The translations under genes and the position numbers were made by a program. A stretch of DNA of 64,000 nucleotides from Macrostomum lignano (Eukaryota). Within the stretch, counting starts at the first letter, position 1. Each line of letters starts with the position of its first letter. The notes under the pieces are model-generated. The model had not been told where the DNA came from. It worked only from the letters and a program-made list of their open reading frames with translations, and did no database searches. The stretch lies in the NCBI GenBank assembly GCA_002269645.1, contig NIVC01001122.1, positions 1 through 64,000 on the forward strand, given 5' to 3'. Shown here piece after piece: positions 1 to 64,000 of this stretch.

Positions 1-1482
1 AACTGGCCGCAGTTTGTTATAATGGAACACGTCGATTCTGATGGCTGAGCCGTTTTGTTAAAATGAGCGCCGAATTTTCTGATTGGCTAAGCTTGTTGCT
101 ACCCAGAATCACGTGACCGAGAGATCCTATCAGTTCCCACAGGGTCGTAAAAAGATGACAGGTGCGGCCATAAATCACTCAAAGTCGCAACAAAATGATT
201 TATGACTTTTCGCGTAGGATTGACAGAAATTAATGAAAAATATACATTAGAAAGCTCTTATTAAATAGAAAGTGAAGATAATGAAGAGAAATTGCTAATC
301 GCTAATCCCAAAGTACTTTTAGGGGTAAAACGCATAGCTGTCAAAGCTGTCACACGCTTGAGTGAATCCGAACAATAGGCTCCGACCTCGTAAATCTTGA
401 TGGCCTGTCAAAATGATGAGAAAAAAGCTACCGCCCGCATCCTCTCAGACCATCTGGCGCCCGCCTCAACACTGAGTGAGGCGCAGGTGGCTGTCAGACC
501 AACTTCGGAAGCGATGATTTACGACCCAAAAAGCTACGCCTATGTTATTATGACTACTAGTATGGCCAGACATTATATCTAGTATAGATTCTATGACAAT
601 TTGCAGAAAAAGGATAAAAATGCCCCTTGCCCACTGTTAGTAGGCAAGTAAGTTTAGAGCCCATGTGCTAGCGCGGGATTTGGGAAAAAGTGCGTCCTCA
701 TCAGAATATCGAACGTTTATAGCCTGACGAGTGAATAATTATTAGCCGAATGTGGTTAACGATTTATCAGACTACTCTTAATTTCAATATAAGATAAATT
801 CTCAGTTTTGCAGCGTCCATAAAAAACTGAACACACCTGGAATACTTTTAGTCAGCACCGTCTGGATCGGTGATAGATATCAGAGTTTGCAGTTGCCAAT
901 ATAAATGTCGCACCAACCCGATGCCGGAGGGCCAACTCTCACAAGTAAAGTTGCTGCTGCATGTAAATATTTGAGATTTTGTAAAACCTGATCTGAATTC
1001 GCTCAAATATAGAAACCCAACCAGGGTTTTATCACGGAAAACTGACTTTAACGGAATTTGCACATTTTTTAATACAATTCTGTATATCACTGCATGGGTG
1101 CCAATTCTACAGAAATTAAATTCTACAGAAATTCTACAGAAATTGACAAACAGTAGAGTATTAAATTTATATTAGATTTACTTTTTTTCTAGGAAGTACG
1201 ATGACTTGTCTAAATTCCAAAAAGCCCTACGAAGTTTGCATGCTTATGGCAATAGTGTGATTTCATGACGCTTCTGTGAATTTTCACACGTTGTCTAATG
1301 TAGAAAAGGTGAATTATATCTTCTTGGTACAGCAATCAGTCAAGCTATGAAGATGCTTTGAGCTACCAAGAATGTCGCTTTTATCTCTAAAATAATCTCT
1401 AAACATGCAGTTTTAAAGATCCTTGTCATTTAGTGCGAGTAAATCGCTTTGACAATGAAGGTTTTTTGCGACCCATTTTTTT

Positions 1483-1716
1483 AACCGGCGAAAGGCATTG
1501 ACTCCCCCGAGCAGGCACACAAGCGCGCGGATACGTAAGCAGTCTCACGCACAGCCACACACTCGCACAGGAGTGTACAGCGGCCCTAACTTTATTTATC
1601 GTTAGGCATGTACACTTCACTGTTCCTTGGGGGTTGGGCCTCAAGGGCGTTAACTGGACGAGCAGAGCCAAGCCGAGATTCCAATTCAGCCTCAAATTAA
1701 TGTGACTGCACTTGGA
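1483..1716 (-). mobile_element. Partial copy of tRNA-derived SINE family (see 10033-10392)
   Basis: Diverged match to the body of the copies at 10033-10392 and 29218-29586 (acaggagtgtacagcggccctaacttt...gcagagccaagccgagattcca); tRNA head missing. Confidence 0.75.
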
Positions 1717-2276
1717 TCGTGCCTACTAGGCAATAGCAATTCCCCCATGCATAAGTCTTTTTTAGTCAGTCGACAGTTGGGGGTTCTTTTATGGTTTTAC
1801 CCTAGCCCTAATTTAACTCCAATCCTGCTAAAACCTCAGCATTTCAGCCATTCCCCATGAGCAAAAGCATTTCAATAATTCCCCACATAAGTCTTGGCAT
1901 CTCAGCAGCTCGGCCCCCATTTGTCTTGACGTCTTAGCAATTCCCAGTGAGTCTTATATTCGACAGAGCGCTTCTTTTTTGGTTAACATGGTGATTCTTT
2001 TTTCGTTCTTTCTTTCATTAATTTTTCTTTAAAACTAGCTCTTAAATAAATTTGCCATGGTTCACTAACAGTTTAGCAATGGTTCACCTGCACTGTTTCG
2101 CACAATCCCTATGCAGATAGCCACAAGTCTACATATTTCTCAATAAATCGAAACCATTTAAAACGTTTGCAACTTGCTAAAAATTGCACAGTTAAAATTG
2201 ATTTGCAATCTTCTCATACTTATTACTTTTTTGCATAAGTCAGAATAGCACAGCTCCCCAAATCAGTGCTGCTCCC

Positions 2277-2715
2277 AAGATTAGCACCACCCCCAGATTA
2301 GCACCACCCCAGATTAGCACCACCCCCCAGATAAGCACCACTCCCCCAGATTAGCACCACCCCCCAGATTAGCACCACCCCCAGATTAGCACCACTCCCC
2401 AAGATTAGCACCACTCCCCCAGATAAGCACCACTCTTCCAGATTAGCACCACCCCCAGATTAGCACCAACCCCAAGATAAGCACCACTGCCCCAGATTAG
2501 CACCACCCCCCAGATAAGCACCACCCCCCAGATAAGCACCACTCCCCCAGATTAGCACCACTCCCCCAGATTAGCACCACTCCCCCAGATTAGCAACACT
2601 CCCCCAAATTAGCACCATTCCCCACATTAGCACCACTCCCCTAGATTAGCACCACCCCCCAGATTAGCACCACTCTCCCAGACTAGCACCACTCCCCCAC
2701 ATTAGCACCACTTCC
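2277..2715. repeat. Minisatellite, ~19-21 bp unit (cccccagattagcaccact)
   Basis: About 20 degenerate tandem units read directly. Confidence 0.95.
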
Positions 2716-3970
2716 TAGGGATTCCTAGGGTGGATAATGGATAACGTCTTCTTAATGTCTTTCCTTCTAGGTGTGGGTTCGATGCAGCAGGGGATGGAGA
2801 AGTGTGCAGGGCTCTCTCGTGGTGCACATCCTACGGGAACTTATTTAGAACTATTGTTACTGTTATGATTATTTGGTTAAATTCGGCTCATACTCACAAC
2901 GTCTCATAGTAAATAAGTATAAGCAGACAGAAGCAAACGAGTTGGATAGCTAATAAAATAAAGCGGCTGCAGTCACGGACGATCAGTCCAGACGACACGC
3001 AACAGGAGGTTAAAGCCAAGGGAAGTTACAGCAGGTTCAGGAAGTGGTGGCACAGTGGAGGCACAGCCGCACTCAGGGCCAGGGTGAAGGTTCAAAAACC
3101 AGCGCCGCTCAGGGCTCAAAACGGGCTCTGATTTATAGACCTGAGATCACGCGTCACGCGATCACGTGAGCGTGATGCGTGATATTGAAGGCCGTGACTT
3201 GTCCTTGACCTCCGTTGGGTACCCAGTTACCCATGCACCCCATATAAATTCATGTAGAACATTGAAAGCCGTCACCCAGAGCATTGGCATAGCGGTTGAC
3301 TTCGGCTCATTACACTCTGTACGTTATTTCTGTCTTCTGTAATTATCGCTGAAAAGCACTAGGTCTTGGATGACCGTTATCATCAATGTTGCTGAGGATA
3401 TATCTATATTACCAGATCGATACTATATGCAGGATTTGAATTCGAATGCAGAATTTGAATCCCAGTTTGACTCACTGGGATACCATATGCAAATAAGTAA
3501 TAATAGCTGATAATCGTGCATGTAACTAACCTCCCGAGTGCTTGTACAGACACTGGATAAGGACTGACGCTAAAGTACATGTATATATGTATGCAGAGGT
3601 AAAATATACTACCTGTACAACAATCAGACGTAGGATCGAGACATCGGCAGTGTAAATATGCTACTGGTAAATAAAAGTACTAAATTTGCCATGGATTCCT
3701 ATCGACGCCGCGGTTACTTAGGTGGACGTCGGAATATTGTTGTCCTAAGATTTTGCAGACCGCACGCACACGGAATCGTCAATGTGTGCCCGCGAATTCA
3801 TTCCGTGCCTGCTTTAGTTTCGTCTATGGTTAATGCTTAGTGGCGCCCTTGTAATGATGTGACAATTGCACAACTCTGTCAATGGATTTGAGGCCAGGAT
3901 CAGAATCAGAGCTCATCACTGCCCGAAAATCTATAGACAGAAGCATTAGTTCGGGCTAGAGGGCTGTATG

Positions 3971-4475
3971 CAGGCGCGTCGCCACCGGGGGGGGGGCGAC
4001 AAGGGGGACATGCCCCCCTTAAAGGCTATGGGGTAATGGGGGACATTGCCAATGCTTTGTCCCCCACCCCACCTTGTGACCCGTTGTGGCAATCAATAAT
4101 TTTTCTTCCGGGTGCCCTTCGGCGCCAAAATGAGTACCTGCGGCGCTAAAATGAGTGCCAGTGGCGCTAAAATGAGTACCTGCGGTGCTAAAATGAGTGC
4201 CAGTGGCGCTAAAATGAGTACCTGCGGTGCTAAAATGAGTGCCAGTGGCGCTAAAATGAGTACCTGCGGTGCTAAAATGAGTGCCAGTGGCGCTAAAATG
4301 AGTACCTGCGGCGCTAAAATGAGTTCCTGCGGAGCTAAGAGTACCTGCGGCGCCAAATTGAGCGCTGACAACACCGATTCTCAAAATAATGGACATGTAG
4401 TCATTTAGTCATGTACATGTGCATGTTGAATTCTCGGCTTTGTCCCCCACCATAAAATACATGTCGACGCCCCTG
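3971..4475. mobile_element. hAT-type MITE carrying an internal 21/42-bp tandem repeat (~4105-4355)
   Basis: Termini CAGGCGCGTCG / CGACGCCCCTG; 8-bp TSD GCTGTATG at 3963-3970 and 4476-4483. The internal repeat explains the repetitive ORFs at 4019-4408. Confidence 0.85.
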
Positions 4476-5864
4476 GCTGTATGCCCACCTCAAGATTAAT
4501 TGATGGGAAATTCTAACTACATATTCTGCGTACAGGTCTGGGTCTTGGAGAAATTCCTAAATTCGTTCTCCCTGAGGGCTCCATAAGCTACGAAATTATA
4601 AGACAGTCGAGAAGAGTTCAGAGATGAGGCCGGATTTGCAACTACATGTATACCAGATCGAGTTTTATCAAAGGGAATCGGGATCCCAGGTAATACCTGG
4701 TTCCCAGGCATTACCTGTTAAAATGGGAATTGCCTGTGCAATCAACTTGACTGAAATTTAGCAAGTGCACACAACTTTACCATACAAATGTACTTTGTTA
4801 GCACAGAGAGGAAACAAAGGGCATTTAGTCAACACTAAGCGGCCCGGAAGTTACCTGTTGTTTAATTAAACTACAGCTGCTGTATATTATGTGGATGATG
4901 AGGACGAGGCCAAATATGAAATGTTTTTCACACATTTGCATGCACTTTTAGCTGCGGCTGCATTGCTGGAAGCTGTAGCCTCATAATAAACATCCAATTT
5001 CGATCCCATTTTCGGACTCAATTATGCTGTTTTCCTGTTATGCAGAAAGCTGTCAAGGCAGTGCTCTATAATTATTCGACGCTTTTGTAATTAGGTTCTA
5101 TATTTTTGAAACGGCATTTGGGAACTACATGGAGTATTTACTTTAGGGAGGCCAATGGCAATCCGGTCTATGGCATATGCAGCAAATGCTTATGCACATA
5201 GGAAAGATGATAATGTAGCGTATTCACTAAGTATTGTAGCGTATTGCTATAATATTCTATAACATGCTTAAATCTTCATATCTAGAAAGTCGTCCAACTA
5301 AACAACGCGCGTACACGGTATAAGATAGCGTACAGTACAACACTTGTATTCTAGAACTTCCGCGTAAGTTACTCACTTACTATATTTGGTATTTCGAACT
5401 CCTGCGCACCCTTTCTAGAACTACTTCTCAAACTTTCCGGATTCCGGAATGTTCTATTAACACGAATATAAACATACAGCACCCTAACACGCAACTATTC
5501 AACTCTCTCTTTCTTTTCCACACGGAAAACAATCAAAGCAAAACCAAAGTAAACGAACCACCGCGTTTTTCGCCTCGATTATTTCCGCAATCCTACAATA
5601 AGATTAAAATCATAAATTTTTATTCTTAGTTTACCTAATGATTTTAAAGATGGCTACCATTGATTCGACAATGGATGGATAACGCACGGCTTTTGAGTGC
5701 AGGGCACTCAAAAGCCGTGCGTTAACAGCTTTATCAGTTTCCATCTCGATCTTGGTCTTTATGGACCATAGACTGAAGCGTATCTATCTATAATGTGTCG
5801 CTCTTGGCACCTCTCGACCATAGACAGGAGCACTGGGGAAAGAGTTAAAGAGAGATAGAGAAAG

Positions 5865-5867
<3 letters not shown>

Positions 5868-5938
<71 letters not shown>
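5868..5938. repeat. (GA)n microsatellite
   Basis: Direct reading. Confidence 0.95.
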
Positions 5939-5947
<9 letters not shown>

Positions 5948-6940
5948 AAGATAGAAAGTTTTTGAGATAGCAAAATGTTACCTTAGTTGGTTTCCTAATG
6001 ACTACATATCTGGCTTAACCATGAACAAAACTCGACTTCAATGTAAGCTAAATGAATGAAACAACAAGGTAGAGAAAGAAATGCATGAAGATTTGAATAA
6101 CTCTTGACAAGCTCCGTTTTGCCACTGCCTAACAACTCTGTTTGATTCCCGTTGATCATCTGGAAGCAATAAGAATTATATAAAGGTGAGCAAAATTAGT
6201 ACATTAACGACACCTGTGATGATCATAATAATAATTCTTTCATTTCTTGGTCTGTTGCAAATTCAAATCAAGGATGTAGTAAAACTTTACTAATGCCACT
6301 TTAATGTCTTTGTCTATCTTTTTGTTGCAATTCTGTCTGTGATACAAGCTGTAGTTTACTTCTTAACTTTGTTTCTTATAATTCATCTAGTTACTGGCAA
6401 ATAAACATCCTACTCAGCTAGTTTGCGTGCCGTTGCCGGGGCACTTAACTTCTGTTGTTGCCCAGCAACAGATAGCACCATGCCACACAGTCAAAATTCC
6501 AAGAAAAAAATGACAGAAAAAGAATATCGGAGACCAAAAGCACGCAAACTGTTTGTAATCGAATATTTATTCTCATAGACAATTTAGACTAGATAATGCC
6601 ACAGTAAACTGTAAAAACAATACAATAGAAATATGGGAACATCTAATATTCTTGTGCTTAAAAGCTGACGACTTCCTCATATCCTTACTTCCGTCGCTTC
6701 CAAAGGTGCAGCGTCATTTATAAATAGCATATAGTTGTACTCGCAGGAGCCTTGTTGGCGCACTGGCGCAACAGCTTCGGCGGCGACATGGTCCCACAGC
6801 AACAACCACGTCCCAGAATTATTCCCATTCCTGAGCACATTCAGTCCGTGTTTACCACTGGGCTACCCCCGTCCCCACATCCAAGTGAATTTTTTATTAA
6901 CATGAAACCAAAAGCTGTGTTCACGCGCTAACATTCAGCA

Positions 6941-8020
6941 TCAGGTGCTTTCAAGACGCATGATCACAGTCGGCCCAACGGCGGTGCTGCGTTGTCGCCA
7001 GCACTTTGGGAGCTGCAGCAGCCGCCTGTAGGCGGAGCGGAACTGCGTGCTGGACAGGGCATACACAAACGGGTTGACGGCGCTGTTGGCGTGGCTCAGC
7101 AGAATAGCGCCAACAAGCAGCTCGTACGGGTAGGTGCAGGCCTCCGAGCACATCAGGCTGACAGCGTTGAGGCAGTGCAGTGGCAGCCAGCACAGAAAGA
7201 AGAGAAGCACAACTACAGCGAGGCTCCTTGCTGCTCTGCGCTCGCTTAGTGAAAGCTTGCCTCCCTGGTTGCTATCGTTACTTCCAGCAGCGTCAACTGC
7301 AGTTCTATTGGCGGTACAGAACTCAGAATCGCCTCGTTGAGCTTTTACGCTTTCTATTTGAGCACTGGCTCTGCCTATGAGAGCTTTGAAGATGCAGCCG
7401 TACACAACGCCGACAACAAGCAGCGGAGGCAGGACGCACACGAAGAAGTTGAAATAAACCATGAAATTCATGTCGATGACAGCCACAAAGCTGCACTGAC
7501 CGTTGGCAGGAGGGCCCAGATTCCAGCCCATCAGTGGCAGGTTCCCAGCCAGTAGGCCTGCCAGCCAGGTCGCCAGGCAAATGATGGAGATCCACCGACT
7601 CGAGCTGAGACGCCGGTACCTCAGTGGCATGAATACGGCTGTGAATCGTTCCAGCGATATTGCCAGCATGCCGAATATGCTCACCTGGGTGAGGCTTACT
7701 ATTAAAGAGTTTAAAATTAGGCAGCCATTGAAATCATTTCTTGGAAAGCCATTCTCTGAGACCAGGGAGATGGGGATGGCCACGCTGCCAACTAGGAAAT
7801 CCGTAGCAGCCAGGTTGGCTACCAGGTAGTTGGTTGGCTTGCGCATGGCCGGGTTCAACATTACGACTGCCACCGTGAGAGAGTTGCCCGCGATGGCGGT
7901 GGCCGAGATGACCGCCTCCAAGGCGAGTCGGACAACGTTGAGGGCGCTCAGCGGTGAGGCTTCGGTGGAGCCTGGCTCGGTCCTGGTTTGAGCAGTTTTA
8001 GGACTTAAGACAGATCTCAT
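6941..8020 (-). CDS. Intronless class A GPCR, adenosine-receptor-like (359 aa)
   Basis: 7 hydrophobic segments; GN (TM1), LAATD (TM2), ERF (TM3), FNFFVCVLPPL (TM5), CWLPLH..N (TM6), LSHANSAVNPFVY (TM7). The last three closely resemble adenosine receptor motifs. Confidence 0.9.
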   Translation of the reverse strand: MRSVLSPKTAQTRTEPGSTEASPLSALNVVRLALEAVISATAIAGNSLTVAVVMLNPAMRKPTNYLVANLAATDFLVGSVAIPISLVSENGFPRNDFNGCLILNSLIVSLTQVSIFGMLAISLERFTAVFMPLRYRRLSSSRWISIICLATWLAGLLAGNLPLMGWNLGPPANGQCSFVAVIDMNFMVYFNFFVCVLPPLLVVGVVYGCIFKALIGRASAQIESVKAQRGDSEFCTANRTAVDAAGSNDSNQGGKLSLSERRAARSLAVVVLLFFLCWLPLHCLNAVSLMCSEACTYPYELLVGAILLSHANSAVNPFVYALSSTQFRSAYRRLLQLPKCWRQRSTAVGPTVIMRLEST

Positions 8021-9568
8021 GTGAATAAATGGCCAGACAACTCATTCTTAGTATATACGCCAAGGACTACCAGGCTAGAAGGACGAAACACTTACAAAAC
8101 GTAGACAATTAGTTAAAGACCGGTTATTAAAATGTCTTTTCGGTTGCGTGTAGAAAGTTACTTTGGTCGCCAGCTTGTTTAGATTTTTGTATAAGACAAC
8201 GAAAATGGGCCTTCAACTATTTTTACACGAATCGAGACTGTAACGTCCTTCTATAACGAAGTATTCCTAGTAGTCATTGATATACGCTCGTCGAATGGAG
8301 AAGCATCTGTTTCATTCGAAGTGCCTGATGAGACAATAGACGTACGATTGCTGTAACTTACGCGTTTGTCATTGAATCGTTCATTCCGATGCTTGGCTTG
8401 GTTTAGTAAGCTGTGTCAGACCCTAATGTTAAATTGAATTAATGGAAGGTCTCGTACAAGTCCAGTTAAATTTCTCAGAAAGCACAGCACAGGCAAGAAA
8501 GTCTTAGAAGTCATGGTAGTAGATGGTTATATGGGAGTTGATTGGTGACAGGATATTTCAACTAACCCCAGTGCGTGATTGGCAGGAATGATTATTAGGA
8601 ATTTCATCATTGGAACTGCTGAACCCAATCAAATCTTTCATTTTGCCTTTCACTATGAATTCCTCTTATGAATTATGAATCCTTCTTTCGACATAGGCAA
8701 CGATGATTCAATTCGGACTTCCTCTGGCATGCAATCAATGACATTCATCTGGTCGCTTTTTATCAAACTCTCTACATTTTCTAATATTTGTTCATGGCAA
8801 ATAATCTTGGCTTCTGCCTGCACAAGCCATATTGTATGGAAAGGGAGAGTGTACTGCTAAAAAGGTTTAAAGGGTTTCGACAATGTAAAAAAAATATTCA
8901 GTCCACTGTATCCCCCACTTGCCCCGGGCGAACGTCTATGGTCTCAGTGTAAATTTCATTTATTTGCATCGGTGCAAATAAACGGTTTATTTCACTCGCC
9001 GAAAGACAATACATTAAAACGCTGCTTCTAAATGCTCACTTGGCTACATAGAGAGAATTGTCTAAAACATTCACCGCATGTCTGAATCTGCAGAATATGG
9101 TATAGATTTGCTATAGACCATAGACATCAAATCATTCTGATGTGATGGATACATCACATATTCCCCGTTAATACCAAGTGTCTAGGGCAAAAATGCTTTC
9201 GTGCCTCGCTTAACAAGTCACTCAAGCATTTATTGCCCTAGCACTGGTATAAATGGGGAATATATACTGTCCGTCAAAAGTTCCGGAACCCTTGCTACGA
9301 TGTCTTCTAGCGGACATAATTTCAGTCCGTTTCAATTGTAACTTGATTCAAATGAAAGCTGCAGATCTCAGCTCCATGATGTGGTCAAGAAAAAGTTTAT
9401 TCGAAGGAGCGTGTGTGAACAGGCCAGTGTTATGTACATAAAGGTTAGAGAAAAAAGTGAGGAAAAGACAAACAAGCAATTGTCTATGGTTGCTGAGTCT
9501 ATGGAGCAAACACACAGGGCTATTTACACACTTGCTGCCGGCACACAAAAACAGATGGCGTCCTGAAT

Positions 9569-10705
9569 TTAAACTGTCGCATTGTCGTCCTGCAGCAGGA
9601 ACCCCTGACCAACGCTCGCCAGCCCAAAGGGAACCGCAACATCACGTAGAACTGCTGCGTACCTTGCGCCCGTCATGGTGCCGTCAATCACTTCGACGGA
9701 GGACAGGTGGTTCCATGATGCTGCAGCCCAGACCATCACCGACCCGCCACTGCCACCGCGCCTCGATACCCACTGCACTGCGTCCTGTTGCTCGTAGCGA
9801 GAGTTGCGCTGGCGCCACACGCGAATTCTCCCATCATTCCAATGCACACAGAATCTCTCGTCTCTTGTCTCTCGTCGGTGAACACCACCAGCCGCCACTG
9901 CTGTTGAGCCGACCAAAAGCGATGCTCGTGACACCACTGCAGCCGTGCGGCTCTGTGAGCTGCTGACAGAGCAGGGAACTTTAAACTTCGATAGCTGTCG
10001 AGTCCTGCGGCTCGAAGTCGACGGGAGATGGTTTTTTATTAGAGGCAGGGGGGTTGTGTGCACCCTGGCGCACTTTAAGCGACATAGGCACACAACCGGC
10101 GAGAGGCATTACTACCCATTCCGCCGACTCCCCTGAGCAGGCATACAAGCGCGCGGATACGTACGCAGGCACACACTCACACAGGAGTGTACAGCGGCCC
10201 TAACTTTATATTATCGTTAGCATGTACACTTCACTGCGCCTTGGGGGGTTGGCTCTCAAGACCGTTAATTGCACGAGCAGAGCCAAGCCGAGATTCCAGT
10301 TCAGCCCCAAATTAATGTGACTGCACTTGGAATCGAGCCTGGGTCGCTGGCACACCAGAGCAGCTGCGCTACCGCTGGGCTACGGCCCCCCTGACGGGAG
10401 ATGGTGGACTGCGACACCGTGACATGCAAACCGTCGCTCAAATTTCTCTGCAATGTCGGCAGGCTCACGAAAGGGTCATTCCTGGCAATGTTTGCAACGA
10501 AGTTATTGCTGGCTGCATCCATCACACGAGGCCGTCCTGATTTCGGCAAGTTGTCAACAAAGCCACTGGTCGCAAATTTCGACGCGTAACGCTGCACAGT
10601 CGTCAGTGGCACGTCAAGATGAGCAGCGGTTCGTTTCAGCGACCATCCGGCATCCTGTCGTAACGTCACAATTCTCCACCGCGTCTCAGTGCTAACAACC
10701 GGCAT
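9569..10705 (-). pseudogene. Tc1-like transposase, interrupted by a SINE and truncated after the second catalytic Asp
   Basis: N-terminal HTH with GRPR motif. After removing the SINE it reads TISRRLRAAG...VVFTDE, then (small duplication/frameshift) RVWR...GGSVMVWAA...LLQDDNA, then stops; no catalytic Glu region. Confidence 0.85.
10033..10392 (-). mobile_element. Full-length tRNA-derived SINE inserted in the Tc1 transposase
   Basis: Minus-strand head GGGGCCGTAGCCCAGCGG (A box) ... GGCTCGATTCC (B box); A-rich tail; 13-bp TSD GACGGGAGATGGT at 10020-10032 and 10393-10405. Confidence 0.9.
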
Positions 10706-11199
10706 TTTGCTAAGCTGGCTTGTTGACGTAGACCCTGTTTTTTACTCTCCCATGAAAGCTGACTGCACAAGAATCCATAAGAGCCTGTTGATTTCAACAC
10801 AAGTTTTGGCCATAGACTAATGTTAGCCAGGCTGAACACTGCGCGCAAACCGATTCCTTCCCATGTGTGTTTGCTCCATAGACTCAGCAACCATAGACAA
10901 TAGCTTGTTTGTCTTTTCCTCACTTTTTTTCTCTAACCTTTATGTACATAACACTGGCCTGTTTTATGAATTTTATGAAATCAAACGAAAAATCCTGTAT
11001 TATTGATATCCTGGTATAATGTTTTGTATATGTTAGTCTATGAAGTTAATTTTCATAGCTAGTGCCCCAAAGCAAAACACGAAGACGCGATGTTGGCGAA
11101 AGCGAAAGCAGCAGTGAGATGTCCAAAGCCACAGCAACGAAGCGGAGGGAAAGCGAACAAAGGAAAAACGGGAACTTTGAAAAGTTAAATGTCAACGTC

Positions 11200-12971
11200 A
11201 AAAGAGAGTGCCTACACCTCTAGCAAACACGACGGAAGCTGCCAAGCCCTGCTGCGAATTAGGAAGATTCCACTGCACTGCGTTGCTCTTCCAGTCCCCA
11301 ATCTGCATAATGTCGGGCACCGGCACACCCAACACCGAAGCCCAGTCGCGCCGCCACGGCGGAGGCTGTGGGCTGGGCTGACGCTTGAAGCCCTCTGCAC
11401 CCAACTTGTCAGCTAGGAAGCAATCGAGTTGCCTGCCCGTCAACAGCCGCTTATTGCCTCCGGCGTCGCGTCGTGAACAGGGGTGCATCCTGTTGTGGCC
11501 GCTGGCCAAATGAATGAAATCAATTCACTTGAGACGAAGGAGAGGAGAGGAGAGGTAGCTCTCAGCTATAGTGAGCTAGCCAATATATATTATCTGACTG
11601 ATACTCATAGATGTACATCAGTGCGCGTACATTGCATAATAGCATTGAGCATGCACATTCACAACACATCCGCCAAATGCAGATTATTGAATCGTGCGTG
11701 CTGCTCGATCGCCAACACCGGGAACGCTCCGCCTCACTAGCCTTGCAAAAGCACCTGGTGCACTCGCTCTTTGAACTGGATAGTCTTCCCTTGGTCCAGG
11801 CGCAAGATAAGACCCAGCGGATGTCGAAAGACGTCAGCGCAGCGCACACGTGCCGGACCTTTTCCTGAAGTTGGCAGCACACAAGATTTTTGAAGCATGC
11901 CCCACCAACAGCAGATGGTGACTGCCCAGCATGCAAGCAGAAAACCGTCAGAACGACTGACTCGCTGTTGAATCTCCCGCAACATGAGCGGCGATACTGG
12001 TCGTTTTCTCGACACCCGACATCCCAGCTCTCGTTTGGCACCTCGCAGGAGGAGAGTGGTGGCGGCATGCTTTGTCAGATCTGGTGCAGAGTTGACGCGA
12101 AACCATACAGACAGCGAGCTGGAGACAAAAGCAACGCTGCCGTACGCACGCAAACGCATCCCGACTAGGCTGGGCAGGTAGTCGAGCAGTCTGTTCAGCG
12201 GACAGGAGACAGGACTGCAGCTGTTCTGCTTGCAGTAAGCTTCCCACTCACGGATGTGCCTTGCCACCGCCTGTCTCGACCGTGGTGGAGACGCCTAGCA
12301 GCGACGCGGCCTGGCGGCTGAGAGAGTCTGCATGGCGCAGGTGGACGGCCTGAAAATGAAGAAAGTGGGCAGAGGCAGGGCAGAAAGCATGTCGACGCAT
12401 TGATTGCAAAGCAAACGGGCACAAGTTGCCATAGCAACGAAATAAAAAATTAATCAACTGACTGCGCTCGTGCAACCGAGACGCTGCATCGGCGAGAATT
12501 TAAAACTCTCCCGGCACATGAAAGGCTCGAACTCTCAGACCATGCCGTAATGACATCAGCGCAATAGTCTGCAGCAACCTTTGCACGACGGGACACCTCG
12601 AAGTGCCATTGTTGATAATATGACAGGCCGCCATGTTGTCACAATAAACGCTAACATTACAGCCTTCCAGCTCTTCCCTCCAGCGCAGTATTGACAGCAG
12701 AGGAGCCACCGCCTCTTTGTAGTTGATCGGCAGATCAGCGAACACTCCGGCCGCGTCTTGGCTCCAATTGACGTAGCAAGGCCCGTTTGCTGATCTTGGT
12801 TTTGCTCCTTTCAGTTGCTAACAGCTCAGCCAGGTTCCACGCCTTCTCCTCGGGCAACCTCTTGATGCCAGCCACCGTATCGAACTCGACACCAAGGAAA
12901 GTCATGCGCTGAGTTGGTGCCTGACTTTTCGCGCAGTTCACAGTGAAGCCCAGCCGCGTCAAAAGTATCAT
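11200..12971 (-). pseudogene. Degenerate tyrosine-recombinase retrotransposon (DIRS/Ngaro-like): RT end, RNase H, YR
   Basis: RT tail LGFTVNCAKS..PTQRMTFLGVEFDT; RNase H INYKEAVA...YCDNMAA...HVPGE..ADAASR; YR with W.AYC N-terminal segment, LLLRGAKR, HSLRRGGAT and IGDWKS. Multiple frameshifts and stops. Confidence 0.85.
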
Positions 12972-15900
12972 TTTTCAATATTTATCTGCGCTGTTTTTTT
13001 CGACGCAACTTGCCATGCCTCAGTTCGACATGACACTTAGTGGTATCCGCGACTTGCTTTGCAAAGAGATGCGATGACTGAGGCTGGAAGTGAAGACATG
13101 GATGTCGCGACTTTTTTTAGTCAATTCTTCAGTTCACCTTCACTTGTCTTTGTTTATTCTGATTTCTCTCCCTCTCTGTCTAGCTCAAATCTTGTTATTC
13201 TTTCTCTCTCCCTCGCTGCCTTCTGATTGGCTCTTCATTCTCGCCTCTTTCCTCAGTCTCGCACTCCATCCCTTGTCCTATCTTGCACCCAACCCCCACT
13301 CCCTAATTTTCAAAGAGTTAAATTCACCGCCAGACTTTGGACGCTTGTTTATTCAGTTTACGTAATGTTTATGTTGTTTAAAGCTGAAAGTGTTTCTTTT
13401 GATTGTCTTGTGTTTGTTTAGAATTTCCTATGTGGTTCTGCAAGTGGAACAGTAAGGAGAGAAAGTCCATAGACAATTTTGGCTGACTGAATTGAAAGGG
13501 CTCTGTTTGAATATGAAAGAGAGAGTGTCTCAATCGAATTTCTGCAAGCACTGTGTTTCATAGACAGTGTCTGAATTGCTGTTCCGATTGTTTGAATTGA
13601 AAGGGAGTTTGGTCATAATAGGCGGTAAAATGGTACAAGTACTCGCAGAAAAGCACCCGAAACTCAAACAAATCAACCTTGAAAGTCCTTCCTTTTATAT
13701 TTTCTTTCTCGTAAAAAACGTATAAGGGAAAACTAAAACCTTTATACTCGAATTGTGGTACGGGGCGTGCCCTCGACGGCCGCAATGGCGCCGACCTAGA
13801 GGAATCGGATCGGATCGGATGAAATCGATGAAAATTTGAAGCTATGGATTTCACTCAGACAGATCTCTAGACACATTCATTAGATTACGAGTTGCGCTCG
13901 CAATGCACGGGCAACGTATTTTCCCTCAAATTGAAGCATAATATGCCTTTTAGCGATGGAACAGCATCGCATGTCAGTGCTCAAACGAGCGGTGGAGGCC
14001 GCGATGAATGTCATCACCCAACAGAAGTGCATTCAGTGGGTGAGCCATGCACACCGGAGGTTGTCTAGAGCTGGTCGACATCTGTGACTGAATGACAACC
14101 GACATCTCTCTTCATTTCAGTGGCTAATGTGTCTGTGTGCACATATGCTGTGTTCATCGCAGGTTTGGTTTGTCAATTGCTCAAGCTGGGGTCGTGATGG
14201 GACATTGATAGGCGCGAGTTTCCCCGAGCAAAATACAGTATAGATTACAGTTTTGACAAACTGGATCGTAAAAAGGTATTTTATAATAAATTCCTACGTT
14301 TTCCAACTGTAGCCTAAAGCATTCATTTAAAAACGTTTTTTAGCAAGCATCAAAATGAAACCCAATATTTTGTTTACACGAAGAGACTCCATGAGTTTCT
14401 ACAACTGAGCGTGCTGTCAGTCACAGAGCAGCCCTTAAAGCTGATATAAGTGACTGGGATGTAACGAGCCTTTGATGCTCTCGGAGGCCTCCAATTCTTG
14501 TTTCTCAAGCATCTACATGTAACTAAATCGGCGCTCGTCTTTCACATTGGCAGATAGTCTTTCGGCCTTGTTGCTGACCTTGAACTAAAAACGCCCCGGG
14601 TTGCTAGTTAAGAGAGGAGACGGGGCAGCTGAGTTGTTTATGCGCCTGACTCCGGCACCAGAGTACCCTGAATCAAAATCAGGGCTCGTGAATCAAAACT
14701 TGCTTGACATGTCTGACGATAAGAAAGTCAGGAACACTGAACACCCTTTGAGAGCGTATGCTTACTCGGCGTCAGCGGAATCGGCAGGGCTGCTTGCCTC
14801 GTGGCTCGTTGTGCGTCAACTGTCCACTTGATTATCGGCAGTTACTGTCACTTCTAGTACACCTGCTTTACCTTATATTGAGTGAGGTGCGGGCTTGGGC
14901 CTATGTCGGATCCATCTCAGAATGCGTGTGTAAGAATGCTCATCATTCAGAATCGAAAGACTAGTGAAGAGCCCTATGTCATTTCAAATACAGTCCAAAA
15001 AAACAAAACTCCAAAACTCAATGCGACGCACAAGTAAAAGAAATGCCCAGCAGACAATCAGCAAAGATTGAAGACACGAATTCCTTGGCTGCGCTGAATT
15101 GGTTTTTCTATTGTATACTTCCTGAGCTCCTCTCTGCGAAATCTGAAATACAGAGCTGATGGCTAGGCATATAAGATCAATTGCTGAAATAATAAAAAGA
15201 TGAAAAAAGGCATGCTTAGTCTCAGGTTTAACGAATCGATGTTTTGGGAATAACTGATATCCTTGATATTGTCGATTGGGTAGCTACTTTAAGCTAGCTA
15301 TCTTGAATTTCTCGGCAGCCTCTTGACATTGAATAGTGGGGCTAAATCTTTTTTATCGATGTAGCCAATATCCCCAGAATATTTGCTACACTTCATCCAC
15401 AACTAATAAATAAACCAGAAGCTTTTCACTCATTTCCTTAATTTCCGAAGTAAAGCATCTTAGTAAATTCATAGTAAATTCACGCATCTAAATTCATGCA
15501 AACATCTTAGTAAAACATCTTTCTACTTTCTGTTCAGTAGCAAAGAGGAATAGATAAGCTATTTTATAAAAAAGGCTGCTGAAGTGACTTCAATATGTTT
15601 AGAAGTCCAAGCTTGCACGCGCAAAAACCTTGCTAATTGGTTCAGCAATAATGTACATTAGCCTGTCCACTGACATGTACATGGCAGTTTTAGGCTGGAA
15701 TCCGAGAAAGGCAATAAAAATTGGGGAGTGCAGATAGATGCGGTTGGAGGGTTGAAGCTGGGGGAGTAAGAGCCAACAGTTATTGAGCCTTGGATTTGAA
15801 AAATACACTAAAATGCTTCTGTTTAGCTTGCTACTGAACTGAAAGTAGCTAACACGCGAATGTGCTGAGTGAGTGGTCCATCTAGTTATTCTAGCATCCG

Positions 15901-16124
15901 TGGGTTCGGTCGGCGGTGCGGCCTTACTTTCGCGCTCGGGAACTCGTATTGATTGCTTATATATGAATCTAAGAAGAACCTTGCTAGAATGATTCTATTT
16001 TTATGGATGGCACATAACTTCAAGCATAAAACGGGCCATTTGTTTTATGCAATTACTTCTTTTAGGCATGTTTTGCGCGACCTACGAAGGAATTTTGCCA
16101 TGAAACTTTTTCAGATTCTGTTTT

Positions 16125-16462
16125 GGCCATAGACAAAAGCTCGGAACCAATGAAAAGCAGAGTAAGAGTAATGCTGAGATGCTCTTATGCGTGCAAACAT
16201 ATATGAAACGGTGAAGTGGTGAAGTAAGTATATTGATTGTATTCCAATAGCCAGCAGCAAGGCTTTACCTATCTGTATGTCATGAGCTCTATGCACGCCG
16301 TACAAGTTTCATTAACAAATTGACAAACTTTAGATTGTATTGCTTATGCAACAAAGATTCAAAGACTCAGTTTTAGCCACAAAAACATTGTATCATTTTT
16401 GAGGGGTTTTTATGGGTCTACCAATGAAGCCAAATTGCTGCACGTTTCCAGTGTCTATGGCC
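16125..16462. mobile_element. Possible MITE bounded by GGCCATAGAC / GTCTATGGCC
   Basis: 10-bp perfect inverted repeat extended outward by imperfect complementarity; no TSD identified. Confidence 0.4.
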
Positions 16463-18725
16463 AAACCAAACTGAACAAAAAACTTTATTTAATATAACAT
16501 TATTAAAACAGTATGCAGCAAGGTATGAGTAAAAGGAAAATAACAAGGAAACTTCAATAAAAATTTAAGTGAGCCAAAATATCAAACTATTCAATAGTCT
16601 GTAGTGTGAGCATCTTGCTTGAATTTCTGTTGTATGAATTTCTATTAGCTAAGTTGTTGTATTGTTAATAATTATTTTACTCTATTTTAGTCACGCGTTT
16701 TCAAAGTACTTTTTAGTTAGAGTTTATTGTTGGTGTAAACAGGCCAAAACAACCAGACGCAATTTCAAGTCAAGAGTGACTCAGTGGAGGGTCGACAGTT
16801 TTCCAGTGTACCCCGGCTTTGCGCGGCCAGCCAATCACAATCGACCTGGACCCCTGGCACGCGGCAAAACAAGTTCTACCCGGCCTGAGAGAGCGCCGTG
16901 GGTTCAATGCAATCTGGATTAGCGAGCGGTCAGCCAGACACCCACCACCCGGCTTGAGGGGGGGTTTGGAAGTGACTATATATTATGAGAGTGTGTTTTG
17001 GCGGTCGGATCTCATTCTTCTGCCTCTTCTGTTTTCGGCTCCTCTGGTTTGTTCCATCTCCCGGCCGTTTTGCCATCTGCCGCGCTTTGAGGCGCTTATT
17101 AGAGTTGAGCCCCGGTCTTTACTTTGTTCCCCTTGCCCGACCGCAATAGCCTTGCTGGCGTAACACTCTCCATAACCTTGTCCAGAGAGTGTCGTTGGCA
17201 AGCGCGGTTTAGACAGGAACTGGCGGTTTTGACATAGTACGCGACGTCGATCCCGAGGGCCTCAGTGTTGCACTGAAGGGCAGATCTGGTAGAATTTGGC
17301 CAGAGATTCGCTGAACTGTTAATCCGTCAGGGTCCTAGCCTGAGAGTAGGCTTTGGGATTAGGCCAGTGTGTGTGTGGTTTAAGAGCTTTCTCCGTGGTC
17401 CTTCTCCTTCTTTTCTTCCGTTCTTCCAGAGCTGAGATCCGCTCACCAAGTTGCGTCAATCATATTTATATCAATTATTATCGTTCGAGTTTAACTGCGT
17501 TGCGAATTACGTTATTAAGACTTGTGTAACCTTATATTGATTAAAGTGTTCAAGTCTCGATTTATCAGTCATTCTTAACCTTAGGATTATCACTCTCTAA
17601 ATCTGCCTGGAATCGTTTTCAATCGTGTTCTTTATTTACCTGTACCGTACCTGCGACTATGGGAGAAAGTCTGGTAGGACTTGCCGACCGGCGATAGGCA
17701 AATAGGACTATTAGCTTTAAAATCTCCAAATGCTCCAATAATAGGTTTGTCTAGGGCCTAAACTATTTGCCGTATTGCATTTAATTCATCACAAGTCGTT
17801 GGCGTTCAATTTGAAGATTGGAATTCGAAACGTTGATCCTCGATGATATATTAATTCCACGGACACGAAGTACGCTCGTAGGCAGCGAACTGAATAGCTC
17901 AAGCGGTAATCAATAAAGTAGGCGCATAAAATGCGCCATCAATCTTACAAACAAAAGCTTAGAAGATGACTAGATGTGACTAGATATTTTGAATGCCGGC
18001 TGTCGCCAGATTGCAGGAGTGGCTCTTGCGTGACAGAAACTCGCAAAACTTACGAAGCGCCCGATTTTCTTGCACAAGAACAGACTTCGGCGTATTGTCC
18101 AATATTGCATAAGATCCATCTCATTGAGCAGATCTCAATCCTGATCCAGATCCTGACTGAGTAAAAGCACCTCGAGTTCTTTCACGTCTAATTGAGCCAG
18201 ATCGTCCAACATGCTCTGCATAATTGACTCGCGCTGAATACGCTCGCCAATCTCAGCGGAGGAGGCACCTACCACGTCTCCTTGTGAATGTACGAGTATA
18301 ATAGACCACACCAATTCGTTCACCAGATGCCGCATCGTAGATCATGACGATGAGCTTTGGTATACACGGTCCAAATAAAAACAGATACAAATATAGAATA
18401 GAATGAAAATCATTCCACTTAAGGCTGCTCAACACCAAGTTTAGACCATAGATATTTCGAGCGTGCAGCAATGCATCATTGGTGCACGCTGACCCAAACT
18501 GATTGTTGCACGCCTCAGATATCTATGGTCCAAACGCCTTCAAAATCATACAATATCGGTGAAGAACGGCTACTCGTGCACCAAATGTTTATGACCTTGG
18601 GCGCTGCGCGCTCTCGGTATACATATTGATATTTTCATTATTAACTATATATTATACTCGTACATCAGGGACGATGGAGCCAGTAAGTAAACCAAAGGAA
18701 AAATGCAAGCGAAGTTACTTGTAGT

Positions 18726-18863
18726 TTATGGAAAAACCCGGCCTGACCGTCTCACGGATTTAGCCTGAGCCAAGTGAATGATTAACCGATGCAGATCATA
18801 TAGTTCTACATTTATTATTGCGCTCTACCAACTTTCGAATCTTTATAGGATTTCTAAGCAACC
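18726..18863 (+). repeat. ~135-bp direct repeat, copy 1 (copy 2 at 20563-20697)
   Basis: ttatggaaaaac...tttagcctgagccaagtga.tgattaaccgatgcagatcatatagttctacatt...ctaagcaacca occurs at both sites. Confidence 0.9.
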
Positions 18864-18874
18864 ATACATGTGTT

Positions 18875-19252
18875 ATGGCGGGAGCGTCAGATAAAACAGA
18901 CGGTACGAACAGCCAATCGGAGCAGCTCTATCACTACGATGTGCCTCTGATTGAACACCTGATTCAAGAGTCACTCCAGAAAGAGACATTTCAAATGCAA
19001 TCGATTGGCGAAGATTTGACCCACACCATCGTGCTGCTGGTCCCAGCCGCCCTGCTGCTCATCTACATCTTCTTTGCAGCGATTTTCGTCTTTCGCCATC
19101 GGTCAGTCCTGATTCGCACGACTGTGAAGCCGCCTGAACGACAGAGCGGCCAGGCGATTCGCTTTGAGGACATTATTGACACCGTGATTCGCTACCAGCA
19201 ACTGATGGATGAAAGCAGGGCTGAAGCTTACAGAAGGCGTAGCATATCATAA
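18875..19252 (+). CDS. Small single-pass membrane protein of unknown function (~125 aa)
   Basis: ATG-initiated, coding-like ORF with one strong hydrophobic helix (IVLLVPAALLLIYIFFAAIFVF) followed by basic residues; no family recognised. Confidence 0.5.
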   Translation: MAGASDKTDGTNSQSEQLYHYDVPLIEHLIQESLQKETFQMQSIGEDLTHTIVLLVPAALLLIYIFFAAIFVFRHRSVLIRTTVKPPERQSGQAIRFEDIIDTVIRYQQLMDESRAEAYRRRSIS

Positions 19253-19384
19253 AAACAAAAACCTGCCATTTGTCATTGTGAGATTTTTACAAATGTTCCA
19301 ATTAATTAGTAAATATTTGGATCAGTTTGTAGCAAACGAATCAAGGTCTTTCAACGAAATCAATACAAATCAACTGACAGAGAA

Positions 19385-19872
<488 letters not shown>

Positions 19873-20249
19873 AGAGGATGAGCAGATTGCCGACAAATTT
19901 GGAGGCTCAATTTCTACTTTAAGTAGCGTACTTAGTGAAATGCTGTGGTGTTTTGAAAGTTTGGTGTTTATTGTGACAGTAAAATTAATTTTTACATATG
20001 TAATCAATACTAAGCTTAACGGACGTTTCTACCGGACTTTAAGTCCGTGAAAGTCATGTTAAGCACCAAAGGAAGTTACTATTGAAAGAAATTTCATACT
20101 GTCGTGCAGAAATAATTAATAGTTCACACACAGCTGGTGGTCACAGCTGGTTTGGCAGCTGTCAAACCAGGAGCAGACCCGACATCAATAAATCTTTTCG
20201 GATATTTTTGAAGACTTCTGGGCCATCGTCGGATTGATTAATGATTTCT

Positions 20250-20440
20250 TCAAGGCGGGCAGAGCAGTTCAGCGCCGCGACCCCTGGTTCGATTCCCTGC
20301 GCGGCCACATTCATTTGAGCACAATAATTCACACCTTTGAGGGCCAGCCTCCAAGGCACAGACAGTGTACATGCCTGACGATTAGACAGTCAGGGCCGCT
20401 GTACACCCTGTGTGATCGTGTGTGAGTGCCTGCCTGCGTA
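20250..20440 (+). mobile_element. Diverged relative of the tRNA-SINE family
   Basis: B box GGTTCGATTCCC followed by ccaaggc...gtgtacatgcctgacgat...cagggccgctgtacac, similar to the SINE body at 10033-10392 in sense orientation. Confidence 0.65.
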
Positions 20441-20562
20441 CAGTATTGGCGCGCTTGCATGTGCTCTCAGGAGTCAGGGGAATGGGCAGAGTTGCCTCAG
20501 CGCTGGTTGGGGACCATGTCGCCGAAGGCTTTGCGCCAGGGTGCCCAAAATTGCAAATTTTA

Positions 20563-20697
20563 TTATGGAAAAACCTTGACTGTCTCATAGGTTTAGCCTG
20601 AGCCAAGTGAGTGATTAACCGATGCAGATCATATAGTTCTACATTTATTTTTGCGCTCTACCAACTTTTGAATCTTTATAGGACTTCTAAGCAACCA
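20563..20697 (+). repeat. ~135-bp direct repeat, copy 2
   Basis: See 18726-18863. Confidence 0.9.
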
Positions 20698-20767
20698 AGC
20701 AATCACCTCGTAATTATTGAGCTCTACTCTCATAGGTTATTGATTTTATAGATTTATTTTATAGATT

Positions 20768-21210
20768 TCAGCTCCGTCAGCTCCGTCAGCTCCGTCACCT
20801 CCGTCACCTCCGTCACCTCCGTCACCTCCGTCACCTCTGTCACCTCCGTCAGCTCCGTCACCTCCGTCACCTCCGTCACCTCCGTCACCTCTGTCACCTC
20901 CGTCACCTCCGTCACCTCCGTCACCTCCGTCAGCTCTGTCACCTCCGTCACCTCCGTCAGCTCTGTCACCTCCGTCACCTCCGTCACCTCCGTCACCTCC
21001 GTCAGCTCTGTCACCTCCGTCACCTCCGTCACCTCCGTCACCTCCGTCACCTCCGTCACCTCTGTCACCTCCGTCACCTCCGTCACCTCCGTCACCTCCG
21101 TCAGCTCTGTCACCTCCGTCACCTCCGTCACCTCCGTCACCTCCGTCAGCTCCGTCACCTCCGTCACCTCCGTCATCTGCGTCATCTGCGTCACATTGTC
21201 ACTTCCGTCA
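20768..21210. repeat. 9-bp minisatellite (ctccgtcac/ctccgtcag)
   Basis: More than 40 tandem units; explains the (TEV)n ORF. Confidence 0.95.
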
Positions 21211-24200
21211 CCTCAGTCAGTGAAATCCCAGTCGCTTTGCTTACTTGTAAGTCTGAAAACTTATAGTGACTTACGTCAAGTTGAATTTGCAATCAAGATG
21301 AACATGAATCAAGATTCGACAATAAAATATATAAATTTTGAGTTTGAGTAAAAAAGCTGCTATTATCCTGTCGTGCATTTTAGGGCGCAAACTAGGGAGA
21401 TTTGCAATCTAATTTAGACATTTCTCTTTTTTTACACAATCACAGAAACCTCCTAACAAAATTATCCATAAAACTGCGCCACGCCTCACAGGTTTAACCC
21501 CTCGAACAAGCCATGCTTGCTTGGAGCATTAATTTTCAATATCATAATTATTTTCTGAAAACGAAATTCAGTCAAATAATTAATTTCGCGTTACTTCAGG
21601 CCTGCTTTTTATTCAGAGCTTGAGCTGCACGGAAGGTCTTAGCCGCGGGACATGTTCAATCCAGTAAAGTGCATGCGCTGCATTCTGATCAGAAGTGCCA
21701 TTCGAATCCAACTGCTGCTTGTACAGCACAGCAGCAAAGCATATTAGGGAAAATGCCATTATAGTGAGGATGAAACATTTGTGAAGGGTTCTAACCACTT
21801 CTATTCACGCAAGCCGACCTTCACGCATCTTACGTTCTTACCTGTCATTTTGACCTGTTGTGCGCCCCTTTCTCCGCAGCACCCGCCCGCCTGCATCCTG
21901 ACCTCCTGCGTCCGGGGGAGAAGCAGGGAAAGAAACTGATACAATATTATCAGCTTAGCTACATGACGGTACTGTAGGGTGAGGTGCGAGGTGGCGTGAA
22001 CAGTGTACGCACTGATAGAGAAAACTGGAGGGGTGGGGAAGAATGGAAGGGTTGAGACGGGGGCGCGAGAGAAAAAAGTCACTATTGCACAACAGATTCT
22101 GTTTTGCTTTTAACCCCTTCTCACCTGACTCGTTCTTCGCCTCCTGATGAATGGCGGAAATCAAAATATGAGAGAGAAGAAAAGAGCTGGAAGTATAAGA
22201 GTTAGAAATCTGAAGTTTTGCTCTCAGAAAGAAGATAGGTAGAAATTTATGAAATGCCCAGGCGCAGTGAAGGGCGAGGCAGAAAAGCACAATAGAGCCT
22301 CTAGTTACTTATGAGAACAGCCAACAGAAGCAGCTTTAAGATAATTAATCAACTGCCAAGTCAATTTGAATAGCCGAATCTAATAAAGCCCCTTTCCATT
22401 CCAGTCAGTAGCAACACCCCGCCGCAGGCACAATGGCGCTCAAACCGGCTGGGAAAAGCAAACTGAGCAGCGGCCTGACTTAGAGAACAACGCGGCACGC
22501 GGCATCTTCTGGCGCACCCTGAGGGAGAAAACGTGAGGCCCACCTACAGACTCCTATTCAACCTGAAGCGGCCCAAGAAGGCGAGATCAACCCCAAGCTG
22601 CCTGGCAACCGAGAGAAACAGAGGACTGTTCAATCATCCATGGACAGAGTCAAGAGGCGGAAAACTAGGCACTTTTTCTATAATCTTTCTATCCCAAGTT
22701 TTATCCAACTCAACACATAGATTTGCGAAAGCCCGAATAATCTCTAACCCTCACACTTAGCAACCTATAGAACTAACTAAATCCATGTACAACTAGGGGA
22801 CTGAGTCCCAGATTTGTATTACTTAAAACCCCCGCCGTTGCTATCCACGCGAAGACACCCCACCGGCGGCGGGGGAGGTCAAAAATGCTAATTGGTATAA
22901 ATAGACGCCCATCTCAAACTGGAGCGGCGCTTCGTTTTTCTTGCGCAGTTTTCGATCTCGAATTGCTCCATTTGAATTAGTCTCTGGATTATCCAGTTGG
23001 CACAAATCCAAGTCTTCAATATAATTATTTGTCTTAACTGTCGCGCAGAGCAAATCCTAGAGAGACTCAAACTCAGCTTAGATACTAGGAGATCCCGTCA
23101 GTTTATACGGTTTTCTCTGACGGCCTGATTGGAGAGATTAGAACTGTAAGAACCTTAGACCGCTAGACATCTATCTTGCGAAAGTGAGAACACAAACTCA
23201 AAGGCCCCAGAGACAAACGCGTATAGGAAGCTAACACGGAAACACTATCAGGAAGCTAATGCCGCATTTAAAGTTGCTAAAATGTACAATAAGGACAATC
23301 GATTACCATTCCGTAAAAGGGACTGAAAATTCTAGAATTGGAGAATGATGTGGCCGCGCGTTCTGTGGCTATGCTGGTGTCCGGCCGTGCCTTTAGAAAA
23401 TTATGAAAACTTAGAATCCCTACCATGTGTATACTAAGGCTAATGTAATGATGTATTATGCATTATGTATTATTCACATCTCAAAACCTAGCTATCCAAC
23501 CATTTTTAAAAATTGCATAATCTGAAACAGGAATTTTTCTGGGACCGTGTGCGTCTAATTTGAGAAAAAGTGTATTCTACCTATCCAATCAGTGTATTTT
23601 TCGCACTTAATCCTAACCTCTACGTCTATATAGTATGATATATAACATATAGCATGAATCGATTTGAATTTTCAATTTCGAGACGGCACGCATCTATCAG
23701 AGTCGTGACCCATTACGATTAGTCATAACGATTTACAAAATATACGCTCAACACAGACCTGAAAGCTTCGGCTTCAATTAGAGCATTCTCCGTTCTACCC
23801 GACCCCGATCAAATCACCGAACTCTGAGCTAAGGGGGCCAAACCATGGGCATGCATTCTATCAAAAGCGTATAAAAAATCTGCTCTTAACTGTGCATATC
23901 GTCGACACAACACAGCGAATCACGAACAAAAGTCTTTGGAGAACATGAATGGCTAGGCTTGTGAAAAGAGGCATAAGCAAAGAGATAGCGGTTTAAAAGA
24001 AAGGACCAAATATAGTGTAAAGGAGGACAGACCGCGACACCGACTTGCGTCATTCCGAAAAGAATGCGTCGGTTGTATTTTACAGTGAGTCCACAGTTGA
24101 GGTGAATGAGACCGCAACTTGCTGACCCCAGCCATTTGTTCCCAAAATTACAGTCATTAGTCTCCTTAAATTTTGAATTAGCTTGACAAAAATGTGGAGT

Positions 24201-24738
24201 AATGACATCTGTGGTGGACAAAACGCATATTCAAATGCACTTGCTTATTATGTAACTTTGTCGAACAATTGCTGGAAACGCGAGAAAAACAATCAAACAC
24301 TGGAAGTCTTTTTGAGCTTTTTCATTTTTTATCCATCAATCGTTGACATCGCTGGCAAATTAATTTTTATTCTTTTAAAAATGTAAACATGGGATGCATG
24401 GTTAGCATTAGATGTTACGTGTACTTTTAGTTTTAACTATTAGGATTTAACAGAATATTCGTGCAGCTGGAATATTTCCACAACCATCCCAAGCTTTAAA
24501 TGACAATGCATCATTGAATTTAAAGATTTGTAAAACTTGTCGCTAAAATTCCGAACAGTTTTCAAAGTTTGTAAAGACTTCAGTTTATTACAGTGATTGT
24601 CGAGCAGATATACAGTTGGAGCTAGTTAGGGTAGTCACAATCTGTGTTTTTAAACACTGATCACAAAAAGGACAGCAAAAATATAGTAAAAATTTTCCTT
24701 GCAAAAGTTTTACAACACTAACTGCAAAAAGGTGCTTG

Positions 24739-25015
24739 CGGTCACTGCAACAGTGTGGTTTTCGTGTGGAACGGCCAAAATTGTGCTATCGGTCACTGCA
24801 ACAGTGTGGTTATCGTGTGGAACGGCCAAAATTGTGTTATCGGTCACTGCAACAGTGTGGTTATCGTGTGGAACGGCCAAAATGGTGTTATCGGTCACTG
24901 CAACAGTGTGGTTATCGTGTGGAACGGCCAAAATTGTGTTATCGGTCACTGCAACAGTGTGGTTATCGTGTGGAACGGCCAAAATTGTGTTTTCGGTCAC
25001 TGCAACAGTGTGGTC
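24739..25015. repeat. 51-bp tandem repeat, ~5.5 copies
   Basis: Units start at 24739, 24790, 24841, 24892, 24943 and 24994. Confidence 0.95.
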
Positions 25016-25794
25016 ATGGTATCTCCAAAACTGTGGCAAATATCTCGCGAAAATATCGACAGTTTGTCAAAATTCACTGAAAAAAAGTGCGAAAAAGTGA
25101 CTGCAAAAGTGCGTCCACAGTCACTGCCAAAAGCAACTGCGAGTTTAAAACAGAGTAAATCGTTTTTTTTACTTCATCAAATCTAACTGTATCAAATATA
25201 TACTTAGCCTCAAGCTCACTCGTATCGATCTTATAATTCGATGCAAAAATTTTCATTCATGAGCGAAAATAAGTCATTCAACTAACCATGTACTTACCTA
25301 ATCATCCTGTATCTCTTACTATTCGTCCATAAATTCCTGGGTACAATGGTCTCCAAATTAGCAACGCTAAAGAGGCTGCCAATGTCTCAAATTTATCGAG
25401 TTTCATGTTAAATTCACTAGCAGACTACATCAGATAGAAAAACTCGTTGACCGTGATCTACAAAATGTTTTCTGTATAGAAAATAGTCATGGCCTGCTCA
25501 GCAGGCCAAAGCCGCAAGCTACGGTTATGTAGACTTATTTTTCGAAACAGCATCGAAATGATTCGCAAGCCATAGACCATGAGCTATGGCCTGCAGAGCA
25601 GGCCACCCGCATCCTCGGGGTAAACGTCTGTTTTTTTATAAATTACCTTTGACAGAAACAAAAGCCACTTATGAATTCTCAAATTCTCTAAATCAAAAGG
25701 CCTACTGACTTAAAATCATGAATGTTGACTATTTTATTGATCAATTAGCCACAATCAGCATATCCACGGTGGGCTCCTAATCTTATCCCTAACC

Positions 25795-26509
25795 CTAGCA
25801 ATAACCCTGCACCTCACTGCTGGGCCTGCGCATCGTGGGCATCCGCCTGATGAAGGCGCTCCGAGAGTTTGGCTCGTATCTTTCAAGCCGAGCGGAGCCT
25901 GTAGCAGCTTGGTAACGCTGTGAATTGCTGTTGGTCCGTCTGTTGCTACGGTTGGCAGCAACGACTCCGGCTGGTCGCTGCAGGTGACTTCCGCCTAGCT
26001 GCATCATCTGCTGCTGGTAGAACTGCTGCGATTCTGCTCGCCTGCGACGGTTGTCAAAAATTCGCTTCATCTGACTGCGGAAAAAGCTGCTGACGTAGGT
26101 GTAGAGAAAAAAGTTGATGCTGTAGGACAGGTGGTACAAAATCTTTGTCACATAGATTGCGCTGCCCACGTGGAACTGGTACAGGCCGTCCTTTGTATTC
26201 GCAAAGTATTTCGATTCGTCCAGCTTTGCACTGATTGTAAACTTGGTGACGAAGTTGGCCAGCCAGCACAGGTAGTAGGGCCAGGTGAGGACCAGGAAAG
26301 TGGCGGACACCAGGATCAGCAGCAGGGCAAACTGGTGACCGATAACGTCTTGGTTCGAACCCGACTGATTTCGACGGATCACCAGCAGGTGACGCGCGAT
26401 CAAGACGTTGAAAGTGAACAGCAGGCAGGTGGGGATGATGGTCAGCATGGCTGCGAAGATGGCGTCAAGTACGAAGAGCTGCCGTTTGAAACTGGGGCGG
26501 GGCACGCAT
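25795..26509 (-). CDS. Neuropeptide/FMRFamide-receptor-like GPCR, exon 3 (ECL2-TM5-TM7 and C-tail)
   Basis: Acceptor ...atcgccgcag| then (R)CVPRPSF...LDAIFAAMLTIIP...TFLVLTWPYY...LSYSINFFLY. Its phase matches the end of exon 2. Confidence 0.85.
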
Positions 26510-26877
26510 CTGCGGCGATGCACAAAGATTTGAACATAAATAAATGCCAGCCACGAATTGGCGGACTTGAATACGAGTAGAGTATCGGTATTGTTCACAA
26601 CTGTTTGGAGCAGCCATTAAAAATTCTACATGCCGTACAAGGTACTTATCGTACACGCACATATATTTATTTTATTGAAAATTTCCCTAAAGTAAGTAAG
26701 TACTAAGTAAAGTAAGTAAAGTAAGATACTTTAAAATTTAGACTGGTAAAGTAAGCAAATTTGCTTGGATGAATCTGTTTATTATGTGGTTATTGGGTTT
26801 CTGATTGTTTCAAATATTTTAAACTGGAATCTTAAACTATGCATCTTAAACTGGACTACAAGGGTTGCAGTCTAGTA

Positions 26878-27178
26878 GGGGGTTGTAGTCTAGTGGCTAG
26901 AGAGTCGGACTCACGAATTAAAGGTCGGGGGCTCGATTCTCGACCCACCCGGAACAATCTGTCCTTGAGCAAGACGCTTAACTCTGCATTGCTTCAGTTC
27001 ACCCAGCTGTAAAATGGGTGCCAGCATTAGCTGGGGTAATTGAGGGTGTGTGTGGCGACCCCCAGTCCTTGGACTGAACAGCCGTACGCAGCCTTCAGAT
27101 GCGCCGCGCAATAGCTGCGGCTGAGCTGTCGGTTGCACATTTGCACAGGCAGGTGTAGTCAATTACAATATTATTATT
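26878..27178 (+). mobile_element. tRNA-derived SINE with CORE (MIR-like) domain
   Basis: A box TAGTCTAGTGG, B box GGCTCGATTCTC; 26961-27019 gtccttgagcaagacgcttaac...cttcagttcacccagctgtaaaatggg resembles the MIR/CORE consensus (ccttgggcaagt.acttaac...ctcagtttcctcatctgtaaaatggg); (att)n tail. Confidence 0.7.
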
Positions 27179-27507
27179 GTTTAATGTTATCTTAAACCAG
27201 ATTCTATTTAGTTTAAATACCCTTTGGGTAACCCTGTGGGATCTGAATTGTTAGTATGGCTGAGAGATTCTAAGTAGGCATAAGCACATCTATATTATTT
27301 TTTTTTCATTTTTGGCCAAGTCTAAGTTCTGTTCAGCTTAAAACCAGTCCTTCGGATAGACAGGGAAGCAACAGAGTTTTAGCATAAGGGACTTTTTGAG
27401 CAAGAGAGGAAATTTTGACAAAAAGTCAGAGAAATACAACTATTTTACTCACTCAAAGTTCATGAAGCTCATTGAAGATTACAGTTACTAACCAAAGACT
27501 TGCTCAC

Positions 27508-27652
27508 CTGTATGAGAAGCCGGTATGCGCCGAGATCTGCATGAACGGACGCCACAGACAGAGCACGTAGCTGATGCACACAATCAGCAAGATCACCCGC
27601 TTGGCGCTGCGCAAGTTGCAAAATCGGCGGTGCAGAAGCGGATTGCGAACGC
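27508..27652 (-). CDS. Same GPCR, exon 2 (ICL2 and TM4), absent from the ORF track
   Basis: tgtcgcag| ... |gtgagc boundaries; 145 nt encoding (G)VRNPLLHRRFCNLRSAKRVILLIVCISYVLCLWRPFMQISAHTGFSY; phase 1 in, phase 2 out, matching exons 1 and 3. Confidence 0.85.
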
Positions 27653-27695
27653 CTGCGACAGTTTTGGTGTCGGGGAAGTGTTACATCAGCAAGTT

Positions 27696-27850
27696 GAGGA
27701 TTACCGACAGAGGATTACCCGCTGAGGATTACCCGCTGAGGATTACCCGCTGACGATTACCCGCTGAGGATTACCCGCTGAGGATTACCCGCTGATGATT
27801 ACCCGCTGAGGATTACCCGCCGAGGATTACCCACAGAGGATTACCCGCTT
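27696..27850. repeat. 14-bp minisatellite (gaggattacccgct)
   Basis: About 10 tandem units just upstream (in transcript direction) of the exon 2 acceptor. Confidence 0.95.
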
Positions 27851-29217
27851 TACCCGCCCGATTGATTTGTATGTACATGCACAGTAAACTATTTTTCAGG
27901 ATATCATTTTTCATTCCTTTTATCATTTTGGTTGGGCAAAGTGAGATAGACATAGTCGAAGTGCAGCGTGGACCGAGGGCTCACTTACTTCGTACCCAAG
28001 TTAGATTTACATGTAGTCTAAAGTGAAATTATATTGAAACTGGTAAAGACGAGTTGCCATTCGGAAACTTATTGGCAAAGACCTGTAAATTTGTTTTGTC
28101 AGCAACTGCGAGTAGACGGCAGTTGTCAATGCAGTTTTATTGCACATTTTTAAGTTGACAGGCTGGCATCGGACTCTCCACATGGCTGACCTCTTCTTCT
28201 GAAGTATCAAACAGCATTGCAAATTAGCGAAACAGTTCAATGACTTAAATTTGCTCTGACTTTTAGGGTGCAGAGGTTGTAGAATATTCAAGTGGCCCAA
28301 GATGCCCCTGTGCTTGGGTCTCAGTTCGCTGAGTAAACTGGACAGTAACACAGAAGATCAGTAGAAAGGTGGACAACCTAGGGTACATCTCTTCCAGGCT
28401 ACTGGATTCACAACGTAATCAACTTTTGAACTGCCAAATTCGAAATTGGATTGCACTTATAAGTTTATCAAGTTATTTTTATGAAACGCTAGAGGAGACC
28501 AGCAACCAAGCAAAGTTCTGGTGGAAATTCAGCTGTTCCTGTCTCTTTTCGTGTAACTTTTCTTGACGACATCTGTCATGACAAAACTCCATTCAGCGCC
28601 ATGCAAAAAGCAAATCTTTGCAAAATTCCATTTAGAAAACTCAAATGTATTTTAAAAATTACTGCACCAATATGGTTATTTTCAAGCTTTCTCTATGTAA
28701 AATTGTGAGCGCAGCTGGGGCCAACGCATACTGTTTCGTTTTTAGTTCGTTTACCGGTGACAAACGCGAAGCATGTGCGCATATCTGGATCGCTAGTGCT
28801 GAGTCTCTTATCAAATTCTGCAGCGTTCACATGCCGGAATGCTCTTATGCACTAATTAAATTAATATCCGCTATCCCCAACCCTACTGATCATTTTTCTT
28901 GCCATCAGTAATAGATTACCTGCAAGGATTATACGCTGATCTCGATGGATAATAATCAAGCAAATGAAAGGCAAGTCGAAATCCAACCGATTTCGAGAGG
29001 CTTCTTCACTTCGAGAGACTGCAACGCTTTTACTTTGTCCCTAAGGAGGCGTGTTTCTTAGCATGACATGGCGTCTGAGATCTTGACTCCCTAGCGATTC
29101 GAACTGAGTCGTAGTGCTATAAGCTCGAATGCGGCTTAAAGCCCCCTTACTTAGTTTGTTTTAAGCTTTCTTCTAGACTAGGTAGAATTTTTATAAAGTT
29201 TCTATAGTTTCTAATCA

Positions 29218-29586
29218 TTATTTTTATTGTTATTAGAGGCAGGGGGGGTGTGTGCACCCTGGCGCACTTTAAGCCACATAGGCACACAACCGGCGAGAGG
29301 CATTTCTGCCCATTCCGCCGACTCCCCTGAGCAGGCATACAAGCGCGCGGATACGTACGCAGGCACACACTCACACAGGAGTGTACAGCGGCCCTAACTT
29401 TATATTATCGTTAGGCATGTACACTTCACTGCGCCTTGGGGGGTTGGCTCTAAAGACCGTTAATTGCACGAGCAGAGCCAAGCCGAGATTCCAATTCAGC
29501 CCCAAATTAATGTGACTGCACTTGGAATCGAGCCTGGGTCGCTGGCACACCAGAGCAGCTGCGCTATCGCTGGGCTACGGCCCCAC
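29218..29586 (-). mobile_element. Full-length tRNA-derived SINE (same family as 10033-10392)
   Basis: Near-identical to the 10033 copy; 9-bp TSD TTCTAATCA at 29209-29217 and 29587-29595. Confidence 0.9.
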
Positions 29587-30462
29587 TTCTAATCACGAGG
29601 CATGCAAACTCTGTGTAACTTTGGAGCTTGGCGATCATGGGCAAGAACGTTTGCCGCTGATCTGCTCCGTCGAGTAGCTATGGGTTTCTTTCGATCAAGC
29701 TTGCAAAAATAAGACTCAAGCTCACTGTTAAAGTTACGCTCTTATAGAATAAATTCAGGAATATAATGCATATCAAAGCATTCAGCTCCTTAGATGACGC
29801 TCTGTAAACATTGAAGCCCACGCTTCGAGAATCATAAGAGGAACTTTTTGACTGCCAAAAAAAACCAGATGCCTTTGAATGCAAAAGTATCTATTGGATA
29901 GTAGAACATAGTTTCTTAGCTTTTTCTGCCGACAATGAGCTGTGCTGGAAAGCCAAATCGTACGAGTATCGTTTCTTTTCTTTCTCGCAATACGCTTGTC
30001 CGTTCACTTTTTTACCTTTATTTCGTACTCGTTCCGGGATTTAGTAACCCACAAGCTTCTACGCAAAAAAAGACATAAGGATATGAAGTGTTCTTCCTTG
30101 CATTCCAACACTTTCTTGATCCTCATTCGTGTCCAATGCAGGCAAAGCACAGGCTCAGATTCATATTTTCATTTCAGAATTTATCTGTTACTGTGCTCAG
30201 TCACAAAGCGTCAAGAGGGACTTCAACGATATGCTACATGGTTCTTAAAATTTATTTGTTTGTTTGCTTGGACTTTTAATCTGGGATGTGCCTGTGGCTA
30301 CTTAGTTATTCAAATTGCTGAATAAAGGCCTGAAAAGCGATGAAAAAGCGGACGAGTCATTTGCTATCTATTCAGTTTCAGAAGTGCCTCCCATGGAAAA
30401 GCAGAGCTTCGAGGAAACCTTGGTTTTAGAGTCGCAATTTTGACAGATTTTTTATTCAACTG

Positions 30463-31177
30463 AGTAGAATGCATGAGGGGGCTTCTGGGACAAAATTTTT
30501 CACGTCCTCCATAATCCACCTAAATCCATCCATATTATCCCTGACAGAATCAGAAAAAAGGGGGGTCGCACTCGCTCCGAAAACGTCCTCCATAATCCAC
30601 CTAAATCCATCCATATTATCCCTGACAGAATCTTGAAAAAGGGGAGGGGTCGCACTTGCTTCGAAAACTTCGAACATAATCCTATTAAATCCATCCATAT
30701 TATCCCTGACAGAATCAGAGCATTATCCCTGACAGAATCAGAGCATAACAGTAGGACACCTGCTATGCTCACTGACACCGACATCCACCCATAGCATGTT
30801 CGAAACAATCAGAAAATAATCTGCATTCTTCTCCCCACATTCAATTTGCAAAGCGAAACCAGATCCCAAAGACTTTAAATCATCAGCGCAGGGTCCTTAC
30901 CCTTTGAAAAAAAATTAAATTCTCAATAAAAATGTTTCCAGTTGTCTCTCCGGGTTCTTATTACAAAGCGGACGAGCCTAATTACAAATCCAAGTACCGA
31001 TGCAAACTTGAATGCAGCGAGTACATGAGAAAATATTGGCCCGGCATGGATATCAATGTCCCTAATATTAATCAAGCTCTCCAAAGACTGGTTTCATAAG
31101 TATGGAGTAACCTACGTAAAAGATTACGACAGCTACTATAACTTTGCAGAAATCATTAAGCAATTGCGTTAAAAAAC
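30463..31177 (+). repeat. Left TIR of the Polinton (715 bp, with two extra ~82-bp internal units)
   Basis: Reverse complement of 50411-50960 except for a ~165-bp tandem expansion and a short divergent patch near 31088-31125. Confidence 0.93.
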
Positions 31178-31179
31178 CG

Positions 31180-31270
31180 AAAAACCAAAAGGCCAAAAGG
31201 CCAAAAGGCCAAAAAGGCCAAAAGGCCAAAAGGCCAAAAAGGCCAAAAGGCCAAAAAGGCCAAAAGGCCG
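31180..31270. repeat. (GGCCAAAA[A])n subterminal repeat
   Basis: Direct reading, immediately inside the left TIR. Confidence 0.9.
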
Positions 31271-31513
31271 AAATCTTTTGCATTTTGGCCTTCCCTCGAG
31301 ACGGAATTCTTCCTCGGCTGGGCTCAGTTAAAGTGAAAATCTCTCTCCCCCACGCGCGCTGCGCCCACACACATACACTCCCCTCTCCCCCGCGCACCCG
31401 ACGCCCGCGCCCACAAACTGTCAGAATGGGGTAAGAGATTTTGAGTACACATGCGCGCATTTTTTCATACCACTCTATTCTCTGCAAGCATACTTAAAAG
31501 GGAACGCATTTTC

Positions 31514-32377
31514 TCACATTCTCTCAATGATCAACGTCAATACAAACTCTTCACCGTTGAAATCAACACCCACCCCATCTTCAGTCTCAAACTGTAGCAC
31601 AATCTCGTGAATCTCCTTATTACTCAATACAACTCTTTTCACTGGATTTGGTTTCTCTACCACCATCTGTCCTCCAGCTACAGAGTTGGAGATGTTGTAC
31701 AAAATATTAGTTCGCTTTCCCTTAAATACCCAATCAAGACTGAGATTAGTTCTGATTAGAATATTCAAACCCTTTACAATGTCTGCTATATTGGGTGCTA
31801 AGAACAAACCGCGTACACTTTCCCGGGCCATGATAACGGCCCCCGTCGCTTGAGTGGCGGTCCGCTCCGCGGATTCTGCCTTATAAACTTTCTTCTCGAA
31901 TCCTAATTCCCTATACCAAGTGTCATCTTTAAACTCAACCTCCGCATTTTTGTGAACTTGCATGACCACTCTCATTACAGTGAGATCATAGGATAGTTTG
32001 ACAGGGAACAGTTTTTTATCTGGCTTACTCGCATCAGGTGTCTCAAAATGGCCTCTTTTAGTAAAAACGTTTTCTAGAAAGTAATTGTAGGTATGCACAC
32101 TTTGCGTGCTAACAGGGAATACCACAGGTTCTGCTGCTGCACCTTTCCATTTGTAATAAAACTTATTATTTGCTGCCGACACATTGGGAACGTTTGACCA
32201 ACCAGTGAAGTCGTTAAGATAGACATGATAATTAGCACCTGGATCCAGGCTAATCGCCTGCTCTAATTTTTGAATAAATATCCCGTTTGAGTCATTAATT
32301 CGCCCAGTTATTGTAATAGGAATGCTCTCCTTGGAGTGCGAAATAATATTATTTAGTCTTTCAGCAATCGCTTCCAT
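31514..32377 (-). CDS. Putative minor capsid (penton-like, single jelly-roll) protein, ~287 aa
   Basis: Size, beta-rich pattern and position next to the MCP. Motifs NVS..NNKFYY and C-terminal IHEIVLQFETEDG.GVDFNGEEFVLTL resemble Polinton minor capsid proteins (from memory; no HMM run). Confidence 0.7.
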   Translation of the reverse strand: MEAIAERLNNIISHSKESIPITITGRINDSNGIFIQKLEQAISLDPGANYHVYLNDFTGWSNVPNVSAANNKFYYKWKGAAAEPVVFPVSTQSVHTYNYFLENVFTKRGHFETPDASKPDKKLFPVKLSYDLTVMRVVMQVHKNAEVEFKDDTWYRELGFEKKVYKAESAERTATQATGAVIMARESVRGLFLAPNIADIVKGLNILIRTNLSLDWVFKGKRTNILYNISNSVAGGQMVVEKPNPVKRVVLSNKEIHEIVLQFETEDGVGVDFNGEEFVLTLIIERM

Positions 32378-32398
32378 TTTTCCACCCACAAAAAATAT

Positions 32399-33685
32399 TT
32401 AAACTTTACTGGATGAATTGTTGATCATGTTAAGCTTCACCTTCCTCTCAAATGCATAGATAATGTACAAGTCCACGGGTGTTACGTCAGTCCTCTCAAT
32501 GTTAGTCACGATATTCACAGGGCTGTTATCAGTAGGCATTTGTCTGGCAGACACATCAGCGCCAAACATTGGATATAGAGTTCCATATTGAAGAGCTGTG
32601 ATAGCAATTCCGTTGTTCTCTTTCACAGCCAAGTCGACCAACTCGCTGTAAAATTTGCTAATCTTGTTCTGACTGAAATTTCCATTTTGTGGCAGTGCAG
32701 GGTAAAGATTATCACTGATTTCATGCTGAATGGACCGCACGTCTCCATGCATGTAGCGTATAATGCTATTTGGGTTTCTCATGCTAATAATAATATACCT
32801 TGGATTGCTGCATGATCCCTCTTTGATGCAGATGTTTGTTCTAGTTTCGTTACGCTCATCTCGACACATGTAGGCCGTGTATGCAACATCAATGTCCTTC
32901 TCTATTGCCTTAAGATAATCTGCTTTTAGTGCAGTCTTTGGCTCAATGACTTCCAAATACAGCTCGATTCCGGTTAGTTTCACATCCATCCTAGTGTGGT
33001 CCGCCCCAGTCCACAACACTCTACTGCGATCATCTCTAGTCATCTTAAAGGTGTAGCTAAAGTTACTAGTCAGTCGATTAAATGTATTACAGAATCCACT
33101 CATAAATCTCAGTGGTACAAATACATCAACAGACCGATACAGCGGGTTTTTAGCAGCATCATCAGCACCTTGCAATGCATAGTTGTATCTCTTCTTCCTC
33201 TTTTTATAGCCACTGTCATTGATGTCTCCTTCTTTTTCATCTGCAATAAAACCCGCACCGCTTCCCAACTGAATAAAATCAGGATTCTCGATCAAACAAT
33301 GAGCGTCATAGACAATTCCAAAGTTGGCGATTCGCTCCAACTCAGTGCTCCCATTCGATACACTAAACTCCTTGAACATGTACGCCCAAAAGTTACTGAT
33401 CAGAGCCACATCCGCATCATGCTTGTCAACGTTAGCACGAGCCGCATCCGCACCACCTTTTGTCTTGAATTGAAATGTCATATGGAAGCCGCTCTTAAAA
33501 CTGTGCACACTAACCAAAGACGAACATCCATTGTATGTGAATGTCAGTGTTTGGCCAGGACCAAGATTAGTTTCATTCTGATTTTCCTGACTGGGAACTC
33601 TTACCTGAGTCGCTTTGATTGTGCTATCATCACTCAAAATAGGCTTGTTAATTTTGTAGAAAACTGGTGTCAGTGGGTCGTTCAT
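32399..33685 (-). CDS. Putative major capsid (double jelly-roll/hexon-like) protein, 428 aa
   Basis: Size and beta-rich pattern. NL..GQTLTF, LISNFWAYMF..FSV..G.TELE, VPLRFMSGF and PRYIII segments resemble Polinton MCPs; adjacent to the penton-like gene. Confidence 0.75.
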   Translation of the reverse strand: MNDPLTPVFYKINKPILSDDSTIKATQVRVPSQENQNETNLGPGQTLTFTYNGCSSLVSVHSFKSGFHMTFQFKTKGGADAARANVDKHDADVALISNFWAYMFKEFSVSNGSTELERIANFGIVYDAHCLIENPDFIQLGSGAGFIADEKEGDINDSGYKKRKKRYNYALQGADDAAKNPLYRSVDVFVPLRFMSGFCNTFNRLTSNFSYTFKMTRDDRSRVLWTGADHTRMDVKLTGIELYLEVIEPKTALKADYLKAIEKDIDVAYTAYMCRDERNETRTNICIKEGSCSNPRYIIISMRNPNSIIRYMHGDVRSIQHEISDNLYPALPQNGNFSQNKISKFYSELVDLAVKENNGIAITALQYGTLYPMFGADVSARQMPTDNSPVNIVTNIERTDVTPVDLYIIYAFERKVKLNMINNSSSKV

Positions 33686-33715
33686 TTTTTAACTAAAAAT
33701 AAAATAAAATAAGAA

Positions 33716-34930
33716 ATGAAGCGAAAAAGTACACAGCAGATATCTGAATTGGAGAAGCTAGCACAAGCAGAGAAACGAGTTACCGGGCTAATAAATAAGG
33801 AGCAACAATCCTACAATGAGTTTGTCCAAGCAGCCACCGAATTTCACAAACCCGGATACACAGAAGCGAAGAAAAACCTCGACACTGTGAAGGAAGCAGT
33901 TGATGATATTCAAGAGAGCCACTTGCAAAACACATTGGGTAAAATCCCATCTTCACCAGGACAACCACAGGCTCAGCAACCAGGACAACCAGTGCAGATG
34001 AAAGTGACGGATAACTTTTTTGGCCCCGTAACGGATGATGGAAAATATATATTTGGAATTAGCGCCTGGCGAAAAAATATCACCGGGGAACCGGCGGATT
34101 ACAACATTGAAGTGACGAAGGAAACTATTTCAATCAATAAAGGCGCAGAAACTAAACGAATCCCCTTCACTCAAAGTTTACTCGACTACATGACTAAAAA
34201 TCAGGAAAAAATATCCGAGAAGCAATTAAAGAATTATAGAGATCTGGTTACCTTCGCTTTAGAGAGGGACATAGACATTCTCAAGAACAACGGTGTTTTG
34301 AAAGTTTTACATGAAAACAGGATTGACTTGAACAGGTTTAGAAAATACAAATACTTTAAACAATGGTTTGGTTTGCCGGATCAAGAAGAGGTCATAAGAC
34401 AACAACCACAACAACCACAGCCACAACAGCAGCAACCACAACAGCAGCAACCAAAACAACAACTACAACAACCACAACAGCAGCAACCACAAACACAACC
34501 ACAACCACAACAACCTCCACCGCCACAGCAACAAATCACACCCGAACAAGTACTAGAAGCGCTTGAAAAAGCAGGGCCAAATGAGATTTCCCAGTACAGA
34601 AACCAGCGCCCAGATGAATGGCAACAATTAGAGCGGCTCTCCCCAGAACGAATGAAGCGAATCAATGACAGAGTATTCACACCTCAACAAAGACAAGCGC
34701 CACATGACAGTTCCTCCTCTGACCAATCATTCGAATCACCTCCAAGCTCTTCCGGAAAAGGCATGCCTGAATTCTACAAGCGGTTAGCTGTTCTTCTAGG
34801 AGCGGCAAAGACCGGAATGAAAGACGAGAATAGAAAAGAATTTGTCAACATCCTGGACAAAATGCTTGAGAGAAAATATATCGATAAAAGAGCAAGAGAA
34901 CTTTTGCTTTCACGGTTTAACAAAAAATAA
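33716..34930 (+). CDS. Polinton protein of unknown function with a Q/P-rich tract (404 aa)
   Basis: Long ATG ORF. C-terminal KRLAVLLGAAKTG..E...ILDKMLERKYI resembles a C-terminal motif seen in Maverick proteins (recollection only). Confidence 0.7.
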   Translation: MKRKSTQQISELEKLAQAEKRVTGLINKEQQSYNEFVQAATEFHKPGYTEAKKNLDTVKEAVDDIQESHLQNTLGKIPSSPGQPQAQQPGQPVQMKVTDNFFGPVTDDGKYIFGISAWRKNITGEPADYNIEVTKETISINKGAETKRIPFTQSLLDYMTKNQEKISEKQLKNYRDLVTFALERDIDILKNNGVLKVLHENRIDLNRFRKYKYFKQWFGLPDQEEVIRQQPQQPQPQQQQPQQQQPKQQLQQPQQQQPQTQPQPQQPPPPQQQITPEQVLEALEKAGPNEISQYRNQRPDEWQQLERLSPERMKRINDRVFTPQQRQAPHDSSSSDQSFESPPSSSGKGMPEFYKRLAVLLGAAKTGMKDENRKEFVNILDKMLERKYIDKRARELLLSRFNKK

Positions 34931-34946
34931 ATTTCTATTTAAAAAG

Positions 34947-35336
34947 ATGCCAATTATTTTCGAAAAAGACATTGACAAATACTATGACAAAGAGGAACTT
35001 AATCTCATTAAACGCGGATCTGGACTTTTCCCTGCAGGCCACTATCCAAGAAAAGAACGCTCTGGGAATGGCCTTGCTGATTTGATCGCTCAGGGGGCTA
35101 AGATTTTTAAGGTCATTGGAGAGAACAAAGAGAACATCAAGAACGTTGCCGAAGCGGCTGGCAGTGTAGCCACAGCAGCCAAAAAGATAAAGGATACTGT
35201 AACACCTAAACAAGAGATTAAACCTCCACTGGCCCCGCTGGCCCCGCTGGCCCCAAATCCAGACAGTGTGGACCCTGCAGTCTATGAGAAGATGAGAGCT
35301 AGCATTAAAAAAGGAAGTGGTTTCAAATTTGACTAA
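34947..35336 (+). CDS. Small Polinton protein (129 aa) with GxG motifs and an amphipathic helix
   Basis: ATG in AAAAGATG context; KRGSGL, RSGNGLADLIAQGAKIFKVIG, KKGSGF. Confidence 0.65.
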   Translation: MPIIFEKDIDKYYDKEELNLIKRGSGLFPAGHYPRKERSGNGLADLIAQGAKIFKVIGENKENIKNVAEAAGSVATAAKKIKDTVTPKQEIKPPLAPLAPLAPNPDSVDPAVYEKMRASIKKGSGFKFD

Positions 35337-35342
35337 AGGTAC

Positions 35343-35638
35343 TGTTAGTCTAGGAAAACTGAGTCAAGTCATGTTTGCAAGCGAAGGAGAATACCATTGA
35401 AAGATCTCTACCGAAGTGACGAAAGTATTTATTTGACTACATAACACGAAACCACGTACATTAGTAGACAAACGCCATCCGATTGGCTGGGGGTTAAAAC
35501 CATGCACACTGGCAAGCACAAATGTACACAGGTAGGGGTAAAACGATAGCGCGCAAGAATGATCAGTCACGGGAGGGAGAGAGAGAGAGAGAGAGAGACA
35601 AGTGAAACAACATGAAAAACCAAAGTACAACCCCAACA
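35343..35638 (-). repeat. 3' LTR (296 bp)
   Basis: No difference from 39616-39911 found by eye; purine tract GGGGGGAGCAG immediately precedes it on the minus strand. Confidence 0.95.
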
Positions 35639-35691
35639 CTGCTCCCCCCAAAAGCAGCAAAACAAAAAACAAAAGAAACCAAGACCTGTCC

Positions 35692-37920
35692 TTAGACCTT
35701 ATAACAAACAGGTTTACGAGGCCGCAAATCATACGAGCTGTGGGGCTGGAGAGTCTTATCTCCAGAACTCAGCGGGGAGTCACAGTCAGTCGCCTCAGGT
35801 TCACGCAGCTCCGAGTCAGAGCCAGCCTTGGCACCCTGAATCGATAGCCCAGCCTGATCCTCGGATCCAGCCGCCTCGGTCAGCCGCCGATCGGCCTCCG
35901 CCTCCGGGCGGCAGCTCCATTGGTTTGCGTGCGCCATCCGCAGTCCACCGTCTGGTAGGTCAGCTGAGGTCACCAGAGCTGTGTTCCGGCCGTGCTGCAC
36001 GATGAACTTGGCCGGAACCGGAGCCGTGCCAGGCCGAGCCCTCAGCCAGATGGAGTCACCCACCTGCTCGGTCATCGTCAGCGGATGGCGCAGCCGGCGT
36101 CCCCACATGAGAATGTCCGGCGAGCTGGAACGATTCCCGCTAGGCCTGCTGGTGCGAATGGTTAGGAGCAATTTCTGCAGGAACTGGTCAAATGGGACCA
36201 CTTTCGTCCACGTCTTCAGCCCGCCTTTGAGACTCCTCACCAACCGCTCAGCCTGCCCGTTCGATGCCGGATGGTACGGTGGGGTGTGCATCTCCTGGCA
36301 GCCGACACTGTTCAGCCACTGCGAGACTCTTTCCGACCTGAACTCAGGCGCATTATCCGACACTAGCGTCCGTGGCACTCCATTTCTGGCGAACACCGCT
36401 CTCAGCACTCTCAGCACACTGCCCGCAGACCTGTCTGGGACCTGGACAGCTTCTGGCCAACCCGAGTATGCATCAGACAGCAACAGTAGCAAGCCCACTC
36501 CTGGCACCTCACAGTGGTCCATGTGGACCCGGGACCACGGCTCGCTCTCGGATGGCCAGATGTCAATTTTCCGCTGAACCACCGGCCGTCTTTCAGCGCA
36601 CAGCTGACACCGCTCAACAAACTGACGGACATCGCGATCCAGTCCAGGCCACCAGAACTCCTTAGACACATGGGCCTTCGTATTTTCCGCGCTCGGGTGC
36701 ACCTCATCATGCGCGGTCTCCAAAATGCGCCGCCGGAGAATGGTCGGAGGCACCACCCTGGTACCGTGGATGACCAGCCCGTTCTCCACAGACAACGCTT
36801 CCCGACACGCTTTGTACGGCCGCTCCAGCTGAGAGACCTGACCCCACCGGCCTGTCCTGATTCTCTGCTGGAGTCTTTGAAGCAGTGAACACCGGGAAGT
36901 ACTTTCTCTCAGCTCCTCCACGGTAACCAAGCCTCCGTCAGTGATCAACTCAGTCTGGTGAACCGACTCCGTCTCAGGATCGAGGTTTTCAAAGCTCAGC
37001 CTTGATAGAGCGTCAGCATCCTGCATCTTCTTTCCCGGCACATATTCAATCTCGTAATCATAAGCCGATAGCCGCAGAGCCCACCGGGTTAGTCTGGCAG
37101 AAACAGTCTTTGGAAGATTCTTGCAAGGATTCAGAATAAACTTCAAAGGCTCGTGATCGGTCTGCAGAATGAATTTCTTCCCTAGCAACATTTTCCGAGC
37201 TCGTTCAACCGCCCAAACAATAGCCAGCGCTTCTCTCTCGATGTTTGAATAGTTGGTTTCTGCCTGTGTGAGCGCCCTGGACATGAACATGACGGGATGT
37301 CCAGATTGGACCAGCACCGCGCCCAAGGACTTCTCGCTCGCATCAACTCGAAGACAGACAGGCGCGGAAACATCAAACGGCTTGATGCACGGGTTTGAGG
37401 CCAGACTCCTTTTGACCTCCGAAAATGCCGCCTCAGCCACCGCGTTCCATTCAAAGACCCGGTCACCGCGGCGAAGCTCCTGAAGAGGCCGACATTTCTC
37501 AGAAAAGTTTGGAACCAGCCGTCCATAAAATTGAGCCAGTCCTAGAAATCTCTCCAAATCTTTCTTGGTCTTCGGCACCTCGACATCCATCACACGTTTC
37601 ACCATGCCCGGATCGGGTTTTATTCCTTCATCATCAATAATGTGACCAAGAAACTTCAGGCTGTTGGCTTCCATCACGCACTTCGCCTCGTTGATCTTGA
37701 CATTTGCGGCCTTTAACTTGTTGAACACCTGCTCCCTAATTTTCTGCAACTCTGCCCGGCTTGCAGCACCGATCAGCACATCGTCCTGATATACTATGAC
37801 ACATGGATGGTCTCCCAGGAGCTTTTCCATCACACGTTGAAAAACAGATGGCGACACCTTAATGCCATACGGCAACCGGTTAAACCTGTAGCAACCAAAC
37901 GGAGTGTTTATGGTGGTCAC
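35692..37920 (-). CDS. pol: Gypsy pol: RT, RNase H, integrase
   Basis: RLPYG, YQDD, VDASEKSLGAVL, NYSNIEREALA, TDHEPL, ADALSR, HHCC zinc finger, D..SDNAPEF..SNGQAER. Joined to the upstream ORF by a single -1 frameshift near 37963. Confidence 0.95.
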   Translation of the reverse strand: MTTINTPFGCYRFNRLPYGIKVSPSVFQRVMEKLLGDHPCVIVYQDDVLIGAASRAELQKIREQVFNKLKAANVKINEAKCVMEANSLKFLGHIIDDEGIKPDPGMVKRVMDVEVPKTKKDLERFLGLAQFYGRLVPNFSEKCRPLQELRRGDRVFEWNAVAEAAFSEVKRSLASNPCIKPFDVSAPVCLRVDASEKSLGAVLVQSGHPVMFMSRALTQAETNYSNIEREALAIVWAVERARKMLLGKKFILQTDHEPLKFILNPCKNLPKTVSARLTRWALRLSAYDYEIEYVPGKKMQDADALSRLSFENLDPETESVHQTELITDGGLVTVEELRESTSRCSLLQRLQQRIRTGRWGQVSQLERPYKACREALSVENGLVIHGTRVVPPTILRRRILETAHDEVHPSAENTKAHVSKEFWWPGLDRDVRQFVERCQLCAERRPVVQRKIDIWPSESEPWSRVHMDHCEVPGVGLLLLLSDAYSGWPEAVQVPDRSAGSVLRVLRAVFARNGVPRTLVSDNAPEFRSERVSQWLNSVGCQEMHTPPYHPASNGQAERLVRSLKGGLKTWTKVVPFDQFLQKLLLTIRTSRPSGNRSSSPDILMWGRRLRHPLTMTEQVGDSIWLRARPGTAPVPAKFIVQHGRNTALVTSADLPDGGLRMAHANQWSCRPEAEADRRLTEAAGSEDQAGLSIQGAKAGSDSELREPEATDCDSPLSSGDKTLQPHSSYDLRPRKPVCYKV

Positions 37921-47529: not shown

Positions 47530-48567
47530 TTAATTAATTTCTGTGTCAGCTGGTATCACTAGGAGTTCAGCTCTAGTGAATGACCGCGTGGGGGATTTAG
47601 GGTTAAAGGCTTGAGATAAAAAGTAATACTCTCCAGAGTCGGATGTAAAATGTCTGTCTATTTTATGTACATCAAGGCTGAAGTATGGATCTGTAGCTCT
47701 TCTTTTGGTGTCTTTCTCTAGCTCTCCAGGTAGATATAAAAAGCGTAGAAACTCAGAGTTTGTCAGTATGTATGGTGATTCAACTCCTGGAAGCTGAGGG
47801 TAGTTCGAGGTGTGTTTTGTGTTGTGTGTGTTGTGTGGGGTTGTAGTGTTGTTGTCTGTTCTTTGAGTTGCCTTAAGTTTGACAGTGTCTTGTTTAATTG
47901 CATGGGACGGTTTCAATCCAGTCATACGTGTGACTTCATTGTTCAGTTGCTCTATAACAATGGGGAGTCTTTCTGTCCACTTGGTATAGTATTGCCCCGC
48001 ACTCAGTTTGAGTTCTTGCGCTGTCTGCTTTGTGAATAGTCTCTTGGCTAGAGTTAGATTGAATCTTTCCACAAAAGCCTGGTCTCTGTGCAAGTTTGTT
48101 CTGCCATAGCGAATCTCTGTGTTTTTCTTTTCCATAAGGGATTTCACTACACCCATGAATTCCTTACCCGGGTCGGTCATAAAGATTTGGGGGTATGTGA
48201 GCGGAGAGTTTTTATAAATATCTTGCAGTGCGCTGGCAACAACCTCTGACTTCTTCGTCTTGAGTGGGCGAGCTTCCTTATATCTGGAAGCAATGTCTAT
48301 TACTGTGAGAGCATACTTGTAGCCTGAGTCATTGGGGAGAAACAAAAGATCTGCTTGGTGCGCTTCATTAGGTTTATAGATGCTAAAGTGAGGTCTTGTA
48401 AATTTTACTGGTGGGAAATAGACTTGGTAGACTGCTTGCTTAGAGAGCCACTTTTCTACTTTAGCTTTTGGTTCCTTACTCAGCTCCATGAGTTTACTAA
48501 CGGCATTTTTGCCTACAAAGAAACCTTTGTCGCTGTAGTAGAGTTTTTTAAGTTTCTGATCTGTCAT
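47530..48567 (-). CDS. rve-family DDE integrase (345 aa)
   Basis: HQADL (D), VIDIASRY, TDPGKEF (D), VERFNLTL (E). Confidence 0.95.
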   Translation of the reverse strand: MTDQKLKKLYYSDKGFFVGKNAVSKLMELSKEPKAKVEKWLSKQAVYQVYFPPVKFTRPHFSIYKPNEAHQADLLFLPNDSGYKYALTVIDIASRYKEARPLKTKKSEVVASALQDIYKNSPLTYPQIFMTDPGKEFMGVVKSLMEKKNTEIRYGRTNLHRDQAFVERFNLTLAKRLFTKQTAQELKLSAGQYYTKWTERLPIVIEQLNNEVTRMTGLKPSHAIKQDTVKLKATQRTDNNTTTPHNTHNTKHTSNYPQLPGVESPYILTNSEFLRFLYLPGELEKDTKRRATDPYFSLDVHKIDRHFTSDSGEYYFLSQAFNPKSPTRSFTRAELLVIPADTEIN

Positions 48568-48597
48568 TTATTTAAAAAGAAAATTTTAAATAAAATA

Positions 48598-49086
48598 ATG
48601 CAGCGCTCTGGTGGTAAGTTAGATTCACATGGACTGATAGAAAAGCTTCCTCATCCGAACAAAGGCTGGACACTTCCCGGCTATAAATATTGCGGGCCTT
48701 TGAATCCACTTGAAATACAGCTAGATAAAAACAATAATCCACATCCTGGGCATGAGCCTGTGAACGAGCTAGACTCTGTCTGCATGTGGCACGACGTTAA
48801 GTATAGAGATTTTCCTGAGGAGAAGAATCGCTGGGACAAAGAAATGCTCAGGAGACTCGACAATATAGGGGCTTCAAGCGGATTTCGTGAGTCGATCGCT
48901 CGGAAGCTAGTTAAAGCTGTTATTTTTGGTAAAACAAAGTTGGGGTTGGGGGTGTACGCCGAGGGCGGGTGTTTGGGGAGAGAAGGTGGGTGCACGGGGA
49001 GAGAGGGAGCAGGGTTTATTTTGTGTGCTCCAAACGAGGTATTAGGAAGACTGCTGAAAGAGCTGGGGGTAGAGAGAGGCGCTTGA
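48598..49086 (+). CDS. Parvovirus VP1u-like phospholipase A2 (162 aa)
   Basis: LPGYKYCGP Ca-loop-like motif, PVNELDSVCMWHDVKY with the catalytic HD dyad, and downstream D (RWDKEM). Confidence 0.85.
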   Translation: MQRSGGKLDSHGLIEKLPHPNKGWTLPGYKYCGPLNPLEIQLDKNNNPHPGHEPVNELDSVCMWHDVKYRDFPEEKNRWDKEMLRRLDNIGASSGFRESIARKLVKAVIFGKTKLGLGVYAEGGCLGREGGCTGREGAGFILCAPNEVLGRLLKELGVERGA

Positions 49087-49234
49087 GTCGGGAAGGGCTT
49101 AACTATTATTCTCAGCCCTAGCCAAACGCAACAGCTGCATTTTGAAAAGTTGAGAAGCAGAAGGGGGGGTAACTGCTATTTTCTGAGGGAGCGCAAAGTT
49201 CCACGCGTGCATTCCTTTCCGCTTTGACAACCGG

Positions 49235-49814
49235 ATGGAAGGAAGCGGGTGGAGGGAATCGATCGCTCGGAAGCTAGTTAAAGCAAGCAAGAAAATTCAG
49301 CTTATTTCGCCCGCAAACGTTCTTCGTCACGCACGATACTGCACTGTTGTGGCTGCTGATTTCATTATGTTGTAAGTTTATTCATTTTTTTACTTTCTGA
49401 TAATCCTGTGGTAAGAATTGAAACATCTCTTATTTTGATTAAATCTTTGTTTTTAGTTCACAAAAAATTACGTTCTACTGGACCGACCTAGAAAATCTCC
49501 ATGGTCGCCTTGTTGAAGGATTAGATGCCAACGAACTGGCATCAGAGAGAATTCAAGAAGTTCTCCACAATTTATTCAATAAAAAAGTTGAGAACCAGCG
49601 AATTCGTTCCAGAGCGGCCGAGGAGACCCAGGTTCGCAACTATGCCATGAGAACCGAAATGGTGTTTGACGAACTTCGCCGATCATTTGTTGCTGATGAA
49701 GTTTCACTTCTTAGTTATCAACCATTTTTTCCAGGATTTTATCAATGTAAGCTACTCATAGTAGTCTTCGAAACACTTTCCTGGATCTCCAGGATTTTTT
49801 TCTGGATTTTTTAA
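49235..49814 (+). CDS. Predicted two-exon ORFan inside the Polinton: join(49235..49371,49457..49814), 164 aa
   Basis: ATG, GTAAGT donor at 49372, T-rich ...tttgtttttag acceptor at 49456. The phases join in frame to a stop-free stretch of ~120 codons lacking an early ATG. Confidence 0.6.
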
Positions 49815-50160
49815 ACTCGTGCCAATTCCTGACAATACAGGAATTCCTGAAAATACAGGAAAGTCTTTTACTGGATTTTTTTCCATGATTTTATCAATGT
49901 AAGCTACTCATAGTAGTCTTCTAAACACTTTCCTGGATCTCCAGGATTTTTTTCCAGGATTTTTTTTAAACTCGTGCCAATTCCTGACAATACAGGAATT
50001 CCTGACAATACAGGAAAGTCTTTTACTGGATTTTTTTCCATGATTTTATCAATGTAAGCTACTCATAGTAGTCTTCTAAACACTTTCCTGGATCTCCAGG
50101 ATTTTTTTAAACTCGTGCCAATTCCTGACAATACAGGAATTCCTGACAATACAGGAAAGT
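49737..50160. repeat. ~152-155-bp tandem repeat (about 3 units) containing short palindromes
   Basis: atcaatgtaagctac at 49741, 49893 and 50048; internal TCCTGGA-tc-TCCAGGA and TTCCTG-acaata-CAGGAA. Confidence 0.92.
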
Positions 50161-50410
50161 GCTGTTCACAAAATGACCGGGAGGAAAATCAATATTATTC
50201 TGGATCCGAAGAATATCGATTTTGGATTGTGCGAGGATCTACAATATCTTGTTCTTTCTCTACCTTCATTCATTTCCAGCCTTGCAACTAGCTTGCACGT
50301 CGCGGAAGAAAATTCTCAGCCGGATAGCCCTGCACACTCAGTGTCTGCTCTTTCCTCCTTATTTCCTCCTGTTTTATGTAAATATACTTGCGAATAAATG
50401 AACTCAGTAT

Positions 50411-50960
50411 GTTTTTTAACGCAATTGCTTAATGATTTCTGCAAAGTTATAGTAGCTGTCGTAATCGTTAATGACTACTCCATACTTATGAAACCAGTGT
50501 CTTTGGAGAGCTTGATTAATATTAGGGACATTGATATCCATGCCGGGCCAATATTTTCTCATGTACTCGCTGCATTCAAGTTTGCATCGGTACTTGGATT
50601 TGTAATTAGGCTCGTCCGCTTTGTAATAAGAACCCGGAGAGACAACTGGAAACATTTTTATTGAGAATTTAATTTTTTTTTCAAAGGGTAAGGACCCTGC
50701 GCTGATGATTTAAAGTCTTTGGGATCTGGTTTCGCTTTGCAAATTGAATGTGGGGAGAAGAATGCAGATTATTTTCTGATTGTTTCGAACATGCTATGGG
50801 TGGATGTCGGTGTCAGTGAGCATAGCAGGTGTCCTACTGTTATGCTCTGATTCTGTCAGGGATAATGCTCTGATTCTGTCAGGGATAATATGGATGGATT
50901 TAGGTGGATTATGGAGGACGTGAAAAATTTTGTCCCAGAAGCCCCCTCATGCATTCTACT
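50411..50960 (-). repeat. Right TIR of the Polinton (550 bp)
   Basis: Inverted match to 30463-31177. Confidence 0.93.
50416..50655 (-). CDS. TIR-encoded 79-aa Tyr/aromatic-rich ORFan (left-TIR copy 30932-31099 truncated to 55 aa)
   Basis: AAAAATG start like other element genes; stop falls 5 bp from the inner TIR edge. Confidence 0.5.
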   Translation of the reverse strand: MFPVVSPGSYYKADEPNYKSKYRCKLECSEYMRKYWPGMDINVPNINQALQRHWFHKYGVVINDYDSYYNFAEIIKQLR

Positions 50961-51789
50961 CAACTGCCGACCAACTTTAGAAAAAAGTTTAACCAGTCAG
51001 TCTCTTGGGCGCTATGATGCCTGACTTTAGTGCGTTTACTGCCGTCTGACAGCAATGCTGCTTGAAAAAGTGAACTTTCGCATGCGCGAAGCTTTTGTTT
51101 CAGACGCTGCATTTTAATTTAATCAATACGCGCTTGTACTTTTCCGCCAGCAGAGTTTAGCATTCCACTTCAGCTTGGCCGCATCCTACAATTTAATCTA
51201 GTAGGTAATCACTTAGCTTGAATGAAAAACCCACTAGGGGCAGCGTAAATATAATTAGGATGAGACTATACCAGACTGTATTTCAACTGCAAAGGTATTT
51301 TTCTTACTTATACATAGTTTTGGCATTCATACGTCTCTGGATTTTTATGTTTGCCAGCTTAAACGCTTGCAATTTGCTTATTGCATAGAGGAATTACATG
51401 CACAGTGATTTTGTTACGTTCGCGCACTCGTCATCAAGGCATTTAGCACTCAAAATTCATCAAAATTCATTTTCACACTGAAATGGGCACTTAGTTCGTA
51501 AAAGTCAGTGACAATGCACAGGCGTCAAGAGGCGATAAAATTTCACTGAAACGTCGCTTGTATGCCGGCCTCCAAACAAAGTTACATTCTATTTCGACAG
51601 AGATTTGTGAGCATGGATACAATCTTAAAAGTTAATCTATTTTTAAATTTTAGTTTTCACTGTACTGCACAACTGTACAATTGTTGCACACTAAGAGTTG
51701 ATGTGAGGGCTGAGAAGAAGATCTGATTGAAGTAGACGATTAATTGCTGGAAGAAGATGGAATCGATGAAGTTGAAGCAGGATTTGAGG

Positions 51790-51980
51790 AAGAGCTCGTG
51801 GCACAGCAGCCTCGACAGTACGCTATTGTAAACAACAGTGAAAGAGACCGTATCATCAAGGCTGCTGATCGTGGGGATGACTTTGTGGAACTGGCGCGCG
51901 GAGTCAAGAGGTCAACAGCGTACAGGATTATGAGGTCAGGAAAGCGGAAGAGAAGCCCCAAAGGTGGAGCTCTTTGCAAG
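51790..51980 (+). pseudogene. Fragment of IS630/Tc1-like transposase N-terminal HTH
   Basis: NSERDRIIKA..RGDDFVELA.GVKRSTAYRI...PKGG resembles that HTH region; no catalytic domain or TIRs found. Confidence 0.45.
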
Positions 51981-53702
51981 ACACATTTAACCATGCTTAC
52001 ATACGTACCTCGCTGCTTTGGTGGACATGCAATTGATGATTAGGTCCCAGATGGTTGGTCAACTTGAGATGGCTCAAGTTGATTAACTGACATTGACTCG
52101 ATCCTGTTTTAAATTTTACTCTTACGCTCGTATGTTCATCGATAGGTTCTTTTTTTTCTATTTGTCGAAATAGAATGTAACTTTGTTTCTTTTGAATTTC
52201 AAAGCTTAACGTGTGCGTCACTCAGGTACAATTTTGGCCACAGACAGTCTGAATTGAATTGTCTGTGGCCAAATCATCTGTTTCAATCTGTTTGAAACAG
52301 ATGATCTGTCTGTCATCTGCTTCAATAGAAAGGGACTTTGTTTGAATTGAACTTCCGCAACCGCTGATATTTCTTAAAGTGTTTGAACTGAAGTTCCGCT
52401 TGTTTCTTTTGAACAAGACTTTGTTCAAGATAGGAGGTAAAATGGTGTACCTGGTCCTTGTTACATTAAGCTGTAAGTGAAGTTTCGGTCTTGCTAAGGA
52501 CCTTGCAGTAGTTTTCGGCATTGTGAACTGTGGTCTTTTGAAAGCGAGCCGCAAAAACATACTCGTAAGCATTAAAGGATTAAGCATTATGCCGAAGCAT
52601 TAAAGTTGTGTCATGGAAGATCGGTAGGTGAGGAAACTCGTGGTGATGCGCCTGACGATGTCCGATTCAGCCGGAACGCGTTGCGAATAGTAGTTTTTGT
52701 CAGTTTTTAATTTATTCCTCTACTCTACGAGGTGGATTTCTACAGTTTCAAACAAACTTTACCGTAAATTTAAGGTACTGCGCCCTCTAGTACCTTTGAT
52801 CTTTGGTGCAGCAGTGCACTCTGATTCTAAAATTACCTTTCTTTTTCCCAGCGTGCATTGTTGTATGTAGACTTAAATTTAATGGGAGTCTCAATAGCAG
52901 GATTGAATCGGAAGTGAAAAATGTTTTAATCGAAGCAGTTTATTCAACGCTACCTCTTTCATTAGGAATTGGATTCTAACAACTGATTGATCTGGAGGCA
53001 GACTAGGCATTGTTTTCGTGAGAATTTATTGTTCTCACAGGCGAAAAATTGAAATCGCTATTCCACTCGAAACCTTGCATTTACTTTCCTTTCCTCCACT
53101 TTTATCCCGGATTTCTTTATGAGGCTCACTGCTTTGTGCACCTCTGTTTTCAATGCAGTGTTTGATTGCAACTCCAGTGCGGTAGTGAATCCCAAACCCA
53201 TTGATCAAGCATCTGACTTGATCTTGCAGCTAAAAGCTCTTTGATATAGAATTGCTTCTACATGTATAGGGGACGGTGATTTGTGTATTTTTGCATGCTC
53301 GTTTCTGAGTTCAATCTGTCATTTGTAGGTTTTTTAATCCCTGCGCGCAGACGATTGGACATCAAGAGTAGTTCAGTAGTCCTTGTTTTATTCCATGTAT
53401 GGCTTGCGACAGCGCTGTGCCGCCGTGCTAATTAAAAGTATAACTTGCCCATAATTAACTTATTTTCTAGCACATTACAAATATAATATATTTGACTTTT
53501 AATTAATCTTTTACGGCATCTTTAATCCTTTAAATTGCCAACATGAGGTCGTTACAGGGCCTGCATATTCTGGCTATTTAGATTAGAACACTGGAGCAGA
53601 TGCCTAAAGATCGCACTCTTCCGCGCGTTCGACCTAAAGGCGTCCTGCAGACGGTGTTTGAAGATATCAGCTAAAAAAGCGCATCTTAGTGGAACTACTC
53701 AC

Positions 53703-54165
53703 CAACGTATCTCTCCACTGTGGAGGTGACCAGCAGCCACACGGACACCATTCTGGACGAATAAGAGAAGAACAGGCGCAGCTGGCAGGCTATCTGGGTG
53801 TACAGCCAGTCGCGGGACCAGTCCGGCAGCAGGGTCTGCTTCTGCAGCCAGTCTGGCGCTACGTAGAACAGCAGCACCAGCAGGTCGGCCCCAGCCAGCG
53901 CGGTGAAGTAAGCTTTAGCCGACTGGTTGGCGGTCTGGCGCCTGGTGAACACCAGGATGCAGAGGCCGTTGCCAATGCAGCCAATCAGCAGCACGAAAGG
54001 CGTCACCGCAGTGAAGATGTACTGGCTCAGTGCAGCGCTGAGCGCCGTCGGATGCACCAGCGGGGCTATCGTAGCGTTCGAACTGTTGTAGAGTCCATCG
54101 CCCTGTGCGCTGGAGTTTCCGCACTGCAGTATGCTGCAGAGAAAATCCTTGTCCAGCACTTGCAT
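53703..54165 (-). CDS. Neuropeptide/FMRFamide-receptor-like GPCR, exon 1 (N-terminus to TM3); full protein ~440 aa
   Basis: N-glycosylation sites, GCIGN (TM1), LAGADLLVL (TM2), C..., VERYV then G|GTGAGT donor. Splicing to exon 2 gives ERYVGVRNPL. Confidence 0.88.
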
Positions 54166-55878
54166 GACGTTGTTGTTGACGTACTGACTGTCTAAGAATT
54201 TCCTTTTTTTATTACTTCGAAGTAGATTTGGCTTTGATGCGCAAGGGACGGGTTGCTTACGAGGTATTAGCCTGACTTGGCCGGCTTGGAGTTGAGTAAT
54301 CCGATTTCACAGCTCCGCTGATAAAGCCTTTAGATCTCCGCTTCTGATTGGCCGAGACTGCTCCCTGGCCATGGGCTGAGTTGCTGCTGTCATTCATAAC
54401 ATATTTTAAGATGTAACAAAAGGCTCGTATTCTTTATTCGATTCATTTCAGATCAGGAGATTAAATTTAATATGGTTGGGAGTATTGAGACAAAAAAAAT
54501 TGTACCTGCACAAGTCCGCCTTTGGTAAACAAAATTTTTATTCCATGCTGTAGGAACTGCTTCTCATGAGCTCTTAGAGTTGAAATAGTGAGCTGTGGGA
54601 CCTCGGCTTCCGCTCAGTGGGTGTACGAGAGGAAGCTGAAAGCGATTTGGAATCATCTGATCGATTAATCAGAAAGTTGCTCGCTTAGTATACATGTGCG
54701 GTGTACATGTACTTGCTCAGCGTCCTGAGGCTTGAGGCTTGTCTGGGTAGCCAGATAAAGTGCTCACTTCGCACCTCAATTCATCTCGAATAAGCGTACA
54801 GGTGTTTATGTTCGATTCTGAACAAGTGCACAGGTGTTTATGTTAAAGCGCACTGAGCATTTCTATTCTTGGAAATGAGCTCAGATTTTACTGCACAGAG
54901 TAGCTCTCCTACTCACTTTTAAACCTTTCAGCATAATTGAATTGCTATTAAATTTAATTTAATTTGAGATTTGAGGCTCACACCTGCTCACCAAAAACAG
55001 CTCTCTGTACCGACAAGGTAGTGAGAGTGGTGGCCGGGACGCCGGCGTCAGCCAGCAAGCAGTCGATGAAACGTTGAGCGTCAGCGTCAGCAGCAGAACC
55101 CCCTAAATCGGCAGACCTTCTCGAATGAGTTTCGTTGACCTGGCCATACATGCACAGTGTAGGGTGTCTCACTAGAAAATGTGCCTCATAATCACGAGCT
55201 AAATTAGAAATCTCTGTTTGTCGGGCTTCTCGAAATGCTAAAACTTTTTGATCTCTTAATCTTTTAATTTCAGTTTAAAAGACAGTTTAAAAGCGTCACA
55301 AAGACTTTCCGAATGAGCAGCTTTAGGTGTAGTTTACCCTTGATTAAAAACCATAGTAGCCTCAAAGCTTGTGGAGTAATAAGCATGGCGAGGTCACCTT
55401 ATGAGAAGGTGGAGAGTAAAATAAAAAGTAGCAACCCATTTAGGCTGCTGCTACGACAGGGACAACTTCCAAAAATATCCATGAACGCGACTGGAAAAGA
55501 CGTCTCCTTCTATTTAACGCCTTGTCGTGCACATCAGAGATTGGATTGCTTTGGTTTCCAGGACTGTCGCAGTGAGCTCGCTCAGATGCTGGCACTAGTT
55601 ATGCAGCAGAGTTGCATCATCAGTGCAATGCAGCAGATTTTCTACCAATCATTAAAAAGCGGTCTGTTGTGTTTCGGAATGAAATTTGGTGCACGCAAAT
55701 GGGCTTAAACCTCTATTTGACTGCAGTTTTAGGCGCTTATATCCGTTCCCGACGGATAGGCCGAAAACAGCCATAGACAGTTTACAAATTTACGATCGTA
55801 AATGCTGCTACTACCACCGTTCCTGACGTGACGTGAAAGTCAGGAATCGAATGTTGTTTAAGCGAGTATAAGTATAAG

Positions 55879-55967
55879 ATAATCCCCACTTGATTTCGTT
55901 TCTTTGGCCTAGAAACGCAGTCCTCAGCCGTTCCTAGGCCAAAGAAACGAAATCAAGTGGGGATTAT
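55879..55967. other. 89-nt near-perfect hairpin (39-bp stem, one mismatch, 11-nt loop)
   Basis: ataatccccacttgatttcgtttctttggcctagaaacg and its reverse complement at 55929-55967. Confidence 0.9.
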
Positions 55968-57061
55968 AATATTTAATTGCCGCAGCCAGCGGGAGGAAAT
56001 GAGACTAAGCCTCGGCCATAGACTATTGACTATAAAGCTCTATAAAGCCGAATATTCTGTGTAAGATCAGAAAAGCTTCAGTTGTGTGTAGCTTGGTACC
56101 GAATATGGGTGACATCTCTGCTGCTGTCGTTGTTGAAGCCCCGGATATGGAGTTTTCGCCGGACTACTGGATTTCATCCTGAAGCCCGGTGAGTGAGTCT
56201 CGGGTGACTGCGGCGCAGGTGCAAGTGCCCTTGCCTCCTCTGGAGGTGCAGGCTCCTACGAAGAAAATGCGCATAGAGGCTTTTGGAGACAGCAACAAAG
56301 TGGTGTTCCACTTTGATTACTTTCATCCTCCCTCCTTCGCTGACTCCCTCTGACACCCTCTGATACAAGACTGCTTATAACTGTTCGTTGTTAGATTTTT
56401 CACTTTCGATCCCCATTTGTTGCTATTCAGTGTTGTGAAACCGGTCTTTGTGTTTCTACCATAGACAATTATTTCTTGGCCTCCAAGAAACGCCTGATGG
56501 GAGTCTCAACTCATTTGAAAGAATGTTTTTTAGCCATAGACAATTATTTCTTGGAGTCCAAGAAATGAAAATACACAGAGGAGATAGGCAGCTGGCCGGG
56601 CCAAAGCGGGGATTAAATTCTTGCGATATATTTGCAGTAGTAGAATAATCTAAGTTGCTTGACGAAACACAGATCGAGTGCAGTAAGTTAAATATTGTGA
56701 ATATTGAACTTCACTGGTGCATTACATGGCTGAGTAAGTGGAGAGACTTAAGGGGCGAGGCAAGGCTAGCGCAATGATGTACACTGAATTGCACAGAGTA
56801 CGCATTGGTTTACAGAGTACATAGAAACTTGGAATTGAATAAAGTTAAGTGACTAAGTTAGCAGAATGAAGTCTAATTGAATAAAGCTACGAGCCGTAAG
56901 CAACAAACCGCACACAGTTACCCATGCTAACAAACCAACGAACCGTCACTTTAGTTCCTGCCTATGGTCTCGCTTAGATTTAGTGTCTGTTCGCTAATTT
57001 AATTCATTTATACGGACTGCTTTATACGAGCATTTTACTTTTTGTTTAGTTTTGACTAGTT

Positions 57062-58330
57062 ATGGATCTCATTTACACGTCGGACTCAGAAGACAAATGG
57101 AGGAAGAACACGAGTGTCACCAAGCTATCGAAGGGACGGACGACAGGCCCACGGCTGTCACAGAGTTCATGGGCACCCCAGGTTTTCGGCCGGATTGGGT
57201 ACCACCACAATCAGCGAATGGCAGTGAGTCAGAGTTTTTGCACCATAACCTAACCGACGAGCTGTTCGAGAACATTGCGAGGTGGACGAACGAACACGCC
57301 TGGAGTTTCGCTGAGGAAAGGTCAGCTGATGAGTTACCAAAGGTTGTGTCTACATGGAAGGATTGCAGTTTTGACGAGGTGAAGAAGCTGATCGGCATCG
57401 TGTTGCTTATGGGCATTGATGACAAGCCGGAGATCAGCTCATACTGGGCAAAGGATCCTGTGTACCACTGCACGTTTCTGGCTCAGCCACATTCACTTTC
57501 GCGCGATCGTTTCAAGCAGATTCTCTCCTGCCTTCTCTTTTACAGTAGCGCTGGTCCCGCTCCTCAAAGCCCTGTGGACAAAATCTCTCCATTCCTTGCT
57601 CTTGTGCAGCACGCCTGTCGGAACAACTACATGCCCGATCAGAATCTATCAATTGACGAGACTCTGGTCATGTACAAAGGACGGGTACAGTTTAGGCAGT
57701 ACATTCCCTCTAAGAAGAGCAAGTATGGTATCAAGTTATACTGCCTGTGTGAGGCCAAGTCCAGATACCTGTGGAACTTTGCCGTTCACACAACGCAGCA
57801 GGAGAATGGCAGGTTTGGTGCCGGACTGGACTGTGAGGCCCTGTCCTTTAGTGAGCGAGTCGTAGCCGAGCTATGCGCGCATTCTACATCTTGGCCATCG
57901 CATCTTCACCGACAGCTGGTTTACATCGTACCGACTGGCTTCGTGGCTACTAGCCCGCGACACCATGCCGACTGGCACCGTGCGCAAAGATCGTGGACCG
58001 CCGCCACTGCTGCGAGACACTAACCTGCACCCTACATCATCAGCATTCGCAAGGTGTGGCAACGTGCTGACGTGCAACTTTGTAGACTCCAAGAACAGTG
58101 GCAAGAAGACTGTGTACTTGCTGGACACGGCAGGTAACGCGCAGTGCCACGATGTGGCCCGCATTCGCCCTGGTGGTCAGCAGCAAGTGATGGCGAAGCC
58201 GGTCAGCATCACCACGTACAGTCGTTGTATGGGTTGAGTGGACCGCATGGACTCTAACACGAGTCCCTACATACCGCAAGTCGCTGCGCTGGTTCAACAA
58301 GCTCTTGGCACTTGTTTCGTGGTGGCTGTT
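57062..58330 (+). pseudogene. Degenerate piggyBac (PGBD4-like) transposase
   Basis: MDL..SDSED start; MSRDRF-like SLSRDRFKQI; LSIDE; RQYIPSKKSKYGIKLY; frameshifted FTDSWF; TGTVRKDR; MG*VDRMD with an in-frame stop. TTAA-bounded ends not located. Confidence 0.88.
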
Positions 58331-59429
58331 AGTCGACTGTAAACCATCTACTCTGTGCATGTACTTTATCATTCACTGTGAGAAACTGTCGTTGCCTTAT
58401 TGGTGTGTTAGATACATAGATGAAGGAATAGAAGTTATATTGATTATAAATATGGTTATATATAGTAGTCAGTAGTCCTTGTGCATAAGATCTATATGGC
58501 CGTTTTCTGCCTCTAGTCGTCGGGAACGGCTGTGGTGAAAAACCCAACGAATCTGGCCCATAGAGATTTATGCCGTCCAGCTTGGACGGCTATCCGCCTG
58601 CCTATGGTTAAATACCCCCATTGTTTAGCAATTTGACGATCATTATTCGCATTTTTATGCAGAACAATACATGACTGCAAACAATGCATTGTTTTTAGGA
58701 TCGTCAAACAGAAAAACAATGCAAAGAATCAGCGGTCGCTGCACGTGGCAACGATTTGTCTATGGCTCGCGCCTGCCGGCGCTCGCCAGACAATCGTTGT
58801 CACGCACTGGGACCGCTGATTATTTATCCATTGCTTCCTGGCACCAGATCTCAGATGTCGAAAACTCGTTTTGAAAAAAATAACTTTGAAAAGTGCTGCT
58901 TCATAGCTTTCAGTGCAAATAAAACTGTAATCTAGAATAAAAGTGAAGAATTCCTTTATCTCGTTAAAACTGTATGATGTGCCGTTTACGTGACGCTAAT
59001 TAGTGAGCCGGAAAAGATCTGTATTGCTTGCCAGGACAAAAGAGCAGCAGTTGCTTGCATCCTGGCACTCGTGGATAGTCATTATGGATTCTTAAGGCCG
59101 AATTATACACAATTATGCAACGAGTGTTCACCAGCCCTGTTATTGCCAGACTTCTTGCTCGCCAAGGAAAAAAGCTGGTTTGCAATGGGAATGACATTCA
59201 CCGTCTACTTTTGTTCCTGTCAGAATCTTTTGTTCTACTTTTTTTAAGTCAGACCTTTGCTACAAGTTGCCCTAAAAATAATTTCATAACCGAGATTCGA
59301 CAGAAAGACTTGAAAAGGGCGAATTGAAAATCTTTGCCGAGGAGCAGATCTTATTGAGAACGGGGCCAAGGCTGAAGCCATAGCATCATAGTAGGAGAGT
59401 ACGAGCTAAAAAGTCAAGGAACTTAAAGA

Positions 59430-59585
<156 letters not shown>

Positions 59586-61036
59586 CTACTGTCTGTGTGT
59601 TTACGTGGACTTTTTGGAAGTTCAGTAGCCTCGTTAGCTGGACCACCCGGTGTAGGTAGACCACTTAGGTGGACCACCAAATAATTTTGTCTCTGGTGGG
59701 GTTAAGACGTTGATGAGGATCTCAAATTAATGTCAGGCGGGTCAAGAAGGGCTCTAGCAATTTTGGAATGTCTAGCATGGTTTTTTCCAAAGTTATTCGC
59801 ATTTCAGTTTAGCTGGACCTCCAGCCTGGTCTACCTAAACCGAGCGAGTCTGGTCCACGTAAACCGAAAAATTTCAGAAAATTTTTCGAAAATCGTCTGT
59901 TTGTGTCTGTTTGTGTCTGTTTGTGTCTGTTTGTGTATAGCAGTTATTAAGCATAGATTCGATGCAAAACTGAATTTTTTTACATATCATTACCTTACGA
60001 ACAAATGGCTATGTTAACATCATATTATGACCGCCACTGGCCTTAAAACAATATGCGTTAAAATTCTTTGACATTCAAGTAGGTACGCAGGTTAATTTAA
60101 AATTCTGACAACCTCGTATGCGAAATGAATTTTATATAGTAAACTTTAAACTCCATTTAATTAGCTCAGTTCCAGCAATTCCGGTATCGTACTCTGAGCA
60201 GAGACTCACAGAGTAAGACACCAATGTAAAGAAATCCAATTTACTAACCAGATCAAGCGATAAAGACTCCGAGACAAGAAAGATATTTAAGTGAAGCTTA
60301 AACAATATTCTTCAATGACTTCTCAAGAACTCCCAGTGGTCCTTGATAGCCACACTGTGTAAATGAAAATTTCTGAGGCTCTACCATTACACAAGAAAAA
60401 ATTAATAGCAACTTCATAAATTAAGTGCTTGCCAACTCTATCGCAAACACTATGGGATATCTTGAAGAAGAAGATCCTAAGCTGCAGCCTTTTAAGTGCA
60501 AAGTTGAAGATGCAATTTACCTAATTGAAAAGGGCCATTCATACATGTACATGCAAAATCAAGAGGACGCAATTAAGAAGGGCCTTTTAGCTAGAAATTG
60601 GGTCTCTGAATCTCTAGCAAAAGATCGACTTGATTGCGGTCCCAGTAAAACTAAGAACGCATTAACAGTCAGCCTAACACTAACTGTCTGTTTGGTCCAC
60701 GTAAACACATGTGCAGGAGTATAGGGTTGGAACAGACAGACAGACAGACCTCCCTTTCTATAATTGGCTGGTTAACACTTAGGAGGAAAGATCAACCCCA
60801 ACGATGGGACCGACCTCAGCCAATAGGAAACCCGCAAGGGTTCTGAAGGTAAGACTGTAGAGAGAGGGATATATAATGTCTAAGCGGGTGGTCCCCGTAA
60901 ACCATGGCGTAGTTAGACCACACACAGACAGTTTTATAAATTAGAACTGATTCTATTCACACTTATTAGGTCTAACATTATTTTCCATACTCTAAGTTTC
61001 ATCTATAGATAAATTTATTGTGCCAAGCAAGATACA

Positions 61037-61195
61037 ATGACCCGAAAAAAAAACAAAAAGGACGCCAAGCCTAAGCCTAAGGTAAAACCTAAAAAAACTG
61101 CGACGCAAAAAGCCACTGCAAAATCGAAGAAGGCCGCATCGCCTGGTGAAAACCGACAGTCTGCTCGCAAAACCATCGACACCGAGTCCAGAAAA
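61037..61195 (+). CDS. Exon of a Lys/Ala/Pro-rich basic protein
   Basis: MTRKKNKKDAKPKPKVKPKKTATQKATAKSKKAASPGENRQSARKTIDTESRK then |GTGAGT, phase 0. Confidence 0.6.
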
Positions 61196-61602
61196 GTGAG
61201 TTTCGTTTGATGATCTCAAAATAGCTAATTGCAAGGCCTATCTAACCTACAGACACAACTGAAGCAGCTCTCTCAGTCTGTTTGGGGCTTTGGCTCACAG
61301 AGCTGTCTTGAAAGTTTAGTGCAGGAATGCTTACGTTTCTTGGAATGCAATCAGAACAGATTCTTAGAAAGCGAGCTGGTCCACCATGAGATCAGAATGT
61401 CTGCACTGTGTAAATGAATGGCCTCTAGGCATTCCGACTCAGATTATCGCCTAGTAGTGCTGTAGAGAAGGTGGTCCACCTAACCTACAAACACAACTGA
61501 AGCAGCTCTCTCAGTCTGTTTGAGGGTCACACGGATACACTGCAGCGGTTTTGAATTTAAGCTTCCGACTTTGACTTGTCTTTTTATTCTCTAACTTCCT
61601 AG

Positions 61603-61827
61603 GAGCCTGAGGTCGAATTTCGTTCCCGCCAAATCGAACGCACTGGTGCCTCAAAAAGAGGGCGGAAATCGCGAAGCCGTTCGCGCTCTGCATCACGCCT
61701 TGATGAAGGCGCTCAGTCGCACAACGCTACCGCGGATGCAGGCGCTACTCCAGCCTCGAAGAAGGCCGCATCGCCTGGTGAAAATCGTCGGTCTACTGGC
61801 AAATCCGTCGACACCGAGTCCAGAAAA
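61603..61827 (+). CDS. Next exon of the same basic protein (75 codons, RS-rich)
   Basis: Acceptor ttctctaacttcctag|, EPEVEFRSRQIERTGASKRGRKSRSRSRSAS...SKKAASPGENRRSTGKSVDTESRK, |GTGAGT; phase 0-0 and stop-free. Confidence 0.65.
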
Positions 61828-62013
61828 GTGAGTTTCGCTTGATGATCTCAAAGTAGCTAGCTGCAACTCAATTGCTGTAGAGAAGCTGGTCCACCTAACC
61901 TACAGACACAACTGAAGCAGCTCTCTCAGTCTGTTTGGGGCTTTGAATCTTGGAAGGTGGTCCACCTAACCTACAGACACATCTGAAGCAGCTCTCTCAG
62001 TCTGTTTGGGGCT

Positions 62014-62311
62014 CATACATGCGCAACAGTTGGCCGAGTCGGCCGATCCGGCCGACCGATTTGGCGGCCAACCAAGGAAGTCGCAAATATGCCCACCCGA
62101 AAAAACACCGAAGTAGTAGTACTAAGTAGCTGACGAGGCATTTTGGCTCAATAAGACAGTCATAGTTACTCCTGCCGTTTACCCGAAGTTGCGTTAATTT
62201 TGCTTTAGGGTTTCTTTCCATGTAAGTCGCATTTTTGGCCAAAAACTACGTCGCATTTTTGTTAAAACTAAGTCGCACGGCCGACCGAATTTTGGAGGTT
62301 GCGCATGTATG
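62014..62311. mobile_element. 298-bp MITE, P- or hAT-type
   Basis: 14-bp TIR CATACATGCGCAAC / GTTGCGCATGTATG; 8-bp TSD TTGGGGCT at 62006-62013 and 62312-62319. Confidence 0.88.
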
Positions 62312-62776
62312 TTGGGGCTTTGAATCTTGGAAGGTGGTCCACCTAACCTACAGACACAACTGAAGCAGCTTTCTCAGTCTGTTTGGGGCTTTGACTTTTA
62401 TAAGGTGGTCCACCTAACCTACAGACACAACTGAAGCAGCTCTCTCAGTCTGTTTGGGGCTTTGAATCTTGGAAGGTGGTCCACCTAACCTACAGACACA
62501 ACTGAAGCAGCTTTCTCAGTCTGTTTGGGGCCTTGGCTCTCAGAGCTGTCTTGAAAGTTTAGTGCGGGAATGTTTCCGTTTCTTGGAATGCAATCAGAAC
62601 AGATTCTTAGAAAGCGAGCTGGTCCACCATGAGATCAGAATGTCTGCACTGTGTAAATGAATGGTCTCTAGGCATTCCGACTCAGATTATCGCCTAGTAG
62701 TGCTGTAGAGAAGGTGGTCCACCTAACCTACAAACACAACTGGAGCAGCTCTCTCAGTCTGTTTGAGGGTCACACG

Positions 62777-63403
62777 TAGGGATGTCGACCCCGGGGAGTG
62801 CTCCCGGGCCCCGGGGAGCTTGTCGGGGAATATTCCCCGGGGAATTGAACCGGGGACCCCGGGGAGAAAAATGCATTTTTAACCTAATTTTTGCCATTAA
62901 AATAAGAAAATAATTTACAGAGAGCTGATTGAAACTCTGTCTATGCTTTTCTTACCGCATAACTGCTTATCTCAATGTAAAATTTCAAACGCAACACACG
63001 TTTGAATGTTTTTTCACTACGAGTCCTTCAATCAAGCAAATTTCACCTAAAAACCCGTCAGGAAAAAGAAGCTTTACTGACTACTGTGTTGGTCTGCGTT
63101 GACGGCTTGACGGAATTTGACGCAGGCACAGCGCTGCGTCCTGCGGACGCATGGGGGTGTCATACAATAACAAAATGCTCCCTATTAGACAAGGACAATG
63201 TCTGCTAGAAATAAAAATTTTGATTATAAAAACGGTCTCATTCATTAATTATCCTCCCACGAGCGTAGCTGCTGAGCATGCATTTTCCGCCTCCACACCA
63301 CAGTCTGGACTCCTTCTGACAAAGGTGCACGCACGATTTGATGATGCCACGTTGTCAAATACAGTTTTAAATAAACACAAGCTCCCCGGGGTCGACATCC
63401 CTA
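62777..63403 (+). mobile_element. Internally deleted hAT element
   Basis: 22-bp TIR TAGGGATGTCGACCCCGGGGAG; remnant of the hAT dimerisation motif PPTSVAAEHAFS...GLLLTK.HARFDD.TL at ~63255-63355; flanks are not duplicated. Confidence 0.8.
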
Positions 63404-64000
63404 CTACAACCAAGGGATATAGGCATTTCTTAGGAGCCATTTAAATTTTAAAGTGATCTTATGCGAATTTTAATGTTAAAAGCTTCATGCTGTAACTAAC
63501 TAATTTAGTAGGATTGCATTGTAATCAGTTATTCATTAATTTTTCGCTATTTTTACAAACCATCCCACGTTGTCTTGACTCTTGATTTGCCATCTACTGT
63601 TATAACTGAGCCTGAAGACTTGTCTATACAGAGGACAGTGTTTTGAATCTCTGGCTAAACTGTCTCTCCTCTCTGCGCCTCTCCACTCGCGGGTACAGAG
63701 AAGGCTATTAAAAAGTTATTCCAAAACACTGTACATTCGCTATGTACATTAAGCCCAATCGCCTGACCCTTCGTCTGGGGGTCTGGGCTGGTGGAATGAG
63801 TGAGCGGCACAAACAACAGAAAAAGCAGACAAACTTCACATGCTTACAGTTTCTGTCCTGATTGAGATACAGAGTTGAGACTTTACATTTAGATAGAGAA
63901 TGAGTCAATAAAGAATTGCGTCAAATTTGAAGTCAATCGCTTCACGTGGAGCAAGCTTATGACAGCCGAAAGTTAGTCATTTTAAACCTATTTACACTCC

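Follow-up and report, generated by a model that had tools for sequence, protein, structure and literature searches.

Polintons (Mavericks) span 13-25 kb, with terminal inverted repeats (TIRs) of 100-1500 bp and a target-site duplication (TSD) of 5-8 bp, according to the account of nematode elements by Jeong et al. (bioRxiv 10.1101/2023.08.22.554363), which also describes strain-specific insertions, gene exchange among resident Polintons and an HNH insert in one class of PolB (pPolB2); HNH-type inserts in PolB occur in several lineages (PMC11161782). The adintoviruses of animals carry a protein-primed PolB (pPolB), an rve integrase, an adenain, an FtsK-type ATPase, a hexon and a penton, as well as PLA2 and pX-like genes and inverted terminal repeats (Starrett et al., 2021; PMC8502044). 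Vertebrate Mavericks have AGT-type ends and a 6-bp TSD, and purifying selection on their virion genes was read as evidence of particles (Barreat and Katzourakis, 2021; PMC8097293), although animal Polinton particles are unobserved despite recognized capsid genes (PMC4028283; PMC8097293). Mavericks are also known, and expanded, in flatworm genomes (bioRxiv 10.64898/2025.12.11.693146). The element at 30463-50960 of the window, the stretch of 64,000 nt analyzed here, resembles these systems in the features named, the penton and the HNH insert being candidates here, and its gene set, ends, TSD, TIRs and double jelly-roll major capsid protein bear out its earlier identification as a Polinton/adintovirus. 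Judged by sequence, it belongs to a new family of Polintons of a type already known. We consider it quite probable that it is a recent, polymorphic Polinton provirus into which a Ty3/Gypsy element inserted later, and that it spreads likely as protein-primed linear DNA, likely via particles, that re-integrates.

The termini, AGTAG at 30463 and CTACT at 50960, lie exactly where the earlier note had placed them, and the TSD CAACTG is present on both sides (30457-30462 and, in the right flanking sequence, 50961-50966). The left TIR (30463-31177, plus strand) measures 715 nt and includes an 84-nt array of 2.6 units, and the right TIR (50411-50960, minus strand) measures 550 nt, the difference being a 165-nt deletion in the repeat array together with small indels. 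Alignment of the pair gave 540 matching columns with no mismatch, or five mismatches under other gap costs, in agreement with the near identity noted before; a 79-aa ORF is open in the right TIR (50416-50655) and truncated in the left one (30932-31099). The proposed empty-site allele was found in two other contigs (G000:C3408 and C1449), each with a single CAACTG, and the Polinton insertion at 30463/50960 is therefore polymorphic; this allele and the matching TIRs support the recent integration postulated earlier. Next to the right TIR, a subterminal region with a 155-nt array (49100-50410) is present in a minority of copies, and 49200-49650 is matched at full length in 3 of 80 other Polinton stretches.

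The claim of structural completeness holds for the ends and the gene set but not for a pristine structure, since a Ty3/Gypsy LTR retrotransposon of 4.57 kb is nested between genes at 35343-39911 (minus strand). It has two LTRs of 296 nt (35343-35638 and 39616-39911), which are 100% identical and run from TG to CA, a 5-bp TSD GGTAC (35338-35342 and 39912-39916) and, by Pfam matches, the order gag-protease-RT-RNaseH-integrase expected of Ty3/Gypsy elements, distributed over two minus-strand frames (37917-39593 and 35692-38016) with a frameshifted pol in this copy. Because of this nesting, the Polinton proper comprises 15,924 bp (15.9 kb) instead of the 20.5 kb assumed at first, and size, TIRs (715/550 nt) and TSD (6 bp) all fall within the ranges given above. 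Eight other full-length copies of the Gypsy element, at 98-99% identity, were detected among 33 scored of 227 candidates, and no further Polinton stretch among the 80 examined contains it. Targeting of Polintons by this element was considered and is unsupported, as 0 of 5 other copies checked are flanked by Polinton. The insertion lengthens the genome by 29% and separates two co-oriented genes, and because of this the present Polinton copy is likely disabled or handicapped.

The 428-aa ORF at 32399-33685 (minus strand) is, according to its predicted structure, a double jelly-roll capsid protein (MCP), the fold expected for it in the earlier note. AlphaFold2 with a 91-row alignment yielded a model with pLDDT 93.7 and pTM 0.91 (a single-sequence fold reached only pLDDT 31), which Foldseek matched at E 3e-18 to the MCPs of iridovirus, Sputnik, PBCV-1 and mavirus and which aligned with PBCV-1 at Z 25.0 and rmsd 3.6 over 345 positions; moreover, 68 of the 91 members of the alignment match PF21738. 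The closest relative outside the family is 77% identical, and identity to any BFVD match is at most 13%. Scans that detect close relatives only recovered no MCP relative among 18 pattern matches in IMG/VR contigs and 246 in JGI metagenome contigs, and a PDB sequence search with the MCP and penton profiles returned nothing usable. The adjoining 287-aa ORF (31514-32377, minus strand) is likely the minor capsid protein (penton): it has no Pfam or PDB match, ORFs recognized by its profile (E 1e-23 to 4e-6) occur in 6 of 14 Polinton-like IMG/VR contigs, and the Atlas look-alikes of a stored homologue are viral, without family name, at TM 0.78-0.79. Both reading frames are intact in this copy, as had been reported.

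The further virion and replication genes named in the earlier note were each recovered by Pfam: the A32/FtsK-type packaging ATPase (266 aa, 40161-40961, plus strand; PF04665 above cut-off, Walker motifs), the adenain-like maturation protease (133 aa, 42600-43001, minus strand; PF00770 above cut-off, catalytic motifs present), the rve (retrovirus-like) integrase (345 aa, 47530-48567, minus strand; PF00665 above cut-off, DDE motifs) and a protein with a parvovirus-type phospholipase A2 (PLA2) domain (162 aa, 48598-49086, plus strand; PF08398, E 1e-13). The estimate of about seven ORFans proved too high in part. The 151-aa protein at 47058-47513 (minus strand) carries an adenovirus pX/mu-like core-protein motif (PF05829, Adeno_PX, E 8e-7, above cut-off), and the 260-aa ORF with a hydrophobic hairpin (41813-42595, plus strand) is conserved in 2 of 14 Polinton-like IMG/VR contigs, with phmmer matches at E 1e-12 to L090 and L091 ORFs. 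Further ORFs are one of 404 aa with a Gln/Pro-rich tract (33716-34930, plus strand), represented in the family by two or more alleles, and a coiled-coil ORF of 272 aa (40978-41796, plus strand). The 129-aa ORF at 34947-35336 (plus strand), with an amphipathic stretch and two GSG motifs, is a candidate for a protease-processed virion protein. Upstream of the ATPase gene lies a 21-nt tandem array (39953-40120, plus strand). A fusogen gene was not detected in this Polinton.

The presence of pPolB was substantiated by Exo and Pol motifs distributed over four minus-strand frames (43094-46933) and by 34-50% identity to PolBs of Polinton-like IMG/VR contigs. The match to PF03175 is weak (E 1e-5 over 63 aa, below cut-off), and Endonuclease_7, corresponding to an HNH insert, was likewise below cut-off (E 1e-4) and above it in a relative at 39%. 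Adintovirus PolBs of either class have an N-terminal OTU domain, and inspection by eye shows one Cys and one His of the first PolB piece at plausible places for such a putative domain.

The element is not a lone integration but one of hundreds. An MCP-based count (98 scored of 673 candidates) gave matches at least 97% identical in 98/98 cases, 95 of them without stops, and an integrase-based count (117 scored of 1676 candidates) gave matches at least 89% identical in 117/117 cases, 105 without stops; the union amounts to at least 184 elements on 170 contigs, and a rough overlap estimate to about 360. The copies are 94-99% alike, and the family, which sits at many contig ends, may represent a genome share of roughly half a percent. 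In contig depth, the element was far above the host flank in all runs, as for a high-copy repeat, such depth not being equal to copy number. In one run guessed to be RNA, genes, TIR and Gypsy were covered alike, which is uninformative on expression. The family also occurs, at 97-99%, in a run whose label names a second organism and whose depth pattern is consistent with DNA at low coverage.

The earlier statement that all ORFs except PolB are open applies to the capsid ORFs, but not to the Gypsy pol or the left-TIR ORF described above. As for PolB itself, the private changes of this copy are three frame-changing indels and only two substitutions in 3.8 kb, over 11.7 kb, two contigs of the same allele show 17 gaps but 4 substitutions, and in short-read contigs of four runs the breaks are not the family form. 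Since these breaks are confined to this copy and agree with the indel noise of the assembly, they are likely assembly errors. Among capsid-chosen copies containing PolB, the gene is in a single frame in only 2 of 52. This splitting in 50/52 copies, together with many internal deletions and LTR elements in two copies (this one and, with a different element, C860), could be read as the remains of an extinct burst in which most copies, including this one, are truly decayed and no longer move. We regard this as very improbable, because the frequency of private indels is similar to that between two assemblies of the same allele, these indels lie in whichever genes did not serve to choose the copy, stops made by substitution are rare among copies, and the site is polymorphic with matching TIRs. 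The impression that capsid genes stay intact while PolB and integrase decay was likewise discarded as a bias of choice: private indels in capsid genes number 0.0-0.08 per kb in capsid-chosen and 2.2-2.5 in integrase-chosen copies, and the pattern for the integrase is reversed.

Purifying selection acts on the capsid, protease, ATPase and PLA2 genes across copies. For shared variants, defined as common to at least three of up to 57 copies, pN/pS was 0.07 for MCP, 0.15 for penton, 0.13 for protease, 0.05 for ATPase, 0.16 for PLA2, 0.20 for pX, 0.06 for integrase, 0.02-0.17 for the PolB pieces and 0.12 for the 79-aa TIR ORF, as well as 0.14, 0.05 and 0.18 for the 404-aa ORF, the 129-aa ORF and the 5' part of the 272-aa ORF, respectively; no shared stop occurred in 16 gene parts. 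This constraint and the capsid fold support the suggested virion-forming capacity as far as the capsid is concerned. Singleton variants gave pN/pS of 0.24-1.12, that is 2- to 20-fold above shared ones, with values close to 1 in the ATPase and pX genes. Selection on the shared variants may predate germ-line entry and stem from a virus population, the later spread being intracellular. A rival history would be recent entry of several lineages from outside, followed by life as an intracellular-only, self-synthesizing transposon whose capsid genes are intact merely for lack of time, to which the singleton values, the 94-99% likeness of copies and the integration of half-genomes without capsid or without polymerase would also correspond. 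We hold such a history to be unlikely, given that the shared variants, at 1-5% divergence and thus on the scale of the family's radiation, are constrained in every virion gene and free of shared stops, and that capsid-less derivatives do not form the majority of integrase-chosen copies, 11/18 of which reach MCP while most others stop at a contig end.

Sequence comparison further indicates that the copies mix gene alleles. The ATPase occurs in two alleles (17/70 copies below 88%), the 404-aa ORF falls below 88% in 34/66 copies, all four combinations of the two genes exist among TSD-bearing copies, and a second capsid module (MCP 82% at the amino acid level) is present in copies otherwise 96-99% identical. 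Both ends were in view in 31 of the 80 other Polinton stretches, with a perfect 6-bp TSD in 22 of them (21 sites) and none in 9; therefore the assembly may include chimeric copies and may itself have made part of the mosaic pattern. At two other sites, fold-back half-genomes of 11 kb with perfect TSDs were found, one with the capsid arm doubled and the other with the integrase/polymerase arm doubled; one fold-back junction lies in the 21-nt array. A multi-site family of the capsid-arm palindrome was rejected, since C1652, C276 and C3945 all represent a single site, and the copies in C5149 and C738 are of the ordinary form.

It is entirely conceivable, though not the reading towards which we lean, that palindromes and mosaics are assembly artefacts or products of in-place chromosomal repair between TIRs, uninformative on a free replicating form. 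Assembly is difficult across long repeats that are nearly identical, the outer 355 nt hold 26 of the 27 arm differences of the C975 palindrome, as if an old terminus had been kept and the inside copied (a pattern also expected from in-place repair), and the centre of the C1652 site is oriented oppositely in different contigs. An artefact is countered by the fact that the ends of both palindromes coincide exactly with the termini and have direct 6-bp TSDs and unlike flanks, that their junctions are sharp (10-nt and 1-nt overlaps), that three contigs of two haplotypes agree on one of them and that a further opposite-strand joint (41687/41807) is present in a short-read contig; these observations are compatible alike with in-place repair and with integration of a ready-made palindrome.

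For the preferred reading of a re-integrating linear DNA, we propose, following established Polinton and adenovirus biology, that pPolB would prime at the TIRs and displace one strand, which could pair its own ends into a panhandle and so keep the TIRs alike. If copying continued further or changed template, one end would be extended across the other, with the 11-kb palindromes as products. The ATPase would package the DNA into MCP/penton shells matured by the protease, PLA2 and pX-like proteins may aid entry, and the rve integrase would generate the 6-bp TSD. Many TSD-bearing copies have TIRs at least 5-10% apart, which is not expected from strict end-to-end copying at every integration; over one 320-nt part, the mean divergence was 5.6% within copies as compared to 7.2% between copies. 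A virus functioning today, with hundreds of recombining proviruses, particles, germ-line reinfection, capsid and ATPase swaps, and fold-back defective-interfering half-genomes integrated in trans and inherited, appears possible but doubtful. A young and abundant family of near-identical copies whose virion genes are constrained and whose insertions are polymorphic, in what is likely a free-living, culturable and tractable flatworm, is a useful system and a good place for a particle search. The host assignment was drawn from one flanking gene at 54%.

With regard to novelty, the suggestion of an undescribed lineage stands in so far as no close catalogued relative was found, Repbase lying outside the comparison. 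The openly accessible literature, preprint supplements aside, yielded no report of Polintons or Mavericks in Macrostomum, the corresponding terms are absent from a 2025 paper on Macrostomum LTR elements (PMC12801592), and neither flatworms nor Macrostomum are mentioned in the text or in part of the supplement of the adintovirus survey (PMC8502044). Earlier annotation as a repeat family is quite possible.

Compared with the described systems, PLA2 (48598-49086) and the pX-like ORF (47058-47513) are separate and on opposite strands, whereas Alpha adintoviruses have a fused PLA2X (PMC8502044); the weak PF03175 match of PolB is Beta-like by the wording of that survey, yet PLA2 is an Alpha-module trait, and the pX-like ORF and the amphipathic ORF of 129 aa are candidate counterparts of the GasderminX/cupiennin-like accessory genes of Beta adintoviruses. 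In contrast to nematode Polintons, no fusogen was detected, exchange concerns ATPase, capsid module and accessory genes but not PolB, copy number is far higher and copies are closer (MCP at least 97% vs. a median of 92%; bioRxiv 10.1101/2023.08.22.554363). Vertebrate Mavericks have a median of 8 copies and at most 38 intact ones, and end in (AGT)2 or (AG)3 (PMC8097293), as compared to at least 184 elements and AGTAGA here, while planarian Mavericks are described as triclad repeat classes, apparently without gene-level or capsid analysis (bioRxiv 10.64898/2025.12.11.693146). Ngaro retroelements similarly occupy an intergenic spot of endogenous capsid-coding viruses, the mavirus-like EMALEs, with reciprocal nesting as well (Hackl et al., 2021; PMC8547959), whereas the Gypsy element shows no preference (0/5 other copies in a Polinton). 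A literature search on palindromic or non-autonomous Polintons and adenovirus panhandle defects returned nothing on fold-back Polintons. Adenoviruses and parvoviruses form fold-back or snap-back defective genomes, palindromic half-genomes with one end twice. The mirror-image 11-kb palindromes of the present family, which as a record of terminal-repeat extension would amount to fossil evidence of replication by strand displacement, differ from these in that they are integrated, inherited and bordered by TSDs.

The Polinton (Maverick/adintovirus type) runs from AGTAG at 30463 to CTACT at 50960, and the target-site duplication (TSD) CAACTG stands on either side of it. Its terminal inverted repeats (TIRs; 30463-31177 and 50411-50960) align over 540 matching columns, with no mismatches in one alignment and five in another, the right TIR lacking 165 nt of an 84-nt array; the exact ends, 6-bp TSD and near-identical TIRs reported in the earlier note are thus confirmed. 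The empty-site allele that it had asked for was detected by a search with both flanks: contigs C3408 and C1449 of the same genome each carry a single CAACTG and no element, which shows that the TSD was made by insertion and that the assembly is polymorphic at this site. In the second empty allele (C1449, about 190290-194660), about 4.4 kb of different sequence lies some 100 bp away from the insertion point, and the assembly contains three versions of the locus. The window also contains a dispersed 360-nt repeat (10033-10392, 29227-29587 and 1552-1716), whose copies are 97-98% alike and one of which lies about 0.9 kb to the left of the Polinton, host rhodopsin-family GPCR frames at 6941-8041, with adenosine-receptor-like best matches, and 53695-54306, and a piggyBac-type transposase frame at 56998-58023 (PF13843, E 2e-40). 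For a GPCR in the flanks, the top match with a name comes from Macrostomum lignano (54%; the runner-up reaches 44%), so the host is likely a free-living flatworm related to it.

The element had been described as structurally complete, but a Ty3/Gypsy element sits inside it at 35343-39911, between the 129-aa ORF (34947-35336, +) and the ATPase gene (40161-40961, +), which leaves 15,924 bp for the Polinton itself. A repeat scan detected a 296-nt direct repeat (35343-35638 and 39616-39911; 100% identical, TG..CA, flanks GGTAC), and between the repeats Pfam recognized a gag zinc knuckle, aspartic protease, RT, RNase H and integrase. The window's copy is likely handicapped by this Gypsy. Eight further full-length Gypsy copies are 98-99% identical (33 scored of 227 candidates); none of five checked sits in a Polinton, and none of the 80 further Polinton stretches examined contains this Gypsy. 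The nesting is reversed in contig C5149 (12344-13764), where the end of a Polinton meets the interior of a Gypsy of the same family, so each family is found inside the other. C321 (1380-2798) shows the Gypsy match with the same truncation. The Polinton copy L016 in C860 carries within its PolB another kind of LTR retrotransposon (4.65 kb; LTRs of 315 nt that are 99.7% alike, and a frame of 1325 aa), and Polintons are found within or beside other Polintons in C3589, C2829, C1098, C2787 and C5061.

Among 27 proteins scanned against Pfam, 20 of them inside the element, the packaging ATPase, adenain protease, rve integrase and PLA2 named in the earlier note scored above the cut-off, as did adenovirus pX, while PolB, an HNH insert and the double jelly-roll domain fell below it. 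The double jelly-roll expected of the 428-aa protein (MCP; 32399-33685, -) was recovered by structure prediction: folded with an alignment of 90 relatives, its model (pLDDT 93.7) matches capsids of iridovirus, Sputnik, PBCV-1 and mavirus (E 1e-18 to 1e-14, identity at most 11%; best superposition Z 25.0, rmsd 3.6, 345 residues aligned). The closest relative outside the family is unnamed and 77% identical, and nothing above 13% identity was found in the viral structure library. The neighbouring 287-aa candidate penton (31514-32377, -) has 13 unnamed relatives (39-64%), homologues in 6 of 14 Polinton-like IMG/VR contigs and viral structural look-alikes in two comparisons, the first scoring under the tool's recognition bar; it is likely a single jelly-roll. 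A 79-aa ORF within the TIR (50416-50655) is present in nearly all copies, evolves under constraint (pN/pS 0.12) and has no family match.

All 98 MCP matches scored, of 673 candidates, were at least 97% identical over full length (95 without stops), and all 117 integrase matches scored, of 1676 candidates, at least 89% (105 without stops). The two lists share 31 elements, so that together they comprise 184 elements or more, spread over 170 contigs; mark-recapture, counting haplotype duplicates and assuming independence, puts the family at about 360. The family is young and unusually abundant and, within the literature and databases covered, a new one of known Polinton type; the recent integration proposed earlier is upheld, but the element is not a lone one. 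Twenty sequencing runs from seven studies contain the capsid region, one run being labelled as a second organism. We compared 80 further stretches, each at most 20 kb long (60 capsid-chosen, 18 integrase-chosen, two for odd orientation); of the 31 with both ends visible, 22 (21 sites) have a perfect 6-bp TSD and nine have none. That capsid genes are preferentially kept intact was rejected, the apparent intactness being a bias of picking copies by capsid. Selection was counted on single-base codon changes only, with no tree and with four second contigs of an already counted site dropped. Variants common to at least three copies gave pN/pS of 0.02-0.20 in each of the 16 gene parts and included no stop, and singletons gave 0.24-1.12; the low shared values indicate that virion genes were under selection while lineages diverged, an argument also applied to vertebrate Mavericks in PMC8097293.

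Two sites, picked from paired matches and hence giving no frequency estimate, carry fold-back half-genomes. At the first (C1652, about 28600-39930; same site in C276 and C3945; 11.3 kb, perfect TSD CATCTA), two 4.75-kb arms surround one ATPase. The arms are 99.6-99.9% alike, each comprises a TIR, penton, MCP and two ORFs, and the half-genome has no protease, PolB, pX, integrase or PLA2; its centre lies in opposite orientations in different contigs and differs by 0.7% between haplotypes, the arms by about 0.1%. The mirror palindrome (C975, 122373-133902; 11.5 kb, perfect TSD CCTATA) has arms of 5.4 kb that carry PLA2, integrase, pX and a portion of PolB, and it lacks capsid, ATPase and protease; of the 27 differences between its arms, 26 fall within the outermost 355 nt. 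The junction overlaps are 10 nt and 1 nt. In four more copies the TIR extends into the penton gene over a shorter distance, and TIRs of ordinary copies span about 260 to 1124 nt. The palindromes are compatible with one end having been copied onto the other, either on a free molecule or in situ. A short-read contig of run X1, with a depth close to single-copy, has an opposite-strand joint (41687/41807) that is possibly a third fold-back variant. No description of fold-back Polintons was found in the literature, as incompletely covered.

Genes are also combined as mosaics. The ATPase has two alleles (about 79% and 96-99%) and the 404-aa ORF (33716-34930, +) has alleles at about 75% and 91-100%; all four pairings are seen in TSD-bearing copies, and the nearest twin of each window gene (up to 99.6-99.8%) lies in a different copy. 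A second type of capsid module, with an MCP at 82% aa identity, is present in C819 and C3110; in these and C274 it shows about 76-80% DNA identity, the rest of the copy being 96-99% like the window. Assembly chimerism may contribute to these mosaics. Assembly error is also the likelier cause of the breaks that spread PolB (43094-46933, -) over four frames. In a comparison with 50 copies, the window's PolB has three indels that change the frame and two substitutions of its own in 3.8 kb; private indels in other copies' PolB amount to 0.69 per kb, the same rate as between two contigs that represent a single allele elsewhere (about 0.7 indel per kb per contig, from 17 gaps across 11.7 kb, with 4 substitutions). 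Moreover, in short-read contigs of four runs neither the PolB breaks nor the Gypsy RT break is the family form, although such contigs drop rare variants and cannot clear the window's single PolB copy. PolB is in a single frame in 2 of 52 capsid-chosen copies carrying it.

The element has the defining Polinton features that could be tested, the candidate penton fold apart. By what is established in PMC4028283, PMC11161782 and PMC8502044, protein-primed strand-displacement replication would start at the TIRs, the genome would be packaged into double jelly-roll particles matured by the protease, and the integrase would make the TSD; many TSD-bearing copies, however, have TIRs 5-10% apart, which counts against the simplest replication picture. 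Polintons in Macrostomum were not found in print (coverage incomplete, Repbase outside the search), and Mavericks are already known from planarians, according to bioRxiv 10.64898/2025.12.11.693146. Compared with adintoviruses, the element fits neither class cleanly. The compact Polinton-like IMG/VR contigs L090 and L091 have the same gene repertoire in a different order and, in contrast to the window's family, carry fibre-like ORFs after the protease.

Follow-up and report, generated by a model that had tools for sequence, protein, structure and literature searches.

A candidate decayed cargo gene with an intron in the variable arm of a Macrostomum lignano Maverick

The locus and its host element

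The window, a 64,000-nucleotide stretch of Macrostomum lignano DNA (assembly GCA_002269645.1, contig NIVC01001122.1, positions 1 to 64,000, forward strand), carries a Maverick/Polinton element. The locus described here occupies 1.3 kb near the right end of that element, from the stop codon of a PLA2 gene (49086) to the right terminal repeat (50411). The original prediction for this locus was a spliced accessory gene of 164 aa, partly built from a segment of the PLA2 gene. It had every position right: the ATG, the 137-nt exon, the donor, the 85-nt intron, the TAA, the 26-nt copy, and the further sites at 49747 and 50279. The element and its right-hand genes are as follows.

30463-50960, unstranded: Maverick/Polinton (adintovirus-like) element, with ends AGTAG...CTACT
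35343-39911, gag/pol-like ORFs on the minus strand: nested element, with two direct repeats of 296 nt that are 100% identical
47058-47513, minus strand: protein-X ORF of 151 aa, unfused to PLA2 (PF05829, E 8e-7)
47530-48567, minus strand: retroviral-type integrase gene (PF00665, E 2.6e-8)
48598-49086, plus strand: parvovirus-type PLA2 gene, open frame (PF08398, E 1.2e-13)
50411-50960, unstranded: right terminal inverted repeat, whose left arm is 30463-31177 (blastn)

Between the PLA2 gene and the terminal repeat, and within the PLA2 gene itself, we distinguish the following features.

48876-48917, plus strand: PLA2 segment (codons 94-107) homologous to the PLA2-derived piece by sequence comparison
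49235-49237, plus strand: ATG of the original prediction, present only in the window's copy
49243-49284, plus strand: PLA2-derived piece, 42 nt at 86%, exact over 49259-84
49367-49371, plus strand: second in-frame ATG plus 2 nt, followed by the donor (judged by frame, A at -3 and phase 2)
49372-49456, plus strand: probable GT-AG intron, 85 nt, 24% GC, with GTAAGT at 49372 and AG at 49456
49457-49724, plus strand: coding remnant with homology to the first 79 residues of the protein P0009 and a predicted long helix
49725-50160, plus strand: tandem repeat of ~155 nt, 2.9 units, standing where the remainder of the gene would be
50280-50401, plus strand: possible third exon of the original prediction, with AATAAA at 50393 and without P0009 homology

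A perfect 6-nt target-site duplication, CAACTG (30457-62 and 50961-66), flanks the element, and its terminal inverted repeats, with AG...CT ends, are 97% identical over 506 nt and 100% identical over the outer 94 nt (blastn). These repeats and the duplication are the features by which we assign it to the Mavericks. Pfam matches within it are rve, Peptidase_C5, Pox_A32, Adeno_PX, Phospholip_A2_4 and a DJR-like capsid; PF00665, PF00770 and PF04665 exceed the Pfam cut-offs, and the double jelly-roll capsid (PF21738, E 8e-5) falls under its own. Integrase, double jelly-roll capsid, adenain-type protease and packaging ATPase together we count as the Maverick gene set.

The element is damaged, interrupted by the nested element and with its polymerase region spread over four frames. 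Minus-strand ORFs at 43094-46933 have polymerase-B-like motifs and presumably represent a protein-primed family B polymerase; Endonuclease_7 is the sole Pfam match there. The four overlapping frames of this region (395, 546, 185 and 220 codons) reflect either decay or an assembly error. The nested element resembles a very recent Gypsy-type LTR retrotransposon. On the host side of the window, we take minus-strand ORFs at 6941-8020, 25795-26448 and 53695-54165 to have rhodopsin-class receptor-like motifs, and 57097-58023 (plus strand) to be a piggyBac-type transposase remnant, again from motifs. An exact-sequence lookup of seven window proteins in the protein collection found none of the seven.

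Tandem arrays of 8 nt (31162-31278) and 21 nt (39911-40141) occur elsewhere in the element, the former adjoining the left terminal repeat and comparable to the 155-nt array near the right one. The left terminal repeat also contains, at 30481-30716, three copies of an 81-84-nt subunit, of which the right arm has fewer. The arm between the terminal repeat and the integrase is poorly conserved, and related copies are hypervariable at 48950-49340, just past the conserved PLA2 core, where indels and loose ends are numerous and stretches have been replaced.

For sister alleles we used contigs of four runs (X1, X5, X6 and X17) aligned to 48500-49870. Such contigs show presence, not absence, and carry no strand, and three of the four runs are RNA by guess only. 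Parts of the stretch were present in 20 of 24 listed runs, none recorded as RNA. The contigs gave 93 variants and 19 indels, of which 40 and 12 were listed, and 85 loose ends fell outside the listing; statements below that depend on them say so. Cover is interrupted at ~49330-49465 in X5, at 49144-49327 in X6 and over 49723 in X1, gaps to which we attach no evidential weight. Letters private to the window may reflect errors of assembly, differences between strains or mutations in this copy.

Exon 2 reads as coding sequence and has one relative

The proposed exon 2 continues the frame of exon 1 and has no stop for 118 codons, up to the TAA at 49812-14. Such openness is mildly unusual: a stop-free frame of at least 123 codons arose in 11 of 300 shuffles. 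An exhaustive phmmer search of 1.84 billion representatives returned a single relative, P0009 (E 2.9e-7), and the stretch is thereby no longer the ORFan it had been called. P0009 is an unnamed protein of 224 aa found only in Logan, on four contigs, the longest of 1537 nt. Residues 11-88 of exon 2 align to residues 1-78 of P0009 without gaps, with 33 of 78 identical (42%).

Sister alleles bear on the same question. Among the variants listed, amino-acid changes between window and contigs fall in nine codons of the coding remnant, eight of them alignable to P0009. At those eight sites, again among the variants listed, the residue of P0009 is that of the contig in five, that of the window in one, and neither in two. 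With a chance of 29/551 per change of hitting the P0009 residue, five of eight has P ~2e-5; a sign test on five versus one alone is not significant (P 0.11). Because the contig residues match P0009 at five of eight sites, the proposed frame is the true one and this copy has drifted from its family. On the strength of the homology and of these allele residues, exon 2 is genuinely coding in the frame originally proposed for it.

Its present state is another matter. The synonymous share of the exon-2 changes is near the random rate and does not point to present-day selection: synonymous changes number 4 of 14 in exon 2 (~22% expected at random) and 10 of 15 in PLA2 among the variants listed, a difference that is not significant once the repeat codon is removed (4 of 13; Fisher, P 0.13). 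None of the five other frames of the stretch shows an excess of synonymous changes. Among the indels listed (12 of 19), 49457-49722 has one, of 3 nt, and the intron and upstream DNA have indels of 1, 2 and 4 nt.

Other searches, made with the exons taken separately, added little. Exon 2 had no match in Pfam, the ESM Atlas, a word-indexed protein search or NCBIfam, and one weak match in PHROG (E 0.1). P0009 had no usable match in Pfam (E 0.079), the ESM Atlas (best 0.87), PDB sequences (E 0.64), PHROGs or NCBIfam. A search for further P0009 relatives of 123-392 aa found none, nor did viral or metagenome contigs yield loci related to PLA2 or P0009. Single-sequence folds were poor and all-helical (exon 2, pLDDT 62.7 and pTM 0.30; P0009, pLDDT 39.4), and a BFVD fold search returned nothing at E <=0.001, which is uninformative; the models are of low confidence.

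A probable intron and a likelier start codon

The 85 nt between the proposed exons are 76% AT; their GC content is 24%, and that of the exons on either side 47% and 43%. Splice motifs by themselves are unremarkable in this Maverick, where nine donor/acceptor pairs lie 60-120 nt apart, counting both strands, some of them opposite intact ORFs. The acceptor at 49456 is needed to translate the conserved part of exon 2, which has no in-frame ATG until 49647 and whose frame is closed by stops immediately 5' of it; in X1 record 8, for which all 12 differences were listed, none creates a start. X1 record 6 (49366-49467) has five substitutions and one insertion, all within the intron, and keeps donor, acceptor and ATG 49367 intact, a weak indication with so few changes. 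We regard the intron at 49372-49456 as probably genuine.

The 137-nt exon 1 proposed to precede it runs from ATG 49235 to 49371. That ATG is missing in all seven covering contigs: 49236 is G in the single X1 contig and in six of six X17 contigs (X5 and X6 are without cover). One X17 contig has, in addition, a 2-nt deletion at 49334, inside exon 1. The G and the deletion both break the long model, and a model starting at ATG 49367 is touched by neither. This second ATG lies 5 nt from the donor, is unaltered in X1 record 6, and sits 12 codons ahead of the position that matches P0009 residue 1. It is the likelier natural start, rather than ATG 49235. Neither the start codon of the original prediction nor, in one contig, its exon-1 frame is kept in sister copies.

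Among the joints listed for the four runs, 49371^49457 does not occur; a first exon as short as ~18 nt could easily escape notice in contigs. By a 31-letter rule, the acceptor is bridged unspliced by X6 record 31 and by X17 records 13 and 14, and the donor by X17 record 12. X6 record 31 covers 49354-49763 and is unspliced throughout. Its end at 49354 lies 23 nt past a minus-strand AATAAA (49377-49382), and may mark either the 3' end of an antisense RNA or the start of a plus-strand one.

The acceptor might also serve a different first exon. Exon 2 would then be joined to an exon beyond 48500-49870 or to a trans-spliced leader, and the window's exon 1 would be uninvolved. The two X1 contigs listed for exon 2 do start close to the acceptor, record 7 at 49456 and record 8, which has six unaligned letters, at 49462, and no joint to any donor in 48500-49456 occurs among the joints listed. 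But nearby allele differences can end contigs, and contigs cannot reveal RNA ends, and we think this arrangement rather unlikely. We keep ATG 49367 and the donor at 49372 as the preferred beginning of the gene.

The PLA2-derived piece is probably a recombination scar

The PLA2 gene next to the locus keeps its YCGP and HD motifs and has eight homologs at 56-65%. At its start (48598-48619) is a 6-residue insertion relative to those eight homologs that contains a donor-like GGTAAGT; two letters of the insertion vary between contigs, and no joint from the GGTAAGT occurs among the joints listed.

Within the proposed exon 1, 49259-84 is an exact 26-nt copy of 48892-917 in identical frame, far above chance (500 shuffles gave no exact repeat longer than 14 nt). 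5' of this exact part, three synonymous codons and one Phe/Trp difference set the piece apart from the adjacent gene. Residue 96 is Trp in eight of eight PLA2 homologs and in the piece, and Phe in the adjacent gene. The copying from PLA2 that had been proposed is therefore real as to the segment, 42 nt at 86%, but its Trp is that of the family, unlike the Phe of the gene next door.

In one X5 contig, PLA2-like letters stand directly upstream of 49243 (10 of 12 matching 48864-75), a loose end suggesting that a sister PLA2 with piece-type sequence exists. The piece is probably a recombination scar from the PLA2 of a sister element. Its source may instead have been the adjacent gene itself at an earlier stage; recombination is the simplest reading for either source. 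Alignment to the PLA2 profile starts at 49220 and places R-x-D-N in register ahead of ATG 49235, so that this ATG may lie inside the scar, a suggestion to be weighed with the poor nucleotide identity there. A decayed ~184-nt tandem array joining 48876, 49060 and 49243 was also considered and rejected, 156 of 300 shuffles having reached each flanking score.

The piece is in frame and followed by no stops down to the donor, which by a rough estimate has a chance of <1 in 10 if neutral. It is conceivable that exon 1 with its PLA2 helix codes across the subfamily, entered from an upstream start or exon, and that the fusion predates this copy. The frame is in fact open for 62 codons, from 49187 to the donor, a span that takes in the profile alignment and its in-register R-x-D-N. 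Yet no other ATG was found in 49087-49234, contigs differ by indels of 1, 2, 3 and 4 nt at 49140-49165 besides the 2 nt at 49334, and no joint with splice-type ends leads into the stretch among the joints listed. We give this reading little credence, and prefer to see the piece as a scar in DNA upstream of the start.

A tandem repeat stands at the 3' end

Homology to P0009 ends at ~49724 (residues 88-89), and the ~155-nt repeat begins at 49725. Because the homology stops where the repeat starts, the gene is truncated at its 3' end. P0009 residues 80-224 (145 aa) were sought in the window with no convincing match (best other E 0.24). The repeat supplies the last 30 codons of the 164-aa product along with the stop at 49812-14. 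At 49770, all covering contigs of the four runs have a stop-making letter, and so do the second and third repeat units in the window; the collapse of repeat copies may be partly responsible for this reading. The further splice sites suggested for a third exon exist, GTAAGC at 49747 and, after a pyrimidine tract, AG at 50279, but the donor belongs to the tandem repeat, which has one identical GTAAGC per unit (49747, 49899 and 50054). An X1 contig continues the repeat ungapped into 50158 onward, at a loose end compared by eye.

The 3' end also weighs on the 164-aa protein as a working spliced accessory product that begins with a PLA2 helix. That model draws on the presence of every signal in matching phase, on the in-frame piece and stop-free exon 1, on the three synonymous codons and Phe/Trp that separate the piece from the adjacent PLA2, and on an exon 2 that is genuinely coding. 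But a sister PLA2 donor would yield the same synonymous pattern; the ATG is absent in seven of seven contigs, one contig has the 2-nt exon-1 deletion, the joint is absent in four of four runs (contigs proving presence, not absence), the 49770 stop intervenes, and about two thirds of P0009 (residues 80-224) is missing, the C-terminal 30 residues coming from the repeat. As a working gene built from a PLA2 peptide, the original prediction is very improbable. A functional 164-aa PLA2 chimera is unlikely, and the chimera looks like a chance reading of one decaying copy.

Interpretation

We think that what survives here, in the variable arm that separates the terminal repeat of the Maverick from its integrase and PLA2 genes, is probably a decayed cargo gene that was once spliced. 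The ancestral gene would have consisted of ATG 49367, the 85-nt intron, exon 2 and a 3' part now lost. Host machinery would have transcribed it, and the host spliceosome would have removed the intron. Its product would have been a helical protein, 224 aa long or longer, from a family of which exon 2 encodes the first third. A subfamily of the element would carry the gene, which would now be decaying in this copy. A sister element, through recombination or template switching, may have left the PLA2 scrap in upstream DNA that is normally untranslated; a point change private to this copy would then have created ATG 49235, in frame by accident, and the 164-aa chimera would be a by-product of decay.

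Two extensions are more speculative. The role we favour for the ancestral protein, though tentatively and with doubt, is that of a non-enzymatic accessory whose long N-terminal helix would have served oligomerisation or the binding of a host partner. It is improbable, though imaginable, that the locus records gene birth by assembly of scraps, in which a PLA2 scar, a new ATG, a truncated exon and a repeat tail would yield a spliced, translated 164-aa protein, the related exon-2 allele perhaps being a host-adopted gene of the helical family. Very improbable is a stretch wholly dead, with the intron unspliced in every copy and any RNA due to read-through or antisense transcription, for which the unspliced X6 record 31, the minus-strand AATAAA and the near-neutral substitutions might be cited, but the frame is preserved in the allele that has a 3-nt insertion (records 8, 22 and 31), an allele with residues in common with P0009, and contigs carry no strand.

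Relation to known elements

Intron-bearing cargo is already known from Mavericks, and the locus is most likely a broken member of that kind; the protein family here is undescribed. In nematode Mavericks, intron-bearing cargo genes lie between the terminal repeat and the integrase, and the elements show signs of recombination with one another (10.1101/2022.07.12.499685). The cargo genes wasp and krma described there resemble the present locus in position, in low conservation between copies, in signs of recombination and, given the probable intron here, in having an intron inside an element whose core genes are intronless (10.1101/2022.07.12.499685). The nematode arm spans 2-5 kb, whereas the arm here extends ~1.3 kb past PLA2 and is not GC-rich; and, unlike wasp and krma, the cargo here is truncated and without a Pfam or NCBIfam match (10.1101/2022.07.12.499685). 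P0009, for its part, runs 145 residues further than the window's exon 2, with 42% identity over the 78 that they share.

PLA2 genes are standard in adintoviruses (PMC8502044). As with the PLA2X protein described there, a parvovirus-type PLA2 here accompanies integrase, capsid, protease and packaging ATPase; unlike it, the protein-X domain occupies its own ORF (47058-47513) and is not part of PLA2 (PMC8502044). In the main text of PMC8502044 the string 'splic' does not occur, nor is a PLA2-derived piece described. A literature search, supplements aside, found no description of the locus, the protein family or a PLA2-derived exon.

The locus extends the intron-bearing cargo of the Maverick variable arm to another element and to an unannotated protein family. 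Tracks based on ORFs overlook such a gene, a point of use in annotating Mavericks. It also illustrates how the variable arm is reshuffled, with a scrap of PLA2 that probably came from a sister element, and with the 3' end of a gene overwritten by a repeat.

An exon-2 allele in the contigs

A single sister allele of exon 2 may be transcribed, which we give as a lead, contig depth being unable to prove it. Depth in X1 is 444 over exon 2, 41-79 over exon 1 and 60 over the intron, values that are one figure per contig and by which the parts cannot be ranked. The allele with a 3-nt insertion in 49457-49700 dominates the three runs guessed to be RNA, which come from three studies, and is the minority in X17. 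At 49535, one exon-2 allele accounts for 389.5 of 421.6 in X1, 18.3 of 18.3 in X5, 30 of 30 in X6 and 44.2 of 239.3 in X17.
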